Assembly: GCA_965223325.1 (NCBI GenBank)
Contig: CBDCWI010000001.1
Coordinates: 544,001-608,000, forward strand
DNA from: Candidatus Multivoradales bacterium
GTDB taxonomy: Bacteria > Acidobacteriota > Thermoanaerobaculia > Multivoradales > Multivoraceae
DNA: 64,000 bases
Direction: 5' to 3'
The position numbers were made by a program, and so were the translations under genes. Below the pieces are notes generated by a model, which had not been told where the DNA came from, ran no database searches, and saw nothing but the letters and a program-made list of their open reading frames with translations. Positions 1 to 64,000 of the stretch are shown in pieces (the first letter of the stretch is position 1; the number at the start of each line of letters is the position of its first letter).

Positions 1-173
1 GTGTGGTGCAGGAGCGTCGCACCATGGAAATAGCCTTCGTACGGCGGCTCTTTGCCGGGAGCACGCGCGTGTGCCAGGGCAGGGGAACTGGCAAGGAGAC
101 GCTCTAGGGCTTCACAGTCGCCAGCATCGACTGCGGCCAGTGCGCTTCGCCAGCTCGGTTCCCGATTCGCCAC
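1..173 (-). CDS. Ankyrin-repeat protein, N-terminal part (runs off the window's left edge)
   Basis: Not in the ORF track. GTG at 173 follows an AAGGAGG RBS. Translates as MANREPSWRSALAAVDAGDCEALERLLASSPALAHARAPGKEPPYEGYFHGATLLHH, with ankyrin-like AV-AGD-E-L-LL and GATLLH patterns; open to the edge. Confidence 0.7.
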   Translation of the reverse strand, partial: MANREPSWRSALAAVDAGDCEALERLLASSPALAHARAPGKEPPYEGYFHGATLLHH

Positions 174-312
174 CGATGACCCCTCCTTCGCTGTCGACGT
201 TTGGTTGCAGTGATCTTGACACCCCCTTTGATCTTCCTCGGGTAACCTTCGCGGCAACCATGCTTCAGGGTCCCCCACTCCTCCTTTCCGGCCATCGCGA
301 GGAAACGACTCG

Positions 313-1038
313 TTGATCGTCACCATCCTCGGGCTGGGCTTTGTGATCGGCCTTCAACACGCGTTCGAGGCCGATCACCTGGCAGCGGTTTCGGCTCTTA
401 TCGCGCAGGACGGCAGCAAGGGGAAGTTTCCCTACGCATTGGCACGCCAGGGAGCGCTGTGGGGACTCGGTCACACGATCGCCTTGCTGCTCATCACGGC
501 GGCGGTTCTGTTCACTCCGTTCGAGCTCGGCGCAGAGCACGCTCTCACCCTCGAACGCCTGGTCGGCGTCATGTTGATTGTCCTGGGAGTGAGGGTCATC
601 TTCCGCCTGGTCCAAGACCGCGTTCACGTTCACGTGCACCAACACCGTGACGGCACCAGGCATTTTCATGCCCACAGTCACCGCCACGACACCGAAGACC
701 ATGGCCAGAGTCGCCACGACCACGCCCACCCCGGTCAGCCGGGCAGGGCTGCTGCCTTGGTTGGCCTCGCCCATGGCGCCGCCGGCTCGGCCGCGATGCT
801 GGTGCTGGTCGCCGCGGCCTTCGAGTCGCCGATCGGCGGAATGCTCTATGTCCTGGTCTTCGGCCTCGGGTCGATTCTCGGGATGACTGCGTTGACCGCC
901 GTCATGTCGGTCCCGTTAGCTGCGACTGCGCAGAACCTGACCTGGGCGAACAACACCCTCCTCATAGCGGTCGGCCTGGTCTCGATTGCCGTTGGTGTTC
1001 AGCTGGTAGCGGGCATCGGCCTCGGCCCCATCGGCTGA
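313..1038 (+). CDS. Nickel/cobalt permease (UreH/SodT/NiCoT-like) with His-rich loop
   Basis: HAFEADH (HX4DH) in TM1, WGLGH, His-rich loop HVHVHQH..HFHAHSH, GLAHGAAGSA, about 6 TM helices. TTG start after GAGG. Confidence 0.85.
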   Translation: MIVTILGLGFVIGLQHAFEADHLAAVSALIAQDGSKGKFPYALARQGALWGLGHTIALLLITAAVLFTPFELGAEHALTLERLVGVMLIVLGVRVIFRLVQDRVHVHVHQHRDGTRHFHAHSHRHDTEDHGQSRHDHAHPGQPGRAAALVGLAHGAAGSAAMLVLVAAAFESPIGGMLYVLVFGLGSILGMTALTAVMSVPLAATAQNLTWANNTLLIAVGLVSIAVGVQLVAGIGLGPIG

Positions 1039-1211
1039 TCAGGCCCCCGCCCAAGGCGCCGCACCTCCAAAAGACCCCTACGTTGGAACTTTCTCGTTCC
1101 GATTGCTACACCCCGTGGTCTAACCCAATGGAGACCGGGCTCGACCGAGCCGCGGCCCCGGGGACTCAGTGGCCTCGGGATGTCCCACCCACCTCAGAAG
1201 GAAGCAGCGCC

Positions 1212-2648
1212 ATGTCTCGACTCCTCACCGTCCTCCTCGTGATCGTTCTCGCCTTTCTGTTCAGACCACCACTCGAGGCAACCCCCGCCGAGGATGGAGG
1301 CCTGTCCGGCAAACGATCAAGTACGACAGAGGAGCCGAACACCGGCCACGAGAGCTCGGTCTCCGCTGTTCCAACGGCTCGTCACGACGACGATGATGAT
1401 GACGAGGATGACGACGACAACAGCGGCCCTGGCAATCACGACGACGATGATGACGATGACGACAACAGCGGCCCCGGCAATCACGACGACGACGATGACG
1501 ACGACGACGACAACAACGACGGTGGCGACGACGACGCCCCCCGCCAGGGTCTCTTCAAGTTCGGCCAGCGCAGCTTTCTGGTGTCTGAAGCCGCCGGCCT
1601 GGCCACCATCACCGTCGAACGTTCAAAGGGCGAAGACGGCGCGGTCAGCGTCTCCTACACCACCCGTTCGGGTTCGGCCGAGAGTCCCGCGGACTATCAG
1701 GAAACCTCCGGCACCCTCACGTGGGCAAATGGCGACGGTTCCGACCGCAGCTTCACCATCCCGATCGAGAACGACGGCGTGGCCGAAGATTCCGAGACCG
1801 TCGAGCTCCTCCTCGAGGCGCCAACCGGTGGCGCAATCCTCGACAGCGAGCGGGCCCAGGCCGTGCTCACGATTCTCGACGCCGACGGCGGCGTCGGTGG
1901 TGGCAACCCGCCTCCGGGTGGCGACGACAACGAACGGCCCGGCACCCTCAAGTTCGATTTCCGCGAGTTCTCAACCATCGAGAACGCCGCCGAAGTCACC
2001 ATCGCGGTCGACCGCTCGAGGGGAGAACGCGGCGTGGTGACGGTGCGCTACAACACGCTCGACGAAAGCGCGGTAGCGGGAGAAGACTACGTCGCAACCA
2101 GCGGGATTCTCTCCTGGGCGGCGGGTGACGGCAGCGCAAAGACGTTCTCGGTGCCACTGCTCGACGACTCGACCTTAGAAGGCAACGAGACCTTCCGGGT
2201 CGAACTCAGCGGTGCGACTGGCGGAGCGGGAATCGATCCCACCCGCGGTTCTGCGCCGGTACAAATCATCGACAATGACGCCGCCCGGACGCGATGCACA
2301 GCCAACGCGACGACCCTATGCCTCCTTGGTGGCGAGCTCGCCGTCGAGATTCGCTGGACGACCAAGCGCGGACAAAGCGGACGCGGTCAGGCAAGGCGGC
2401 TGAGTGAGAAGAGCGGACTGTTCTGGTTCTTTGACCGTGACAACTTCGAGATGCTCGTCAAGGCGGTCGACGGCTGCCGCATCTCGGGGAGCCGTTGGCT
2501 CTACTTCTCGGGCACGACTGATGTCGGATACACCGTCCGGGTCACCGAGTCAGCAACCGGCCTCGCCCGCGAGTATCGAAACGTCACCGGGCAGCTCGCA
2601 CTGCCGGTCGCCGACACCGCGACGTTCCGTGGATGTGCCACACGCTGA
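1212..2648 (+). CDS. Secreted protein: poly-Asp region, two Calx-beta domains and an Acidobacterial Cys-bounded C-terminal domain
   Basis: ATG 1212 followed by signal peptide MSRLLTVLLVIVLAFLF. Two Calx-beta repeats (VSVSYTT..GSA....DY...SGTLTW..GD....F.IPI.ND...E..E). C-terminal CTANATTLCL...GLFWFFD..NFEMLVK..DGC...DTATF..C. Confidence 0.85.
   Translation: MSRLLTVLLVIVLAFLFRPPLEATPAEDGGLSGKRSSTTEEPNTGHESSVSAVPTARHDDDDDDEDDDDNSGPGNHDDDDDDDDNSGPGNHDDDDDDDDDNNDGGDDDAPRQGLFKFGQRSFLVSEAAGLATITVERSKGEDGAVSVSYTTRSGSAESPADYQETSGTLTWANGDGSDRSFTIPIENDGVAEDSETVELLLEAPTGGAILDSERAQAVLTILDADGGVGGGNPPPGGDDNERPGTLKFDFREFSTIENAAEVTIAVDRSRGERGVVTVRYNTLDESAVAGEDYVATSGILSWAAGDGSAKTFSVPLLDDSTLEGNETFRVELSGATGGAGIDPTRGSAPVQIIDNDAARTRCTANATTLCLLGGELAVEIRWTTKRGQSGRGQARRLSEKSGLFWFFDRDNFEMLVKAVDGCRISGSRWLYFSGTTDVGYTVRVTESATGLAREYRNVTGQLALPVADTATFRGCATR
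1386..1536 (+). repeat. Coding low-complexity repeat: poly-Asp with duplicated DDDNSGPGNH unit (45-bp period)
   Basis: GAC/GAT runs and two copies of gacaacagcggcccYggcaatcacgacgacga. Confidence 0.9.
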
Positions 2649-2713
2649 AGTGCCGCGGAATCCCGACTGCGGGCCGCGGCGCTCATGCGTCGCGGTCCGG
2701 TAGGGTTCCAGGT

Positions 2714-3367
2714 GTGCACTCCAGCGACGACGATAACGAGCGCCATGAGCACCTTTCGGACGAAGAACTGCTGCGCCTGGCCAGGCGCGACGATGCTTCT
2801 GAGAAGGAGCGGCATGACATCTACGGAATGCTTTACGCCCGGCACTACCAGCGCCTCGCTACCTGGTGTCTACGGTTTTCGGCCGGCGACGAGACCGATG
2901 CCGCTGACCTCGCCCAGGACACCGTGCTCAGGGCGCACCGAGCGATCGATCGATTTTCGGGCCAGAGCAGTTTCGGGACGTGGTTGTACACCATTGCACG
3001 TCGGGCGGCGATCAACCGCAGTGCCACCCGCGCTCGCCGACCGACCGCCCGCCTGGACGACGAGTTGCTGGCCGAGTTCACGACTCGGGCGAAAGGTGGG
3101 TCAGATCCTTCACCCGAAGAAGCGATCGATCGGCGCGCCCGAGTCAGCTGGCTACGGCGTTCCATGGCCCAACATCTCGAGCCCCTCGAACAACGAATCA
3201 TCTATCTCCACTACCACCACGCCATGAGTCTGCCCGAGATCACCCACACGCTCGAGCTCGAGAACCGCTCAGGCGCCAAGGCCTACCTGGTCAGCGCACA
3301 ACGCAAGCTCAAGCAGGTTCTGGCACGTGATCGTCACCGTCCTGGAAGCGGGGTGCACAATGCATGA
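2714..3367 (+). CDS. ECF sigma-70 factor
   Basis: LSDEELL, DAADLAQDT, F.GQSSFGTWLYTIAR (region 2), and region 4 with I..L.YHHAMSLPEI. Probable GTG start at 2714; the ORF is open from 2633. Confidence 0.9.
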   Translation: MHSSDDDNERHEHLSDEELLRLARRDDASEKERHDIYGMLYARHYQRLATWCLRFSAGDETDAADLAQDTVLRAHRAIDRFSGQSSFGTWLYTIARRAAINRSATRARRPTARLDDELLAEFTTRAKGGSDPSPEEAIDRRARVSWLRRSMAQHLEPLEQRIIYLHYHHAMSLPEITHTLELENRSGAKAYLVSAQRKLKQVLARDRHRPGSGVHNA

Positions 3368-4064
3368 CACGTCGATGTGCCCCGAACTCGAGGCCATGAT
3401 CGCCTACGCACTCGATCCCGAGACGACCAGCCACAAAGAGCAGCTCGCCGCGCGGGCGCATCTCGAGTCCTGTGGAGTCTGTGCGGCCGAGTTCGCGCTC
3501 GCCCGGAAGATCGACGCGCCTCCAGTCGCTACCGAGTCGGCGGCCGTCGAGCGCCTCACGCGGCAGTTGGAAAACGCTCATCTCATAGCGGCGCCCAGGC
3601 GCCCTGATGTCGCGCGGCTGGCGTGGGTCCTACCGCTCGCGGCAAGTCTGCTGCTCGCGATCATCGCTCTACCCCGCTGGATCGGACAAGCTGAGCCTCC
3701 GGCTCTGCCAGACCGTCCAGCAGAATCGAGCTTGCGTGGCGCCGGGTTGGAAACCCTCGAACCACAGGGCGACCTGACCGCTGCACCGCATCTCCTGCGC
3801 TGGTCGGTGTGGGAGGGCGCGTCGGCAGCAGAAGAGGTGCGGTACCGCGCCGTCGTTTCGCGGCCCTCTGCCCTCGCCTTCTGGCAATGCTCTACGACCG
3901 ATCTGCATTGCCGCCTTCCCGATTCTGCTGCCGGCTTCCCTTTGATCGAAGGCGTTCGGTACTCCTGGCACGTCGAGGTCCTGGATCGAGAGGGCAGCGT
4001 CCTTCTGACCTCCGAGCCAACAGATTTTCATTGGAGCAGTGAATCCAACGGAGCTCCGCCATGA
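3360..4064 (+). CDS. Zinc-binding anti-sigma factor (zf-HC2), one TM helix, extracytoplasmic domain
   Basis: HLESCGVC (HX3CX2C ZAS motif) and TM LAWVLPLAASLLLAIIAL. Overlaps the sigma stop by 8 nt. Confidence 0.85.
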   Translation: MHDTSMCPELEAMIAYALDPETTSHKEQLAARAHLESCGVCAAEFALARKIDAPPVATESAAVERLTRQLENAHLIAAPRRPDVARLAWVLPLAASLLLAIIALPRWIGQAEPPALPDRPAESSLRGAGLETLEPQGDLTAAPHLLRWSVWEGASAAEEVRYRAVVSRPSALAFWQCSTTDLHCRLPDSAAGFPLIEGVRYSWHVEVLDREGSVLLTSEPTDFHWSSESNGAPP

Positions 4065-5131
4065 CCAGGTCGATCTGGGCGGCGCTCGGCGTCTCTTTGT
4101 TCCTGCTCGCGGCGTCGATCCGGCCCGCGTCGCCGGCCTGGGGCGCCGAAGCCCTGACTCTGCGCCTGGAAGACATCGACGCCCGCGCGGGCGAGACGAT
4201 GGTTCTGGTGGTTCGCACCTACACACCCAAGCCTGTCGGCTCGGGCCAGATGTGCATCCGGCTCCGCCGCCGTGCTCGCCGCGCCGCCCCATCTCCCCTG
4301 GAGCACGTTGCCGGACCGACCAGGCGAGGAACGTCTTCGGTTATCGAGTCCATCGACTCGGTCGTCGTCTTCACTCCAGAAGGCGACGCAGCGGTTTCGT
4401 CAGAGCTGTTGGTCGGCTCAGAGGGCGAGGAAATCGTGCTCGAATTCACTTCGGCAAGCGCTGGCATCAACGCCGAGGACGGCCCCATGCTCGCCATCGT
4501 CGCGCAGCTCGCTGCCGGTGCGGTGGCAGGCGATGAGGTCGAGATCGAGGTCGACGCGGCCCAGACTTTCTTGGTTGACGACCAGGACCAAGCCATTCCG
4601 CTTCGCCTTCGTGCGGGGGAGCTCACCGTTCTAGGCATTACCGAACCGACCGAGGTAGCGCTCGAGCTCGAAAGCCTGACCGCCGACTTCGCTCTCCTCA
4701 CGGTCGAAACCCAAGAGAGCCTGCTGTTGGCCGATGGCAGCCTCGAAATCGACATCCCGGGTGAGATGCTCTCCGGGCCTCCACAGGCTTCGATTCCGAC
4801 CCAACAGGGTATGGCCAGCGTCTCGATGTCGAGGAAGGGTGGCGACACCTACAGCATTGACTTCAGTGTGCTCCCCGATTCTCCGCTGCGCTTTGGCGAG
4901 CTGCCTGGCGACCTGCTCTTGATCGAGCTGCCGCTCGCCGACGGCCCCAGGTCATCGGCCGAACTTCACTTCGACCCCGCGAACAGCAGCCTGTTTGCGA
5001 TCGGCGAGGGCAAGCTGAATCTGGACCTGGAGCAGGGAGTCTCCTTGACGACCGGCGGCGGCCTGTTGTTCAGCAACGGTTTCGAGAGCCGTGCGGATCC
5101 CTCAGAGTGGTCCAAGAGCGTGGAGCGCTAG
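4061..5131 (+). CDS. Secreted hypothetical protein (beta-sandwich/cohesin-like repeats) with C-terminal LFSNGFES..W motif
   Basis: Signal peptide ending AWG-A. ATGA overlap with the anti-sigma gene. Tail GLLFSNGFESRADPSEWS. Confidence 0.7.
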   Translation: MTRSIWAALGVSLFLLAASIRPASPAWGAEALTLRLEDIDARAGETMVLVVRTYTPKPVGSGQMCIRLRRRARRAAPSPLEHVAGPTRRGTSSVIESIDSVVVFTPEGDAAVSSELLVGSEGEEIVLEFTSASAGINAEDGPMLAIVAQLAAGAVAGDEVEIEVDAAQTFLVDDQDQAIPLRLRAGELTVLGITEPTEVALELESLTADFALLTVETQESLLLADGSLEIDIPGEMLSGPPQASIPTQQGMASVSMSRKGGDTYSIDFSVLPDSPLRFGELPGDLLLIELPLADGPRSSAELHFDPANSSLFAIGEGKLNLDLEQGVSLTTGGGLLFSNGFESRADPSEWSKSVER

Positions 5132-5183
5132 CACCAAGATCCCGAAAGGGACGCTGTGATCGCCGCCTTTCTGGTCTAGGCCT

Positions 5184-7709
5184 CTAGCGTCGAGTGACGA
5201 CGAGCAAAGCCAGCAGGGCGGCAAGCGACAGCACAACAATCATCGGAACCGTCCAGCGGACGGAACGCTCCGGCGTGAGACGAACGTTCTCGCCAATCAG
5301 CACCCACCCGGCCCAATCGACGGGATCCTCGAAGCGAGGGTCAGCGCGCAAGGCGCGCTGGGCTTTCTGGAGCGCGGTAGCCGCCGCCTCACCGCGACCG
5401 AGGTGCCAGTAGAAGCGCTCGACCAGCGCCTGGGTCGCAATGTCGTCGACATCCCAGAGGGAAGCGACGATAGAACGTGAACCTGCAGCCAGAAAGGCAC
5501 CGCCGAGAGTTTCGAGAACGCCGCTCGAGCGGCCCAGGGCACTCGAGCAGGCAGCTAGAACGGTCAGTTCTGTGGCGAGGTCGAGGTCGGCAATCTCAGC
5601 GCCGCCCAGACGACCCTCAGGATGAGCTGCATCAGCGGCTAGCCAGATCTCAGGTTCTCCTAGAAGACCCGCCGCCGAACGAGCGTGTGCAGCGATATGG
5701 AGAACGTCGACAGGCGGGGCCAGGGCGATCGCGCTTGGGTTCGCCGCGCTACCACGCGAGATGAGAGCGCGACCGCCCAGCCAACGTTCGGCGGCTGCCA
5801 CCTCGGCTTCTGCTCCAGGGAGCGCCGGCACGATTTCACCGGTCGGCGCTCGCGCTTCGTCTCCCGGAACAATCGCCAGCAGTCGCACCGCGGACTCCAC
5901 CTCGACGCTCGAGGGCTCCACTCTGTAGGCCGACGGCCGATAGAGAATCGTCACACCATCGACAAGGAAGCCACCTGAATCTCGAGCCGCCTCGACGGGC
6001 CGTGGCAAGAGAACAAAGGGCAACTCGCGCAACGCCAGGTCGGGCGAGATGACCAGCGCCTCGTCGTCAACGGCCTGCCATAGCGCGTCCGGAAGGAGCT
6101 GCCCCGCCAACCAGGCAAGGTCCAGCGAAGCGACCGCGTTCGCTCGCACGGCCGCGGCGACACTCAGTGCCCGCTCCATCACCGCAGCACTCGGCCCGAG
6201 GTCGAACACAGAGACGCCCGCGTCTCGATGAACGAAAACCAGAAGGCGCTCACCGGTTTGAAAGTAGTCGAGGACCACTTCTCGGGATCTGCCGTTGCCA
6301 GCCCGGCGGGTGCCAGGCGCGAGCGGCCCCCCGGTCTCGGTGCGGGTCACCAGGGCGCGATCCTTCGCACGCGACGCAAGATCGGCCGCCCGCTCCACCT
6401 GCGACGAGCTGTCGGCCAGGAGCACGCTCACGAACTCCTCGTACACCCCGCGCGACGCCACCAGGTAGCGGTGTCGACGCACGGTCGCCTCGATGCGCTC
6501 GCCCACATTCTCGATCTCGGCGGTTGCCCGCTCGAGGCGCTCGATCGCCGAGGCAAACGAACCGTCCTGGCGGTCACAGCGCGCGAGACCAAACTCGGCC
6601 GACCAGACTCCGGCCGCCGACTGCAACCCCTCGGACAACGCGAGGGTGCGCTCGAAGACCGGACGCGCACGCTCGCAGTCGCCCAGCCGCCAGAGGACCT
6701 CACCGCGGTTCCAGGAAGCTTCGATCTCGAGGACGGGATCGGCGGCCATGCGTGCCGCGTTCTCCACCCTCTCGAGCGACCGCCAGGCCGCGCCGAGATC
6801 GACGCGATCATGGAGCGCCACCTGGGCCCGGTTCATCTCGACGGTGGCGACGCCAAGCCGATCGCCGAGCCGCTCGTAGAGCTGTTCCGCTCGCTCGAAG
6901 TCTTCGAGCGCCGCGGCCCAGTCTCCGAGGTTGCGCAACACCACTCCCCGATTCAAGCGAGCCGCAGCCAGGACGTCGATCGTGACGGACTCTGAAGGCG
7001 CACCCAGAAGGGAGTCGAGCCGCTCCAGGGCGTCTTCGTACGAGCCAACTCTCTCGAGAACGATCGCCATGTTGAGCTGCGCCTCGGCCAGGCGTTGCGG
7101 TGACTCTAGACGCGCAAGAGACTGAGCGCGCTCGAGATTGCGCAGTGCCGATCCGTAACGTCCCATTCGCTCGTCGAGGACTCCGAGGTTGACCAGATTC
7201 GCCATCTCGCCGTCCCGATCGCGGGCGCTCCGGTTGCGTTCGAGCGCCTCGGCCAGGAGAACACGCGCTTCTTCTAATCGCCCGACTCCGCGCAGTGCAA
7301 TCGCCAGGTTGTTGACGCTCCGCGCAACCCCGGAGTCAGGAGCCTCAGCGGACTGCTCGAGCCGACGACGGATTCGGACCGCCGCCTGGCAGTCCGAAAC
7401 GGCTTCGGCGTGGCGCGTCAAGGCGTTGAGAGCCACGCAAGCGTTGTTTCGCGCACGGCCCGCCTCCCCCGCCAGGCCTTCTCTTTCGGCTCTGGTCGCA
7501 GCGCCCTGAAAGATCTCCACTGCCTCTTCGAGTCGACCGGCCGCGTAGGCTGCCAGGCCATCGTCGACGAGAGCGCGCACCGGCGGCCGTTCCTCCTCGG
7601 CATGCCCCGCGTGCCCGGCCAAAACAAAGAGACCAGAAGCCAAGATCCCGGTCAGGAACTGGCCTGTCAGGCCCTCGAGGCCCAGGCTCGCGAGAGAGGG
7701 ACGGTGCAC
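5184..7709 (-). CDS. TPR-CHAT (caspase-like peptidase) protein with N-terminal signal/TM and C-terminal TM anchor
   Basis: Multiple TPRs (NNLAIAL..G, NLGVL..MG.Y..AL). CHAT motifs LVISPD..L..LPF, HIAAH (His), VLAACSS (Cys), AFLAAGSRSIVASLWDVDD, P.DWAGWVLIG. Ends WTVPMIVVLSLAALLALLVVTRR. Confidence 0.9.
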   Translation of the reverse strand: MHRPSLASLGLEGLTGQFLTGILASGLFVLAGHAGHAEEERPPVRALVDDGLAAYAAGRLEEAVEIFQGAATRAEREGLAGEAGRARNNACVALNALTRHAEAVSDCQAAVRIRRRLEQSAEAPDSGVARSVNNLAIALRGVGRLEEARVLLAEALERNRSARDRDGEMANLVNLGVLDERMGRYGSALRNLERAQSLARLESPQRLAEAQLNMAIVLERVGSYEDALERLDSLLGAPSESVTIDVLAAARLNRGVVLRNLGDWAAALEDFERAEQLYERLGDRLGVATVEMNRAQVALHDRVDLGAAWRSLERVENAARMAADPVLEIEASWNRGEVLWRLGDCERARPVFERTLALSEGLQSAAGVWSAEFGLARCDRQDGSFASAIERLERATAEIENVGERIEATVRRHRYLVASRGVYEEFVSVLLADSSSQVERAADLASRAKDRALVTRTETGGPLAPGTRRAGNGRSREVVLDYFQTGERLLVFVHRDAGVSVFDLGPSAAVMERALSVAAAVRANAVASLDLAWLAGQLLPDALWQAVDDEALVISPDLALRELPFVLLPRPVEAARDSGGFLVDGVTILYRPSAYRVEPSSVEVESAVRLLAIVPGDEARAPTGEIVPALPGAEAEVAAAERWLGGRALISRGSAANPSAIALAPPVDVLHIAAHARSAAGLLGEPEIWLAADAAHPEGRLGGAEIADLDLATELTVLAACSSALGRSSGVLETLGGAFLAAGSRSIVASLWDVDDIATQALVERFYWHLGRGEAAATALQKAQRALRADPRFEDPVDWAGWVLIGENVRLTPERSVRWTVPMIVVLSLAALLALLVVTRR

Positions 7710-7727
7710 CGGTCGACTCGAGAGGCT

Positions 7728-8342
7728 TCAGCCGTCGGCCATCGCCTGGGCGCCGCGCATGATCATGCGCACCTCGACGATGATGCGCTCCGCGACCGCC
7801 GGGCGCTCCTCGGGCGGCAGGTCGAGCGATGCAACCCCGAGGTTGAAGGCGACGGTCACCATCGCCTCGGCGGCGTGATGAGGATGGAGAATCGGCCGAT
7901 CGGTAGCTTCGGCCTCGCGCACCAGATCCTCGGCCAGGTCGTCGGCGAAGCGACTGATCTCCTTCGAGATCGCCCGCCTGAACTCGGGGGTGTTGCCTGC
8001 TCCTTCACCCAGCAGCAGCCGAAACTGGTGCGGCTCCTGACTGGCGAACTCCATGAACGTGTTGATGCAGTTCGAGATCACGTTGCGGTTGCCGTGCTCG
8101 TCGACCCGATGACGCGCCTCACGCACCAGTTGACGGAGGGACATACCGACCTGGTCGACCAGCGCCAGGCCGAGGTCGTCGATCGAGCGGAAGTGCCGGT
8201 AGAAGCTCGCCGGAGCGATTCCTGCCTCGTTGGCCACCGCCCTCAGGCTGAGGCTCGAGACGCCGCGCTCGGCGCTCAGGCGCAGGGCGGCAGCCATGAT
8301 GCTGTTGCGGGTGGCTTCCTTCTGATCGGCGCGCGTCGTCAT
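7728..8342 (-). CDS. fabR: TetR-family fatty-acid regulator, FabR/DesT-like
   Basis: From ATG 8342: RADQKEATR..LSAERGVSSLSLRAVANEAGIAPASFYRHFRSIDDLGLALVD..G..LRQL.REAR, closely following the E. coli FabR N-terminus as I recall it ([39 protein letters not shown]). Confidence 0.85.
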   Translation of the reverse strand: MTTRADQKEATRNSIMAAALRLSAERGVSSLSLRAVANEAGIAPASFYRHFRSIDDLGLALVDQVGMSLRQLVREARHRVDEHGNRNVISNCINTFMEFASQEPHQFRLLLGEGAGNTPEFRRAISKEISRFADDLAEDLVREAEATDRPILHPHHAAEAMVTVAFNLGVASLDLPPEERPAVAERIIVEVRMIMRGAQAMADG

Positions 8343-8485
8343 GCTGATATCGCTTCTTTGAGACTCCGGCGGCCCAGCATAACCGGGCCTCCGTCGGGCC
8401 CACCGCTCAGTGAACAGTCGATTCGTTGTGAGATTCCATGTTTTTCGACCTGATCCCGCATTCTTCGTCTGCTGTCTGCTAGTTT

Positions 8486-8505
8486 CAGCGAACAATTGTT
8501 CGCTG
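8486..8505. promoter_or_regulatory. Perfect 20-bp palindrome CAGCGAACAATTGTTCGCTG, putative FabR operator
   Basis: Self-complementary. Matches the FabR-type consensus AGCGWACA-NN-TGTWCGCT. Lies between the divergent fabR and pfa1 genes. Confidence 0.85.
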
Positions 8506-8599
8506 GCCCGGGAAACCGACCACCGCATCCGACTGCAGGGCGCTCTGCGCCGGCTAGCCCCTCTCACTCCCCATCGTCCTCGAGGGACCCCCCACCAAT

Positions 8600-10222
8600 A
8601 TGGAAGCCCACGCTGCACCCCCCAAGAGCGGTGCACAGGCAAGGTCAGCCTTTCGACAAGCGGACATTCTCGAGATCGTGCGCCAGCCACGCCAGCCGGT
8701 CAACATCGTCCTCGACCCAGGCACAGGGGCGCGTGGCGTAGCCCTCGCCGAGGCCTACGGAGAGCCAAGGACCAATGGACATCCCGGTCCCGAGGTGCTC
8801 ACAACCCTCCCGGCGCTCTTCCCGGAGTGGCTCGGCGACCGTTCGTTCACCGACACCCACGGCGTTCGCTACGCCTACGCGTCGGGCGCGATGGCCAATG
8901 GCATCGCCTCGGCACGGCTGGTGATCGAGATGACTCGCGCTGGTTTCCTGTCTTTCTTCGGCGCCGCGGGCCTGACGCCCACGCGTGTGAACCAGGCCTT
9001 GGATGAAATCGAGGCCGCGGTCGGGACCGCCGCCGACGGCGCGATCTGGGGCGCCAACCTGATCCACTCTCCCAACGAACCGGCCATCGAAGCCTCTGTC
9101 GCCGAGCTCTATGTCCGGCGCGGCGTACGGCGCGTCTCGGCGGCAGCGTACATGGGTCTAACGCCGCACATCGTGCGCTATGCCGCCACCGGTCTCGAGC
9201 GTGTCGCCGACGGCCGCATCGTCCGTCGCAACCATGTCTTTGCAAAGGTATCGCGCCCCGAAGTGGCACGGCACTTCATGCAGCCGCCACCCGCCGACCT
9301 TCTCGACGGGTTGGTCGCCGACGGCAAACTGACCCAGAACGAGGCTCTGCTGGCGCGCGAGCTGCCGGTCGCCGAAGACTTCACCGTCGAGTCAGACTCC
9401 GGCGGTCACACCGACAACCGTCCCCTCGGCGCTCTCTTGCCCACCATCCTGGCGCTGGCTTCTGAGATCAGCGAAGAGCGTTCGTACCATCGTCCGTTGC
9501 GCGTCGGCGCGGCCGGTGGGCTCGGAACACCGGGTGCGGTCGCCGCGGCGTTCGCGCTCGGGGCGTCCTATGTCCTGACCGGCTCGGTCAACCAGGGCTG
9601 CATCGAATCGGGCCTCGACGCGCTTGGCAAGACCATGCTGGCCGACGCCGGCATCGCCGACGTGGTAATGGCGCCGGCCGCCGACATGTTCGAGCTCGGG
9701 GTCGAAGTCCAGGTTCTAAAGCGCGGCACGATGTTCGGCGTGCGAGCCAAGAAGCTCTACGAGCTCTACCGCGAGTACGATGCCCTCGAGGCCCTTCCCG
9801 ACGACGAACGCCAGCGCCTCGAGCGCGAGGTGCTGCAGAAGACCGTCGAGCAGTCCTGGGCCGACACGCGCGAGTTCTGGCTCCAGCGCGACCCGGGTGA
9901 AGTCGAGCGTGCCGAGCGTGACCCGCGTCACAAGATGGCCCTGGTGTTTCGCTCTTACCTCGGCCTCGCCAGCCGCTGGGCGATCGACGGCCAGAGTGAC
10001 CGCCGTCTCGACTACCAGATCTGGTGCGGGCCCGCGATGGGCGCCTTCAACACCTGGGTGCGCGGCAGTTTCCTCGAGGACCCAGCCGAACGTCGCGTCG
10101 TGCAAGTGGCGCGCAACCTCATGGAGGGCGCAGCGGTGATCACACGCGCGCAGCAGCTGCGCAGCTTCGGCGTTCCCGTCCCGCCCGCCGCCTTCTCTTT
10201 CCGCCCTCGCCTTCTCACCTGA
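8600..10222 (+). CDS. pfaD: PUFA synthase enoyl reductase (PfaD / myxobacterial Pfa1)
   Basis: GAMANGIAS, NLIHSPNEP, ESDSGGHTDNR, VGAAGGLGTP, MAPAADMFELGV.VQVLKRGT.F, DYQIWCGPAMGAFN. Confidence 0.95.
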   Translation: MEAHAAPPKSGAQARSAFRQADILEIVRQPRQPVNIVLDPGTGARGVALAEAYGEPRTNGHPGPEVLTTLPALFPEWLGDRSFTDTHGVRYAYASGAMANGIASARLVIEMTRAGFLSFFGAAGLTPTRVNQALDEIEAAVGTAADGAIWGANLIHSPNEPAIEASVAELYVRRGVRRVSAAAYMGLTPHIVRYAATGLERVADGRIVRRNHVFAKVSRPEVARHFMQPPPADLLDGLVADGKLTQNEALLARELPVAEDFTVESDSGGHTDNRPLGALLPTILALASEISEERSYHRPLRVGAAGGLGTPGAVAAAFALGASYVLTGSVNQGCIESGLDALGKTMLADAGIADVVMAPAADMFELGVEVQVLKRGTMFGVRAKKLYELYREYDALEALPDDERQRLEREVLQKTVEQSWADTREFWLQRDPGEVERAERDPRHKMALVFRSYLGLASRWAIDGQSDRRLDYQIWCGPAMGAFNTWVRGSFLEDPAERRVVQVARNLMEGAAVITRAQQLRSFGVPVPPAAFSFRPRLLT

Positions 10223-10243
10223 ACGCTTTTCCGAGACCAGCCG

Positions 10244-13200
10244 ATGAAGATCTCTCCCGCCGACCGCTCCCCGATCGCCATTACCGGAATCAGCGCCCTT
10301 TTCCCCGGGTCGCTCGACGCCACCGGTTTCTGGCGCGACATTCTCGCCGGAGAAGACCGCATCACCGAAGTGCCAACGTCGCACTGGTTGATCGAGGACT
10401 ACTACGATCCCGACCCGACGGTCCCCGACAAGACCTACGGCAAGCGCGGCGGGTTTCTCAGAGACGTGCCATTCGACTCGATGGCCTGGGGGATTCCCCC
10501 CAACATCGTGCCCGAGACCGACACCTCGCAGCTCCTTGCCTTGATCGTCGCGCAGGCAGTTCTCGACGACGCGACGAAGGCGGGGAACGGGGTCGATCGG
10601 GATCGCACATCGGTCATTCTGGGAGTGACCTCGGGCCAGGAGCTCCTCGGTTCGATGGTCAGCCGGCTGCAGCGGCCGGTATGGATCAAAGCGCTGCGTG
10701 AGTCTGGCGTACCCGAGACTGAGGCGATCGCGATCTGCGAGCGCATTGCTTCGCACTACACCGACTGGAACGAGAGCACCTTCCCGGGCCTACTCGGCAA
10801 CGTCGTCGCCGGTCGCATCGCCAACCGCCTCGATCTCGGTGGCACCAACTGCGTGACCGATGCGGCCTGCGCCTCGACCTTCTCGGCCCTGTCGATGGCG
10901 GTCTCTGAACTGCAACTCGGCGACTCGGATGCGGTGATCGCCGGCGGCGTCGATGCGATGAACGACATCTTCATGTTCATGTGCTTCAGCAAGACACCGG
11001 CACTCTCGCCAACCGGCGACTGCCGGCCGTTTTCTGACCAGGCCGACGGCACGATGCTCGGGGAAGGGCTCGGCATGGTGCTGCTCAAGCGCCTCGAAGA
11101 CGCCGAACGCGATGGCGACCGGATCTACGCCGTCATCAACAGCGTCGGCGCGTCGTCTGACGGCCGGTCGAAGAGTGTCTACGCGCCGGTTTCGGCCGGC
11201 CAGGCCAAAGCACTCGAGCGCGCCTACGAGCTCGCCGGCTACGGCCCCGACACGGTCGAACTGCTCGAAGCGCACGGCACCGGCACGATCGCTGGCGACG
11301 CCGCCGAGTTCAACGGCCTCTGCCTGGCGTTCGACCGCCAGCGCTCCGACCGCCAATGGTGCGCCCTCGGTTCAGTGAAGTCACAGATCGGTCATACCAA
11401 GTCGGCCGCCGGGGCCGCGGGTCTGCTCAAGGCGGTCTTGGCGGTGCACCACAAGGTGCTTCCGCCGACCATCAAGATCGACAAACCCAATCCGGCCCTC
11501 GACATCGAGACATCGCCCTTCCACTTCGCACTGCGCTCGCGCCCCTGGGTTCGAGGCAGAGATCACGAGCGGCGCGCTTCGGTGAGTTCCTTCGGCTTCG
11601 GCGGGTCGAACTTTCATGTCACCGTCTCGGAGTATCAGGAGAAAGAAGACAGCCCGGCGACCGCGGCCCCGAGGCTGCGAGCCGAGGGTGCCGAGCTGCT
11701 CTTGTTCTCGGCCGCTGAAGCTGCCGGCGTTGAAGCCCAGCTGAACGAAGCGCTCCAGATGGCCGACGAACCTGGTGCGCTCGCCTTTCTCGCCCACCGC
11801 GGCCAAGACCGATTCGACGCCCAGGCGCGCTGTCGCCTGGCGATGGTCACCAACGAAGAAGACCTCGCCGAGCGCCTGGGCGAAGCCAGCGGGCACCTCA
11901 CGCGCGCCCCTCACGAGTCGTTCGAAACCCCCTCGGGAACGCTCTACCGCGACGTGCCCGACGCCGGGTCCAGAGACGACGGCAAGACCGCGTTTCTGTT
12001 CTCCGGCCAGGGCAGCCAGTACATCGACATGGGCGGCGAGCTGGCGATGCACTTCGACAGTGCGCGCGAACCGTGGGATCTCGCCGCAGACTTCGACTGG
12101 ACGAGCTCGGGTGAGGAGAATCATCGCCTCCATCAGGTGGTGTTCCCACCCAACGCCTTCTCTGACCAGGCGCGGGCCGAGCACAGCGGGCGTTTGTCGG
12201 CGACCGAATGGGCGCAGCCCGCGATCGGATGCGTGAGCCTCTCGATGCTTTCACTCCTCGGCGACCTCGGCCTGGCTGCCGATGCATTCGCCGGCCACAG
12301 CTTCGGCGAGGTCACCGCTCTGTGTGCGGCGGGCGCCATCTCGCCGGAGGATTTCTTGGAGGTCGCACGGCGTCGGGGCGAGTTGATGCGCGACGCCGCC
12401 AGTGCACCCGGCGCCATGACCGCCGTCGCGGCGACCCTCGACCAGGTCCAAAGCGTGCTCGGCGAGGGGCCCAGCGAAGTCGTGGTGGCCAACCACAACC
12501 ATCCCGAGCAGGTCGTGCTCTCAGGGCCGACCCCGGCAGTCGAAGCGATCGAAAAGCGCTTCGACAAAGAAGGCATCACGGCGCGCCGCTTGCCGGTGGC
12601 CACTGCCTTCCACTCACCGATCGTCGCGCCGGCGAGTCTTGCGTTCGGCGAGTTCCTGGCGGGAGTCGACTTCGAAGCTCCAGTTCTACCGGTCTACTCC
12701 AACACCACCGCCACTCACCACCCCACCGCGCCGGCGACGCTCCGGGAACGAATCGCCGAACAGCTCGCACACCCGGTGCGCTACGTCGACATGATCGAAG
12801 CGATGTATGCCGACGGCGTGCGCACCTTCGTCGAGGTGGGTCCCGGATCGATCCAGACCAGCCTGGTGAGAAGGATCCTAGGCGACCGGCCACACCGAGC
12901 GGTCAGCCTCGATCGCAAGGGGCAACACGGCCTGGTGCCGTTTCTGCGTGGCATCGCGACCCTGGCAGTCGACGGCCACGCGATGTCCTACGAAGCACTC
13001 TGGAAGGGCTATGACGCCCCGAGCGATCCGCGCGAGCGCCCGGTGCCGAAACTCTCGATTGCGATCAACGGCGCCAACTACGGCAAGCCCTACCCACCGC
13101 TCGAAGGAGCGAGCGTTCTGCCGGGACCCAACCCGGCACGCGAGCCGGTTGCTGCGGCCGCCCCAGCACCGGCGAAGCCGGCGGCACCTGCGCGCCCCCC

Positions 13201-16200
13201 CGCTCCGCCGGTCGCGACCGAGCCCGCAGCGCCCGGACCGCAAATGGCGGCCGCCGTGCAGGAGACGCAGCGCCAAACCGCCGAGGCCCATTCGCGGTAT
13301 CTCGAAATGATGGCCGAGAGCCACACAGCGTTTCTCGACGCCATGGAGCGCGGCATGCGCGTCGCAACCGGCGATACTTCCGGAGCGACCCTATCGACGG
13401 AGCCAGTGGCTGACCCGGTAGAACCGCTGCAACCACCTTCCTCGGCAGTTCCCGCGGCCTCACCTGCTCCACCGGTCGCGCCACCACCGGAAAGACCGGC
13501 CAGCTCGCCGCCGCAACCAGCAGCTGTCGATCTTCGCGCCGTGATGCGCCAGGTGGTCTCCGAAAAGACCGGTTACCCCAGCGAAATGCTCGACGAGAGC
13601 ATGGAGCTCGAGGGCGATCTCGGAATCGACTCGATCAAGCGTGTCGAAATCCTCTCGGAAATGACCGATCGTGCTCCCGGCCTACCCGAGCTCGACACCG
13701 CTGAGCTGGCCGAGCTGCAGACTCTCGCTCAGGTGGTCGCCTACCTCCAGGAAAGGCTACCGAGAGCAACAACAACCGCGGCGGCGCCACCGGCCCCCGA
13801 AGCCGTTTTTCCGGCAATCGACCTGCACCAGATGATGCTGCAGGTGGTTTCGGAAAAGACCGGTTACCCCGCCGAGATGCTCGACGACGCCATGGAGCTC
13901 GAAGGCGATCTCGGAATCGACTCGATCAAACGCGTTGAGATTCTCTCCGAGTTGACCGACCGCGCCCCCGGCCTGCCGGAGCTCGATACCGCTGAGCTCG
14001 CCGAACTGCAGACGCTCGGCCAGGTGGTCGCCTACCTCCAGGAAAGGCTACCGAGAGCAACAACAACCGCGGCGACGGCACCGGCCCCCGAAGCCGTTTT
14101 TCCGGCAATCGATCTGCACCAGATGATGCTGCAAGTGGTTTCGGAGAAGACCGGTTACCCCGCCGAGATGCTCGACGACGCCATGGAGCTCGAAGGCGAT
14201 CTCGGAATCGACTCGATCAAACGCGTCGAGATTCTCTCCGAGATGACCGACCGCGCCCCCGGCCTGCCTGAGCTCGATACCGCTGAGCTCGCCGAACTGC
14301 AGACCCTCGGCCAGGTCGTCGCCTATCTCGAAGCCAGGCTCCCCGGTCAAACCTCTGCGGGTACCGGAGAGCCGATGACGACTGCCGGACCCGAGACCCG
14401 CGACACGACCACTCCTGGCAGTCCGGCCTTTGGCCGCTTCGTTCTCACTCCGGTCGAGCGACCGGCGCCGGGACTGGCGGTCCGCGGCTTGTTCGGGCAG
14501 GGCCCGCTCTATGTCACCGAGGACCGGGCGTTCTCAGAGGGCGAAGGAGTCCAGGAGGCCCTGGTCAACCGGCTCCGCGCCGAGGGCATCGACGCCCGCG
14601 CCGGCAACGTCCCAGCGACCAACGGCAGCACCCCGCCGCTCGGCGTGATCGTGCTCTCAGGTCTCCGCGCAGTCGACGACGCGCAGGATGCAACGGCCGT
14701 CAATCGCGAGGCGTTCGCGCACGCCCAGGCCGCCGCTCCTTACCTCGTCGAGGCTTCCGAAGGTGTCTTCGTCACGGTGCAGAACACCGGCGGAGCCTTC
14801 GCCCACGACAAAGGCCGCGGACAGTCGGCGATGGATCCGGATCGTGCCTGGCTCGCGGGATGTGCCGCCCTCGCCCGAACGGTGGCCGCCGAGTGGCCGA
14901 GAATCGGAACCAAGGCGATCGACATCGAAGGCCACGGTCGCACGGCTCGAGAGATCGCCGATGCGATTGCTTTCGAGCTCCTCGCCGGTGGTGCCGAGCT
15001 CGATGTCGGCCTGCTCGCCGACGGGCGACGGATCCTGCTCGCTGATCCCCAGTGCGCACCGCGTCCCGAGAGGCCAGCTCTCGAAGACGGCGATGTTGTC
15101 GTCGCCGCGGGCGGTGGGCGCGGCGTCACGGCCGCGACGCTGATCGCCCTCGCCGGCACCGCGAAGCTTCGGTTCGTCTTGCTCGGCCGCACCGCAATAA
15201 CCGAAGAACCTGCCTGTTGCCGGGGGGTCCAGGGAGACGCGGAGCTCAAGCGCGCCCTCCTCACCGATGCCTCGGAGCGCGGCGAGAAGCTCAGGCCGGC
15301 CGAGCTCGGGCGAACGGTTTCGAAGATCCTCGCCAACCGCGAGATCGACGCGACTCTTTCAGCCATTCGTGCCGCCGGTTCGGAGGCACGCTACGTCGCC
15401 ACCGATGTCACCGACGCTCGAAAACTCGCCGCCTCCCTCGACGAGGTGCGCTCCTCGTGGGGCGAGATCGCCGGCGTCGTCCATGGGGCGGGAGTTCTCG
15501 CCGACAAGTTGATTGGCGAGAAGACAACCGAGCAGTTCGACCGGGTGTTCGACACCAAAGTCCTGGGTCTTCGGGCCTTGCTCGAAGCAACCGCGAAGGA
15601 CCCGCTGCGGGCGATCTGCCTGTTCAGCTCGGTCGCCGCCCGAACCGGCAACCTCGGTCAAAGTGACTACGCGATGGCCAACGAAGTGCTCAACAAGGTC
15701 GCCCAGGTCGAAGCGCGAAGGAGGGGCGACAGCTGCGTCGTCAAGGCGATGGGCTGGGGTCCCTGGAAGGGGGGCATGGTGTCCGACGAACTGGCGGCGC
15801 ACTTCGAGAGCCAGGGAGTCCCCTTGATTCCGCTCGACGTCGGCGCACAGATGCTCGTCGACGAGCTCGACCATGGTGACGCAGCAACCATCGAGGTCAC
15901 CCTCGGCGGCGATCCCGGTGGGGCGCGCATGAACGCCACCGACGGTTCATACCGAAGCGAAGTGCGCATCGACCACGAGAGTCACGCCTTTCTCTTCGAC
16001 CACAGCATCGACGGGACGCCGGTGGTGCCGATGGTGCTGGCCCTCGAGTGGTTTGCGCGCGCCGCGCGCTCGGCAGCCGGCGACCAGGTGGTCACTGGCC
16101 TGAGCGACTTCGAAGTCGTGCGCGGTATTGCACTACCGGAGCTCGACGCCCGCCCGGCACGTTTCACCATCGACGCAAAGCCAGAAGCAGGAGGAGCCGA

Positions 16201-16780
16201 GCTCGACCTCGAGCTGCGCGCTCCCGACGGCGCACTGCACTATCGGGCGCGGGCGCGGTGTGTGTCTGCCCAGGATCTCGAGCCCTCGAACGGATCAGCA
16301 GCAGAGCTCGACCTCGAGCTCGAACCGTGGGGTGACCGGGTGATCTACGACCATCCGGCGCTCTTCCACGGGCCGCGCTTCCAGGTCATCGAAGGGGTCG
16401 ACGGCCTTTCCGATCGGGGCATCGCGGTGCGCTTGCGCGGAGTCGCCGCCAGCAACTGGACCGGCAAAGGCGAACAGCCGCCGGGCTCCGCCGCCGGTGG
16501 CGGCTGGTTCACCGATCCCGCGGCGCTCGACGGCGGATTGCAAGCGGCGATCCTGTGGTGCGATCACGTCCTCGATGGCCGTGCCCTGCCCACCCGCATC
16601 GACAAAGTCGAGCTCGGTCGCGCGCTGCCCACCGGCAACGGCCTGCGTTGTGAAGTGAGTGGTCGCGAGAGTGCCAACCACCGCGGCATTTCCGATGTTC
16701 GTTTCCTCGACGGCAACGGCCAGCTCCTGTTCGAGCTGCGTGGTCTGCAGACCCACGTGCGCGCACCCTCCGCTTCGTAG
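10244..16780 (+). CDS. pfaA: PUFA synthase KS-MAT-ACPx3-KR-DH (PfaA / Pfa2)
   Basis: KS DAACAS, EAHGTGT, GHTK. MAT GHSFG and AFHS. Three ACPs with DLGIDSIKRVEIL. KR GGGRGV and DYAMAN. DH DHSIDGTPVVP. Confidence 0.95.
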   Translation: MKISPADRSPIAITGISALFPGSLDATGFWRDILAGEDRITEVPTSHWLIEDYYDPDPTVPDKTYGKRGGFLRDVPFDSMAWGIPPNIVPETDTSQLLALIVAQAVLDDATKAGNGVDRDRTSVILGVTSGQELLGSMVSRLQRPVWIKALRESGVPETEAIAICERIASHYTDWNESTFPGLLGNVVAGRIANRLDLGGTNCVTDAACASTFSALSMAVSELQLGDSDAVIAGGVDAMNDIFMFMCFSKTPALSPTGDCRPFSDQADGTMLGEGLGMVLLKRLEDAERDGDRIYAVINSVGASSDGRSKSVYAPVSAGQAKALERAYELAGYGPDTVELLEAHGTGTIAGDAAEFNGLCLAFDRQRSDRQWCALGSVKSQIGHTKSAAGAAGLLKAVLAVHHKVLPPTIKIDKPNPALDIETSPFHFALRSRPWVRGRDHERRASVSSFGFGGSNFHVTVSEYQEKEDSPATAAPRLRAEGAELLLFSAAEAAGVEAQLNEALQMADEPGALAFLAHRGQDRFDAQARCRLAMVTNEEDLAERLGEASGHLTRAPHESFETPSGTLYRDVPDAGSRDDGKTAFLFSGQGSQYIDMGGELAMHFDSAREPWDLAADFDWTSSGEENHRLHQVVFPPNAFSDQARAEHSGRLSATEWAQPAIGCVSLSMLSLLGDLGLAADAFAGHSFGEVTALCAAGAISPEDFLEVARRRGELMRDAASAPGAMTAVAATLDQVQSVLGEGPSEVVVANHNHPEQVVLSGPTPAVEAIEKRFDKEGITARRLPVATAFHSPIVAPASLAFGEFLAGVDFEAPVLPVYSNTTATHHPTAPATLRERIAEQLAHPVRYVDMIEAMYADGVRTFVEVGPGSIQTSLVRRILGDRPHRAVSLDRKGQHGLVPFLRGIATLAVDGHAMSYEALWKGYDAPSDPRERPVPKLSIAINGANYGKPYPPLEGASVLPGPNPAREPVAAAAPAPAKPAAPARPPAPPVATEPAAPGPQMAAAVQETQRQTAEAHSRYLEMMAESHTAFLDAMERGMRVATGDTSGATLSTEPVADPVEPLQPPSSAVPAASPAPPVAPPPERPASSPPQPAAVDLRAVMRQVVSEKTGYPSEMLDESMELEGDLGIDSIKRVEILSEMTDRAPGLPELDTAELAELQTLAQVVAYLQERLPRATTTAAAPPAPEAVFPAIDLHQMMLQVVSEKTGYPAEMLDDAMELEGDLGIDSIKRVEILSELTDRAPGLPELDTAELAELQTLGQVVAYLQERLPRATTTAATAPAPEAVFPAIDLHQMMLQVVSEKTGYPAEMLDDAMELEGDLGIDSIKRVEILSEMTDRAPGLPELDTAELAELQTLGQVVAYLEARLPGQTSAGTGEPMTTAGPETRDTTTPGSPAFGRFVLTPVERPAPGLAVRGLFGQGPLYVTEDRAFSEGEGVQEALVNRLRAEGIDARAGNVPATNGSTPPLGVIVLSGLRAVDDAQDATAVNREAFAHAQAAAPYLVEASEGVFVTVQNTGGAFAHDKGRGQSAMDPDRAWLAGCAALARTVAAEWPRIGTKAIDIEGHGRTAREIADAIAFELLAGGAELDVGLLADGRRILLADPQCAPRPERPALEDGDVVVAAGGGRGVTAATLIALAGTAKLRFVLLGRTAITEEPACCRGVQGDAELKRALLTDASERGEKLRPAELGRTVSKILANREIDATLSAIRAAGSEARYVATDVTDARKLAASLDEVRSSWGEIAGVVHGAGVLADKLIGEKTTEQFDRVFDTKVLGLRALLEATAKDPLRAICLFSSVAARTGNLGQSDYAMANEVLNKVAQVEARRRGDSCVVKAMGWGPWKGGMVSDELAAHFESQGVPLIPLDVGAQMLVDELDHGDAATIEVTLGGDPGGARMNATDGSYRSEVRIDHESHAFLFDHSIDGTPVVPMVLALEWFARAARSAAGDQVVTGLSDFEVVRGIALPELDARPARFTIDAKPEAGGAELDLELRAPDGALHYRARARCVSAQDLEPSNGSAAELDLELEPWGDRVIYDHPALFHGPRFQVIEGVDGLSDRGIAVRLRGVAASNWTGKGEQPPGSAAGGGWFTDPAALDGGLQAAILWCDHVLDGRALPTRIDKVELGRALPTGNGLRCEVSGRESANHRGISDVRFLDGNGQLLFELRGLQTHVRAPSAS
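13529..14340 (+). repeat. Three tandem ACP-coding units, 291-bp period, near-identical DNA
   Basis: Repeated gaaaagaccggttacccc...ggcgatctcggaatcgactcgatcaa blocks starting at about 13529, 13820 and 14111. Confidence 0.9.
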
Positions 16781-16787
16781 TCAGGAG

Positions 16788-19700
16788 ATGACAACGAAGA
16801 ACAACGGCGCGCCGAACCAGGAGCGCCACGCCGCCGTCGCGCCGATCGCGATCGTAGGGCGTGCCTGCGTGCTCCCGGGAGCACTCAGCCCAGAGGCTCT
16901 CTGGGAGCACATAGCCGCCGGCTCTGACCTTCTCGGGCCGGCACCTCCGGGTCGATGGTCGAAAGAACGCTCCAACCAGAGCTACCTGTCTGACCCCGAT
17001 GAAGACCCGGTCGATCGCACCTGGTCCGACCGTGGCGGCTACGTCGAGGGCTTCGACGAGGTCTTCGACCCTGAAGGTTTCGGCGTCGTCGCAGCCGAGA
17101 TCGAAGGTCTCGACCCGCTCTTTCAGTGGACGCTGCATACGGCGCGTGAAGCGCTTCGCGACGCGGGCCTCGCCCCTGGCGACGATCCCACCCGCCGCGG
17201 TGCGGTTCTCGGCAACCTTTCGTTCCCGAGCGCCAGCCTGGCAGCCTTTGCCGACCGCGTCTGGCGCGGCGAGAGCGCCGCCGAAGAGAGCCCACCGACG
17301 GTCGATCCGCGCAACCGTTTCCACTCCGGCCTGCCGGCTCTCCTCCTCGAAGACGCGCTCGGTCTCGAAGCGGGCGCCTTTGCGCTCGACGCCGCCTGCG
17401 CCAGTTCGCTTTATGCCCTGGCCTTTGCCTGTGACCGCTTGCGCGCGGGCGAAGCCGATGTGATGCTCGCCGGGGCGGTCAACTGCTCCGACGACCTGTT
17501 CATCCACATCGGCTTCTCGGCTCTCGCCGCGCTGAGCCGGAGCGGGCAAAGTCGGCCCTTCCACGCCGAAGCCGACGGCCTGGTGCCGGCCGAAGGTGCC
17601 GCGTTCGTCGCCCTCGAGCGCCTCGAAGATGCGGTCGCCGCCGGTCGCAGAATCCATGGCGTGATCCGGGGCATTGGCCTCGCCAACGATGGGCGCGGCA
17701 AGGGCTTCCTGGTTCCAGCCTCCGAGGGCCAGGTGCGGGCGATGGAGAACGCCTACCGGCAGGCCTCTCTATCGCCGCTCGACATCGACTGGTTCGAGTG
17801 CCACGCCACCGGCACCACCGTTGGCGACGGCACTGAGCTGGCGAGTCTCGAAGCCCTCTCTGCCGTTGCGGAAGAAAAGAGCGAGACCACTAGAAGTCAG
17901 CAGCAGCCCCTCGGGTCGCTCAAGTCGAACCTCGGCCACCTGATCACGACGGCAGGACTCGCGGGGCTCATCAAAGTCCTCGAAGCAATGCGGGCCGGTG
18001 TGATGCCACCTACCCTGCACGCCCTTCACGCCCACCCGGCACTCGACGGCAGTCGCTTCCGGCTGCTCACTGAAAAGGAACCTTGGCCGGCTGGCGAAGG
18101 GCCCCGCCGCGCTGCGGTGTCGGCTTTCGGCTTTGGCGGCAACAACGCTCATCTGGTGGTCGAAGAGTGGCGACCCGAAGCTCTCCCTACCGGTCAGCTG
18201 CCAGCGCAGGCGATCGAACCGCGCCACGAGGACCTGGCGATCGTTGGCATCGATGTCGTCACCGCAGCCAGCAGTGCCAGGGCTGAAACAGCTTTTCCAG
18301 ACGTCCTCTTTGGCGATAGCCCCGGCAGCGTGGACCGCCAGATGCGCGACTTCCTGATCGATGTCAGGGCGGCCGCCATTCCTCCCCATGATCTCTCAGA
18401 GACTCTCGCCCAGCAGCTCCTCATGCAGGAGTGCGGCAGTCGCGCTGCCCGGGCGGTGTCATTCGACCGCGAACGCACCGGCGTTTTCATTGGCATGGGC
18501 GTCGACGCCGACATCGCTCGTTACGGCGCGCGTTGGCGTGCGACAGAGTCTGGCGACGACCAAGAAGCCGAAGCGGCGCGCTCACAGATCGCCCCGCGCC
18601 TGCGATCGGCCGGCGTGCTCGGCACGATGCCCAATGTCGTCGCCAATCGCCTGAATCGGCGTCTCGACATCGGCGGTGCGAGCTGCACCGTTTCGGCCGA
18701 GGAGCTTTCTGGTTTGCGCGCCCTCGAGCTGGCCTGTGCGGCGCTTCGGCGTGGCGACCTGGATGCGGCGCTGGTCGGAGCGATCGACATGTCTTCGGAA
18801 GCAGTGCACCGCACCGCCGCCAGGAGCGCCCTCGATCCCCCCCGTCGCCGCGCCGCAGATGCAGCGGTGTCGTTGGTGATCAAACGCCTGGCCGATGCGC
18901 GCCGCGACGGAGACCATGTCCACGCCGTGCTCTCCGAGTACTCAGGCAACGCAGCACCGCGCGAGCCGCGAGGCGAAGACCCAGAGGCGCTGGTCTTCGG
19001 TCTCGATGAAGGCTGTGCGCTCACTCCCCGTTTCGGACACTCGCATGCCGCCTCCGGATTGCTGCATTTGGCGGCGGCCGCTCTGGCCATCGAGCACGGG
19101 CGCCGCCCCGGCGAAGACCCGCGCGAACCGTGGCCGACCTGGCGCGGCGCGCGGCGCGCGCGGGTTGTGGTCCAAGCGATGCCGACAGCGAGTGCGCCAG
19201 GAAAACGCCGTTCCACAATGACCTGGGAGCTCGCCGCGCCCGGCGGTGCCAAGACCGCGGCAGGGACACAGCGGCCAGGAACCGCACAGCTGCTTTACGT
19301 CTACGATGGCGCGGACCGCGCCCAAGTCCTCTCTGGCCTCAAGGCCCATCGATCGTGCACTGCCGAGGAAGCACCAGCAGCGGCGGCAGGCGCCCGCCTG
19401 GTCATCGCGGCCGAAGATCGCGCCACCTTCGAGCGCCGACATGCTCGCGCTCTCCGCCATCTCGAGTCGGGAGCGCCGGCAGGTACAGGGGTTCATTTCC
19501 GCGACAGTAGAGTGACCGGCGACCTCGGCTTTGTCTTCGCCTCGGCAGGCACGGCGTACCGGGGCATGGGGGGCGACCTGCTGGCTGCCCTGCCGGGGCT
19601 CGCCGAAGAGAGCCGCGAACGATTCGGCGACCTGGACCGAAGCCTACGTTGGGCGCGCCGCCAGGAGGGCGAAGAGAGTAACGACAACGCCGAGCGTCTG

Positions 19701-22700
19701 TGGGCCAGCTCAGCCTTTTCGCGCTTGCACGCGGAACTCACCCAGGGGTTGCTCGGGCTCGCGCCGCAGGCCGCTATCGGCTACAGCTCGGGAGAAAGCA
19801 CGTCGCTATTCGCCACCGGTGCGTGGACCGACATCGAGGACATGCGCCGTGACATCGAGGAAGAAGGCCTTTACGACCCGGCACTCGGGGGCACCTTCGA
19901 TGCGGTCGCCGAGGCCTGGCGAAGCGGCCCACGTCCCGATTTCAAAGGGCCAGTCGAGTGGGCAGTGTGGAACGTGCTGGCGCCAGTCAACGAGGTGCGC
20001 GCGGCCCTCGCCGAGTTGCCGGCGCCGCTGGTGCACCTGGCGATCATTCACACCGCCTCGAACTGCGTCATCGCTGGCGACGAGGCGCTCGCCGAGGAAG
20101 TCGTCGAGCGCATCGGTCGTCGGCGTTGCCAGCGCCTTCTCTACGACATCGCCGCCCACGTGCCGGAGGTCGAGGCGTGGCGCGAGGCCTGGCTGCGCAT
20201 TCACCGGCGGCCGGTCACACCGGTTCCCGGAGTGCGCTTCTACTCCGCCGGCCGCAGGGGGGGATACCACGCCAACAGCGACGACTGCGCGCAGGCGATC
20301 CTAGAGCAGGCGATCGCCACGCTCGACTTCCCGCGCGTCATCGAAGATGCCTGGGCCGATGGCGTGCGTGTCTTCATCGAGCATGGGCCGCAAGCGGCCT
20401 GCTCGGGCTGGATCCGCGAGATTCTCGGCGAGCGTGCCACCGAAGCGGTGATCGTCGCCCTCGACCACGGCACGAGCTCTGAGGAGAAGACTACCGGCGA
20501 CCCGAACGAAGCCATCGCTCGCGGCTTTCTGCCAATCGTCAATGCCACCGGCGCTCTCCTGGCCGCCGGTGTCGATGTGAACGCCTCCGCGCTCGAGGAT
20601 GCGTTTTTCGAGAGAACGCTCGCAGCGTCGCCTGCCATGCGCGGGCAAGCGTCGGGCGCCGCATCGGGTCAGATGATGCGGGTTCCCGCGCACTGGCCGC
20701 CGGTACGGTTTCCGGAGCCCGGTGCCGAATGGATGGCACCGGCGCCCACGCTACCGCCGGTCGAAAAACAGAACAGTTTGCCGAAGGCGCTTCGACCCAT
20801 CGTGCCGGCGGTGCTCGAACCCGCCGCGCCGCCCGAGGAACTGCTGCGGGTTTCTCAGAACGTCTCCTTCAAAGAAGTTTCATCAGTTTCATCGAAAGAA
20901 GCGCTGGGCCCCTCGCCGTCTCCCTCTTCCACCGTTCCGCTGGTAGCGGCTCCTTTGCCGGGAGCCGCTTCGAGCTCCGCCTCTGCCCTCGCCACGACGA
21001 CCACTTCGGTCGCAGCAGCCCTCCCGATCCCAGCGCGCAGCTCATCGGCGATCACCGCCCTCGACCACATGACCCGGGTTCACCAACAGTTTCTCGAACA
21101 ACAGGCGACCGTGCATCAGCGCTTCCTCGAGACCCGCCTCGGCCAACCGCAGCAGCTCCCGCAGTCACAACCACGCCGGCTGCCCGCGTCACCCAAGCCG
21201 CCGCCCCCGAGCCCCACGAACGGGGCCGCTGGGGCCAAGCCAGTTGGCAGCCGGGTCGCACAGCCGACCCCTCTACCGCCACAACCAACCGCCTCGCCGA
21301 AAGCACCGGCGACAGCACAACGTGCTTCCGGGAGAGAACCCACCGGACTCGCTCTCGACAGAAAAGGTCTCGAGATCCACGCTTCGGGCCGCATCAGCGA
21401 GATCTTCGGTCCGCTGTTCGAAGAACAAGACGACTACCCTCGCCAGGTTCGCATGCCCGAACCGCCGCTCCTGCTCGCCGACCGCATGACCGGCCTCGAC
21501 GCCGAGCCCGGCGTTCATGGCACCGGCACCCTGTGGACCGAGACCGACGTCACCGAAGACTCGTGGTATCTCAACCGCGGTCGCATGCCGGCCGGCATTC
21601 TCATCGAGTCGGGCCAGGCCGATCTGATGCTGATCTCCTTCATGGGCGCCGACCTCCTGAACAAGAGCGAGCGCGTCTACCGCCTGCTCGGCTGTGAGCT
21701 CACCTTCCTCGATGATCTGCCCCGACCCGGGGAAACGCTCTGTTACCAGATCGAAGTCGACGGACACGCGGAGCAAGACGGCATTCGGCTGTTCTTTTTT
21801 CACTATGACTGTCACGTCGCCGGGCGCCCGCGCATCCAGGTTCGCGGCGGGCAGGCGGGCTTCTTCTCCGACCTCGAGCTCTCGCGCTCGGCTGGCATCC
21901 TGTGGACGCCCGAAGACGCCGACCCCTGTGCCGAGCCGCGCCTCGACCCGCCCGACGTCGTGTGCACGCGGTCGTCGTTCAGCCAGGAACAGGTCGAAGC
22001 GTTCGCTGCTGGTCGACCCTGGGACTGCTTCGGACCGGGCTTTGACCTTACGCGTACCCATTCCGACACGCCCACCATTCAAGGTGGCGACATGCTGTTT
22101 CTCGACACGGTCAGCCAGTTCGACCTGAGCGCTGGCCCCTGGAAGCGCGGCTACCTGCGCGCCGAAGCTGCGGTTGGCCCGAACGATTGGTTCTTTGCGG
22201 GCCACTTCAAAGGTGACCCCTGTATGCCCGGCACTCTGATGTTCGAGGGCTGCGTGCAGGCACTGTCTTTCGCCATGGCCGGGATGGGATTCACCACCAC
22301 CCGAGACGGCTACCGCTTTCAACCGGTTACCGGTGAACCGATCGCAATGCGCTGCCGCGGCCAGGTGACACCCGAGTCCCGAGAGCTCACCTACGAGGTG
22401 TTCATCGAAGAAGTGATCGCCGGCCCGAGGCCCAGGATCTACGCGGATCTTCTGTGCACCGTCGATGGGTTGAAGGCTTTCCATGCGCGTCGCGTGGGGC
22501 TCGAGTTGGTTCCTGACTGGCCGCTCGAGAGCAACCCGCGCCTTCTCGAGGCGCTCCTCGAGGAGGCGGCTCGGCACCCCGGCGCTCAGCACGACAAACC
22601 AGCCGCGCAAGCTGAGAGCCCCGACGGAACGGTGCACACCTTCGGCTATCCGTCGTTGCTCGCCTGCGCCTGGGGAAGGCCTTCTAAGGCTTTCGGGCCG

Positions 22701-25700
22701 ATCTACGAACGCTTCGATAGCCCCCGCCGGGTTCCGAGATTGCCCGGGCCGCCGTACCACTTCATCTCGCGGGTGCTCGAAATCGAAGGTGAGATCGGAG
22801 CGATGGAATCGGGGTCGACGGTCACCGTCGAGTACGACGTGCCCGAAGACGCCTGGTACTTCGACGACAACGGCAGTCGCTCGATGCCCTACGCTGTACT
22901 CCTCGAGGCGGCCCTCCAACCCTGTGGCTGGCTGGCGAGCTACGTTGGCTGTGCCCTCTCCGTCGATGTCGACCTCGCATTTCGCAACCTCGACGGCACG
23001 GGCACCGTTTTCCAGGAGATCTTCGATCACCTCGACGGTGAGGCCCCGAACACCCTTCGTACCGAAGTCGAGCTGACCAATATCGCCAGTCAGGCCGGCA
23101 TGATCATCGTCTCGTTCGATGTCACTTCTTTCGTCGGCGGCGAGACCGCTTACACGATGGACACGGTGTTCGGGTTCTTCCCACCCGAAGCGCTCGCCAT
23201 GCAGGTGGGCCAGGCGATCAGTGATGAAGAGCGTGCCCTGATCGGCCGCCGCGCCGAGAGGACGATCGAGCTCCGCACCGAACCCGAGCGCTACTTCGGC
23301 GGCTCACTGGGCTCCGGGTCTCTGGCCCTCGGTTCTTTGGCACTGGGACGCGGCAAGCTGCGCATGCTCGATCGCATCACCGGCTATTGGCCCGATGACG
23401 GCGAAGCCGGTCTCGGTGTGGTGCGCGGCGAACGCGATGTCATCGCGGACGACTGGTACTTCAAGGCACATTTCTTCCAGGACCCTGTCCAACCCGGTTC
23501 ACTGGGCATCGAGGCGATGCTGCAGCTGCTCCAGTTCTACGTCATCGAGAGCGGCGTCGCCTCTTTTCTCGACCAGCCGCGTTTTGAGCCCATCGCTCTC
23601 GAGCAGCCGCTGACCTGGAAGTACCGCGGGCAGGTGGCGCCAGATTCCGAACGCATCACGGTGACGCTCGAGGTCACCGAAGTGCGGCGCGAAGAGGACA
23701 GCGTCGTCGCAGTGGCCAACTCGTCTCTGTGGTGTGACGGCTTGCGGATCTACAGTGCCGAGAACGTGGCGGTGCGCGCGGTCAGTGGGCCCGTACCTCA
23801 AAGCAAACGCGCCACGGCGTCGAACGCGGCCAGAGCAGTCGAGACCTCGCCTTCAGCAACAAGATCAAATGCCGCTTCCGACGTGACCTTCGAGAACTCA
23901 CACACTCTCGATCCCGCCGTCGATCTGTGGCTCGCCGACCACTGCCCTACCTGGGCGCGACCGGCGCTGCCGATGATGGCAATCGTCGATCTTCTGGCAC
24001 GCGGGGTGCCCGAGGAACTCACCGTGACCGGTCTGTCGGATGTCGCAGTCCGCGCCTGGATCGACTTCGAAGGGCCAAGAACGCTCTCCACCAAGGCACA
24101 GGCCATCGCGCCGGGCCGCTTCACTGTGCGTCTGCTCGCCAACGGCGACGACGGTACGCCGTTCGAAGCGGCCTCGGCGATCGTTGAAACCGGTGCGTTT
24201 GCCGAGCCACCACAGCCCAGCGCAACCCTCGAGGTCGGCGAAGCCCTGGTGGCACCCTATGCCGCTGGGCACCTCTTTCATGGACCGGCCTTCGAGCTCA
24301 TGCGCTCGGCGACCCTCGCCATCGAGGGCGCCTCGGCGCTCCTCGGCCTGGTCGCCAACGGCAGCGTTCAGGTGCCAGTCGGCCGGCTCAATCCCGGGCT
24401 CCTCGACGCGGCGCTGCACGCCATACCGCATGACCGTTTGCACTTCTGGTCGCGTGACATCGACCAGGACAAAGTCGCCTACCCCGCTCGCATTCCAAAA
24501 CTCGAGATCTTCGCGCCCACACCGAAACCAGGCAGTGACCCCGATGCCGACGAGGTGCGCGTCGAGGTGCGCTTTGACGGCTTCCTGGTTCGCCCCGACC
24601 TGCCACGCTTTCAGGTCGAGATCATCCATCAGGGTGCGGTGTGGGCACGCATGACCCTCATCGAAGCCTGTTTCCCCAAAGGAGCCCTGGGTATGGCTCC
24701 CCCGGCAGACCGGCGCGCCTTCCTACGCGACAAGCGCTACGTTCCGGGTCTGCGGCTCTCGACCACCGAGACCGACTCCTCGGGCCTGGTCACCACCCGT
24801 CTCGACCCTCGAGCTGTTGCGGCGAGCGATTGGATGCCGGGCACGATGGCTGCGATCTATGGCACCACCGATCCGCGACTGATCGCCAAGAAGGAACACC
24901 TCGCCGAGCGCTACGCGCTTCATCCACGCATCCTGCCGGAGGCCCTTCCTCTTCAAGCGGAGGCGGTGAAGGTCGACGAGCAGGCCGGGGCGGTCGTGGT
25001 TCGTGACAGCACGGGAGAAGACGGCCTGGCCCTCGAACTGAGCGGTGTTCGCGATCACTGGCGACGCCGTTTCGGTGTGCCGTCTCGCTGGCTCGGCGAA
25101 CAGATCGTCGAGGGCCTGCTCGAACGCTACGTCCGTCGCGTCGTTTTCAGCAAGCCGGAGGGCCACGCCGCCCTCGCCGGGAGAGGCGCGATCTTCGTCG
25201 CCAATCACCAGGTCCAGATCGAGTCGATTCTGGTCACTCACCTGCTCGGCGCCCTTCTGGGTCACGACGTCGTGACGATGGCCAATGCGAAGCACGAAGA
25301 GCGCTGGATCGGCTGGCTCATTCGTTGCCTTCAGTCCTTTCCTGGCATCTCACCCGACGCTCTGCCGTTCGAACCCATCGTCTACTTCGACCAGTCCTCG
25401 CCCGACTCGATGTTCGAGATCCTCGCCAGGATCGCACCCGACCTCGAGTCGGGCAAGCGCTCGTTCTTCTTCCACGCCGCCGGCACCCGCAGTCGACATG
25501 CGCCCGACCCGGTCACCCGGCTGAGCTCGGTGTTTCTCGACCTCGCGGTAGAGAACCAGCTTCCGATCGTGCCGATTCGTTTCACCGGAGGGCTCCCTGA
25601 GGAGCCGATTCTGGAGAAGCTCGAGTTTCCCGCCGGGCACGCGCGCCAGGACTACTGGATCGGTGGCCCCATCGAAGCCACCGAACTGGCAGCTCTCCCC

Positions 25701-25934
25701 TACGCCGAGCGCCGCGCCTTTGTCCTTCAGGCGCTCAACACGCTGGGTCCAGAAGGAGCCGAAGAGCGCCTCCCGGACCCGGAGTTCGAGGCCCGCGTCG
25801 AGGCTCTCCGGCAATCAGAGGATCTACCCGAAGTCGAAGCAACCCTGCGCGCCGTCCTCGAAGAACAGAGCATCGTTGAGCCCGCACCGGAAGCGGCAGC
25901 CTGGCAGGCCTCGGTCCTCGAGCGCTTGGGCTAG
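16788..25934 (+). CDS. pfa3: PUFA synthase PfaB/C-like fusion, myxobacterial Pfa3 type: KS-CLF-AT-FabA-like DH pairs-PKS-type DH-AGPAT
   Basis: ATG 16788 after AGGAG. KS DAACASS, ECHATGT, GHLIT. CLF with Cys replaced by Glu (SAEELSG). AT GYSSG. DH motifs FFAGHFKGDPCMPG and YFKAHFFQDPVQPG. PKS-type DH WLADHCPT..P. PlsC-like ANHQVQIES and GTRS. Confidence 0.92.
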   Translation: MTTKNNGAPNQERHAAVAPIAIVGRACVLPGALSPEALWEHIAAGSDLLGPAPPGRWSKERSNQSYLSDPDEDPVDRTWSDRGGYVEGFDEVFDPEGFGVVAAEIEGLDPLFQWTLHTAREALRDAGLAPGDDPTRRGAVLGNLSFPSASLAAFADRVWRGESAAEESPPTVDPRNRFHSGLPALLLEDALGLEAGAFALDAACASSLYALAFACDRLRAGEADVMLAGAVNCSDDLFIHIGFSALAALSRSGQSRPFHAEADGLVPAEGAAFVALERLEDAVAAGRRIHGVIRGIGLANDGRGKGFLVPASEGQVRAMENAYRQASLSPLDIDWFECHATGTTVGDGTELASLEALSAVAEEKSETTRSQQQPLGSLKSNLGHLITTAGLAGLIKVLEAMRAGVMPPTLHALHAHPALDGSRFRLLTEKEPWPAGEGPRRAAVSAFGFGGNNAHLVVEEWRPEALPTGQLPAQAIEPRHEDLAIVGIDVVTAASSARAETAFPDVLFGDSPGSVDRQMRDFLIDVRAAAIPPHDLSETLAQQLLMQECGSRAARAVSFDRERTGVFIGMGVDADIARYGARWRATESGDDQEAEAARSQIAPRLRSAGVLGTMPNVVANRLNRRLDIGGASCTVSAEELSGLRALELACAALRRGDLDAALVGAIDMSSEAVHRTAARSALDPPRRRAADAAVSLVIKRLADARRDGDHVHAVLSEYSGNAAPREPRGEDPEALVFGLDEGCALTPRFGHSHAASGLLHLAAAALAIEHGRRPGEDPREPWPTWRGARRARVVVQAMPTASAPGKRRSTMTWELAAPGGAKTAAGTQRPGTAQLLYVYDGADRAQVLSGLKAHRSCTAEEAPAAAAGARLVIAAEDRATFERRHARALRHLESGAPAGTGVHFRDSRVTGDLGFVFASAGTAYRGMGGDLLAALPGLAEESRERFGDLDRSLRWARRQEGEESNDNAERLWASSAFSRLHAELTQGLLGLAPQAAIGYSSGESTSLFATGAWTDIEDMRRDIEEEGLYDPALGGTFDAVAEAWRSGPRPDFKGPVEWAVWNVLAPVNEVRAALAELPAPLVHLAIIHTASNCVIAGDEALAEEVVERIGRRRCQRLLYDIAAHVPEVEAWREAWLRIHRRPVTPVPGVRFYSAGRRGGYHANSDDCAQAILEQAIATLDFPRVIEDAWADGVRVFIEHGPQAACSGWIREILGERATEAVIVALDHGTSSEEKTTGDPNEAIARGFLPIVNATGALLAAGVDVNASALEDAFFERTLAASPAMRGQASGAASGQMMRVPAHWPPVRFPEPGAEWMAPAPTLPPVEKQNSLPKALRPIVPAVLEPAAPPEELLRVSQNVSFKEVSSVSSKEALGPSPSPSSTVPLVAAPLPGAASSSASALATTTTSVAAALPIPARSSSAITALDHMTRVHQQFLEQQATVHQRFLETRLGQPQQLPQSQPRRLPASPKPPPPSPTNGAAGAKPVGSRVAQPTPLPPQPTASPKAPATAQRASGREPTGLALDRKGLEIHASGRISEIFGPLFEEQDDYPRQVRMPEPPLLLADRMTGLDAEPGVHGTGTLWTETDVTEDSWYLNRGRMPAGILIESGQADLMLISFMGADLLNKSERVYRLLGCELTFLDDLPRPGETLCYQIEVDGHAEQDGIRLFFFHYDCHVAGRPRIQVRGGQAGFFSDLELSRSAGILWTPEDADPCAEPRLDPPDVVCTRSSFSQEQVEAFAAGRPWDCFGPGFDLTRTHSDTPTIQGGDMLFLDTVSQFDLSAGPWKRGYLRAEAAVGPNDWFFAGHFKGDPCMPGTLMFEGCVQALSFAMAGMGFTTTRDGYRFQPVTGEPIAMRCRGQVTPESRELTYEVFIEEVIAGPRPRIYADLLCTVDGLKAFHARRVGLELVPDWPLESNPRLLEALLEEAARHPGAQHDKPAAQAESPDGTVHTFGYPSLLACAWGRPSKAFGPIYERFDSPRRVPRLPGPPYHFISRVLEIEGEIGAMESGSTVTVEYDVPEDAWYFDDNGSRSMPYAVLLEAALQPCGWLASYVGCALSVDVDLAFRNLDGTGTVFQEIFDHLDGEAPNTLRTEVELTNIASQAGMIIVSFDVTSFVGGETAYTMDTVFGFFPPEALAMQVGQAISDEERALIGRRAERTIELRTEPERYFGGSLGSGSLALGSLALGRGKLRMLDRITGYWPDDGEAGLGVVRGERDVIADDWYFKAHFFQDPVQPGSLGIEAMLQLLQFYVIESGVASFLDQPRFEPIALEQPLTWKYRGQVAPDSERITVTLEVTEVRREEDSVVAVANSSLWCDGLRIYSAENVAVRAVSGPVPQSKRATASNAARAVETSPSATRSNAASDVTFENSHTLDPAVDLWLADHCPTWARPALPMMAIVDLLARGVPEELTVTGLSDVAVRAWIDFEGPRTLSTKAQAIAPGRFTVRLLANGDDGTPFEAASAIVETGAFAEPPQPSATLEVGEALVAPYAAGHLFHGPAFELMRSATLAIEGASALLGLVANGSVQVPVGRLNPGLLDAALHAIPHDRLHFWSRDIDQDKVAYPARIPKLEIFAPTPKPGSDPDADEVRVEVRFDGFLVRPDLPRFQVEIIHQGAVWARMTLIEACFPKGALGMAPPADRRAFLRDKRYVPGLRLSTTETDSSGLVTTRLDPRAVAASDWMPGTMAAIYGTTDPRLIAKKEHLAERYALHPRILPEALPLQAEAVKVDEQAGAVVVRDSTGEDGLALELSGVRDHWRRRFGVPSRWLGEQIVEGLLERYVRRVVFSKPEGHAALAGRGAIFVANHQVQIESILVTHLLGALLGHDVVTMANAKHEERWIGWLIRCLQSFPGISPDALPFEPIVYFDQSSPDSMFEILARIAPDLESGKRSFFFHAAGTRSRHAPDPVTRLSSVFLDLAVENQLPIVPIRFTGGLPEEPILEKLEFPAGHARQDYWIGGPIEATELAALPYAERRAFVLQALNTLGPEGAEERLPDPEFEARVEALRQSEDLPEVEATLRAVLEEQSIVEPAPEAAAWQASVLERLG

Positions 25935-25944
25935 CTCCTAGCGA

Positions 25945-26898
25945 TCAGTTCGTGAGCCGCTTCCAGACGCCGCGCGACTCGGCGACGCTGTCCGCCCAGG
26001 GCGTCACGTACTTGGCAATCGCTGCCTGCATGCCCTCGAGATGCGGCGGGGTCATGAACGAACCGTGAGTGTAGCCACCCGTTGGCATCAACTGAATCGA
26101 CTTCGCAACCGCCGGCAGAGCGAGACCGAGTCGCGCGAGGTCCCAACGAATGAAAGCGGTGGCGAACCGCACGGTGGGGGTGTCGCGAAAGGGATGGTTG
26201 ATCACCCAACCGACGAACTCACCCTTGTAGCGGATACCGAGACTGGTGTGTTTGCACGCCATCTCAGGGGTAAAGAGCCAGAAACACAGGGCGTCCGGGA
26301 TCCACTTCTCCTGGGCGTTCTTCTCCCTGGCCGCGAGCTTCTCGGCTTCCTCGATGTCGGACCAGGGCACCGTCTCATAGTTCCGGACGCGCGGGAGCTT
26401 GCGTAACCACGGCGCTTCGAGAATGCGGTCTTGACGAAACCTGGCGGTGGCGAAGCGGAACTCCGGAGGCTCGCAACCGAGGGCGAGGAGAAGCTCTTCG
26501 AGGTGAGCGATGCTCGGTTTGCCGGTCATGTAGGTGCCGAATACGACGGGTTGCTCGTTGTCGCGGAGAAACGCCTCGGCCTCCTCGAAGAGCATTCTGG
26601 CAACCCCCTGGCGCCGGAAGTCACGGCCGGCGAAGACCGACAGCACATCCGCGTTGCGCTGCATGTCGCGCTTCTCACTGGTCTCCTCAGGAAAGGAGCC
26701 CAGGAGGAGGCCGACCGGGCGTAGACCGTCGAAGGCGCCGAAGGCGAAAGGCTTCCGCGCGATCTTGTAGTCCGGCTGGGTTGGATCGTCGAGAACGTTG
26801 GTGAACCTCTCGAGATTCAGGAGATGGCGGTAGGCGGGAAAGGTGTAGCCTGCGAACTCGACCGCTTCGCTGGCGTTGAGTCGGCGCACCTCAACCAT
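25945..26898 (-). CDS. GNAT-family acyltransferase (about 317 aa, probably tandem GNAT fold)
   Basis: ATG 26898 overlaps the FAAL stop (ATGGTTGA). Motif A LSVFAGRDFRRQGVA and a second degenerate motif (FIRWDLARLG). YTFPAYR N-terminus, SLGIRYKG..VGW.I.H. Confidence 0.8.
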   Translation of the reverse strand: MVEVRRLNASEAVEFAGYTFPAYRHLLNLERFTNVLDDPTQPDYKIARKPFAFGAFDGLRPVGLLLGSFPEETSEKRDMQRNADVLSVFAGRDFRRQGVARMLFEEAEAFLRDNEQPVVFGTYMTGKPSIAHLEELLLALGCEPPEFRFATARFRQDRILEAPWLRKLPRVRNYETVPWSDIEEAEKLAAREKNAQEKWIPDALCFWLFTPEMACKHTSLGIRYKGEFVGWVINHPFRDTPTVRFATAFIRWDLARLGLALPAVAKSIQLMPTGGYTHGSFMTPPHLEGMQAAIAKYVTPWADSVAESRGVWKRLTN

Positions 26899-28981
26899 CG
26901 GAGGGCTCCGGCGTGCCAGCGGGAAAGCTCGTTGCCACCGCGAGCCCTGCCTCGTCGAGCACGTACCTGGCGATCGACTCGAGGCTGCCGCCCTCGAGCA
27001 AGAGGTCGACGTCGAGTTCGACTCCCAGTTGGTTCTCGACCTCATGACTGAGGTTCATGATCGCCACCGAATCGAGCCCGGTGTCGGCAAGCGGCGCGTC
27101 GGTCGCTACCTCACTGAGATCGACCTCGAGAGCACTGGCCAAGGAACGCTTGAGACTCTCCTCCAGAACCGCTTCGCGCTCTCCTGCCGGGTAGGCCGAC
27201 AGTTCTTCCAAGCCAAGGAGCCCGCCATCTTCCTCCGGTTCAGAAACGTCCTGAGCGATCACTTCGAGCGACCCGGCGAGGAACGCCTGCCGCGTCGCAT
27301 GACGCTGGATCTTGCCGCTCGAGGTCTTGGGAATCGTCCGCGCTTCGATCAGAACCACCGCATGCGGACGCAGCGCGTCTTCGCGCAAGAGAGTGCGCCT
27401 GATCGCGCCGATGACGTCGTAGGCATCCGTTCCTTCGAGTTCGCTCCGGCGAACTTCCTGAACGACGACCAGTTCTTCTGATTCGTCTTTTGCAACAGCA
27501 AAGGCAGCGCCACAACCTGGCCGCAGCACCTGGTGCGCTCGTTCGACCGTCGCCTCTACGTCCTGGGGATAGACGTTTCGACCGCGCAGAATGATCAGGT
27601 CCTTCACCCGGCCGGTGACGTAGAGCTCACCGTCGTGCATGAAGCCGAGGTCGCCGGTTCGGAGAAACGGCCCCTCGCCCGAGCTGAGCCGCGCTCTGAA
27701 CACCTCCTCGGTGTCCTGCGCGCGCTGCCAGTAGCCACGGGCGACGTTTCCGCCGCGCACCCAGATCTCGCCGATCTCGCCTGCATCGACTTCACGGTGC
27801 TCGTCGGAACCAACGATGCGTACGTCCTGGCCTGGCAGCGGTTCACCGCAACTGGTGAGCTCGATGGTCGCCACGTTCATGTCGGTGATTCGTTCGACAG
27901 GCGCCACCCTTCGTTCACCGAGCTCCTTACGCTTGACCACCAGAGTGTTATGCAACCGACCGATGTGTCCGCTCGAGATCGACAACACGGTCTCGGCCAT
28001 GCCGTAGCCCTGGAAGAAGGCGCGTTCATCAAAGCCACAGGGGGCAAAGGTTTCGGCAAACCTGGAAAGCGTCTGCGCCGAGATCGGTTCCGCGCCGACG
28101 AGAGCCATTCTCCACGAGGCGAGATCGAGACCAGCTCGGTCCTCTTCGCTGACGCGCCGGGTGCACAACTCGAAGCCGAAGTTCGGACCGGCGCTGAACG
28201 TCGCGCGGTAGCGATCGATCGCACGCAACCAGCGGGAGGGTTTCTGCAGAAAGTCCATTGGCGACATGAGAACCGAACGCGCGCCGACGTAGACCGGGTG
28301 GACGACACCGCCGATCAGACCGAGGTCGTGGTAGAAGGGCACCCAGGACAGGATGACGGTCTCTTCGTCGCTGCCCGAGCGCTCTCTCATCTGCTCCTGA
28401 TTGAACAACAGGTTGGCGTGGTCGATGACGACGCCCTTGGGCGAACCGGTCGATCCGGAGGTGTATTGCAGGAAGGCCACCGAGTCACCGCTCAGGTCGG
28501 GTTCCTTCCAGTTCGAAGAATCGCCCGTTGCCAGTTCGTCCGAGGCCAGCCAGTCGAGCCCGCTGAGCAGCTCGTCGTCCGGGAACATGAACGCCGCCAT
28601 TTGACGAATCGGCGACGTCGTCAGCACCGCGCCTGCGCTGGCGTCGGAGATGATCGCTTTGACCCGCGGTAACGTGCGGTCGATGCGGGCGGGATCAGGA
28701 GGATAGGCCGGAACCGCGATGGCGCCGGCATAGATCGAGGCGCAGAACGCCGCGACGAAGTCGAGGCCTGGAGGGTAGAGCAGGAGAACGGGGTTGCCCG
28801 TCGCGCCCTTCGCCTGCAGTGCAGCCGCGATCGCCAGGCACCGCTCTTCGAGCTCTCCCCAGGTGAGCGAGCTCTCCTTGCTCTCACCGTCCTCGAGGTA
28901 GGTGAAGGCGAGCCGGTCGGGGGTCACGCGCGCGCGCCGGCGCAGGATCTGCAGGAGGCTCGAAGCTTCGGTTTCAGACAT
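26891..28981 (-). CDS. Fatty acyl-AMP ligase fused to a C-terminal ACP (FAAL-ACP)
   Basis: From ATG 28981: FLQYTSGSTGSPKGV, SWVPFYHDLGLIG, GYGMAE followed by a FAAL-type insertion, FLRTGDLGF, GRVKDLIILRGRNVYPQD, PKTSSGKIQR. ACP motif GLDSV. Confidence 0.92.
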   Translation of the reverse strand: MSETEASSLLQILRRRARVTPDRLAFTYLEDGESKESSLTWGELEERCLAIAAALQAKGATGNPVLLLYPPGLDFVAAFCASIYAGAIAVPAYPPDPARIDRTLPRVKAIISDASAGAVLTTSPIRQMAAFMFPDDELLSGLDWLASDELATGDSSNWKEPDLSGDSVAFLQYTSGSTGSPKGVVIDHANLLFNQEQMRERSGSDEETVILSWVPFYHDLGLIGGVVHPVYVGARSVLMSPMDFLQKPSRWLRAIDRYRATFSAGPNFGFELCTRRVSEEDRAGLDLASWRMALVGAEPISAQTLSRFAETFAPCGFDERAFFQGYGMAETVLSISSGHIGRLHNTLVVKRKELGERRVAPVERITDMNVATIELTSCGEPLPGQDVRIVGSDEHREVDAGEIGEIWVRGGNVARGYWQRAQDTEEVFRARLSSGEGPFLRTGDLGFMHDGELYVTGRVKDLIILRGRNVYPQDVEATVERAHQVLRPGCGAAFAVAKDESEELVVVQEVRRSELEGTDAYDVIGAIRRTLLREDALRPHAVVLIEARTIPKTSSGKIQRHATRQAFLAGSLEVIAQDVSEPEEDGGLLGLEELSAYPAGEREAVLEESLKRSLASALEVDLSEVATDAPLADTGLDSVAIMNLSHEVENQLGVELDVDLLLEGGSLESIARYVLDEAGLAVATSFPAGTPEPSDG

Positions 28982-29031
28982 CAGCGGGGCCCTTGGGAGG
29001 CATTCGCACCAGCCTCCAAAGAGCGCTGACT

Positions 29032-31161
29032 CTATCGCGGCGGGTGGTTCTTCCCGGCCTTCTCGGGCTTCCCGGGCGTCTCGCTCCCTTCCTCGTCGTC
29101 CTTCGGAGGGACGGGCAGGTCGACTTCGTTGCCCCACAGCCACTTCTCGAACCACTGCCAGTTGTGCCACACCGCTGCCAGGCGCTCCTTTGGTTTGTTG
29201 ATGCCGTGGCCGAAGCCCCGGTAGATCACCAGGCGAGTCGGCACGCCGACGTCCTGCAGGCCCTGGTAGAGCTCGAACGCATTCGGGGTGGGCACCCGCT
29301 GATCGAACTCGCCGTGCTGGATGAGAGTCGGAGTCTGAGCGTCTTTGATGTAGGTCATCGGCGAGGTTTTGGCGTAGATCTCCGGGTCGTCCCAGGGCGT
29401 CGCCTCGAGGTAGGCACGGGTAAAGCCGTGGATGTCGGTGTTGACGTAGTACGTCATCCAGTTCGAGATTCCTGCACCGTTCGAGATTGCCTTGAACTTG
29501 TCGCTCGTGGTGGCCAGAAACGCTGAGATGTAGCCGCCCTGGCTCCAACCCATCGCACCGACCTTGCCGGGATCGGCGAGGCCGCGCGCGACCAGCGCCT
29601 CGACTCCGCTTTCGACATCCCAGGCGTCGCCGACTCCCAGGTTACGCACGTTGAGCGAACGGAAAGCCTCGCCGTAGCCAGCCGAGCCGCGGTAGTTCGG
29701 CATCAAGACAATGGCGCCCTTCGCCAGCCACTGCTCGATCGGGTAGACGTAGCCACCGATCAAGCGCGGTCGCGAGGTGCCCGTGGGCCCACCGTGGATG
29801 ACCACCAGGAGCGGTGCAGGCCGACTCCGGTCGTGGCCGACTGGAAGAAACAAGACGCCCTCGATCTCGGTTCCGTCGCGACTGGTCCAGGTGGTGAGCT
29901 CACGTTTTCCGAGAGGCCACTCCGCCGTCTTCTCGGTGTGATGGGTCAACTGCTGACGCGCGCCAGGCTGCGCGATCGACGCTACGAAAACCTCCGGCAG
30001 CGTGGTACTCGTCTCGGAGATGAAGGCGACGCTCGCGCCGTCGTCTGAGAAGGCAGCTCCGTAGACGGCGTCCGCACCGAGCTCGAGCGCGCGCGCCGCG
30101 CCGCCCTTGGTCGTGAGCTGGAAAACGCGGCGCGCGGTGCGCTGGCTCGCTCCGAAGATCACCCCGTGGTGTTCGCTCCAGGCGACCGGAAAGGCATCTT
30201 CGTCGAAGAACTCGGTGAGGGTTTCGATTTGCCCACTCGCCACATCGACCTTTGCCAGCCTGCTGTTGCCATACCAGTCGCTGGCACCGCGCGGCGTGGT
30301 GATCAAGAGCGCCTCGCCGTCAGGCGACCAGAAGCCGAGGCCGTCACTCCCGGCCTCTCGAACGAGCGGCCGCCGGTCGCCGCTCCTGCTGTCGACGAGC
30401 GACACATCAGCCTCAGGAAAGGCATCGATCTGGGGACGCGGGCGATGACCGATGGCGATTGTCCGACCGTCGGGTGAGAACTCGAGGTCGTCGACCGTTA
30501 TGTCGGTGCCCTCGGTGAGCTGGCGGGCGGCGGCACCGGGGGTGGCCTCGGCGATGAAGAGATGTTGATGACGGAGATCCTGGTCTTCGACGCGGTAGGC
30601 GCCATAGGTGTCCTCTCGCTCCTTGGCGGGGTCGTCCTCGGCGGAAGAAACGAAGGCGATCGACTCACTATCCGGTGACCAACGGTAGGAGCCGACGCCT
30701 TCCTCGGCATCGGTGAGCTGCTCTGCTTCTCCGCCCGCCAGCGCCATGCGGTAGACCTGCGGCTTCGCCTCGTCGCCCTCACCACGAGTCGAGATGAAGC
30801 TCAGCCAACGACCGTCGGGGGAAAAGGCCGGAGAACTCGCGCTGCCCGAGGCGGTGCGCGTGAACTGGCGCCCCTCGCCGAAAGGCCCGTCGCCTTGCCG
30901 CTTGGCCACCCAGATCTCGGTGTCGTAGCGGTTCTCGTCCCAGTCTGTCGTCCGCTCGGTCCAGGCCACCGCCGAACCATCCGGAGCGATGCACACCGAA
31001 CCGACCGACACCAGATCGATCACCTCGCGGAAGGTCGGCGCACCCGGCACCACCGTTTCTTCGAGTGCCGCCGGTGGCTCACTCTCGGCGGATACGGGGG
31101 TGGCGGGGGTCACGGCGAGCAGCGCAAGGAACGAGAGCGCGGCGAGAACGATGATCTTCAT
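29032..31161 (-). CDS. Secreted S9 peptidase (acylaminoacyl/dipeptidyl aminopeptidase-like)
   Basis: Signal peptide, beta-propeller W/FSPDG repeats, IHGGP, NYRGS.GYG, GWSQGG nucleophile, HGEFDQRVP, GHG. Confidence 0.92.
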   Translation of the reverse strand: MKIIVLAALSFLALLAVTPATPVSAESEPPAALEETVVPGAPTFREVIDLVSVGSVCIAPDGSAVAWTERTTDWDENRYDTEIWVAKRQGDGPFGEGRQFTRTASGSASSPAFSPDGRWLSFISTRGEGDEAKPQVYRMALAGGEAEQLTDAEEGVGSYRWSPDSESIAFVSSAEDDPAKEREDTYGAYRVEDQDLRHQHLFIAEATPGAAARQLTEGTDITVDDLEFSPDGRTIAIGHRPRPQIDAFPEADVSLVDSRSGDRRPLVREAGSDGLGFWSPDGEALLITTPRGASDWYGNSRLAKVDVASGQIETLTEFFDEDAFPVAWSEHHGVIFGASQRTARRVFQLTTKGGAARALELGADAVYGAAFSDDGASVAFISETSTTLPEVFVASIAQPGARQQLTHHTEKTAEWPLGKRELTTWTSRDGTEIEGVLFLPVGHDRSRPAPLLVVIHGGPTGTSRPRLIGGYVYPIEQWLAKGAIVLMPNYRGSAGYGEAFRSLNVRNLGVGDAWDVESGVEALVARGLADPGKVGAMGWSQGGYISAFLATTSDKFKAISNGAGISNWMTYYVNTDIHGFTRAYLEATPWDDPEIYAKTSPMTYIKDAQTPTLIQHGEFDQRVPTPNAFELYQGLQDVGVPTRLVIYRGFGHGINKPKERLAAVWHNWQWFEKWLWGNEVDLPVPPKDDEEGSETPGKPEKAGKNHPPR

Positions 31162-31305
31162 CTTGCGGCCTCCAGAGAGCGATGGAGTCTGGAGAGTAGC
31201 TCAGCCAGGAAACTGGACCTGACGGAACGAGCCACGGAACGACATCCAACGTGAAAGGATGTTCCGCTCAGTCTGACTCCGAAAGACCCTCTGGAGGACC
31301 GGCTT

Positions 31306-32358
31306 ATGTTCAGCTCTCGTCCACTCGCTACCCCCATCGCTCTCGCTCTCGCCGTCGGCCTCCCTCTCGTACCCATTGAGGCACAGCAACAAGGTGCGTT
31401 CGCCCAACGCATCCAGGTTCAGAACGAGGCCACCGCGGCGCTTCTCGCGCCCGACGCGTTGCGGGTTCTCGTGTGTGGTTCGGCGTCGCCGCTCGGTGCC
31501 GATCCCAAGCGCGAGCAAGCCTGCCTGGCGGTGATCGCCGGTCCTCGCGTCTTCGTGGTCGATGTTGGCTCTGGGTCCAACAACAACCTTTCGCTTGCCG
31601 GAATCCCGATGCGGAACCTCGAGGCCGTTCTGCTCACTCACTTTCACTCCGACCACATCGGCGCGCTCGGCGATGTCAACCTCAGCTCGTGGGTCGGGGG
31701 AAGGGATACGCAGCTGGAAGTGGTCGGGCCTCCGGGAGTCGAACGGGTGGTTGCGGGCTTCAACGAAGCATTCGCCCTCGACCGCTCCTACCGCACAGCG
31801 CACCATGGCGAGGACCTGCTCCCCCCAGCGGTCGGCACGATGAAGGCACGCAGCGTCGAGCCGGGCGTGATACTCCAAGACGCCGGCCTCAAGATCACAG
31901 CGATCGAGGTCGACCACGAGCCAGTCACCCCGGCCTACGGCTACCGCTTCGACTACCTGGGCCGCTCGGTCACGATCAGCGGCGACTCAGACAAGAGCGC
32001 GACGCTCATCGAGGGAGCGCGCGGCAGCGACATTCTCTTCCACGACACCATGGCCGAAGGGATCCTTCAGACCATGGAGGGCGCCTTTCGTGCGGCGGGC
32101 AACGAACGCACCGCCAAGATCGTTCTCGACGTCCAGGACTACCACGCAACGGTTCAAGAAGTCGCCGAGACGGCGACCGCTGCCGGAGTCAAGATGACCG
32201 TCTTCTACCACCTGGTGCCCAACCCGGCGAACCCAATGGTGCTCGCGGGGTTCCGCGCCGGCGCGCCAGAGAACACGGTCATCGCAGCAGACGGCATGCT
32301 CTTTACACTCGCCAAGGATGGTGAAGAGATCGAACGGACGACTCTTTTCGAGCGTTGA
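31306..32358 (+). CDS. Exported metallo-beta-lactamase-fold hydrolase (RNase Z/AtsA-like)
   Basis: Signal peptide, LVCGSASP, VDVGSG, THFHSDH, VDHEP..AYGYRF, ISGD, YH. Confidence 0.85.
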   Translation: MFSSRPLATPIALALAVGLPLVPIEAQQQGAFAQRIQVQNEATAALLAPDALRVLVCGSASPLGADPKREQACLAVIAGPRVFVVDVGSGSNNNLSLAGIPMRNLEAVLLTHFHSDHIGALGDVNLSSWVGGRDTQLEVVGPPGVERVVAGFNEAFALDRSYRTAHHGEDLLPPAVGTMKARSVEPGVILQDAGLKITAIEVDHEPVTPAYGYRFDYLGRSVTISGDSDKSATLIEGARGSDILFHDTMAEGILQTMEGAFRAAGNERTAKIVLDVQDYHATVQEVAETATAAGVKMTVFYHLVPNPANPMVLAGFRAGAPENTVIAADGMLFTLAKDGEEIERTTLFER

Positions 32359-32442
32359 TGGCGCGATCCAAGAGCAAGAACTCAGTCGGGCGACCGGTTC
32401 TGCTTTCGTGGGTCTGCGTCTTCGTGCGACAATGCGCCCGCC

Positions 32443-33342
32443 GTGCGGTCACTCTTCACACGAATCCTTCGCGAGCCCCTGGGGCTCTTCCTCATCCTCG
32501 GGGGCGCCCTGTTCCTGGCCGACCGCTGGTGGGGCAGTCGCGGAGCGGAGGTCGTGGAGATCGACCCTGCGGCCATCGAACGGCTGGCAACGCTCTGGCA
32601 AGCCCAGGCCGGGCGGCTGCCGAGCGAGGACGAAATGGCATTCCTGGTCGACGACTGGGTTCGGGAAGAAGTGCTCTACCGCGAGGCCAAGAGTCTCGGG
32701 CTCGACCGTGACGACGTCATCGTGCGCCGGCGGCTGGCACAGAAGATGAGCTTCCTGATCGAAGATGGCCTGGGCGACCTCACCCCGTCCGACGAGGAGA
32801 TCGTCGCGTTGTGGCAGGCGAACCAGGCGCGCTACGTCGAGCCGGCGCGCTACACCTTTGCACACATCTATCTCTCGGCTGACAACCATCCCGACCTGGA
32901 GGCCGATGCCCTCGCGCTGCTCGCCGAGCTCGGAGATTCTGGAGACGGCGGCGCCTGGCGACAGCTCGGTGACCCCTTCATGCTGGCGCGCGAGTATGCC
33001 GAGCGTAATCAACAAGAAGTCGCGGAACTCTTCGGGGGCAGCTTCGCGGCCGCACTGGACGACCTCCCGGTTGGCAGCTGGAGCGGCCCGGTCGAGTCGG
33101 CCTACGGTGGGCACCTGGTGCGGCTGCACAAACGCTCCCCAGAGCGTCGGCTTCCCCTCGAGGAGGCGCGCGCTCGGGTGGTGGCTGACTGGACCGAGCG
33201 CGAGGCCAGCCGCGCGGAAGGTGAGGCCTACGCCAGGATTCGTTCGCGCTATCGGGTGCTTCTGCCCGACGGCACTCCGGTTGGTGAGTCACCTTCCGAG
33301 CTTGAAGAGGCCGAACCCACGGCACCTGCCCGAGAGCCGTGA
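32443..33342 (+). CDS. PpiC-type peptidyl-prolyl isomerase (Rotamase_2-like)
   Basis: LREPL..F...G, EEVLYREA..LGLD.DD.IVRRRL.QKM, WSGPVESAYG.HLV. Confidence 0.85.
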   Translation: MRSLFTRILREPLGLFLILGGALFLADRWWGSRGAEVVEIDPAAIERLATLWQAQAGRLPSEDEMAFLVDDWVREEVLYREAKSLGLDRDDVIVRRRLAQKMSFLIEDGLGDLTPSDEEIVALWQANQARYVEPARYTFAHIYLSADNHPDLEADALALLAELGDSGDGGAWRQLGDPFMLAREYAERNQQEVAELFGGSFAAALDDLPVGSWSGPVESAYGGHLVRLHKRSPERRLPLEEARARVVADWTEREASRAEGEAYARIRSRYRVLLPDGTPVGESPSELEEAEPTAPAREP

Positions 33343-34415
33343 CTACCCGTCGCATTGCGGGAATATGTCTCGTCTGGACGGCCCTGGCGCTCTTACCCGC
33401 GAGCGCGCATGAGGTGCGGCCGGGCTATCTCGAGATCCGCGCGGAGAGCGGTTCCGACACCTTGCCCTCGGTGTGGCGCGTGCGCTTCAAACAACCGCTC
33501 CAGGGTGACCGCTACCTCAATCTCATCCCGCGCCTGCCGGCGGACTGCTCGCTCGCAAACAGCGGCCCGCCGATCGTCGGCACCGGCTTCGTCACCGAAC
33601 GGTTCCTCCTGACCTGCGAGGGCGACCTCTCGTCGGGAGAGCTTTCGATCGAGGGGCTCGACCGCACCCTGACCGATGTCCTGGTGCGCATCGAGGGGCC
33701 TTCGGGCGAGGCACGCACCTGGGTCCTGCGGCCCGAGAAAGCGGGAATGTCGCTGGCGAGTGACGGCACCCCAGGGACGCGGGCCTACCTGCGGCTTGGT
33801 GTCGAGCACCTGGTGTTCGGCATCGACCATGTTCTGTTCGTACTCGGGCTGCTGTTGTTGGTCAAGACGCCGGGCCGTCTGCTGGGGGTTGTGACCTCCT
33901 TCACGGTCGCACACAGCATTACGCTCGCGCTCTCGTCGCTCGGCCTGGTAACCCTCCGGCCGCGCCCCGTCGAGGCGGTGATCGCACTCAGCATTCTCTT
34001 CCTGGCCGTGGAGCTCGTCCACAGCCAGCGCACGGCTGGAGAAGGAAAGGCGACGCGCCGAGCGAAGACGACGGATGGCAACGAGCGTTCGCGCGCACGA
34101 GACACCCGGCTCATGCAGCGTGCGCCATGGCTCCTGTCCTTTGGCTTTGGCCTATTGCACGGCTTCGGCTTTGCCGGCGCGCTGGGTGAGATCGGCTTGC
34201 CTCCGAACGCGGTGGCTGCGGCGCTCTTTCTGTTCAACGTCGGCGTGGAGCTCGGGCAGCTGATGGTCCTGGCGGCGGCCGGGCTCGTCTACCTTGCCCT
34301 ACGCCGACTGCTTCCCCAGGGCGTGCTGATTCCCCGGCTGGCGGCCTGGGGACTGGGGATCGTGTCGGCCTGGTGGTTCGTGGAACGAACCGCCCTGATC
34401 TTCATGCAGACCTAG
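33339..34415 (+). CDS. HupE/UreJ-like (HupE_UreJ_2) membrane protein
   Basis: ASAHE after signal peptide, LGVEHLVFGIDHVLF, FTVAHSITL, VEAVIALSI, FGLLHGFGFA, FNVGVELGQ. 4-nt overlap with the PPIase gene. Confidence 0.88.
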   Translation: MTTRRIAGICLVWTALALLPASAHEVRPGYLEIRAESGSDTLPSVWRVRFKQPLQGDRYLNLIPRLPADCSLANSGPPIVGTGFVTERFLLTCEGDLSSGELSIEGLDRTLTDVLVRIEGPSGEARTWVLRPEKAGMSLASDGTPGTRAYLRLGVEHLVFGIDHVLFVLGLLLLVKTPGRLLGVVTSFTVAHSITLALSSLGLVTLRPRPVEAVIALSILFLAVELVHSQRTAGEGKATRRAKTTDGNERSRARDTRLMQRAPWLLSFGFGLLHGFGFAGALGEIGLPPNAVAAALFLFNVGVELGQLMVLAAAGLVYLALRRLLPQGVLIPRLAAWGLGIVSAWWFVERTALIFMQT

Positions 34416-34445
34416 AGGGCGGCGGCGGCGCGCAGGCTTCGGCTC

Positions 34446-35423
34446 TCAGCTCAGGATCCAGGCGATCGAACCGCCCACCACTGCGGCGAGCAGGAGGGCG
34501 GCGCCGAAGGCAACCTCTGACCCCACGAGGTGCAATTGCATCGGCCCCGGCGAGGCCGGGGCTCTTTCGTCAGGCCACTCTTCCTCGAGAAGGAGAGGCG
34601 AGGAACCAATGGGACTGTTGTCGAGCAGGTCGGTCTGGTCCAGACGGTCGGCTGCGTAGCCGGCGAGCTCGAGGGCACGAGTGTCCATTTGCGTGCGCTC
34701 CGGAAGCACTCCCGTTTCTTCTAGAGCTGCTTCGATGGCCGCCCGGTGGGCAAGCGAAACGACCGCTGGCGAGTCCGAAGATTGCGACTGCGAAGAGAAA
34801 ACGGCAGAGCGAACGGTTTCTGGATCGCGCGTGGCGGCAGCGCGGAGGAAGGCGTGGGCGTCAGCGATCTCTGAAGTCGGTAGCCGAAGGTAGGAACGCA
34901 TCGCAGCGGCGACGTCGGCCGGTGAACCGATGGCGACCAGGGCCTCGCGGGCAACCATGCGAGTCTGGGGATCAGGGTGGTCGAGTGCCGGGAGGAGTCC
35001 GCGGCGGGCATCGTCACCGCCGCACTCGCCGAGGCCCCAAAGCCCGTGCAGGCGGACCGCTCGCAGGGGCGAGGCCGCCAGGCGCCGAAGACGCTTGACC
35101 TCACCGAAGGCGGCCAGGGCGTCGCTGATCGACTCGCCGGCACGCCCCTTGACCCGCAGGCGCGCAGTGCGCAGAACCGTCATGACGGAGTGGCGACCAA
35201 ACTCCTCGATTGCCTCCATGACGGCAAAGGAGAGTTTGTCGTTGCCGATCAGGTAGGGCGACAGTGCTTCGCCCGCTGCAACCGCCTGGCTCGCCCAATT
35301 GTGGCGGTAGCGGCGTACGACGATCAGATAAACGGCGACGGTCAGGCAGGCGACGACGGTCGCGATCACGGGCCCGAGTAACGTGTTGGGGATCGTGGCG
35401 AGGAGGGTGGCAAGAGCTGTCAT
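34446..35423 (-). CDS. HEAT-repeat membrane protein
   Basis: ATG 35423 in ATGA overlap with the receiver gene. N-terminal TM. HEAT/PBS-like R..GLWGLG, LLPALDHPDPQTR.VA..AL..IG. C-terminal TM. Confidence 0.7.
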   Translation of the reverse strand: MTALATLLATIPNTLLGPVIATVVACLTVAVYLIVVRRYRHNWASQAVAAGEALSPYLIGNDKLSFAVMEAIEEFGRHSVMTVLRTARLRVKGRAGESISDALAAFGEVKRLRRLAASPLRAVRLHGLWGLGECGGDDARRGLLPALDHPDPQTRMVAREALVAIGSPADVAAAMRSYLRLPTSEIADAHAFLRAAATRDPETVRSAVFSSQSQSSDSPAVVSLAHRAAIEAALEETGVLPERTQMDTRALELAGYAADRLDQTDLLDNSPIGSSPLLLEEEWPDERAPASPGPMQLHLVGSEVAFGAALLLAAVVGGSIAWILS

Positions 35424-35935
35424 TGGGCTCTCCGCTGCCGCTGTCCTTCGACAACCGCTCGCGCACAGTCCGCCACCGCTTCGGGGTCGAACGGCTTGGT
35501 AAAGAAATCGTCGGCACCGAGCGCTCTGACCTCGCCTTCGATCGCCGGTGACAGCGAAGTGACCACAACGGAGCTGATGTCTTGTCCTGCGGCACCAAGG
35601 CGTCGAAGAACGCGGGCCCCGTGCAACAGGGGAAGCTCGAGCTCGAGCACCATGACATCGATCGCCATGTCGAAGCACAGACGCAGCGCCTCCTCGCCGT
35701 CGCTGACCCATCGAACCCCGAGACCGCGTGACTCGAGCGCCGCCTTCTGAATCGAAGCCGTCAAACGATGCGGCTCGACCAGGAGAACACGACCGACGAG
35801 GAGGCCGGTCGAGGGGGGAGAGTCGAAAGAGATTTCGCGGGACAAGGGGTCTTCTTGCTCGGTGGGGTCCGAGACAGCCGGGCTCGAGGGACGGTCAGAG
35901 AAGCGAGTGGCGCGGCGGGGCTGTCGGTAAGTCAA
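35420..35935 (-). CDS. Single-domain response-regulator receiver, atypical (start uncertain)
   Basis: RVLLVEP, DGEEAL, DVMVLELELP..HG, GADDFFTKPF. The phospho-Asp position is Glu. Confidence 0.8.
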   Translation of the reverse strand: MTYRQPRRATRFSDRPSSPAVSDPTEQEDPLSREISFDSPPSTGLLVGRVLLVEPHRLTASIQKAALESRGLGVRWVSDGEEALRLCFDMAIDVMVLELELPLLHGARVLRRLGAAGQDISSVVVTSLSPAIEGEVRALGADDFFTKPFDPEAVADCARAVVEGQRQRRAQ

Positions 35936-36123
35936 TCGATCGGTCGGAGAAGCAGCAAGACCCTTGCCAGAGAAAGAGTAGGTATCTAGGCCCTACCGGC
36001 CCCACATGAACCAGCCTTCGCAAGAAAGCTCACATTGGCGTCCGCCCGAGAGACCGTCGATGTTTCAGCCGGAAACAGGTGGGCCGATGCACGCGACCAA
36101 GCAGCGCGTGCCATCATCGCGGG

Positions 36124-36924
36124 GTGAGCGAAACGCCCTGGGATGCGGCCCAGTACCTGCGGTTCGGCGATCATCGTCGTCGCCCCGGACGCGACCTGTT
36201 GGCCCAGGTCCCGCCGGTCAACGCGAGAGTTGTATGGGATCTTGGCTGTGGAACCGGCGAGCTGACCGTCGAGCTAGCGGAGCGTTTTCCCGAAGCAAGG
36301 GTGCGCGGAGTCGACCGCTCCCTGAGCATGCTCGAGAAGGCTGCCGCGCTCGAGGGTCATCACGAGACCCGCCTGAGCTGGCACCAGCGAGACATCACCC
36401 ACTGGCTCAGCGAGCCGGACGACGCCACCCCACCCGACCTGGTCTTCTCGAACGCGGCCTTCCACTGGCTCGAGGACCACCCCGGACTGCTTCAGGGAAT
36501 CACGCGGTGCCTCGCCCCGGGTGGCGTCCTGGCGTTCCAGATCCCACTCACCCACCATCAACCGTCGCACCGCCTGATGCGCGACGTCCTGGTCGACCTC
36601 GGGCTGGCAGATCCGCAACTCATTCGCGAGCTCGAGCGTCGTCACGTCCTGGAACCCGAGGGTTACCTCGAGCTGCTGCGCACCGAAACCGTCACCCAGA
36701 ACGTCTGGACAACCACCTACTACCAGCAACTAACCGGTGAAAACGCCGTCCTCCAGTTCGTCGAGTCCACCGGTCTCCGTCCCGTCCTCCAGGCCCTCAA
36801 CGACAAGCAACAGGCAGCCTTCCTCCCGTCGTACGAGGCCAGGCTGCGAGAAGCCTACCCACCAACCGGCCCCGTCACGACTTTCCCCGTCAAGCGCCTC
36901 TTCGCCGTCGCCACCAACCCGTAA
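36124..36924 (+). CDS. tam: Trans-aconitate 2-methyltransferase
   Basis: WDAAQYL.F.D.R.RP..DLL, DLGCGTG, GVD.S..ML, DLVFSNAAFHWL.DH, W.TTY...L.G, TGLRP.L, AYP, RLF.VA. Confidence 0.88.
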   Translation: MSETPWDAAQYLRFGDHRRRPGRDLLAQVPPVNARVVWDLGCGTGELTVELAERFPEARVRGVDRSLSMLEKAAALEGHHETRLSWHQRDITHWLSEPDDATPPDLVFSNAAFHWLEDHPGLLQGITRCLAPGGVLAFQIPLTHHQPSHRLMRDVLVDLGLADPQLIRELERRHVLEPEGYLELLRTETVTQNVWTTTYYQQLTGENAVLQFVESTGLRPVLQALNDKQQAAFLPSYEARLREAYPPTGPVTTFPVKRLFAVATNP

Positions 36925-36927
36925 CCA

Positions 36928-36980
36928 CACCCAGTCGGGGCGACTTCCCCGCCACCCCCACCACCCAGTCGGGGCGACTT
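36928..36980 (+). repeat. Two direct copies of the 19-bp hairpin repeat CACCCAGTCGGGGCGACTT (left REP-like ends)
   Basis: Copies at 36928-36946 and 36962-36980. Internal stem AGTCG-GGG-CGACT. Confidence 0.9.
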
Positions 36981-37179
36981 TTCAGACGGCATGGCGGCTG
37001 GCGGCCTCGACATGCCACCCACCTCGCCGCTACCTCCTCTCCAGCCCCCCAAACTCGCCTTCAACGGCGCCAAAACCCGCGCCGCGCAGCGTCACTCTGG
37101 CGCCCAGACACACCTCCGCCGTCTCCGCCAGCCGGCGGCGTCAGAGCCCCTTCGGACCAATCAGCTAGCGCCCCCTACT

Positions 37180-38139
37180 TCAGGGGCCCGCACGCAGCGC
37201 CGGCACCCCTTCGTAGGGCCGAGGACTCGGAAACGTATCCGCAGGAAACTTCACATCCAGCTCTCCTGCCCGTTGACGTTCCCGCGCCAGACGATGTGCT
37301 CTCGTGACCCAGTCGAAAGCCGCCAGCAGGCGCTCGCGCTCCTCCTTGTTTCTGGCAATCACCCGCGGGCGCGCACCCAAGGCCATCGCCTTGGGTGTTC
37401 TGAAGGGACTCAAGCGAGACAATCTCCACTGACCCTGCGGCCTGGTGCCCTCCCTTTGATGGCGTGCACGCGTCTTCTCTTCGATGTCGACAATCATCTG
37501 CCGCGCCCACGCGCAGTAGTCCTCGTCACTCAGGTGGTCAAGGCCGGGCAGCTTCGAGAGAAACACGGTCTCCTCGACTTTGAAGTCTTCCACCGTAAGG
37601 CGCCGGCCGGCACGAGTCCGCTTTGCACGACTGAGGGCTGTGCGATCAATCCACTTGCCTTGGAGCTCCAGTTTGCCGTCCCACAACGCCGCCCCGGCGC
37701 TGACGCCAGGCCATTTGCGTGGCGACGACACCAACCCAGCCTCGCAGCCCTGGGCCAGCACGTAGCGGAACCGCCGGGCCAGGTCGGCGGGGTCGCGACC
37801 AGGGAACGACGGCTTGTAGGGCGTTTCCCATTTCGGGCCTTTCCAGCCACGGGTGATCCGTAGCTCAACGCTGGTCTTGTGCTGGACGTGGTACATGAAC
37901 TCGGCCATCTGCTCCGCATTGCGCACGCCCAGCAGCATGTGGTGATGGTTGGCCTGGTAGTCCGGAAGGTAGATGCGCGCCCCGGTCAGGCGCTGCGCGC
38001 GTCCGATGATCCCCAGGAGGTTCTCTCTGAGCTCGGAGGACGGTGCGAGGAGGAACGTGCCGTTGGTGCAACGGGCACACACCTCGACCACTGTCCAGCC
38101 GCTCTCATCTGGCGGTACGTAGCGAATTTGGTGGCTCAT
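37180..38139 (-). CDS. HUH/Y1 tyrosine transposase (RAYT / TnpA-REP-like) with basic C-terminal extension
   Basis: From ATG 38139: EVCARC, NHHHMLL (HUH), FM, G..W..PY, RYVL (catalytic Tyr), EAGLV..P..WPG.S. Confidence 0.85.
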   Translation of the reverse strand: MSHQIRYVPPDESGWTVVEVCARCTNGTFLLAPSSELRENLLGIIGRAQRLTGARIYLPDYQANHHHMLLGVRNAEQMAEFMYHVQHKTSVELRITRGWKGPKWETPYKPSFPGRDPADLARRFRYVLAQGCEAGLVSSPRKWPGVSAGAALWDGKLELQGKWIDRTALSRAKRTRAGRRLTVEDFKVEETVFLSKLPGLDHLSDEDYCAWARQMIVDIEEKTRARHQREGTRPQGQWRLSRLSPFRTPKAMALGARPRVIARNKEERERLLAAFDWVTRAHRLARERQRAGELDVKFPADTFPSPRPYEGVPALRAGP

Positions 38140-38246
38140 ACCTATAGAAGATGGTGAAACCCTGCGAACCCTTACAGAGGCAGTGAAGAAGCCCGCCCGC
38201 CAACGCCAAGGCGAGACGAACCGGCGACCCATAGGTGGTGGTCGGA

Positions 38247-38337
38247 AAGTCGCCCCGACTGGGTGCTGTCGGGCGGGCGGGCGGGCGTTGCCGGTTGCCT
38301 ACCCACGGGTTGGCGTGGGAAAGTCGCCCCGACTGGG
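38247..38337 (-). repeat. Two inverted copies of the same hairpin repeat (right REP-like ends)
   Basis: AAGTCGCCCCGACTGGGTG at 38247-38265 and AAGTCGCCCCGACTGGG at 38321-38337, the reverse complements of the left copies. Confidence 0.9.
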
Positions 38338-38399
38338 CAGCCAGCTGGGAGAGGCGGGCGCTTGGCGCGCTCGTCTTGACGCCACGCAAGGGGGAAACG

Positions 38400-39032
38400 A
38401 TGCCGGAGATCAAGCTCTACGAACTGGGGCCGACGCGGTCTGCGCGCTGTCGGTGGGCGCTGCTCGAGGCTGGTCTCGAGTTCGAATCACTTGGGAACAC
38501 TCCCGGCATCATCGGAAGTGATGAGCTCAAGCAGGTGCATCCGCTTGGCAAGTTGCCGGCGGCGATCGTTGACGGGCGACCGCTGTTCGAATCCGCTGCG
38601 ATCGCCACCGCGGTTGCTGATCTGGTTCCGAAAAGGCAACTGGTCGCCGCTCCGGGGACCTGGGCACGTGCCCTTCACGACCAATGGGTGCTGTTTGCCT
38701 TGACCGAGATGGAGTCTTGGGTCTGGACGTCTGAACTCAACACGACGGACTTCGTGATGGCGAAAGAGCATCACGTTCCCGACATCATCCCGCAATGCGA
38801 GATGATGTACCGCCGCGGCGCAGCGGTCCTCGACGCTGTTCTTGCGGAGACGCCGTTTCTGATCGATGGCCGATTCAGTGTCACCGACATCATCGTTGGA
38901 TACACCGTCAGCTTCGGACAGGAGCTCGGATGGACGGACGAGTGCCCCAACCTCCTGGCCTACCTCCACCGGTTGCTAGCACGCGAGCACTGCACCCTCG
39001 TCCTTCACGACCCTGCCGATCGGAAACACTAG
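38400..39032 (+). CDS. Glutathione S-transferase
   Basis: From ATG 38400: IKLY...PTRS.R.RWAL.E, HPLGKLP, LFESAAI, FL..GRFSVTDI..G, PNL.AY..RL..R. Confidence 0.9.
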   Translation: MPEIKLYELGPTRSARCRWALLEAGLEFESLGNTPGIIGSDELKQVHPLGKLPAAIVDGRPLFESAAIATAVADLVPKRQLVAAPGTWARALHDQWVLFALTEMESWVWTSELNTTDFVMAKEHHVPDIIPQCEMMYRRGAAVLDAVLAETPFLIDGRFSVTDIIVGYTVSFGQELGWTDECPNLLAYLHRLLAREHCTLVLHDPADRKH

Positions 39033-39059
39033 CTGGGACCTGACCGGCAAAAGATCACC

Positions 39060-39785
39060 TCCATCGAAGCCAAGGTCCGCCGCGCGCGACGGATCGAGGT
39101 AGCCCCAAAACGCATCGTCAGGGCCGAGCACCTGCCGCGGGCGGCCCGCGCATCGGACCGCTTGCGCGGCCCTGGGTGACACTAGCGCGCCCCGTGGTAA
39201 ACGTCCTGGAGAGATCGAAAGGTCGCTCAACCGACGGTATCGCAAACCGAAACAAGGCCCGCCACACAGAGGCCGAAAACCAAAACAGGGCGAGAGCAAC
39301 CGTTCCATCGAAGCCAAGGTCCGCCGCGCGCGACGGATCGAGGTAGCCCCAAAACGCATCGTCAGGGCCGAGCACCTGCCGCGGGCGGCCCGCGCATCGG
39401 ACCGCTTGCGCGGCCCTGGGTGACACTAGCGCGCCCCGTGGTAAACGTCCTGGAGAGATTGAAAGGTCGCTCAACCGATGGTATCGCAAACCGAAACAAC
39501 GGCCCGCCACACAGAGGCCGAAAACCGAAACAGGGCGAGAGCAACCGTTCCATCGAAGCCAAGGTCCGCCGCGCGCGACGGATCGAGGTAGCCCCAAAAC
39601 GCATCGTCAGGGCCGAGCACATGCCGCGGGCGGCCCGCGCATCGGACCGCTTGCGCGGCCCTGGGTGACACTAGCGCGCCCCGTGGCAAACGTCCTGGAG
39701 AGATTGAAAGGTCGCTCAACCGACGGTATCGCCAACCGAAACAACGGCCCGCCACACAGAGGCCGAAAACCACGGGGCGCGCTAG
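39060..39785. repeat. Non-coding tandem array of about 2.9 copies of a 244/245-bp unit, closed by an inverted 17-bp motif
   Basis: Copies start at 39060, 39304 and 39549 with only a few differences (4 between copies 1 and 2). The period is not a multiple of 3. ACCACGGGGCGCGCTAG at 39769-39785 is the reverse complement of the internal CTAGCGCGCCCCGTGGT. Confidence 0.95.
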
Positions 39786-40363
39786 AACTTCATTCCAAGG
39801 CCGACCGACATGCGGTTGCCGCTGGTGTAGCTCGCGCCTGGCGACGGGCGAAAGAAGACGCGCTCGAGGTCGGCGACCAGACCGAACTTCGAGCGCAGGG
39901 CTTCTACCGAAACTCCTACGCCCCAGGTTTCGTTCTCGGTCGAATCCGGTGCATTGACGTTCAACAACAGGTTGATGTCAGGACGGACCGCATAGCCAAC
40001 GCGCACGGTGCCGAAGAAGCCGTCTTTCGACCACGACTCCGTTTCCTGGCGGACGTAGTTGCCGCGGAAGCCGTACAGAAAGCCACCGCGCTCGCGCCGG
40101 TACTCGAGGCTCGAACCCCAGAACAGCGCAGACTTGCCGCTGACCTTCTGACCCTGAGTCGCAACCGTGCAGACGATGAATCGACCGCTCCGAGCGCGGC
40201 CCTCGATTCCCATGTTGGCGCCATCGACACCGAGGCCGCTCGAGGTTCCGATGCGTCCGAAGACGTGGAAGTCTGCGGCGGAGGCGCTGGTCGCTGAGAC
40301 GAAGGCCCCAGCAATCACGCAGGCGAGGACGAGCAACACGAACGGGCGCAAAGTGGGCGACAT
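39782..40363 (-). CDS. Putative small outer-membrane beta-barrel protein
   Basis: ATG 40363 after GGAGG. Signal peptide ending ASA-A, amphipathic beta strands, C-terminal VGLGMKF. Confidence 0.7.
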   Translation of the reverse strand: MSPTLRPFVLLVLACVIAGAFVSATSASAADFHVFGRIGTSSGLGVDGANMGIEGRARSGRFIVCTVATQGQKVSGKSALFWGSSLEYRRERGGFLYGFRGNYVRQETESWSKDGFFGTVRVGYAVRPDINLLLNVNAPDSTENETWGVGVSVEALRSKFGLVADLERVFFRPSPGASYTSGNRMSVGLGMKF

Positions 40364-40537
40364 GGGCGGTGAGCCTCCCTGAACCGCGAACTGCGGTTCC
40401 TCCGAAAGCGCATCAGGAAATGCAAAGGGCAGAAAGAGTCTTTGTACTCTGTTGCCTCGCCGCCCGAAAGGCAAACAGTTATCCATTAATAATCAGCAAA
40501 CTATTTCTATTGCGATTCACAATGAATTTTTATGCCA

Positions 40538-43186
40538 CTAAACCAGCGAATACTCTTCCTTCCTCGAACTCAGCCTGAGAAGAGCGGCCTTGGCTGCCCG
40601 CTCGATATGGTCCGCTGACACCTCGAAATGGTCGCGGATTTCAGGACGCGCCTCGGAAAGGCCGAAGCCGTCGGTCCCGAGCGTCACCATCGGGCCTGGC
40701 ACCCAGCGCGCTACCGCATCGGGCAGCAACCGCTGGTAGTCCGACACGGCCACGAAGGCCGGCCCCGCTCCCTCGAGGACGCGAGTCACCAGCGGCTTCT
40801 GCGGCCGACGCTCGGGGTGCAATCGATTCTCGCGCTCGACGACCGCCGCCTCACGTTGCAACGCCACCCACGAAGGCACGCTCCAGACGTCGGCGGCAAT
40901 GCCCTGCTCCGCGAGCGACGCGGCGGCGGCGATCGCCTGAAAGAGAATCGCTCCGCTTCCCAGAAGTGAAACTCGCGGCGCCTTCTTCGGCAAGTCGGGC
41001 GCCGCCTGGAAACGATAGATACCGCGCACGACACCGTCTTCGACGCTTTCGAGTGCCCTCGAACCTGGATTGTCCGGCGTCGCCGGCATGACGTGGTTCT
41101 CGTTGGTGATCGTCAGGTAATAGAACACGTCCTCTTGTCGGTCGAGCATGCGCTCGAGGCCATGGCGCACGATGATCGCCAACTCGTATGCGAACGCCGG
41201 GTCGTAACTCTCGAGCGTTGGAACGGTTGCCGCCACCAGATGGGAGTGCCCGTCCTGGTGCTGCACGCCTTCTCCGTTCAGCGTCGTGCGACCCGACGTT
41301 CCGCCGAGCAGGAAGCCGCGCACCATCTGGTCGGCGGCCGCCCAGATCTGGTCGCCAACCCGCTGGAAGCCAAACATCGAGTAGAAGACGTAGAAGGGAA
41401 TGGTTGGAATGCCGTGGTTCGCGTAGGCCGTACCAGCTGCCACAAACGACGCCATCGCGCCGGCCTCGCAGATTCCCTCCTGCAGAATCTGGCCGTCGGC
41501 ACTCTCCCGATACGGGATGATCGAGTCAGCATCAACCGGCCGGTACAGCTGACCGTGCGGCGAGTAGATTCCGGCCTGACGAAACAGACCGTCCATACCG
41601 AACGTTCGCGCCTCGTCCGGAACGATCGGCACCACATAGCGCCCGAGGACTGGGTCACGCATGAGTTTGGCAAGCATGCGCACCATCGCCATGGTGGTCG
41701 AGATCTTGCGCTTGCCGGACCCCTGGAGCAGGTCGGCGAACGCCGCCAGAGCCGGAACCTCGACCCGCGGACACTGCGCATCGCGAGCCGGCAGAAACCC
41801 ACCGAGCGCCCTACGACGTTCGCGCATGAACGTGACCTCTGGACTGTCCTCGGGCGGAATGTAGAGCTCCGCCTCCTCGATCTGCTTCTCGGACAGGGAG
41901 ATTCCAAACCTACGCGCGGCCTCGGCGCGCTCTTCGCTGTTCATGTTCTTCTTCTGGTGGGCCTGGTTGCTACCCTCAGCGCCCATGCCGAGACCGTAAC
42001 CCTTGATCGTCTTGGCGAGAATCACCGTTGGCCGCCCGTTGTTCGAATCAACCGCGCGACGGTAGGCGGCGTGGATCTTCTGACGGTCGTGGCCACCGCG
42101 CTTGATCGAACGAATGCTCTCATCGGAGAGCGTCTTCATGATCTCCGCTAGTTTCGGATCGTCACGCACCCAATGGGCGCGCACCTCATCGCCGCGAAGT
42201 TGCGAGTACATCTGGTAGTCGCCGTCGACTGCCTCCTCCATCCGCGCTTGCAGCACACCTTCGCGATCACGTGCAAAGAGTGCGTCCCATTCGGATCCCC
42301 AGATCACCTTGATGACGTTCCATCCGGCGCCGCGAAACCACCGCTCGTGCTCCTGGATGACCTTCGAGTTGCCGCGTACCGGCCCGTCGAGCCGCTGCAA
42401 GTTGCAGTTGACGACCAGAATCAAGTTGTCGAGCTTCTCACGCGCCGCAATCGCTGCAGTGCCGAGGACTTCGGGCTCGTCTGCCTCCCCATCTCCAATG
42501 AAGCACCAGACCTTGCCGCTCGACTCTGGCTTGAGACCACGGTTCTCGAGGTAGCGCGCAAACCGTGCGAGGTAGATCGCCGTCACCGTCGACAGCCCCA
42601 TCGACGCCGAGGGCACCTGCCAAAACTCCGGTAGGCGACGCGGATGCGGGTACGACGGCAGCCCGCCCCCCTCTGCCAACTCGCGCCTGAAGTTCAGCAC
42701 CCGCTCCTTGGACAACCGACCTTCGAGCAGCGCCCGGGCGTAGACTCCCGGCGAAGCGTGCGCCTGGAAGAGCACCAGATCGCCGCCCGGATCTCGGGTC
42801 GGCGCGTGAAAGAAGTGGTTGAACCCGACTTCGAACAACGTTGCGGTGGACGCATAGGTCGCAATATGGCCGCCGACGCCCGAGCCGTTGTCGTTGGCGC
42901 GCAACACCATCGCCAGGGCGTTCCAGCGCACCAGGTTCTCGACCCGGCGCTCCATCTCGATGTCGCCAGGGTAGGGCGGCTGCTCCTCGACCGAGATGGT
43001 GTTGCGGTATGGGGTGTTGCGAGTCGACGACGGAAGCGGCACGCCGCTTCTCGAGGCACGCGCATCGAGCTCCTCGAGCAGCTCCCGCGCCCGCCCCGCA
43101 CCATGGCGATCCACCACCGCCTCGAGCGCTTCGAGCCATTCGTCGCGCTCCTCACGCCAGTCGTCTGCCTGCGCTTCCCGGTTCAC
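40538..43186 (-). CDS. aceE: Pyruvate/2-oxoacid dehydrogenase E1, homodimeric AceE type
   Basis: E..EWL, TPY.NTI, RWNA.AMV.RAN, GGHIATYAS, SYPHP, GDGE.DEPE (TPP), NCNLQRLDGPVRGN, DEARTFGM, GRTTLNGEG.QH.DG. GTG 43186 after GGGAG. Confidence 0.93.
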   Translation of the reverse strand: MNREAQADDWREERDEWLEALEAVVDRHGAGRARELLEELDARASRSGVPLPSSTRNTPYRNTISVEEQPPYPGDIEMERRVENLVRWNALAMVLRANDNGSGVGGHIATYASTATLFEVGFNHFFHAPTRDPGGDLVLFQAHASPGVYARALLEGRLSKERVLNFRRELAEGGGLPSYPHPRRLPEFWQVPSASMGLSTVTAIYLARFARYLENRGLKPESSGKVWCFIGDGEADEPEVLGTAAIAAREKLDNLILVVNCNLQRLDGPVRGNSKVIQEHERWFRGAGWNVIKVIWGSEWDALFARDREGVLQARMEEAVDGDYQMYSQLRGDEVRAHWVRDDPKLAEIMKTLSDESIRSIKRGGHDRQKIHAAYRRAVDSNNGRPTVILAKTIKGYGLGMGAEGSNQAHQKKNMNSEERAEAARRFGISLSEKQIEEAELYIPPEDSPEVTFMRERRRALGGFLPARDAQCPRVEVPALAAFADLLQGSGKRKISTTMAMVRMLAKLMRDPVLGRYVVPIVPDEARTFGMDGLFRQAGIYSPHGQLYRPVDADSIIPYRESADGQILQEGICEAGAMASFVAAGTAYANHGIPTIPFYVFYSMFGFQRVGDQIWAAADQMVRGFLLGGTSGRTTLNGEGVQHQDGHSHLVAATVPTLESYDPAFAYELAIIVRHGLERMLDRQEDVFYYLTITNENHVMPATPDNPGSRALESVEDGVVRGIYRFQAAPDLPKKAPRVSLLGSGAILFQAIAAAASLAEQGIAADVWSVPSWVALQREAAVVERENRLHPERRPQKPLVTRVLEGAGPAFVAVSDYQRLLPDAVARWVPGPMVTLGTDGFGLSEARPEIRDHFEVSADHIERAAKAALLRLSSRKEEYSLV

Positions 43187-43219
43187 AACAACTCCCTGAC
43201 TCGGACCGGACAACGCCGG

Positions 43220-44773
43220 TCACTCAGGCGCCGGCCCCGGAAACTGCTCACGTAGGATGCGTTTGAGAATCTTGCCCGATGGATTGCGCGGAATCTCGTC
43301 GACGAAGTACACATTGCGCGGCAGTTTGAAACGCGCCAGCTTGTCGTTACAGAACTCGCGGACCTCGTCTTCGTCGAGGCTTGGATCAGCCTTGACGACA
43401 ATCGCCGCACAGGACTCTCCCCACTTATCGCTCGGCTGGCCGATCACCCCAGCCTCGGCGATCTTCGGGTGGCCCATCAGCACGTTTTCGACCTCGGCGG
43501 GATAGACGTTCTCGCCACCCGAAATCACCATGTCCTTGATGCGGTCTTGAATGTAGACGAAGCCCTCTTCATCCATCACCGCGATGTCACCCGACATGAA
43601 CCAGTCACCCTTCATGCACTCAGCGGTCGCTTCGGGGCGGTTCCAGTACTCGCGCATGATGTGCTTGCCGCGGATCGCAACCTCGCCAGCCTCCCCAGGC
43701 GCTCTGTCGTTGCCGTCCTCGTCGACAATGCGCACATCGGTGTGGAAAAACGCCTTGCCCGTCGATCCGGCGCAGCGCACGGCGTCGGCCGAGCCAATCA
43801 CGCACGCCGGACCGCAGGTCTCGGTCAAACCGTAGACCTGCTGGATCTCGATGCCCATGTCGGCATAGGCCTCGATCAGCGGGACAGGGACCGGAGCGGC
43901 CCCGCTCATCAGCCAGCGCACCTGCTCGTGCTTGCACTCAGCCGGGTCGTAGACCTGCTTCATGAAGTTCAACATCGCGGGCACCTTGAGGCCGGTGGTG
44001 ATCTGCTCGTCGGCGATCAGCTTCCAGGCACGTTGCGGGTCGAAGGTCCGCATGACGACCGAAGTGACCCCGGCATGAATGTTCGAGGTGATCGGAGTCA
44101 GAGCGCCAACATGAAAGAGCGGCAGCGCAACCAGGTAGCGGTCGCCGATGCGTGCGTCGACGGTCGCATTGATAGTGAGCACGCCCCAGGTCGCCGTTTC
44201 GTGCGTATGCACCGCGCCTTTGGGCAACCCCGTCGTGCCGGAGGTGTACATGATGTAGAGCACGTCGTCGTCACCAGCCTCGACTGCCGGCTCCTCGTCC
44301 GATCCCGACTGCGACAGCTCGGCGTAAGACAATGCGAACCCCGGCCGTGCGCTATCCGGCCCGATATGAATCCAGTGCTCGATCGCAGTGCCCTCTTCGC
44401 CACCGCCGCGCTGCTCGAGCGCCTCGGCGCTGGCCAGGAACTCATCGCCGAAGACCAGCGCTCTCGCCCCCGCGTCGCGCAAGATGAACGCCAACTCTTC
44501 GGGAGTCAGGCGCCAGTTCAAGGGCACGAAGACTGCGCCCAGTTTGGCGATGGCTAGAAACGTCTCGACGTACTCGATCGAGTTCATCTGCAGAACGGCG
44601 ACTCGGTCACCCTTGCCAACCCCGAGGCCAGCGAACGCATGCACCATGCGGTTGGTGCGTTGATTCCACTCACTGAACGTAAAGCGCCGATCGGTATCAG
44701 CGTCAACGAAGCCATCCAGATCCGGCGAAAGACTCGCTCGCTTGGTGAGAAACAGTCCGATGTTGTTCTTCAT
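43220..44773 (-). CDS. Long-chain acyl-CoA synthetase (FadD13-like)
   Basis: From ATG 44773: MKNNIG.FL..RA..SP, IMYTSGTTGLPKGAVHTH, YGLTET, SGD, DR.KDM.ISGGENVYPAEVE, PRNPSGKILK. Confidence 0.92.
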   Translation of the reverse strand: MKNNIGLFLTKRASLSPDLDGFVDADTDRRFTFSEWNQRTNRMVHAFAGLGVGKGDRVAVLQMNSIEYVETFLAIAKLGAVFVPLNWRLTPEELAFILRDAGARALVFGDEFLASAEALEQRGGGEEGTAIEHWIHIGPDSARPGFALSYAELSQSGSDEEPAVEAGDDDVLYIMYTSGTTGLPKGAVHTHETATWGVLTINATVDARIGDRYLVALPLFHVGALTPITSNIHAGVTSVVMRTFDPQRAWKLIADEQITTGLKVPAMLNFMKQVYDPAECKHEQVRWLMSGAAPVPVPLIEAYADMGIEIQQVYGLTETCGPACVIGSADAVRCAGSTGKAFFHTDVRIVDEDGNDRAPGEAGEVAIRGKHIMREYWNRPEATAECMKGDWFMSGDIAVMDEEGFVYIQDRIKDMVISGGENVYPAEVENVLMGHPKIAEAGVIGQPSDKWGESCAAIVVKADPSLDEDEVREFCNDKLARFKLPRNVYFVDEIPRNPSGKILKRILREQFPGPAPE

Positions 44774-44970
44774 GGTCCGCCGATCATAGCGAGGTGCCAG
44801 GCCGTCACCATCAGGGGACGACTTGTCGTGGCGATGGGCCGAGAATCGGCGGGCCAACCGCCCGAAACTCCACCCAGGGGCCAGTGGGACGGGATCTGTT
44901 GCCACCTGGCACGAGCTTTGATGAAGCACCCCTCTGGAGGGATCACCCGACGACCCACGAGGAGGTCATC

Positions 44971-45609
44971 ATGCACCCGAAGCCACCGAACGAGAACCAG
45001 CACCGAAGCACGAGATCTGGGCAAGCCCGGCGCTCGAGCACTCCGGCAAGCCGTCCCTACCGTTCACGATCAGAGCGCCCGCGGCGCTCGGCGCTAGTCG
45101 TTGGACTGGCCGTTCTGATGGTCGCGCCCCTGGTTGTGGGCGGTAGCCCCGCCGCCGCCGCCGATTGGTTCTGGGGCAGCAGCTTCCGGATTGGCGGGCT
45201 CACCTTCACCATCGGGCATCGGCCGCACCTCCACGGGCACGGTCACTTCTACCGCACCGGCTATGCGGTGCCGTCGAGGCAGCGGTGCACAGATCGCTGC
45301 TTCGTCCAGCGCCGTGCCCACTACCACCACGAGTCCTGCCCGGTGGTGCGCGGATGGTTCCATCGGCACGGGTATTCGAGCTACGACGTGTTCAACCGCT
45401 ACCGCCCCTACTCCAGCACGCGCTACGACCGCCACGACCGCTACGACCGATACAACAACTACGACGGTTACGGCAGATGGAGCGACTACGACTGGCGCGA
45501 CCGACGACAGCGCGACCGCTACGATCGGCACCATCGTCGGCCGCGACGCGAGTGGTACCGCGCCCATCGTCACTACCATGTCGACGGCCGCTGCCCCATC
45601 CGCTACTGA
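44971..45609 (+). CDS. Secreted His/Tyr/Arg/Asp-rich hypothetical protein
   Basis: GGAGG RBS, hydrophobic signal ending AAA-A, four Cys, RYDR-type repeats. Confidence 0.7.
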   Translation: MHPKPPNENQHRSTRSGQARRSSTPASRPYRSRSERPRRSALVVGLAVLMVAPLVVGGSPAAAADWFWGSSFRIGGLTFTIGHRPHLHGHGHFYRTGYAVPSRQRCTDRCFVQRRAHYHHESCPVVRGWFHRHGYSSYDVFNRYRPYSSTRYDRHDRYDRYNNYDGYGRWSDYDWRDRRQRDRYDRHHRRPRREWYRAHRHYHVDGRCPIRY

Positions 45610-45846
45610 GAGTCCCGGCAGAAACCGCACGGCAACAACAAACCATCACGAGACCCCGCATCCGCACGTCGGCTGCGGGCTCTTGAACGCTTACCGAACC
45701 CCTACAAACGACCTCCGGTGGAACCGATAAGCTCGTCGCTCGTTCTCGACAAGGGGCTAGGCAGTGCGGAGCTGGTGTCGGCCTTTCGCGCGCTCTGAGA
45801 GCCCTCAAGTCACCCAGCTCGACTAGAACCCAGGACTTCGATCGCC

Positions 45847-48840
45847 TTGAGCCGCCCCGTTTCTGCCGCCCCGCCCTTTCACTGGCCGAACGTCGTGCTG
45901 GCCGGCATCGCTGCGCTCCTTCTCAGCCAGCCCGCGGCCAGCCAGGCACGAGAGACCATTCGCGTGACCGCAGAAGGACCAGCACCGGCCACTGCGCTCT
46001 CGGCGACCGCCGCCGGACAGAACCTGCGGATCGTCGGTGCCGAGGCGATCGACCCGAGGACCCAGCCCTGGGAGATCGTCCTCTACCTCGACACTGCGGT
46101 TTCGAGTCGCGCCGCTGTTCAACGAGTAGCCGACCAGCTGATCGAGCGGGTCACCGCCCTCACCGCTCTCGGTGAAGTCGAGATCGTCGTCGCCGATTCC
46201 CTCCCCCGCACCATCCAGCCACCGACCCGTGACCCGGAGTTTCTCCTGCCGGCCCTCGAGAGACTGTCGGTTCGTGCCGAAGCTGAGGACGCAGTGCGTT
46301 CCCGCCGTCAGTCTTTCTGGTTGCGACTCGAAGAGCGTCGCCGTAGCGCTCGTCGTGGTACCGGCGCCGCAAAAGAGAACCTGCCGATGGCGCTCGCTCG
46401 TTCGGCGCTTTCTGAGGAAGTCACGATGCGGCGGCTACAACACGACGCCCTCTTGAGCTGGCTCGGCGACCGAGGCCCGGCCGGTGAACGGCCCCGCCTC
46501 CTGCTCCTGCTGTCAGAGCCCATCGGCCAGGACCCGATCGCGTTTCTGAACCACCACCTCAACGACGACGGCGACGCCAGTCAACTCGCGCCCCTCACCA
46601 GGGCACTACCGGACCCCGAAGACTTCGGGCGGGCGCTCGCCGCCTACGGATGGGTGACCGTTCCCCTCGGCCTCGGCGGTGAGAGCGACGCCAAGAACGC
46701 TCTCCAGTACAAGCCCTCCGCGCAGCTGCCGGTGGGGTTCTCGATTCGCTTGGGGCGGACTCCGGAACCCGCCGAGCCGCAGCTCGACCTGATGATGGAC
46801 GAGCCGCAGCACGGCGCACTCGAGACGGTAGCGGCGCTGACCGGTGGACGAGTGATCTCCGATCCCGAATCGTTTGGTGAGACTCTCGCTCGCGCCACCC
46901 GTCGGGTCGCGATCGATCTCGAGGTTCCACCGACAGCGCCGGAGGCGGGAATCGGCGAGACCGCTCTCGCGGTGACCTCAGAGAACGGCGCCCTCAGAGC
47001 GCCCGCCGTCACCACCTTCGGGCAGACACCGGAGAGCGTGGCGGTTGCGCGCCTGCGCCTTGCCCTCTACGGGCAGGACGGAGACGGTGAGCTCGAGATC
47101 GACTCGGTGGTCGAGCTCGACCCCGAGAAGGTAGCGGAAATTCCGTCACGATTGGTCGCCGAAACGCGGCTCGGGCGGGGAACTCCGGGTGCGCGACCGC
47201 TGCGCATCAGCGTCGCGGTATCGACCGCCGACGATCGTTTCATCACCCGCCACTCGCTCTTGTCCTCAGAGCAGCTCGCCAGCCCGGCACCCGGGATCGC
47301 ACGCTTCGAGGAAGCGCTTCAGCTGCCCGGCGACACCGAAGCCACGTTGGTTCTCGTCGAGGCACTCGACACCGGTGAGTGGGGCCTGGCCTGGGCAGAC
47401 ATCGTCGAGGCGCGCCCGCAAGCAGCCGGACCGCTCGCCGATCGCTCCGTGGGACGTGACGCGCAACAGGCGGGCGATCGTGCCATCCGCCTGGAACCCG
47501 AGACCCCCTCGCCGCGCGTTGGCCGCATCGTCTTCACCGCCGACACTCGACAGGACGTCGCGCGTGTGCAGTTTCTCGTCGACCGAGAGGCGGTTGCAGA
47601 ACGCAACCGTCCTCCGTTTCGTGCCCGCATCAATCTCGGCAACAGCGGTCGACCGATGGAGGTCACGGCGATCGCCTTCGACGCCGATGGCTTCGAGCTC
47701 GACCGCGACACCCTGCGCATCAACGAGCCGGCCGACGCGTTCTGGGTCCGCGTCACCGAACCGCGCCCCGGCCGGCGGGTTGGGCGCGTCCCGGTGGCAG
47801 TTGACGTCAAGGCTCCAGACGACGGAGAGGTGGCGCGGGTCGACTTCTACTGGAACGCCGATCGCCAGGCCAGTGCCGAAGCGGCTCCCTGGCGCGGCCA
47901 GATCTTCGTGCCTGTCAACCAGCCAGACGGCTACGTGCGCGCCGTGGCCACCTTGACCGACGGGCGCACCGCCGAGGACGTGGTGCTGATGAACCGGCCC
48001 GGCTTCGGAACGCAGATCGGCGTGCAGCTCGTCGAGCTCTACGTGGTCGCCACCGACAAGTCCGGAGTACCCGTCACCGGGCTCGAGCGCGAAGACTTCG
48101 AGGTTCGTGAAGACGGTGAACCACAGGAGATCGAGACCTTCGCCGCCGCCGGCGACCTGCCGCTCACCATCGGTCTCGCCATCGATACCTCCTCGAGCCT
48201 GTTTCTGCGCATGCCGGCGGTGCAACGTGCCTCACGCGATTTCACCCGCAGCCTGATCTCGAATCGCGATCGGGCGTTTCTGGTCGAGTTCGGCCAGGAG
48301 CCCCGCCTGGTCCAGCGCACGACGACCAACCTCAACGCCATCGTCGACGGCATCTCTTCTTTCGAACCGCAAGGAACAACGCCTGTGTGGGAAGCCGTCG
48401 CCCTGTCGCTCGAAGAGTTGGCCCCGGTGCGCGGGCGGCGGGCCTTGGTGGTCTTCTACGACGGCGACGACGAGGATCTCGACTTCTCGTATCGGCGGGC
48501 GCTTTCGCTGGCCCGGAAGACCGAGGTCCCGATCTACCTGATGGTGATGAACGACGCCGCCGCCCGCTCTGAAGGGCGCTCCTTCAAGGCGCGCTCTTTC
48601 GTGTCGCGGCTCGAACGGATGGCGAGCGCCGGTGGCGGCAGGGTCTACTACCTGTCGACGGAAGAAGACCTCGATCGTGTCTTCAGGGCGATCGGCGACG
48701 AGCTGCGCTCGCACTACCTGTTGACGTACTACCCCCAGAGTGCCGCCGGCGGACCGCAATGGCGCGAGGTCGAAGTCGACATCCAACGACGAGGAATCGA
48801 CGCCCGCACCATCGAAGGCTATGGCACACCGCAGCCCTAG
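45847..48840 (+). CDS. Acidobacterial VWA-domain protein with Ig-like domains
   Basis: Signal peptide, degenerate N-terminal VWA, VARVQF/VARVDF Ig-like repeats, VELYVVATD..G.PV.GL..EDF, MIDAS DTSSS, GGRVY, ELRSHYLL.Y. Confidence 0.85.
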   Translation: MSRPVSAAPPFHWPNVVLAGIAALLLSQPAASQARETIRVTAEGPAPATALSATAAGQNLRIVGAEAIDPRTQPWEIVLYLDTAVSSRAAVQRVADQLIERVTALTALGEVEIVVADSLPRTIQPPTRDPEFLLPALERLSVRAEAEDAVRSRRQSFWLRLEERRRSARRGTGAAKENLPMALARSALSEEVTMRRLQHDALLSWLGDRGPAGERPRLLLLLSEPIGQDPIAFLNHHLNDDGDASQLAPLTRALPDPEDFGRALAAYGWVTVPLGLGGESDAKNALQYKPSAQLPVGFSIRLGRTPEPAEPQLDLMMDEPQHGALETVAALTGGRVISDPESFGETLARATRRVAIDLEVPPTAPEAGIGETALAVTSENGALRAPAVTTFGQTPESVAVARLRLALYGQDGDGELEIDSVVELDPEKVAEIPSRLVAETRLGRGTPGARPLRISVAVSTADDRFITRHSLLSSEQLASPAPGIARFEEALQLPGDTEATLVLVEALDTGEWGLAWADIVEARPQAAGPLADRSVGRDAQQAGDRAIRLEPETPSPRVGRIVFTADTRQDVARVQFLVDREAVAERNRPPFRARINLGNSGRPMEVTAIAFDADGFELDRDTLRINEPADAFWVRVTEPRPGRRVGRVPVAVDVKAPDDGEVARVDFYWNADRQASAEAAPWRGQIFVPVNQPDGYVRAVATLTDGRTAEDVVLMNRPGFGTQIGVQLVELYVVATDKSGVPVTGLEREDFEVREDGEPQEIETFAAAGDLPLTIGLAIDTSSSLFLRMPAVQRASRDFTRSLISNRDRAFLVEFGQEPRLVQRTTTNLNAIVDGISSFEPQGTTPVWEAVALSLEELAPVRGRRALVVFYDGDDEDLDFSYRRALSLARKTEVPIYLMVMNDAAARSEGRSFKARSFVSRLERMASAGGGRVYYLSTEEDLDRVFRAIGDELRSHYLLTYYPQSAAGGPQWREVEVDIQRRGIDARTIEGYGTPQP

Positions 48841-48859
48841 CACCGGCCGGCCTCCACCA

Positions 48860-51800
48860 ATGATCCAGCAACCCAACAACGTCCCGACGTCGGCGGCCTA
48901 CACCTCCGCGCGCCACCGTCGACGGCCCCGGTCGGCGTTGGTTCGGGTCGCGAAGACCACCCTCATCGTGTTCTGGACCCTCGCGCTGGCGCTTCACCAG
49001 GGGGTTGGCGCCCAGAGTGGAGTTCGCCAGACCACCACCTTCGAGGTGCAAAGCGGCGAGCCCCCCGAACCCCAGAGCCTACGCGTTCTCGTCCAGGGTC
49101 AGGCGAACCCGGTCGTCGACATCCAGCCCCTGGCGCAGAGCGAGGTTGTGATCTGGGTCGATCTCCCGCTTTCGACCCCAGAGGGCCTCGGTGCCTCGCT
49201 CAGCGCCCTTGCCGAGCGCGCCGACCAGTTGCTGGCGCTCGGTCCGCTGCACATCGTAGTCGCCGATCGCACCGTCGAAACTGTGCTCGAGCCAGGGGGT
49301 AACGCGCGCGACGTCGCCTTCTTCCTCCGCCGTATCGCCCAGCAACGAGCAAGAGACGCCGGCACCCTCCTCGAACGACGGCACGAGCTGCTACAGACCC
49401 TCGAGCGCGAGACCTGGCAGGTCGATGCGTTGACTCTCCTGGCGGAAGAAAACGAGATCCTCACCTGGCAACAGGATCTTCTGCGGGCCGCGTTCGCGGA
49501 CCGGAGCCCTGGGCGCCGCGGCGTTCTCTTCATGCTACGCGACGGCTACGACACCGACCCCCTCGATCTCCTGCGCGAGCTCAAAGAGCCCGACCCGCGC
49601 TTCGAGCGGCGCGCCGACTTCGGAGCCGCAAGCGGCCACCGCGATCTGGCGCGCACCCTCTCCGTTCAGGGATGGGTGACCGTTCCGCTACGACTGGGCG
49701 AGGTCTCGGGCAACGAGGGCGAGAAGGATCCTCTGCCCGGCAGCCAGGCGACCCTCGAAGACTTCTCGCGCGCCGGGGGCAGCCGAGTGGTCACCAACGC
49801 CGCGGAGCTCGACCAGGAACTGGAAACCCTCAGTCGCGCCTACCGCGTGACCTGGCAAAGCGCCCAGACGATCGCCGAGCCCACGCCGATCGATCTGCAG
49901 GCGACCCAGCCTTCGGGTGCCCTTGCCGACCTGCGATGGCGCCGCTGGACGACTTCGGTCGCACCGGCAGGCATCGCGCGCCACCGCGCTCAACAGATCA
50001 TCGACGGCTTCGTCGCCTCGTCAGGAGGCACCCTGGCCGATCAGCGTGGCGACCTCGACATCGAAGGGGTGTTGCTGCTCGGCGCCCTTGGCGAGGAGGC
50101 AACCCTCGACGCAGCCCTCGACCTGGCTTCGGTTCCGGGTCTCTCCGCCGGCGCCGGCATGCTGGTCGACGCCACGCGCTTCCGTCTCACTCTCCTGACC
50201 CGCGGGTTCGATACTGGCGCCAAGAGTCACCAGACGCGCGGCGAGGGTGGCATCCGCGCGACAACCGGCCGCTGGTTTCACCAGACACGCTTTCCGGTGC
50301 CCGCCGATCTCGACCGCGCGGCATTGGTCGTCGAGGACCTGGTCACCGGTGCGTGGGGCGCGGTCCCGGTCGAAGTCTCGACCCGGCCACTCGCGCGGTC
50401 GGGCGGCGTGCAGCGGCCACCGCCTCCTGCCGGTCAGCCGTCTGACCGGTTGGCGGTGAACAACCGATCCGGCTCGGGCGACCCGGGCGGGCCGGGTGCC
50501 TCACCAGACCCGAGCGCCAAACCGGCAGCAGGTACGACGCGACCTCTCGGCCCAGCAGGCCTGATCGAGCTGGTACCTCCGCGCGGCGATCAACTGCGGG
50601 GCAAGGTGCGGTTCAAAGTGCTCTTGGCAACCGCCGGAGTGGCAGCGGTGCGCTTCGAGCTCGATGGTCGCGAGGTCGCAATCGACGAGCGCTCGCCGTT
50701 CGGCGCCGAGATCGACCTCGGCCCAAGCGTCGCTCCACACGTCGTGCGAGCAGTTGCCATGAGCGGCGGCGGGCTCGAAATGGCGAGCGACTCCTACGAG
50801 CTCAACCGGCCACGGCAACGGACGGGGGTACGCATCACCCGCCTGGAGCAACAGCCCGACGGCTCGATCGATACCTCAGCCGAGCTCACCCTCGAGGAAG
50901 GCACCCGGCTCGACCGCGTCGAGTTCTACCGCAATCAACAACTCGTTCTGACACTGACCCAACCGCCGTTTCGCGCCCGCCTGCCCGCCACCGGTGCGAT
51001 CGGCAGCGACTTCGTCCGCGTTGCCGCCTGGCTCGACGACGGTGCGATGCTCGAAGACGCCCGCCTGGTCGGCGAAGACGTAGCCAGCGAGCGCATCGAC
51101 GTCAACCTCGTGCAGGTGTTCGTGGTCGCTACCGACCGCGAAGGCAACCCGATCGACGGCCTCGATGCTTCAGACTTCGAGCTCAAGCGGGGTCGCGCAA
51201 CGCAGGAAATCGAGCGCTTCTCGGTGGCCGATGAAGTGCCACTGGTTCTGGGTCTGGTGGTCGACACATCGGGCAGCATGATGCCCATCATGTCGGACAC
51301 CCAGCGTGCTGCGGCGCGCTTCATCTCGGAGACCCTGACCGACATCGATAAGGGCTTCCTGGTTGATTTCGACGATCGCGCACGCCTGGCTCATCCAGTC
51401 ACCGGCCGGTTGATCGACCTCGTCCAGGCTCTTGGCGGCCTCGAGCCCGACGGCAACACCGCGCTCTATGACGCGATCGTCTTTTCGCTCCTACAGTTCG
51501 AGGACGCGCCCGGACGGCGAGCGCTCGTTCTCTTGTCAGACGGCGACGACTACCGTAGCCGCTTCGGTTGGAAGCGCACCTGGCAAAACGCCAAAGAGAG
51601 CACCGTCCCGATCTATGTCATCGGCCTCGGTGGCCTCGACCCCGAACGGGCCTCGTTTCGCAAAGACGATCTCGAGGTGATTGCCAAAGACTCCGGCGGT
51701 CGCGTGTTCTACGTCGAATCGATGGACGAGGTACGCGCCGCCTACGACATCATCGGCAAGGAGCTCCGCAGTCAGTACGTCCTCGGCTTCACCACCGACG

Positions 51801-51895
51801 GCACCCTCGACGGAGGTGCCCTCAGTCGCATCTCGGTCAAGTCGAAGAAGAGCGGCGTGAAGATTCGTGCGGTGGTCGGCCAGAGCGGTCAGTGA
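48860..51895 (+). CDS. Second Acidobacterial VWA-Ig protein (paralog)
   Basis: Same architecture. MIDAS DTSGS, TALYDAI, LLSDGDD, ELRSQYVLGF. Start uncertain (48740 or 48860). Confidence 0.85.
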   Translation: MIQQPNNVPTSAAYTSARHRRRPRSALVRVAKTTLIVFWTLALALHQGVGAQSGVRQTTTFEVQSGEPPEPQSLRVLVQGQANPVVDIQPLAQSEVVIWVDLPLSTPEGLGASLSALAERADQLLALGPLHIVVADRTVETVLEPGGNARDVAFFLRRIAQQRARDAGTLLERRHELLQTLERETWQVDALTLLAEENEILTWQQDLLRAAFADRSPGRRGVLFMLRDGYDTDPLDLLRELKEPDPRFERRADFGAASGHRDLARTLSVQGWVTVPLRLGEVSGNEGEKDPLPGSQATLEDFSRAGGSRVVTNAAELDQELETLSRAYRVTWQSAQTIAEPTPIDLQATQPSGALADLRWRRWTTSVAPAGIARHRAQQIIDGFVASSGGTLADQRGDLDIEGVLLLGALGEEATLDAALDLASVPGLSAGAGMLVDATRFRLTLLTRGFDTGAKSHQTRGEGGIRATTGRWFHQTRFPVPADLDRAALVVEDLVTGAWGAVPVEVSTRPLARSGGVQRPPPPAGQPSDRLAVNNRSGSGDPGGPGASPDPSAKPAAGTTRPLGPAGLIELVPPRGDQLRGKVRFKVLLATAGVAAVRFELDGREVAIDERSPFGAEIDLGPSVAPHVVRAVAMSGGGLEMASDSYELNRPRQRTGVRITRLEQQPDGSIDTSAELTLEEGTRLDRVEFYRNQQLVLTLTQPPFRARLPATGAIGSDFVRVAAWLDDGAMLEDARLVGEDVASERIDVNLVQVFVVATDREGNPIDGLDASDFELKRGRATQEIERFSVADEVPLVLGLVVDTSGSMMPIMSDTQRAAARFISETLTDIDKGFLVDFDDRARLAHPVTGRLIDLVQALGGLEPDGNTALYDAIVFSLLQFEDAPGRRALVLLSDGDDYRSRFGWKRTWQNAKESTVPIYVIGLGGLDPERASFRKDDLEVIAKDSGGRVFYVESMDEVRAAYDIIGKELRSQYVLGFTTDGTLDGGALSRISVKSKKSGVKIRAVVGQSGQ

Positions 51896-51913
51896 AGGAG
51901 AAGAACCGCGCCC

Positions 51914-52567
51914 TCAGAACCGGTACCCGACTCCGACCTGCAGGGTCCACGGGTCGAGGTCCATGTCCTGGAACCCGCTGTCGGTCTCGAGAATCGTCAC
52001 CAGGTGACCAAGAACGCCGCTTAAAACCCAGCTTCGCTCACCGCCGAGTTGGAAGTCGGCTCCGAGAGCGAACTCGAAGCCGATGTCATCATCGAAGGTG
52101 AGCTTGATCTGGCGCGAGGAATCGAGCACGAAAACCTGGTCCGACCCTTTGCTCATCACGACAGCTCCCAAGGCGTAGAGCTCGAGTCGCTCGCGAACGA
52201 GGAACCTGTAGCTCCCGCTGAGACCGTACATCTCAAAGCGCAGCGAGTCGTGCGCCTCCAGGGTCCCCGCAGTGGTCGCCACCCGGAGCTGGGTATCGAG
52301 GCTGGCTGAGCGTAGCGACAGCCCGACTCCCCAGCGCGGAGACAACCGGTAGTCGAGCGCGAGGCCCAGGCCACTACCGCTCGAAACATCGAAGCGACCT
52401 TCCCCTTCGGGCAGACTCGATCGGATGAGATCGCCGCTCGGTGAGACGCCAACCACGCTGGCCGTCAGCGTAAAGCGTTTCTCAGGCGAGTCAGCCACGG
52501 ACGGCCGCGGCAACACAAACAGGAAGACTGGAACCATGAGAAGGAAGGTGAGGCGCCTGCACTGCAT
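51914..52567 (-). CDS. OmpW-like outer-membrane beta-barrel
   Basis: Signal peptide, GLGLALDYRLS.RWGV.L, C-terminal LDPW...VGVGYRF. Confidence 0.8.
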   Translation of the reverse strand: MQCRRLTFLLMVPVFLFVLPRPSVADSPEKRFTLTASVVGVSPSGDLIRSSLPEGEGRFDVSSGSGLGLALDYRLSPRWGVGLSLRSASLDTQLRVATTAGTLEAHDSLRFEMYGLSGSYRFLVRERLELYALGAVVMSKGSDQVFVLDSSRQIKLTFDDDIGFEFALGADFQLGGERSWVLSGVLGHLVTILETDSGFQDMDLDPWTLQVGVGYRF

Positions 52568-52714
52568 CGCGTTGCTCCTTGAGAGTGTTCAGTGGTTTGA
52601 TGTGTGAACCCGGCCAATCCCTCGAACTCGGAAAGACTCGTCCGCCGCCAGCAGGCCCGGGGCACTCGAGCGACTCCGGTAGGCTGGCTAGCAACCACCC
52701 AGGAGGAGTCAACC

Positions 52715-54307
52715 ATGAGAAACCAACCCGGGCTCAGTCAGGCCAGGGCCAGCGGCCAGCTCACCAACGCCAGGACCGCGCTCCTTCTGGGCGCCCTCTT
52801 GTTCGGCGGAGTGACCGCCCCCGGGGCGCTGGCCGCCACGCCCGCAGGCACCGACGCCTCGCCAACTGCCGACCTCGAGCACGACGAGAACATCCAGTCG
52901 GCCATCCGCCTGGCCGAGGTCTGGCTGGACGCCGAGCTCGCCTACGAACAGATTCCCGGCATGTCGGTCGGAGTGCTCTACAGCGACCGAGTGATCTGGG
53001 AACGCGGCCTGGGGTTCGCGGACGTCCAGGCCCAACGCCCAGCGACTCCGGAAACGCTCTACAGCATCTGCTCGATCTCGAAGCTCTTCACCAGCATCGC
53101 CGCCCTGCAACTACGCGACCAGGGCCGCCTCTCGTTGGACTCGGAGGTTGCGGAGCTCTTGCCCTGGTTCGACCTGCAGGTTGACCACGACGATGGCGAA
53201 CGGCTGACGTTGCGGCGGCTTTTGACCCACTCGAGCGGGCTGCCTCGCGAGACCGCGCACCCCTACTGGACGGGACCTGACTTTCCCTTTCCCGAACGCT
53301 CGGCAATCCGCGAGAAGCTCTCGACCCAACACTCGCTCTACCCTTCGGGGCGCTACTTTCAGTATTCCAACCTCGGCCTGACCCTGGTCGGTGAGGTGGT
53401 CGCCGAGGTCTCTGGCGAGCCTTTCGACGAGTACGTGCGGCGCAACATCCTCGAGCCCCTGGGCCTCGACAACACCCACCCCGAACTTCCCGAGAACGAG
53501 CGCGGCAAGGGCCTGGCAACCGGCTACGGCGGCCTGGGGCGAGATAGAGAGCGCGCCGAGATGCCCTTCTTCCAGGCCCGCGGTATCGCACCAGCCGCCG
53601 GCTTCGCTTCCAACGTGCGCGACCTGCTGCGTTTTGGTGCCTGGCAACTGCGGCTCCTCAACCTCGGTGCCACCACCGCAGAAGACCGGGCGGTTCTCGC
53701 GCCGGCGACGCTGCGCGAGATGCATCGCGTGCAGTGGATGGACCCGGACTGGGAAACCACCTGGGGCCTCGGCTTCGCCACCTGGAGGCGTGACGGTGAG
53801 ACCTGGGTCGGCCACGGCGGGAGCTGTCCGGGCTTTCGCAGCCAGTTGGCCATCGTACCGGCAAAGAAGATGGTGGTCGTCGCGGCGGTGAACGCGATGG
53901 GCGTCTCTCCGCGCCACATCACCGACCAGCTCTACAGCATCTTCGAACCTGCAGTCTCGAAGGCCATGGGCACCCCGCCGACCGAGGGGAAGGCACCAGA
54001 GAGAACCGCCGAGGCCCCCGAACCAGGCGAAACATCCCCTGACCTCGGCCGCTACACCGGTCTCTACCGCTCGGTATGGGGCGAGGCGGCGGTACTCGAG
54101 CAGAACGGCGAGCTGGTGATGCTCGATCTGCCCTCGCGTAACCCTCAGGAAGCCATGAGCAGAATCGAGGCGACCGACGAGGAGCACGTCTTTCGCCGGG
54201 TGCGTGACGACAAGACGCACGGCGAGGAGATTCGCTTCGAGGTCGACGCGGCAGGGGTCACCCAGCGCCTCTGGCAGCACGGAACCGCATCGGAGAAGGT
54301 CGAGTAG
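52715..54307 (+). CDS. Serine hydrolase, beta-lactamase class C/PBP family
   Basis: AGGAGG RBS, SISK (SxxK), LLTHSSG, YSN, HGG, C-terminal YTG.Y domain. Confidence 0.9.
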   Translation: MRNQPGLSQARASGQLTNARTALLLGALLFGGVTAPGALAATPAGTDASPTADLEHDENIQSAIRLAEVWLDAELAYEQIPGMSVGVLYSDRVIWERGLGFADVQAQRPATPETLYSICSISKLFTSIAALQLRDQGRLSLDSEVAELLPWFDLQVDHDDGERLTLRRLLTHSSGLPRETAHPYWTGPDFPFPERSAIREKLSTQHSLYPSGRYFQYSNLGLTLVGEVVAEVSGEPFDEYVRRNILEPLGLDNTHPELPENERGKGLATGYGGLGRDRERAEMPFFQARGIAPAAGFASNVRDLLRFGAWQLRLLNLGATTAEDRAVLAPATLREMHRVQWMDPDWETTWGLGFATWRRDGETWVGHGGSCPGFRSQLAIVPAKKMVVVAAVNAMGVSPRHITDQLYSIFEPAVSKAMGTPPTEGKAPERTAEAPEPGETSPDLGRYTGLYRSVWGEAAVLEQNGELVMLDLPSRNPQEAMSRIEATDEEHVFRRVRDDKTHGEEIRFEVDAAGVTQRLWQHGTASEKVE

Positions 54308-54358
54308 CGACTGGCCGGATAGACTGAGGTGATATTCCACCCGATCGAGAACTGAACG

Positions 54359-54964
54359 ATGACCGAATCGCCCGCCGCTCCCGAAGCGCCTCCCCCACCG
54401 CCGCCGCCGCGCAAGGCCAAGAAGACCACCCGGCCGACGGGCTCACGGGCTCCAGAAGGCGCGCGCATCGCCCTGCTCGTTGCGTCGGTCATCGGTGCGA
54501 TCGGCTTGTGGCTGCTGCTCGAGACGATGGGCGTGCCGGTACCGGAGCTCAGCCGCATCTGGCCCTTGTTCATCGCTCTTGGCGGCCTCGCATCGTTGAT
54601 CGACTACTTTGGCTTCTCGAAGCGGCCGAGTTCGCTCGGCCGGGCGGTCTTCGGCCTCGGGCTGGCGGCCTTCTTCTTGATCTTCACTCTCGAGTACGTG
54701 CCCTGGAACCTGGTTCTCGACTGGCTACCGCTCCTGCCCTTCGTCGCCGGGCTCGCCTTCTTGACCACCTGGGCCGCCGCCGGCATGCATGGCACGGGCA
54801 ATCTGGTGATGGGGGTCGTCTTCGCGCTGCTCGGCGTGCTCGGCCTGGCAGCGCGCTTCCCGGCCCTGCGCGACCTCTTGCCCTCGATCCAGCTGATCTG
54901 GGCAATCTCGCTCTTGGCTGTCTCCGCCCTCCTGATCTGGCGTACCTTCGGCAATCGCTCCTAG
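54359..54964 (+). CDS. Membrane protein (LiaF/DUF5668-like WP-containing helices)
   Basis: About 6 TM helices with IWPLFIALGG and WLPLLP motifs. Confidence 0.65.
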   Translation: MTESPAAPEAPPPPPPPRKAKKTTRPTGSRAPEGARIALLVASVIGAIGLWLLLETMGVPVPELSRIWPLFIALGGLASLIDYFGFSKRPSSLGRAVFGLGLAAFFLIFTLEYVPWNLVLDWLPLLPFVAGLAFLTTWAAAGMHGTGNLVMGVVFALLGVLGLAARFPALRDLLPSIQLIWAISLLAVSALLIWRTFGNRS

Positions 54965-55078
54965 CCACTTACACGGCTCTTACATCTTCTTTGCCCGCCC
55001 TGAACCTCGGGCAACAGAAAGATCGATAACGTTCTCCTGTCGCGGAGTGCCGTTCACCCGCGCGCACCGGAGAACCGA

Positions 55079-56614
55079 GTGGCGACCAGGGCAAACCCAG
55101 GCAACCAGACTGCCGAATCGACCGCGCCGGCCAACGATGTGGCCCGCGCCCTCGACCGTTTCGGGCTTGGCGCACGGCCCGGTGAGCAAAGGGGGCTCGA
55201 TGACCCGCGCGGCTGGCTGAAGGCGCAGCTCGAACGTTCCCCCGCCAGTCTCGGCGGGAAGCTCGCCAGCCGCCGCGAGGTGCTGGAGCGCACCACGCCA
55301 CCGCGAAACCAAGGCCCTCCAACGGGTCGACCGGACCCCGAGGTCCGCCGCGAACTACGCCAGGAGGGGCGGCGGATCTTCGAGACCGAAGCCGTCGCCG
55401 CCTTCAGCGAGCGCGTGCGTTCAGAGCAACCCTTCGTCGAGCGTTTGGTGAGTTTCTGGTCGAACCACCTCTGTGTTTCGACCACCAACCTCCAGGCCAT
55501 GCCCTGGGCCGGCCTCTACGAGCGTGAGGCCATCAGACCGCACGTCCTCGGGCGCTTCGCCGACCTCCTGCGGGCCTCGGCCCAGCACCCGGCGATGCTG
55601 ATCTACCTCGACAACATTCGTTCGGTCGGGCCGGACTCGCAGGTCGGCCGGAACGCGCAGCGCGGCGGTCGCACCCCGGGGCTGAACGAGAACTACGCGC
55701 GCGAGCTCCTCGAACTCCACACCATGGGATCGGACGGGGGCTACAGCCAGGACGACGTCATCGAACTCGCCCGCGTGCTGACGGGTTGGAGCGTCGCAGG
55801 CATCGGGCCAACGGCACGGGCCGCCCAAGAACGGATGGCGCAGCGCCGGGAAACGATGAATCGACGCCGCGCTGCGCGCACCCGCGACGGCCAAATCAGT
55901 CGCGGACGCCCGCGCCACCGCCCCGCGCGACCCAGCGTGCCCACCGCTTCGCCGGGCGAGTTTCTTTTCATTCCGATTCTCCACCAGCCGGGTACGAAAA
56001 CGGTCGCGGGCAAGCTCCTGCGTGAGGCCGGCATTCGCGAAGGAATCGAGGCCATCGAGTACCTGGCGACGCTCCCCAGCACCGCTCACTTTCTCGCCAC
56101 CAAACTGGCGCGCCACTTCATCGCCGACGACCCGCCGCCGAGCGTGGTCAGCCACCTCGCCAAGGCGTATCTCACCTCTGGAGGTCACCTGGGCGTGACC
56201 GCCCGAGCCCTCATCGACCTGCCCGAGGCGTGGGACCCGTCGGTGCGCAAGTTCAGAACGCCTCAGGACTGGCTGATCGCCGTCTTGCGGGCGGCCGGCG
56301 CCGAGGAGTTTCCGCGCCCCGCGCTTCCCATTCTGCGCCGCCTGCGCCACTTCCCGTGGTCACCGATGGCACCGAACGGCTACAGCGACTTCATGGCCGA
56401 CTGGGCAGACCCGGCCAGCCTGATGGCGCGAGCCGACGTCGCCCGCGCACTCGCCGACGGCCCCCTGGGGCGCGCGCTCGCCCCCGAGCGACTCATCGAT
56501 GCACAGAGCATCCGCGATGACTCCCGGCTCGGCATGTTGCTGCGCGACCAGAAGATCCCCGCCGCCGAGCGCACGGCGCTCGCTCTTGCCAGCCCAGCGT
56601 TTCAGTGGAGGTGA
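55079..56614 (+). CDS. DUF1800 family protein
   Basis: RFGLG.RPG, ERL..FW.NH, HPAML.YLDN, NENYARELLELHT.G, Y.Q.DV..LAR.LTGW, SP.FQ.R. Confidence 0.92.
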   Translation: MATRANPGNQTAESTAPANDVARALDRFGLGARPGEQRGLDDPRGWLKAQLERSPASLGGKLASRREVLERTTPPRNQGPPTGRPDPEVRRELRQEGRRIFETEAVAAFSERVRSEQPFVERLVSFWSNHLCVSTTNLQAMPWAGLYEREAIRPHVLGRFADLLRASAQHPAMLIYLDNIRSVGPDSQVGRNAQRGGRTPGLNENYARELLELHTMGSDGGYSQDDVIELARVLTGWSVAGIGPTARAAQERMAQRRETMNRRRAARTRDGQISRGRPRHRPARPSVPTASPGEFLFIPILHQPGTKTVAGKLLREAGIREGIEAIEYLATLPSTAHFLATKLARHFIADDPPPSVVSHLAKAYLTSGGHLGVTARALIDLPEAWDPSVRKFRTPQDWLIAVLRAAGAEEFPRPALPILRRLRHFPWSPMAPNGYSDFMADWADPASLMARADVARALADGPLGRALAPERLIDAQSIRDDSRLGMLLRDQKIPAAERTALALASPAFQWR

Positions 56615-56621
56615 ACCCGCT

Positions 56622-57902
56622 ATGTCTGACCAGAGAACCACGTCGCGCCGAGAACAACTCGAACTAGACCGTCGCCGGTTTCTCCTCGGGCTCTGCGCCG
56701 GCGGAGTCGCCACCGCCACCGCTCCAAGTTGGAGCTTTGCCAAGGTGCCAGGGTCTCGGAAGTTGGTCTTCGTCATCCTGCGCGGGGCGATGGACGGACT
56801 GGCTTCGGTGGTGCCCTTCGGCGATCCTGACTATCGCCGCCTGCGCGGCGCCTTGACGCTTGACCGCCAGGGCACCGTTTCTCTTGCCGAGGGTTTTGCG
56901 TTGGCGCCGGGCCTGGCACCGCTCGAGCTCTTCTGGAAGAAACAGGAACTGGTGGCGCTCCACGCCATGGCCATTCCCTACCGCACCCGCAGTCACTTTG
57001 ACGCTCAGGCGATCCTCGAGACCGGCCTCGACCAACCGCGCGGCTCCTCGGACGGTTGGCTCAACCGACTCCTCCAGGTGATGCGGGGCCAGCTGTCGGG
57101 CATCGCCATCGCGTCCGGCATGCCACGCTCGCTGCAAGGCGACTTTCCGGTCTCGACCTGGAGCCCGTCACGCGGTGCCGGCGCCGACGACACCTACCTC
57201 GAACGCCTCGCCTTCCTCTATCGCGACGACTCTGTCCTCGCCGATCCCTTCGAGGCCGCCCTGGTGCTCGATGAAACGGCGGGCACGATAGATTTCGAGA
57301 GTCCACCGGGCGGCACCATGGCCCCCGAAGACAGGGTGACGGACCAGAACGACAACCAACGCCACCAGATGAGCCAGCGCCCCCGCGCCGGTGCCGGAGT
57401 CGACCGACTGATGGCCGCCGCAGCACGGCTGATCCGCACCCCCGAAGGTCCCAACGTAGCGGCGCTCGAAATCAGCGGTTGGGACACCCACGCCGGTCAA
57501 GGCGGAGCCGGCGGTCTGCTCGACCGTCGTCTCGAGGCGCTCGCTAGAGGTCTGGTGACTCTGCGGGCCGAGCTGGGCGACACCTGGCAGAACACCACGA
57601 TCGTGGTGATGACTGAGTTCGGCCGCACGGCTGCCCCCAACGGCAGCGGCGGAACCGACCACGGAACGGCCGGCGCAGGCTTCGTCATCGGCCCGGGGGT
57701 GCGAAAGAGCCAGGTGGCAACCGACTGGCCCGGCCTCCGAGCCTCGGCGCTCTTCGAGGGGCGTGACCTGCGACCGACACTTGATACGCGCGCAGTGCTC
57801 AAGGCCGTCGTTGCCCACTCTTTCGGTTTGACCACCGCGCAGACGCACCGCGTGTTTCCTGACTCGAGTGCGGTGCGCCCGCTGTTTGATCTCTTTACCT
57901 GA
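56622..57902 (+). CDS. DUF1501 family protein, Tat-exported
   Basis: RRRFL Tat motif, LRGAMDGL, RSHF.AQ, GWDTH, TEFGRT..NG..GTDHG. Confidence 0.92.
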   Translation: MSDQRTTSRREQLELDRRRFLLGLCAGGVATATAPSWSFAKVPGSRKLVFVILRGAMDGLASVVPFGDPDYRRLRGALTLDRQGTVSLAEGFALAPGLAPLELFWKKQELVALHAMAIPYRTRSHFDAQAILETGLDQPRGSSDGWLNRLLQVMRGQLSGIAIASGMPRSLQGDFPVSTWSPSRGAGADDTYLERLAFLYRDDSVLADPFEAALVLDETAGTIDFESPPGGTMAPEDRVTDQNDNQRHQMSQRPRAGAGVDRLMAAAARLIRTPEGPNVAALEISGWDTHAGQGGAGGLLDRRLEALARGLVTLRAELGDTWQNTTIVVMTEFGRTAAPNGSGGTDHGTAGAGFVIGPGVRKSQVATDWPGLRASALFEGRDLRPTLDTRAVLKAVVAHSFGLTTAQTHRVFPDSSAVRPLFDLFT

Positions 57903-59526
57903 GTCGCCCGAAGTAGCGTTCACGCACGGCCCGCTCGCCTTCGACATCCCCTTGCGCCCAGAGAACGTCGGCGCGCTTGAGGTCGAGACGCGCCCGACCA
58001 CCACCGGCGTCTTCCGGCAGCAGCTCGAGTGCCTGCAGGTAGTGGGCGTCTGCCAGATCGCTGTTCCCGGCGAGGAACGCCGCATCGCCGGCTCGTTCCA
58101 GCCACACAGCTCGGGCGCCCGAATCTCGAAGGAGAGCGGCCCGGCCCCGAGCCAGCTCCTCGGCTTCAGATGCCCGAGCCTGACGGAGCAGGAGACCAAA
58201 GCCGGCCACGGCTGTGAGTTCTACCTCGACCTCCGCCTGGCTCGAATCGGCTGCCAAGCTCGACGAGAGACCCTGCCATGCGGGCACCCAGGCCTCGGCA
58301 GTTGCCGGATCTCCCAGCGCTTCGGCAAGGCCGGCAATGAACGCCGGGAAGCGCGGATCGGTCTCGAACTGCGGGCCGAGCGCCGCTAGCTCGGCCTCGG
58401 TTTCCGGCCAACGCCCCTCCTCTGCCAGCGCGAGAATTCTCGCCGCGCGATAGAGATCAGATTCTGGTGTCTTCTCCACCGCTACGGCCAGGAGGAGGCT
58501 GGCTTCTTCGAAGTCATCACGCGCGAGGGCGCTGCAACCTGCCCGGAAGGCACTCCACCCCTCCTTCAGGAGCCGTCGGCTCGCGGGCTCCGGCTGCTCG
58601 GCGGTCGGGGTGTGGTCGTGTTCGAAGAGCACCGGCGGACAGTGCCCCACTGGGGACTCGGCAAGGGCACTCCAGCGTTCGATGAACAGACGCCGGCGCC
58701 CTGGTGCTATGAACTCCTGGGGCGTAGCGACCTGTTCGCTCGAGATCACCAGGTCGTCGATCCAGTAATCGACTTCGGAGTCGTCACCACCGCGGTCGCC
58801 AATGAACGAAAAGCGATCGACCGCACTGCGCCTGGCTGCCGACGCAGTCGGCTGCTCCGTGAGCGTGACCACGGGTTCGCTCTGGCCTTCTTCGAAGACC
58901 GTCAGGTCGTAGGTCGCGCGATCGAGGTCGAGCACCACATCGAAGTGATACCAGACAAAGAGCTGCGGCCGCAGGATGGCGCGCGGAATGCTGTCGGAGC
59001 GGTGTTTGAGAATCCCATCCTCCAGGGAGAGCCAGAAGCTGATCCCGTCGCGCTCGTGCTTGAAGCCGGCTGGCCCCGCCAGCGCCGCGTTCATCTCGTG
59101 ATCGGTCTCCGTCAAGAGAAGGGCGAAGTGCAGCCAGACACGTCCCGTGCGCCGCGCCTCGAAACGACCCAGCAGCTCCGGAAAGTCGCCATCGCCGGCG
59201 ACGTCGCGCACCACCACCGAACGATCGCCACTGGTCCGAAACACGGTACCGAGGCGCACGACTCCGGCACCATGTTCGAAGACGGTGAAGCGATCGGGAC
59301 CGGTGCTCAGATCCTCGTGCGACTCGAAACTGGTTCCCAGAAGCAGTCCGGGAAAGATGCGTGCTTCCTCGGCGCTGACTTCGGCAGTCCGAGGCTCGAG
59401 AGCGTGGGCCGAAGGCTCGGACGATGTGGCGCTCGACGGACCGACCGCCAGCAACAGGCCAGTCAAGAGGAGGACCGCCTGCGGACCGCAGCAGAAGAAC
59501 CGGGTTCGCTCTCGAGAGACCGTCAC
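57895..59526 (-). CDS. Exported protein with lectin-like beta-sandwich domain and TPR-like C-terminus
   Basis: GTG 59526 in GTGA overlap with the upstream gene. Signal peptide, W..F...LD....YD and YWIDD strands, helical C-terminus. Confidence 0.65.
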   Translation of the reverse strand: MTVSRERTRFFCCGPQAVLLLTGLLLAVGPSSATSSEPSAHALEPRTAEVSAEEARIFPGLLLGTSFESHEDLSTGPDRFTVFEHGAGVVRLGTVFRTSGDRSVVVRDVAGDGDFPELLGRFEARRTGRVWLHFALLLTETDHEMNAALAGPAGFKHERDGISFWLSLEDGILKHRSDSIPRAILRPQLFVWYHFDVVLDLDRATYDLTVFEEGQSEPVVTLTEQPTASAARRSAVDRFSFIGDRGGDDSEVDYWIDDLVISSEQVATPQEFIAPGRRRLFIERWSALAESPVGHCPPVLFEHDHTPTAEQPEPASRRLLKEGWSAFRAGCSALARDDFEEASLLLAVAVEKTPESDLYRAARILALAEEGRWPETEAELAALGPQFETDPRFPAFIAGLAEALGDPATAEAWVPAWQGLSSSLAADSSQAEVEVELTAVAGFGLLLRQARASEAEELARGRAALLRDSGARAVWLERAGDAAFLAGNSDLADAHYLQALELLPEDAGGGRARLDLKRADVLWAQGDVEGERAVRERYFGRLR

Positions 59527-60233
59527 TCGATCGCCTCGCTGCGCTCGAGCTCGGTTCGATACTCGTGCCACCAGCGCCACCAGCCTTCGATCGAGAGGCG
59601 ACGCTGGTCGATCGATGCCGCCGCGTCGTAGCCCCGGCGCTGGCCGGTCTGGACCTTGAGCACTCGAATGGCCAGGTTGCGCTGTTCAGGGGATGGGTCA
59701 CTGAGCGTGTGGATCAGTCGCTTCAGGAGGTGAAGCCGCTGACGTTCGGTGAGGTGGATCTGGTCATACGCCAGGCTGCATGCCGCCTTGTCGCGAAACA
59801 GGTGGGTCTCGCCGCGCTGCATGTTCTCGAACAACGCGTCGACGACCGCGTCATCGTTCGAGACACGGCCGAGCGCGTATTGGACCTGGATGCGCAGGTT
59901 GCGATGGTTACTGCGAACATCTCTCATCAGGACATCACGGGCGGCTTCCGAGGGAATCCCGAGGCGATAGAAGAGCCAAGCGATTTCGGCGCGTTGATCT
60001 TCATTGCCGGTCGGGTAGAGCGCGACCAGCTCTTCGATGGCGGGCGGGCCAAGCGCACGAAGGCCCTCGACGTCACGCGCCTCGACGAGGTGGGCAACAT
60101 CGGGGGCAGGGCTAGCGGAAAAAGAAGCGATGGGCGAAAAGAAAGCGCCCAGGACAAGCGAGACGAAACAGATCAGAAAAGAAAAACGGTTCAGGCCGGT
60201 CCAGAGGTGTGAGGAACGATGGTGCACGGCCAC
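59523..60233 (-). CDS. Exported HEAT-repeat protein
   Basis: Hydrophobic N-terminus and LR..VQYALG, FR..AA..L, L.DP..E.R.LA...L repeats. Confidence 0.65.
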   Translation of the reverse strand: MAVHHRSSHLWTGLNRFSFLICFVSLVLGAFFSPIASFSASPAPDVAHLVEARDVEGLRALGPPAIEELVALYPTGNEDQRAEIAWLFYRLGIPSEAARDVLMRDVRSNHRNLRIQVQYALGRVSNDDAVVDALFENMQRGETHLFRDKAACSLAYDQIHLTERQRLHLLKRLIHTLSDPSPEQRNLAIRVLKVQTGQRRGYDAAASIDQRRLSIEGWWRWWHEYRTELERSEAIE

Positions 60234-60453
60234 TCTCCATGGAGAGCAAGGTGCATGCCAATTAATTTATTACCAGTTTATCTAGTATTTAGGCGATTCT
60301 GCTCTCCCCCACCGATCGGTGGGTGACGAAAAACGACGGCGGTGCACCCGCCAGCCGACAGCGTTTGACCACCTTGGCCGGTACCATGCGACCCGTCCCA
60401 GCGTCCCGTCGGGATCTCTACGCGCCAGCCACACGAAAACCGGAGCCGCCACC

Positions 60454-61596
60454 ATGGACCGACCGCCGAGCCAGCTCGCCCCTCCACGAACCCCCGGCCG
60501 AGCCAGGAGGCTGCGAGCTCGCGCCGGGTGCCGCCTGGCGCTCTCGTGCGCCCTGGGCATCTTCGGAGTCTTCCTTCTCGACCCAGGCTCGGCTGCCAAC
60601 GCCCAGGAGTCGTCCGAGGGGACGGTCGATGGGTTGCGTTCCGAGCTCGATTCGCTGCGCACATCGCTCGGCCACCGGCTCGATACCTTGTCGCGACAGG
60701 TCGACGATCTGATGTTCTTCCAGCGCCTCGGCGACGTCGCTGAGATCGACATTCTCTGGATCACCGGACCGCCGCTGCGCTACCAGCCCAACCCGACCGC
60801 TCAGGGCGCCGGGAACCCGTTCCGCTTCTGGACCTACGTCTTCATTCCGCGGCAGATCGATCAGACGGCTCGCCACCCGTTGATCGTCCTACCGCACGGC
60901 GGAGTCCACGGCCACTTCGACACCCGCTACGTGCACATCCTGCGCGAGCTGCTCGAACAGGGCTACACCGTCACGGCGCCCGAGTATCGCGGCTCAATCG
61001 GCTACGGCCGATCGACCTACAACGCCATCGACTACGGTGGCACTGAGATCGAAGACACCTACGCAGCGCGCAACGAGGTCCTCGCGAGCTATCCCTTCCT
61101 CGACCCAAAGCGCGTCGGCATCATCGGCTGGAGCCACGGCGGCCTGCACACCTTGATGAACGTCTTCGAACACGGCGACAGCTATGCGGTTGCCTATGCC
61201 GGGGTGCCGGTCTCCGACCTGATCGCGCGCATGGGCTACAAGAGTCAGCGCTACCGCGACTTCTACGAGGCCGAGCACCACATCGGCAAGAGTGCCGCCG
61301 AAGACGTCGAGGAGTACCGCCGCCGCTCCCCTTCGTGGAACACCCACAAGTACGACGGCACACCACTCTTGATCCACACCACGACCAATGACGAGGACGT
61401 CAACGTCTTCGAGGTCGAGCGCCTGATCCAGGCGCTCCAGGCCAACGGCACGCCTGGCTTCGAGTACGAGATCTACGAAGACGCCCCGGGTGGGCATGTC
61501 TTCGATCGTCTCGATACTCCGGCCGCCCGCAAGATCCGTCAGAAAACCTGGCGCTTCCTCGCCCGCCGCTTGCAGCCCGCCAACCCGCCGGACTAG
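60454..61596 (+). CDS. S9-family alpha/beta hydrolase/peptidase
   Basis: PHGGVH, PEYRGS.GYG, GWSHGG, NDEDV, GGH. Start chosen at ATG 60454 after GGAG. Confidence 0.88.
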   Translation: MDRPPSQLAPPRTPGRARRLRARAGCRLALSCALGIFGVFLLDPGSAANAQESSEGTVDGLRSELDSLRTSLGHRLDTLSRQVDDLMFFQRLGDVAEIDILWITGPPLRYQPNPTAQGAGNPFRFWTYVFIPRQIDQTARHPLIVLPHGGVHGHFDTRYVHILRELLEQGYTVTAPEYRGSIGYGRSTYNAIDYGGTEIEDTYAARNEVLASYPFLDPKRVGIIGWSHGGLHTLMNVFEHGDSYAVAYAGVPVSDLIARMGYKSQRYRDFYEAEHHIGKSAAEDVEEYRRRSPSWNTHKYDGTPLLIHTTTNDEDVNVFEVERLIQALQANGTPGFEYEIYEDAPGGHVFDRLDTPAARKIRQKTWRFLARRLQPANPPD

Positions 61597-61605
61597 GGAG
61601 CTGGC

Positions 61606-62007
61606 TCATGCCTCGGGCGACACTGCGGGCGGTTGCCAGAGCTCGACTTTCGTGCCGTCGCAGTCGAGCACCCAGGCAAAACGCCCGTACTCTTCGTCGA
61701 CAACATCTCCGACCTGCTCGACGCCCTCTCTGGCCAGGCGCTCGAGCACTGCGTCGAGGTCGTCGACCCGGAAGTTCAGCATGAACGGCGCCGGACTCGG
61801 ATCGAAGTACTCGGTGTCACCCGGAAAGGGCGAAATGACGGTCATCCCGACAGTCTCCGGGTCGTCCTTTTCGCGCCACTCGAACAACCAGCCGTAGCCA
61901 TCGTCGGCCAGCGGCACGCCCAGCTTTTCGCGGTACCACTTCTGCATGCGCGGCTTGTCGGGGGTCTTCCAGAAGACGCCACCCAGCCCGGTGATCTTGT
62001 CGTTCAT
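61606..62007 (-). CDS. VOC/glyoxalase family protein
   Basis: KITGLGGVF, WY...LG, MLNFRVDDL, YGRFAW..D.DG.KVELWQP. RBS GGGAG. Confidence 0.9.
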   Translation of the reverse strand: MNDKITGLGGVFWKTPDKPRMQKWYREKLGVPLADDGYGWLFEWREKDDPETVGMTVISPFPGDTEYFDPSPAPFMLNFRVDDLDAVLERLAREGVEQVGDVVDEEYGRFAWVLDCDGTKVELWQPPAVSPEA

Positions 62008-62084
62008 ACTGACTCCCTTGGGTGATTCTCCGAGAGTGTAGACCAGCTCGATAGGGCCCAAACCGAGCGCAACGGGGATCGATC

Positions 62085-62975
62085 TCACGGCCCCAGCCCA
62101 GGAACGATTCGCTTCTCGAGCTCGGCGCGGGTCGCGTCGTCTACGGCAACCGCCCGTCGTTCCACCAGATCGAGAGTCACCGCCACCGCTTCGGCGCTCG
62201 CAAGACCTTCACCGGTGTCGGCATCCAGAACCCAGTGGCAGAAGTTACGGGTCTTGCGCCCCTGGGCGCGAAGCCCACTCCGAACCTCGAGACGCTGCCC
62301 TGAGAGCGCCGGCCGCCGGAAGACGAAACGGTACTCGAGCGCTGCGCCGCCAATGCCGTCGGCTTGCGAACGGTCCTCGCCGCGCAGGTCCTGGACCAGT
62401 GCCGGAATGCCCTCGGAGAGCACCGCCATGAATCCGGCCGCGGTGAGACGTCGATCGGCTCCGTAGTGGATCGCTGGCGCCTCGCCGAGGAAGATGCGCA
62501 CCAGGCCGAGCTCCTGCGCCTCGGCGAGCGAGATCTCCTCGCGCGGAGGCGCCATGTCGATTCCGCGCGGCCGGGCCGCCTCCGACCTCTCGGTGCTGAA
62601 CTCGGCGAGGCGCTCGGGCACGGCGTGCACGACTGCTCCTTCGGGGAGCCGGTAGCTGGCGACGAAAGTCGCGCACAGGTCGTCGTCAACCAAGCGTCGC
62701 ATCTCGCCGTAGAGCTCGAGATGAGCGGCGGTCAGAGACAACACTCCACCGCGGAAGACATAGGCCGCGCCGGCGCGCAGCTCCCTTTGAAACTTCACGT
62801 GGTACGACTCTGCCCGACCGAGCGCCGGGCCCGCCACCAGCCCGGCGGCTGAGAACAGCCGGTGCGCCAGCCAGGAGAACCCCGACTCCGCATGGCTCAT
62901 GTAGAACTGGACGTTGAGGTGCCCCATCGCATCGCACTCCCAGGTCTGCACACTGCTTCTCGCTAGCTCGATCAA
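62085..62975 (-). CDS. Double hot-dog acyl-CoA thioesterase
   Basis: VQTWECD.MGHLNV.FY in the first domain, GGAALEYR and LDL..RRA in the second. TTG 62975 (or GTG 62978) after AAGGAG. Confidence 0.85.
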   Translation of the reverse strand: MIELARSSVQTWECDAMGHLNVQFYMSHAESGFSWLAHRLFSAAGLVAGPALGRAESYHVKFQRELRAGAAYVFRGGVLSLTAAHLELYGEMRRLVDDDLCATFVASYRLPEGAVVHAVPERLAEFSTERSEAARPRGIDMAPPREEISLAEAQELGLVRIFLGEAPAIHYGADRRLTAAGFMAVLSEGIPALVQDLRGEDRSQADGIGGAALEYRFVFRRPALSGQRLEVRSGLRAQGRKTRNFCHWVLDADTGEGLASAEAVAVTLDLVERRAVAVDDATRAELEKRIVPGLGP

Positions 62976-63158
62976 CACACTCTCCTTCCGCCACGGCAAG
63001 TGGCTATCCCACTGGCGCGCCACCTTACTGGGTTCCGGCGCGACTCCTACTCCATCCACGCCGCGGCTCGGTCGACTGCGGCTGGATCGCCGCCTGGAGC
63101 CCCCTTTTCAGGCGCAAGCACGGAGTCGCGATAGAATGAACTGTTCGGGTACCTTGAT

Positions 63159-64000
63159 ATGAGCACTCCCACCCCTACCCCCAGACCGGCCAGCGCCAAG
63201 GCGGCGCAGCGTCGGCTCCGCCTCGGAGACCTTCTGCTCCGCGAAGGCCTGGTGACGCGCGAGCAGATCCAGAAGGCGCTCTCTCGCCAACGCATTCTCG
63301 GCGGCCTGATTGGCACCAACCTGCTCGACATCGGGGCGGTTCCGGAGGAGCTGCTCCTCGAGATCCTCGGCCAGCAGGTGGGTACGCCGACTGTCGAGGC
63401 CACGATGCTCGACAACATCGATCCCCAGGTCCTCAACCGGCTGCCCAAAGACATCGTCAAGCGCTACCAGGTGGTGCCCTTTCGCATCGACGGCGGCACG
63501 CTGCTGGTTGCCTCGACGACTCCGCATCAGCTGGGCGTCGAAGAGGAGATCAAAGCGTTGGGCGGCACCATGGCGCGCTCCTACGTCGGCCTCGAGGTGC
63601 GGATCTGGGAAGCGCTCGAGCGCCACTACCGGCTCCGCCCACCCCTGCGCATGGAGCGCCTGCTGAAACGACTCAACACCGCCGATCCGGCCCTCGACAC
63701 CCAGGAACTACCGCGTGACATGACGCGTGAGACGGCGCCGCTCGATCGCCTCAAGGTCCCCGAGGCACGCCCCACAGCACTCGATCTCCTGGCTTCAGGT
63801 TCCCAAGAGGAGCTCTTGGGGAGCGACGACAGCTTGTGGCGCGGGCTCGACCTCGACGAGGTCGACCGCAAGGCGCGGATGGACGCTCGGGCTCGAAACG
63901 CACAGGAAGAGCTCCGGCAGTCAGCCGAACAGGATGCCCAGACCTTTGGCACCAGCGATCTGGTGAAGATCGTCGACGATGGCCCCCTGCGAACGGCTCT
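63159..64000 (+). CDS. MshEN/GSPII-E N-terminal domain protein, partial (runs off the window's right edge)
   Basis: Not in the ORF track because it has no stop. RLGDLLLREGLVTREQIQKALSRQ followed by IGTNLLDIGAV, matching the MshEN c-di-GMP motif; then RYQVVPF..DG..LLVA. Confidence 0.85.
   Translation, partial: MSTPTPTPRPASAKAAQRRLRLGDLLLREGLVTREQIQKALSRQRILGGLIGTNLLDIGAVPEELLLEILGQQVGTPTVEATMLDNIDPQVLNRLPKDIVKRYQVVPFRIDGGTLLVASTTPHQLGVEEEIKALGGTMARSYVGLEVRIWEALERHYRLRPPLRMERLLKRLNTADPALDTQELPRDMTRETAPLDRLKVPEARPTALDLLASGSQEELLGSDDSLWRGLDLDEVDRKARMDARARNAQEELRQSAEQDAQTFGTSDLVKIVDDGPLRTA

Follow-up and report, generated by a model that had tools for sequence, protein, structure and literature searches.

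The divergent fabR and pfa1 genes of the window (the whole 64-kb stretch of DNA analyzed here) are separated by a region that holds a perfect 20-bp palindrome, through which FabR probably acts as a local repressor of the pfa1-pfa2-pfa3 operon; binding, the direction of control, and the ligand are what we infer within this reading. The regulator belongs to the FabR family, the palindrome matches the motif of that family, the match is unique in the genome, and the divergent gene pair is conserved in related loci together with its boxes. The features discussed below are collected in Table 1.

Table 1. Features of the fabR-pfa region and genes elsewhere in the same genome
Feature	Position	Strand	Description	Basis or remark
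fabR	7728-8342	-	FabR-family TetR regulator, 204 aa (P0001)	Translation, Pfam, NCBIfam
fabR/pfa1 intergenic region	8343-8599	none	Divergent, 257 bp	Flanking gene calls
Half-site AGTGAACA	8409-8416	+		Present; second-operator role unsupported
Predicted FabR operator CAGCGAACAATTGTTCGCTG	8486-8505	none	Perfect 20-bp palindrome	18-bp core at 8487-8504
pfa1	8600-10222	+	PfaD-family enoyl reductase, 540 aa	TIGR02814; Pfam NMO and FabD_helical_ins
pfa2	10244-16780	+	KS-AT-ACP(x3 or more)-KR-DH, 2178 aa	Pfam domains
pfa3	16788-25934	+	KS, second KS-like domain, two FabA-like dehydratases, C-terminal AGPAT-like acyltransferase	Pfam
Second pfa-like cluster (L031, L032)	G000:C1 ~734,000-749,900 (outside the window)		PfaD-family reductase; KS-AT-4xACP-KR-DH; KS/KS-like/AT/2xFabA-DH	
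Two PF00487 genes	G000:C1:782551-783207 and C1:1633753-1634376		Desaturase family	Pfam

The FabR regulator and its predicted operator

The fabR product, P0001, carries the Pfam domains TetR_N (PF00440) and TetR_C_46 (PF21943). Its score against the NCBIfam FabR equivalog NF008402 was 220.7 bits (cut-off, 151), with profile positions 2 to 198 of 211 aligned, and the second-best NCBIfam family reached 40.8 bits; a repeat search of the genome with the NF008402 profile gave 221 bits. Alignment with the annotated FabR of an Escherichia coli RefSeq genome revealed 97 identical residues of 199 (49%; E value, 4e-61) and an almost unchanged helix-turn-helix (HTH) stretch, which upholds the divergent FabR homolog of the preliminary description. 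The closest solved structure is that of DesT (3lsj; E value, 6.5e-24; residues 3 to 198). Thus, all sequence-level criteria, i.e., a whole-protein score that exceeds the curated cut-off of the equivalog, an HTH combined with a TetR ligand domain and full-length similarity to E. coli FabR, and, at the predicted target promoter, a cognate palindrome of the type AGCGTACA-NN-TGTTCGCT, identify P0001 as a true member of the FabR family. Control of fabA and fabB apparently does not extend to this protein, since fabA was not found and no box above shuffle level was detected outside pfa. A 320-aa open reading frame listed at positions 7728 to 8690 was rejected as an over-extension of the TetR gene.

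The operon that diverges from fabR has the layout of the myxobacterial-type pfa1-pfa2-pfa3 clusters, with the reductase first, followed by two multidomain genes and a terminal AGPAT-type acyltransferase, the match to the latter being marginal (23.2 bits; cut-off, 23). The AGPAT domain is described as peculiar to myxobacterial PUFA synthases in the available text of PMC6163206. pfa1 scored 621.6 bits against TIGR02814 (pfaD_fam; cut-off, 449), and its ATG at position 8600 is the first start codon past an in-frame stop. The ATG of pfa3 (16788) is preceded by AGGAG and by the pfa2 stop codon (16778 to 16780); the Pfam domains of this gene were assigned on the open reading frame 16659 to 25934. 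The module is flanked by two further genes on the minus strand. An 841-aa protein with TPR and CHAT domains is encoded directly downstream of fabR (5184 to 7709), with no link to the pfa module in the flanks of the relatives checked, and the 3' end of pfa3 faces a convergent gene (25945 to 27045) whose 366-aa product has a GNAT acetyltransferase domain.

The palindrome CAGCGAACAATTGTTCGCTG, read at positions 8486 to 8505, is identical to its own reverse complement. It ends 94 nt before the pfa1 ATG, close to the distance of about 95 bp given earlier, and 143 nt separate its other end from the start codon of fabR. This single box of the window is centered 105 bp before the pfa1 ATG; no other match to CAGCGAACAATTGTTCGCTG was found in the 64 kb when up to 3 mismatches were allowed, and 100 shuffles yielded 0. 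The 18-bp core fits both the E. coli FabR motif, quoted as AGCGTACACGTGTTCGCT, and the similar site at Shewanella oneidensis desA, as these are given in the accessible part of PMC4273635. By its motif, the palindrome is therefore a canonical FabR box. Scans of positions 8250 to 8700 returned 0 promoter-like sites with the sigma-70 consensus and no terminator, which leaves no predicted transcription start against which to position the operator.

A half-site nearer fabR had also been pointed out as part of this region. The letters AGTGAACA are present, yet their frequency is no better than chance: the window contains 6 copies of AGYGAACA where 2.9 are expected, and 6 of 100 shuffles reached that number. 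The FabR-box matrix described below scored this stretch at -4.4 bits (position 8406). Given this score and the chance-level abundance of the 8-mer class, the half-site was rejected as a second operator.

The FabR box across the genome and in related loci

A genome-wide motif scan, which the preliminary description had called for, set the pfa site apart. The degenerate core pattern had 1 exact match in the 6.69-Mb genome, the window site itself; no other sequence came within 1 mismatch of the pattern, and 7 differed from it at two positions. A 24-column matrix built on 15 sites from 11 other loci, with the window excluded, scored the window site at 27.6 bits and the runner-up in the genome at 17.4 bits; its training sites were chosen by likeness to the window palindrome, and the score is hence independent of the window letters but not of the motif. 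The maxima in three mononucleotide-shuffled genomes (18.1 to 20.2 bits) were above the runner-up, and in the matrix scan of the 6.69 Mb no box rose above shuffle level except that at pfa. Because the next site falls within the shuffle range, FabR apparently has one operator, and it looks like a dedicated local regulator rather than a global fab regulator.

Other possible routes to unsaturation carry no such box. No fabA emerged when the genome, which is 98.2% complete, was searched with PF07977; the matches were the dehydratase domains of the PUFA synthases and one stand-alone gene, which is fabZ (TIGR01750, 187.7 bits) inside an lpxD-fabZ-lpxA group. Of the absences that had been proposed for checking, that of fabA held and that of desaturases did not, as the genome has two PF00487 family members. 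Both of these are far below every NCBIfam cut-off for a named desaturase, the top NCBIfam match of the first one is an arginine hydroxylase model (also far below the cut-off), and the matrix scan detected no FabR box at either gene. The second pfa-like cluster of this genome has no terminal acyltransferase, an AMP-binding enzyme being encoded next, and lacks both a FabR gene and a box with up to 3 mismatches near its pfa1. As the genome also contains two genes of the desaturase family and another pfa-like cluster, none of them with a box, the earlier notion of the pfa operon as the organism's route to unsaturation proved too strong.

The reductase of this second cluster groups with that of the sole cluster of a same-genus genome (G001), which is itself devoid of FabR. 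The pfa clusters of G001, G007, G012, G025, and G030 contain neither a FabR gene nor a box with up to 3 mismatches near pfa1; the lone 3-mismatch match among them (L036, position 8035) is ~5.5 kb from pfa1. Synteny with G001, inspected for the borders of a possible fabR-pfa insertion, was limited to short matches of 68 to 88% nucleotide identity, none of them usable.

Conservation of the palindrome at orthologous clusters, another check proposed at the outset, was evident in every related locus in which the intergenic DNA is present. Divergent fabR and pfa1 genes were found in all five genome-derived relatives (L001, L002, L006, L007, and L008), which come from two metagenome-assembled genomes (MAGs) labelled Myxococcales and from G008, G010, and G015. 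Each of the five has an intergenic match to the core with up to 3 mismatches, a kind of match that the window's genome contains once per 57 kb by way of background. Metagenomes contributed 80 loci. In eight of them, the FabR protein is 59% or more identical to that of the window, with a box upstream of fabR in 7 and pfa1 detected by tblastn in 5; the eighth (L044) is on a contig without DNA upstream of fabR, and L041 and L043 are near-duplicates that lower the independent count by one. In L042, pfa1 was detected only at a looser threshold, and the L039 contig is too short to show it. Among the remaining 72 loci, with FabR proteins of 45 to 52% identity, including the enterobacterial type, a box was present within the fetched DNA in 4, which indicates that a fabR-adjacent box is no general property of fabR loci. 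The box is present in 12 of the 12 related loci whose intergenic DNA is included. In a separate comparison, the fabR of a gut metagenome gave no megablast match in E. coli and was anchored there at 82% identity by a distant-mode search.

Many relatives have two boxes, one proximal to fabR and the other to pfa1. In most of them, the pfa1-proximal box is centered ~17 to 66 bp before the pfa1 start. A strong box lies directly beside the fabR start in L002, L007, L008, and L040, and that of L007 is the only strong box of the locus, 183 bp from pfa1. One of the Myxococcales MAGs deviates in the length of the spacer, which is ~770 bp (L001:2233-3000) versus 180 to 260 bp elsewhere, with both boxes at the pfa1 end.

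Two of the more distant metagenome loci have other neighbors. On a contig of 44% G+C (L103:1165-3127), the gene for a FabR 48% identical to that of the window diverges from a fatty-acid desaturase gene, and the DNA between them holds two canonical FabR boxes. The layout is that of the window, but the target is another. A contig of 64% G+C (L083:590-640) features an exact-core box ~200 bp upstream of the gene for a FabR of 52% identity; the divergent neighbor, cut by the contig end, encodes 219 aa with no Pfam match.

Predicted repression of the pfa operon and alternative readings

DNA binding by FabR and DesT is favored by unsaturated long-chain acyl thioesters. In the regulation that we consider probable here, a FabR dimer would bind the 20-bp palindrome in the shared control region and hold down transcription of pfa1-pfa2-pfa3, possibly along with transcription of fabR itself. 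If the protein works like E. coli FabR and Pseudomonas aeruginosa DesT, its C-terminal domain would sense long-chain acyl-ACP or acyl-CoA, with unsaturated thioesters favoring the FabR-DNA complex and saturated ones leading to release. Plentiful unsaturated acyl chains would then throttle PUFA synthesis.

The direction of this regulation is suggested by box geometry and by precedent. With the pfa1-proximal box close to the start codon in most relatives and 105 bp away here, the arrangement fits occlusion or a roadblock rather than an upstream activator site; in the relatives, a promoter hardly fits between the box and the pfa1 start codon. The desaturase locus L103, with its two boxes, mirrors the fabR/desA pair of S. 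oneidensis and also favors repression. Counting against it, the window box is farther from the ATG than those of most relatives. The characterized FabR proteins are repressors, according to the available text of PMC4273635 and bioRxiv 10.1101/2020.01.28.924217, and this stands against the unlikely case of a FabR that occupies the palindrome as an activator of the pfa operon, in the manner of PfaF, and is released by acyl-CoA. That case draws on the sole experimentally defined pfa regulator, a TetR-family activator released by oleoyl-CoA, as reported in the portion of bioRxiv 10.1101/2020.01.28.924217 consulted, and on the distance of 105 bp in the window, at which a site upstream of the promoter is conceivable. 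The little room left for a promoter downstream of the box in most related loci speaks against it. So does the lack of PF13972 among the Pfam matches of P0001: this is the C-terminal domain reported for PfaF (PBPRA0221), a protein compared here by its description. The same preprint, as far as its text was available, describes Photobacterium profundum as controlling pfa through the TetR activator PfaF, with pfa expression unchanged upon deletion of fabR; the presence of FabR in a pfa-bearing organism therefore does not by itself imply control.

It is improbable that the palindrome serves fabR autoregulation only, the adjacency of pfa being inherited synteny without control. With its single genomic operator used in this way, the regulator would control nothing besides itself, a box close to pfa1 is found in most relatives, and fabR is found solely in genomes with this pfa subtype; moreover, S. 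oneidensis fabR is reported, in the available text of PMC4273635, not to be autoregulated despite the intergenic region that it has in common with desA. The strong boxes beside the fabR start in four loci, and the missing strong pfa1-proximal box in L007, point the other way, and in view of L007 the box may in some loci serve mainly autoregulation. Hardly credible is a palindrome bound by another factor, or arising as a chance inverted repeat, with FabR acting elsewhere. TetR paralogues are indeed numerous in this genome (31 first-look candidates), but chance matches were nil in the shuffles, the sequence fits the FabR motif and not just any palindrome, the related intergenic regions have kept their boxes without exception, and no other genomic site exceeds shuffle level. 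Repression of pfa1-pfa2-pfa3 by FabR is the reading that we retain.

Distribution, known systems, and implications

FabR was detected in 4 of 41 related genomes, all of them among the 9 of 41 with PfaD over the cut-off. In an even sample of 401 genomes of the phylum, the window's own genome was the only one with FabR, in a search that scored up to 7 first-look candidates per genome and may have missed some FabR proteins. In an 18-row pfa1 tree, the 10 FabR-linked genes form one clade (support, 97/95), sister to two clusters without FabR; upstream of these two are enoyl-CoA hydratase and thiolase genes, or unnamed open reading frames, and no regulator. As judged from these sequences, the fabR-box-pfa unit behaves as one heritable module. 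According to the available text of PMC5343134, FabR is conserved in Gammaproteobacteria, whereas the remaining proteobacterial classes covered by that analysis lack it. Together with the count of 1 in 401, this restriction makes horizontal acquisition of FabR likely.

E. coli FabR (YijC), the repressor of fabA and fabB, shares with P0001 the NCBIfam equivalog, 49% of the residues, a nearly identical HTH, and the 18-bp box type. In E. coli, fabR adjoins yijD and trmA, apart from its targets, whereas fabR of the window is divergent from its presumed target; the genome of the window, from a lineage outside Gammaproteobacteria, has no detected fabA, and the single operator found precedes a PUFA synthase. 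P. aeruginosa DesT, the nearest relative of P0001 with a solved structure, is nevertheless clearly more distant than FabR. DesT is a TetR-family sensor of acyl-CoA saturation, and its targets are desaturase genes, not a PUFA synthase.

A parallel in arrangement is found in Shewanella, where FabR represses fabA and desA, and the intergenic DNA between the divergent S. oneidensis fabR and desA holds a FabR box (PMC4273635, available text). There, too, fabR faces an unsaturation gene across a box, and comparative genomics has placed pfaRABCD in the predicted FabR regulon of six Shewanella species (PMC5343134, available text). Shewanella pfa, however, is one of several targets; its genes are of the gamma-type pfaRABCD(E) and lie apart from fabR. 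The cluster of the window is of the myxobacterial pfa1-3 type, in which the acyltransferase is fused, and is the only target found for its regulator. PfaF of P. profundum resembles the regulator of the window in being a TetR-family protein; it binds the pfa promoter and responds to fatty acyl-CoA. It differs in being an activator encoded away from pfa, in its Pfam domain PF13972, and in protecting a different 22-bp sequence (bioRxiv 10.1101/2020.01.28.924217, in the text available).

The FabR protein, its motif, and a predicted FabR-pfa link in Shewanella are already known. The literature searched, which covered few subscription journals and in part only portions of papers, yielded no FabR or named regulator at a myxobacterial pfa cluster. 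The wiring, presented in the preliminary description as unfamiliar for myxobacterial-type clusters, keeps its novelty for these clusters in that literature and loses it for FabR and pfa in general, owing to the prediction for Shewanella in the available text of PMC5343134. What our comparisons suggest as new is the setting of a known regulator: a phylum new to it, a neighboring PUFA synthase of another type, and a regulon apparently cut to one operon.

Biotechnological PUFA production makes use of myxobacterial PUFA synthase clusters. With its canonical FabR and a predicted operator that is single and clean, the locus offers a testable switch composed of one protein, one 20-bp site, and one operon. 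It would also be a compact example of regulon rewiring, in which a multi-gene controller of Gammaproteobacteria has, in another phylum, a PUFA synthase as its sole apparent target. More speculatively, and with considerable doubt, a gammaproteobacterial-type FabR may have been gained horizontally by one myxobacterial lineage and fixed beside one pfa1-3 subtype as a single-operon sensor, with all other targets lost, perhaps now reading the PUFA-thioester product itself. If this were true, the AGPAT-coupled PUFA synthase would be a homeoviscous membrane system under product-feedback control, not a secondary-metabolite pathway.

What the first reader, a model, noticed from the sequence alone, without database searches (positions are those of the whole stretch)
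25945..31161. S9 peptidase, FAAL-ACP and GNAT cassette abutting a PUFA synthase: candidate undescribed lipidation pathway
Seen: three co-oriented genes (50-bp gap, then an 8-nt overlap) encoding a peptidase, a fatty acyl-AMP ligase fused to an intact ACP (GLDS) and a roughly 317-aa GNAT. The cassette ends 10 bp from the pfa3 stop. There is no condensation or KS domain to take the acyl-ACP, so the coupled GNAT is the obvious acceptor enzyme. Known: GNATs transfer long acyl chains onto ribosomal peptides in the goadvionin (GdvG, ACP-dependent) and selidamide pathways, and S9 peptidases remove leaders in some RiPP pathways. Inference: a compact system making N-acyl amines, lipopeptides or acylated proteins, possibly carrying the PUFA made next door. 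No precursor peptide is visible in the window, and the S9 enzyme has a signal peptide, so it may be unrelated.
Basis: partly seen in the sequence, partly recalled or inferred. Interest (0 to 1): 0.8.

Follow-up and report, generated by a model that had tools for sequence, protein, structure and literature searches.

The report
PUFA-linked lanthipeptide lipidation module
Two coupled genes beside a polyunsaturated-fatty-acid synthase encode a fatty-acid loader and a relative of enzymes that attach fats to small ribosome-made peptides; they likely attach that synthase's fat to a peptide encoded far away in the same genome, which would be an unreported kind of lipopeptide, while the neighbouring peptidase is probably a bystander.

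Summary
Observation confirmed. The 317-aa GNAT is a tandem GNAT of the selidamide family: 28-30% identical over its full length to GNATs of clusters that the nostolysamide paper lists with npu. Of 80 homolog loci, 57 lie by a LanM. It belongs to a rare clade (SH-aLRT 99) that has left LanM and overlaps a FAAL-ACP gene in all 4 loci with DNA. All 4 adjoin a myxobacterial-type pfa synthase, in three arrangements. In genome G300 the pieces read sigma-54 activator, FAAL-ACP, GNAT, pfa1-2-3, two NHLP precursors (Lys1), LanM: one hybrid cluster on four contigs (joins inferred). The window's genome has four NHLP precursors with a single Lys5 and a LanM cluster 1.19 Mb away that lacks its usual GNAT; this GNAT is the genome's only family member. 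Best reading: acyl-ACP-dependent lysine lipidation of that lanthipeptide in trans, likely with a PUFA. Against: G008 keeps both GNAT types; G012 has a GNAT-less cluster with no family GNAT; the clade lacks two residues proposed as catalytic in NpuN; no chemistry is shown. The S9 peptidase is not conserved at these loci. New variant of a known kind; interest 0.72.

The parts
25945..26898 (-). Tandem GNAT N-acyltransferase, 317 aa (P0001), selidamide family, FAAL/pfa-linked clade
   Evidence: only family member in the genome
26891..28981 (-). Fatty acyl-AMP ligase fused to an ACP, 696 aa (P0002); ACP serine is Ser638 in GLDS; overlaps the GNAT start by 8 nt
29032..31161 (-). S9 peptidase with beta-propeller and probable signal peptide; co-oriented but probably not part of the system
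   Evidence: not found at the other FAAL-ACP-GNAT loci
16788..25934 (+). pfa3: KS, CLF-like, AT, FabA-like DHs, C-terminal acyltransferase (AGPAT-like) domain; open frame starts at 16659
10244..16780 (+). pfa2 (PfaA-type): KS, AT, three ACPs, KR, DH
8600..10222 (+). pfa1 enoyl reductase
7728..8342 (-). FabR-type TetR repressor divergent from pfa1; its 65-70% identical ortholog is in one open frame with the FAAL-ACP in L013, P0078 and P0080

Best explanation
The FAAL-ACP and the overlapping GNAT are a selidamide-type lipidation module: the FAAL is predicted to load a fatty acid, likely a polyunsaturated one made by the adjacent pfa synthase, onto its own ACP, and the GNAT would likely transfer it to the single lysine (core position 5) of NHLP precursors encoded elsewhere in the genome. 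Shown by sequence: the domains, the gene coupling, the family of the GNAT, the conserved pfa link, the four precursors, and a LanM/export cluster at C1:1.758-1.774 Mb with no GNAT between LanM and the first efflux gene. Inferred: ACP loading, use of acyl-ACP rather than acyl-CoA, the PUFA as acyl group (it would have to be freed from phospholipid, since pfa3 ends in an AGPAT-like domain and no thioesterase was seen), action in trans, then LanM ring formation, C39 leader removal and export of a lipidated lanthipeptide. My odds: RiPP lysine acceptor with any acyl group about 0.7; this full version about 0.45.
For: (1) Family: 57 of 80 homolog loci carry LanM and 39 an NHLP match; 7 of 7 long homologs scanned at 1374-1445 aa are LanM-GNAT fusions. 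Precursor cores at L055, L041 and L081 are identical to rows of Table S5 of PMC13060382 (npu family), and their GNATs align to P0001 over the full length at 28-30%. The model is a tandem GNAT, as reported for NpuN. (2) Clade: window, L021, L050, L128 and five close proteins form one branch, SH-aLRT 99, in a quick 89-row tree; all four with DNA overlap a FAAL-ACP. Two more pairs are inferred from equal contig lengths. (3) pfa link in 4 of 4, in three layouts, with the pfa-side FabR in frame with the FAAL-ACP in L013, P0078 and P0080. (4) G300: pfa3 end, sigma-54 box, two NHLP genes with Lys1 on one contig; sigma-54 activator, FAAL-ACP, GNAT and a pfa1-like start on another; LanM followed directly by an efflux gene on a third. 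In the 10 other matching genomes of that family (11 of 77) the GNAT has an efflux gene downstream, with LanM seen upstream in 8. (5) Own genome: complete LanM/NHLM cluster without GNAT, four precursors with one Lys, one family GNAT. All 52 GNAT loci where a core was detected (of 79 examined) have a Lys in positions 1-4. (6) All 11 clade proteins carry large-to-small changes (positions 150, 190, 263) and at most one basic residue at 255-259 versus a mean of 2.2 in 77 others, which would fit a bigger acyl group and a non-CoA donor (not mapped on the model).
Against: G008 has this module and also a canonical LanM-adjacent GNAT (33%), with only one precursor type and one Lys, so the module is not simply a replacement. 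G012 (98% complete) has an NHLP-LanM-efflux cluster with no family GNAT found, so a missing GNAT need not be supplied in trans. The window's GNAT is not the moved copy of its own cluster's GNAT: that type (L017, L099) is a different clade. Selidamide GNATs did not cross-react with foreign leaders (PMC13647313 section 14), and the own leader is 48% identical to the G300 leader but 59-60% to L073/L099, so a specificity switch is needed. The clade lacks the Tyr (63 of 77 others) and His (48 of 77) that align with NpuN Tyr243 and His265, residues the authors only tentatively proposed. Similar pfa1 genes occur in 16 of 300 order genomes, only 2 with this GNAT clade. Three of four own precursor genes have a sigma-54 box; the cassette has none. 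NpuN uses acyl-CoA in vitro. The G300 joins between contigs are inferred; one tested junction had no sequence overlap.
Confidence: 0.45

Rival explanations
1. In the window's subclade the GNAT has left RiPP work: it uses the FAAL-ACP-bound (poly)unsaturated acid to acylate a non-peptide amine or a protein lysine (amino lipid, polyamine, membrane protein). The own lanthipeptide is then made unacylated.
For: Long branch and loss of the residues aligned to NpuN Tyr243/His265; separation of 1.19 Mb from the precursors; FabR control and no sigma-54 box; G008 keeps a second, canonical GNAT; G012 shows GNAT-less clusters exist.
Against: The sister subclade with the same residue changes sits in front of pfa and NHLP-LanM genes in G300. 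All 3 genomes examined with the module have NHLP precursors with an early Lys and a LanM, against 5 of 56 family genomes with a LanM match; kin are not independent. No amine-making gene is conserved at the four loci.
Confidence: 0.22
2. The acceptor is the NHLP lysine, but the acyl group is an ordinary saturated or monounsaturated fatty acid; the pfa neighbourhood reflects shared FabR regulation of fatty-acid genes.
For: Characterised selidamides carry C10-C16 primary-metabolism acids (PMC8784127 Discussion). The nearest FAAL relatives outside the clade are NRPS/PKS starter modules. The pfa3 acyltransferase motif is the same in linked and unlinked clusters, so PUFA has a separate route into phospholipid (PMC6731297 passages).
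Against: Linkage to pfa survives three rearrangements, and in G300 the 20-kb-scale pfa genes appear to lie between the GNAT and the precursors. Canonical selidamide clusters need no FAAL-ACP (2 of 80 loci).
Confidence: 0.13
3. Goadvionin-like order: the FAAL-ACP primes the Pfa synthase with a starter acid, Pfa extends it, and the GNAT unloads the finished chain from the Pfa2 ACPs onto the NHLP lysine.
For: FAAL-ACP didomains are starter modules in its nearest relatives, fused to C or KS domains. The order FAAL-ACP, GNAT, pfa1, pfa2 in L128 and L050 is operon-like. It avoids the need for free PUFA. GdvG takes its chain from a PKS ACP.
Against: Myxobacterial Pfa starts from acetyl-CoA; near-identical pfa clusters work without a linked FAAL-ACP in G010 and G015. 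The FAAL-ACP overlaps the GNAT, not pfa2, in 4 of 4 loci.
Confidence: 0.12
4. The S9 peptidase belongs to the pathway, trimming or removing the leader so that the GNAT acylates a free N-terminus.
For: Co-oriented, 50 bp upstream; no terminator-like site was found in the gap.
Against: Not present upstream of the FAAL-ACP in L013 (FabR) or L050 (sigma-54 activator); L128 is cut there. Probable signal peptide; 7 S9-like genes in the genome. The precursors have a Gly-Gly site and the cluster its own C39 exporter.
Confidence: 0.05

Closest known systems
Selidamides (KspN, PhaN, NpuN; PMC8784127, PMC13060382, PMC13647313)
   Same: Same GNAT family and tandem fold; NHLP/Nif11 precursors with an early Lys; class II LanM; NHLM export genes.
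   Different: Known ones take C10-C16 acids from primary metabolism (acyl-CoA in vitro for NpuN) and encode the GNAT beside LanM. Here the GNAT is coupled to a dedicated FAAL-ACP and a PUFA synthase, lies 1.19 Mb from the precursors, and has a remodelled C-terminal domain.
Goadvionins (GdvG) and lipolanthines (known to me only through passages of PMC9811515 and PMC8784127)
   Same: Dedicated lipid machinery, ACP-bound donor, GNAT coupling to a lanthipeptide.
   Different: They acylate the N-terminus after leader removal with polar-headed polyketide chains, in Actinobacteria, by a GNAT lineage described as distinct. Here a Lys side chain, a Pfa-type synthase and a FAAL-ACP are predicted. I did not align GdvG itself.
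Myxobacterial PUFA synthases pfa1-pfa2-pfa3 with AGPAT (PMC6731297 passages)
   Same: Same three-gene order and domain set, including the C-terminal acyltransferase domain.
   Different: No FAAL-ACP, GNAT or RiPP link is mentioned in the passages I saw; the product chain of this synthase is unknown.
FAAL-ACP starter modules of NRPS/PKS lipopeptides
   Same: Best solved relatives are FAALs; nearest outside homologs are FAAL-ACP-C/KS proteins.
   Different: The downstream partner is a GNAT instead of a condensation or KS domain.

Membership tests
Selidamide N-acyltransferases | GNAT homologous to the RiPP-associated clade of NpuN/KspN | tested here: met
   Full-length 28-30% identity (E 2e-34 to 4e-44) to GNATs of L055, L041, L081, whose precursor cores equal rows of PMC13060382 Table S5. 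NpuN itself was not recovered by accession, so the link is through its listed relatives.
Selidamide N-acyltransferases | Tandem GNAT fold with canonical P-loop in the N-terminal domain | tested here: met
   Model pLDDT 94; best matches are tandem GNATs (2wpw Z 17.6, rmsd 5.6, 275 aligned; 5kf1 Z 17.9, rmsd 5.3, 269 aligned); R95-x-x-G98-x-A100 present.
Selidamide N-acyltransferases | Residues proposed near the acceptor Lys or as general acid in NpuN (Asp183, Tyr243, His265) | tested here: not met
   Aligned positions are Ala203, Val264, Leu287; Tyr and His are absent in 11 of 11 clade proteins. The authors say these residues cannot be confidently assigned, so this is a weak criterion.
Selidamide gene clusters | NHLP or Nif11 precursor with Lys/Arg near the core N-terminus encoded with the GNAT | tested here: not met
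   No precursor at the window locus; four with Lys5 lie elsewhere in the genome. Met for the sister locus in G300 only if the inferred contig joins hold.
Selidamide gene clusters | Side-chain fatty acylation of Lys/Orn | not testable with these tools
   Needs co-expression or in vitro assay.
Selidamide gene clusters | Acyl group drawn from primary metabolism, no dedicated lipid genes | tested here: not met
   A FAAL-ACP overlaps the GNAT and pfa genes adjoin in 4 of 4 loci.
Goadvionin/lipolanthine (GdvG-type) | GNAT of the GdvG lineage acylating the free N-terminus | not tested
   No GdvG sequence was fetched; PMC9811515 calls the selidamide lineage distinct.
Goadvionin/lipolanthine (GdvG-type) | ACP-bound donor from dedicated machinery | tested here: inconclusive
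   Intact ACP serine and gene coupling; donor use not assayed.
FAAL | Adenylation motifs plus closer match to FAAL than to acyl-CoA ligase families | tested here: met
   NF004509 466 bits versus best long-chain CoA ligase models of 360 and 202 bits, none over its cut-off; best solved relatives are FAALs, E 1e-161 to 1e-74, aligned through residues 340-375. That this stretch is the FAAL-specific insertion is recalled.
Myxobacterial PUFA synthase | pfa1 ER, pfa2 KS-AT-ACPn-KR-DH, pfa3 KS-CLF-AT-DH-AGPAT | tested here: met
   domain list from PMC6731297 passages.
Myxobacterial PUFA synthase | Makes a polyunsaturated fatty acid | not testable with these tools
   Needs fatty-acid analysis or heterologous expression.

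The most novel reading that the evidence does not exclude
A lineage of acidobacteria has fused two pathways: an iterative PUFA synthase supplies, through a private FAAL-ACP, the lipid for a selidamide-type lanthipeptide. The GNAT has switched from acyl-CoA to acyl-ACP and to a long polyunsaturated chain, and in this genome it works in trans on precursors more than a megabase away. The product would be a PUFA-bearing ribosomal peptide, which none of my paper searches found.
Probability: 0.42. Interest if true: 0.85.

Novelty: new variant of a known kind. Interest (0 to 1): 0.72.

Why it matters
Known selidamides borrow C10-C16 acids from primary metabolism; known dedicated-lipid RiPPs acylate the N-terminus. 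This would join side-chain acylation to a dedicated supply line and give bacterial PUFA synthases a role beyond membranes. It names a small testable set (one 110-aa precursor, one GNAT, one FAAL-ACP) and a candidate gene-encoded tool for putting long unsaturated lipids on a chosen lysine, the aim of current selidamide engineering (PMC13647313). It also shows a RiPP maturase that cluster-based mining would miss, and explains why this genome's lanthipeptide cluster seems to lack its acyltransferase.

Tried and rejected
Complex prediction of GNAT with the own NHLP precursor gave no answer (score 0.01); not used as evidence. Attempts to recover NpuN by accession failed. Simple translocation of the own cluster's GNAT was rejected by the tree (quick tree, careful search unfinished, midpoint root, no clade test; rows under 240 aligned residues and P0006 left out). 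No end overlap between G300 contigs L050 and L143. The LanM start after the G300 precursors has only weak matches (E 0.14-0.26). A ligase hit downstream of pfa3 in G015 is a class I acyl-CoA-ligase-like gene 2.5 kb away, not a FAAL-ACP (by eye). G012 cores have their first Lys at 24-25, but inside a Gly run that could be cut later, so this control is weak. G105, G208, G291, G294 were uninformative or of other LanM types. The metagenome scan gave 1 locus from 510 pattern hits. No sigma-70-like promoter was found at the cassette. PDB sequence search found only weak single-domain GNAT matches. Paper searches for this combination found none: 3 papers, listing only; 1, listing only; 0; 0; 0; also 23, 79, 91. 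The library lacks most subscription papers; the PMC8784127 supplement could not be read, and Figures S14-S15 of PMC13060382 (network and neighbourhoods) are pictures I could not see and may show such loci.
Full report
Observation. The three genes, the 50-bp gap, the 8-nt overlap, the GLDS motif and the 10-bp distance to the pfa3 stop are as described. The cassette is on the minus strand and converges on pfa3. The pfa genes have the myxobacterial layout with a C-terminal acyltransferase domain (layout from passages of PMC6731297), and a FabR-type repressor lies divergent from pfa1. The window is G000:C1:544001-608000 of a 6.69-Mb, 98% complete genome. The tool's titles label most homolog loci Acidobacteriota, many Thermoanaerobaculia.

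What the GNAT is. It has 76 homologs in the first search: seven at 54-66% identity (one partial), the rest at 38% or less. Of 80 genome loci fetched with their alignment (104 confirmed, best 80 kept), 57 carry LanM, 39 an NHLP match, 41 an efflux-gene match, 2 a FAAL-ACP and 1 pfa1. The usual order is sigma-54 activator, NHLP, LanM, GNAT, two outer-membrane efflux genes, NHLM exporter. Seven long homologs are LanM-GNAT fusions (7 of the 15 proteins scanned). All 52 loci with a detected core, of 79 examined, have a Lys in positions 1-4. The cores at L055, L041 and L081 equal rows of Table S5 in the supplement of the nostolysamide paper PMC13060382, and their GNATs align to the window's over the whole length at 28-30%. 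NpuN itself was not recovered. The model is a confident tandem GNAT, as reported for NpuN (passages). So this is a selidamide-family enzyme. PMC8784127 (passages and Discussion) notes acidobacterial members and acyl groups from central metabolism.

A derived clade tied to FAAL-ACP and pfa. In a quick tree of 89 rows the window GNAT, L021 (the same DNA as L013, counted once), L050, L128 and five close proteins form one branch, SH-aLRT 99. The clade is rare: a profile of 8 close members scored only two 50%-identity clusters above 300 bits. All four loci with DNA have a FAAL-ACP overlapping the GNAT start, and all four adjoin pfa. In the window it converges on pfa3. In L013 it is divergent from pfa1-pfa2, with FabR in one open frame with the FAAL-ACP. 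In L128 it runs FAAL-ACP, GNAT, pfa1, pfa2. In L050 the contig ends 27 codons into a pfa1-like start (score 52; 0 of 2000 shuffles reached it). The three closest FAAL-ACP homologs (61%) include two on contigs of the same length and source as GNATs P0005 and P0007, and two that begin with the FabR domain; their DNA was not seen. The module is accessory: 16 of 300 order genomes have a pfa1 at 62% or more, and only G000 and G008 have this GNAT clade.

The link to peptides. Genome G300, which holds L050, has one pfa1 match, one pfa3-end match, one LanM and one family GNAT. Contig C203 reads STAS, cNMP-FHA, sigma-54 activator, FAAL-ACP, GNAT, pfa1 start; these regulators are the ones found before the precursors in canonical clusters. 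C812 holds the rest of pfa1 and the start of pfa2. C751 holds the pfa3 end, a sigma-54 box, two NHLP genes with Lys1 cores and a weakly matched LanM start. C323 holds LanM followed directly by an efflux gene. pfa3 beside NHLP is on one contig; the other joins are inferred from cut genes, and the one junction tested showed no overlap. In the ten other matching genomes of that family (11 of 77 searched) the GNAT precedes an efflux gene, with LanM seen upstream in 8 and 2 cut by contig ends. The simplest reading is a selidamide cluster that gained FAAL-ACP and pfa.

The own genome. An NHLP-NHLP-LanM-efflux-efflux-HlyD-C39/ABC-ABC cluster lies at C1:1.758-1.774 Mb, with LanM and all three NHLM models over cut-off, and about 160 bp and no GNAT between LanM and the first efflux gene. 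Two more precursors lie at C1:1.344 Mb and C2:3.681 Mb. All four 27-residue cores have one Lys (position 5) and one Cys. The window's GNAT is the only family member by protein and by profile. An earlier AI note (e1-6829873) also saw the missing acyltransferase; I had found this before reading it.

Mechanism. Shown: parts, coupling, family, linkage. Inferred: the FAAL adenylates a fatty acid and loads Ser638; the GNAT takes it from the ACP and acylates Lys5 while the leader is attached; LanM closes one ring; the C39 exporter cuts at Gly-Gly. The PUFA is the likely acyl group because linkage to pfa survives three rearrangements, but pfa3 is thought to pass its chain to lysophospholipid, so release and reactivation would be needed; priming of Pfa by the FAAL-ACP is the alternative. 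Clade-wide changes (Ala at 150, 190 and 263 in 11 of 11; at most one basic residue at 255-259 versus a mean of 2.2 in 77 others) fit a larger acyl site and loss of CoA contacts, though I could not map them on the model.

Against. G008 has the module and also a canonical GNAT beside LanM, with one precursor type much like the own one. G012 has a GNAT-less cluster and no family GNAT was found in it. The own cluster's cognate GNAT type is another clade. GNAT-leader pairs did not cross-react in PMC13647313 (section 14), and the own leader is closer to canonical-cluster leaders (59-60%) than to G300's (48%). Residues aligned to NpuN Tyr243 and His265 are lost, though the authors call those assignments uncertain (supplement part 3). 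The cassette lacks the sigma-54 box found before three of four precursors. The sample is four loci, three genomes, partly kin. No biochemistry exists.

S9 peptidase. It is not upstream of the FAAL-ACP in L013 or L050 (L128 is cut), and among 185 other fetched loci only one has a distant S9 match. It has a probable signal peptide and six paralog-like genes. I treat it as a bystander.

Comparison and novelty. It works like a selidamide pathway with a goadvionin-like private donor (PMC9811515 passages; the goadvionin paper itself was not read). The enzyme is a family member; the locus fails the cluster tests (no adjacent precursor, dedicated lipid genes). Searches found no report of a FAAL- or pfa-linked selidamide, within an open-access library and without two sets of supplementary figures. 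Verdict: real, new variant of a known kind, interest 0.72.

Noticed in passing
G000:C1:732694-750206 (L189): A second pfa-like cluster (pfa1 51% identical; its pfa3-like gene has no acyltransferase domain match) followed by a KAS III/OleA-like gene (NF006720); a PPTase-like gene lies at C1:720332-721108 (motif scan only).
   Followed up: partly
L017:426-4976: G008's lanthipeptide cluster has an adenylation-carrier-reductase gene between the NHLP precursor and LanM, and three efflux genes.
   Followed up: no
L013:8754-11621; P0078; P0080: FabR and FAAL-ACP in one open frame with a 65-80 aa linker and an internal Met; may be a regulator-enzyme fusion or two products.
   Followed up: partly
P0349, P0351, P0352, P0353, P0358, P0361, P0369; P0365, P0367, P0370, P0379, P0401, P0411: Family GNATs fused to LanM, and more distant ones fused to DUF4915, a methyltransferase, FemAB or P450.
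   Followed up: no
L131:3005-8440: Same-genus genome G001 has an NHLM exporter and NHLP-like genes but no LanM or family GNAT match.
   Followed up: no
L154:12588-17333: G012 precursors have very long Gly-rich cores and a LanM cluster without GNAT.
   Followed up: partly
G000:C1:1757958-1758257, 1343647-1343897; C2:3680980-3681229: Sigma-54 boxes before three of four precursor genes; 104 such matches genome-wide, 0.002 expected per 250 nt.
   Followed up: yes
window 31306-32358 (+): Secreted-looking metallo-beta-lactamase-fold hydrolase (RNase Z/GntH-like, under cut-offs) divergent from the S9 gene.
   Followed up: no
window 2633-7709 and 45847-51895: ECF-type sigma factor with a TPR-CHAT protein upstream of FabR; two large VWA/Ig proteins further downstream.
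   Followed up: no
G000:C2:3520393-3524209: A second FAAL-like gene (33%) with a free ACP-like and a type III PKS-like gene (labels by eye).
   Followed up: no
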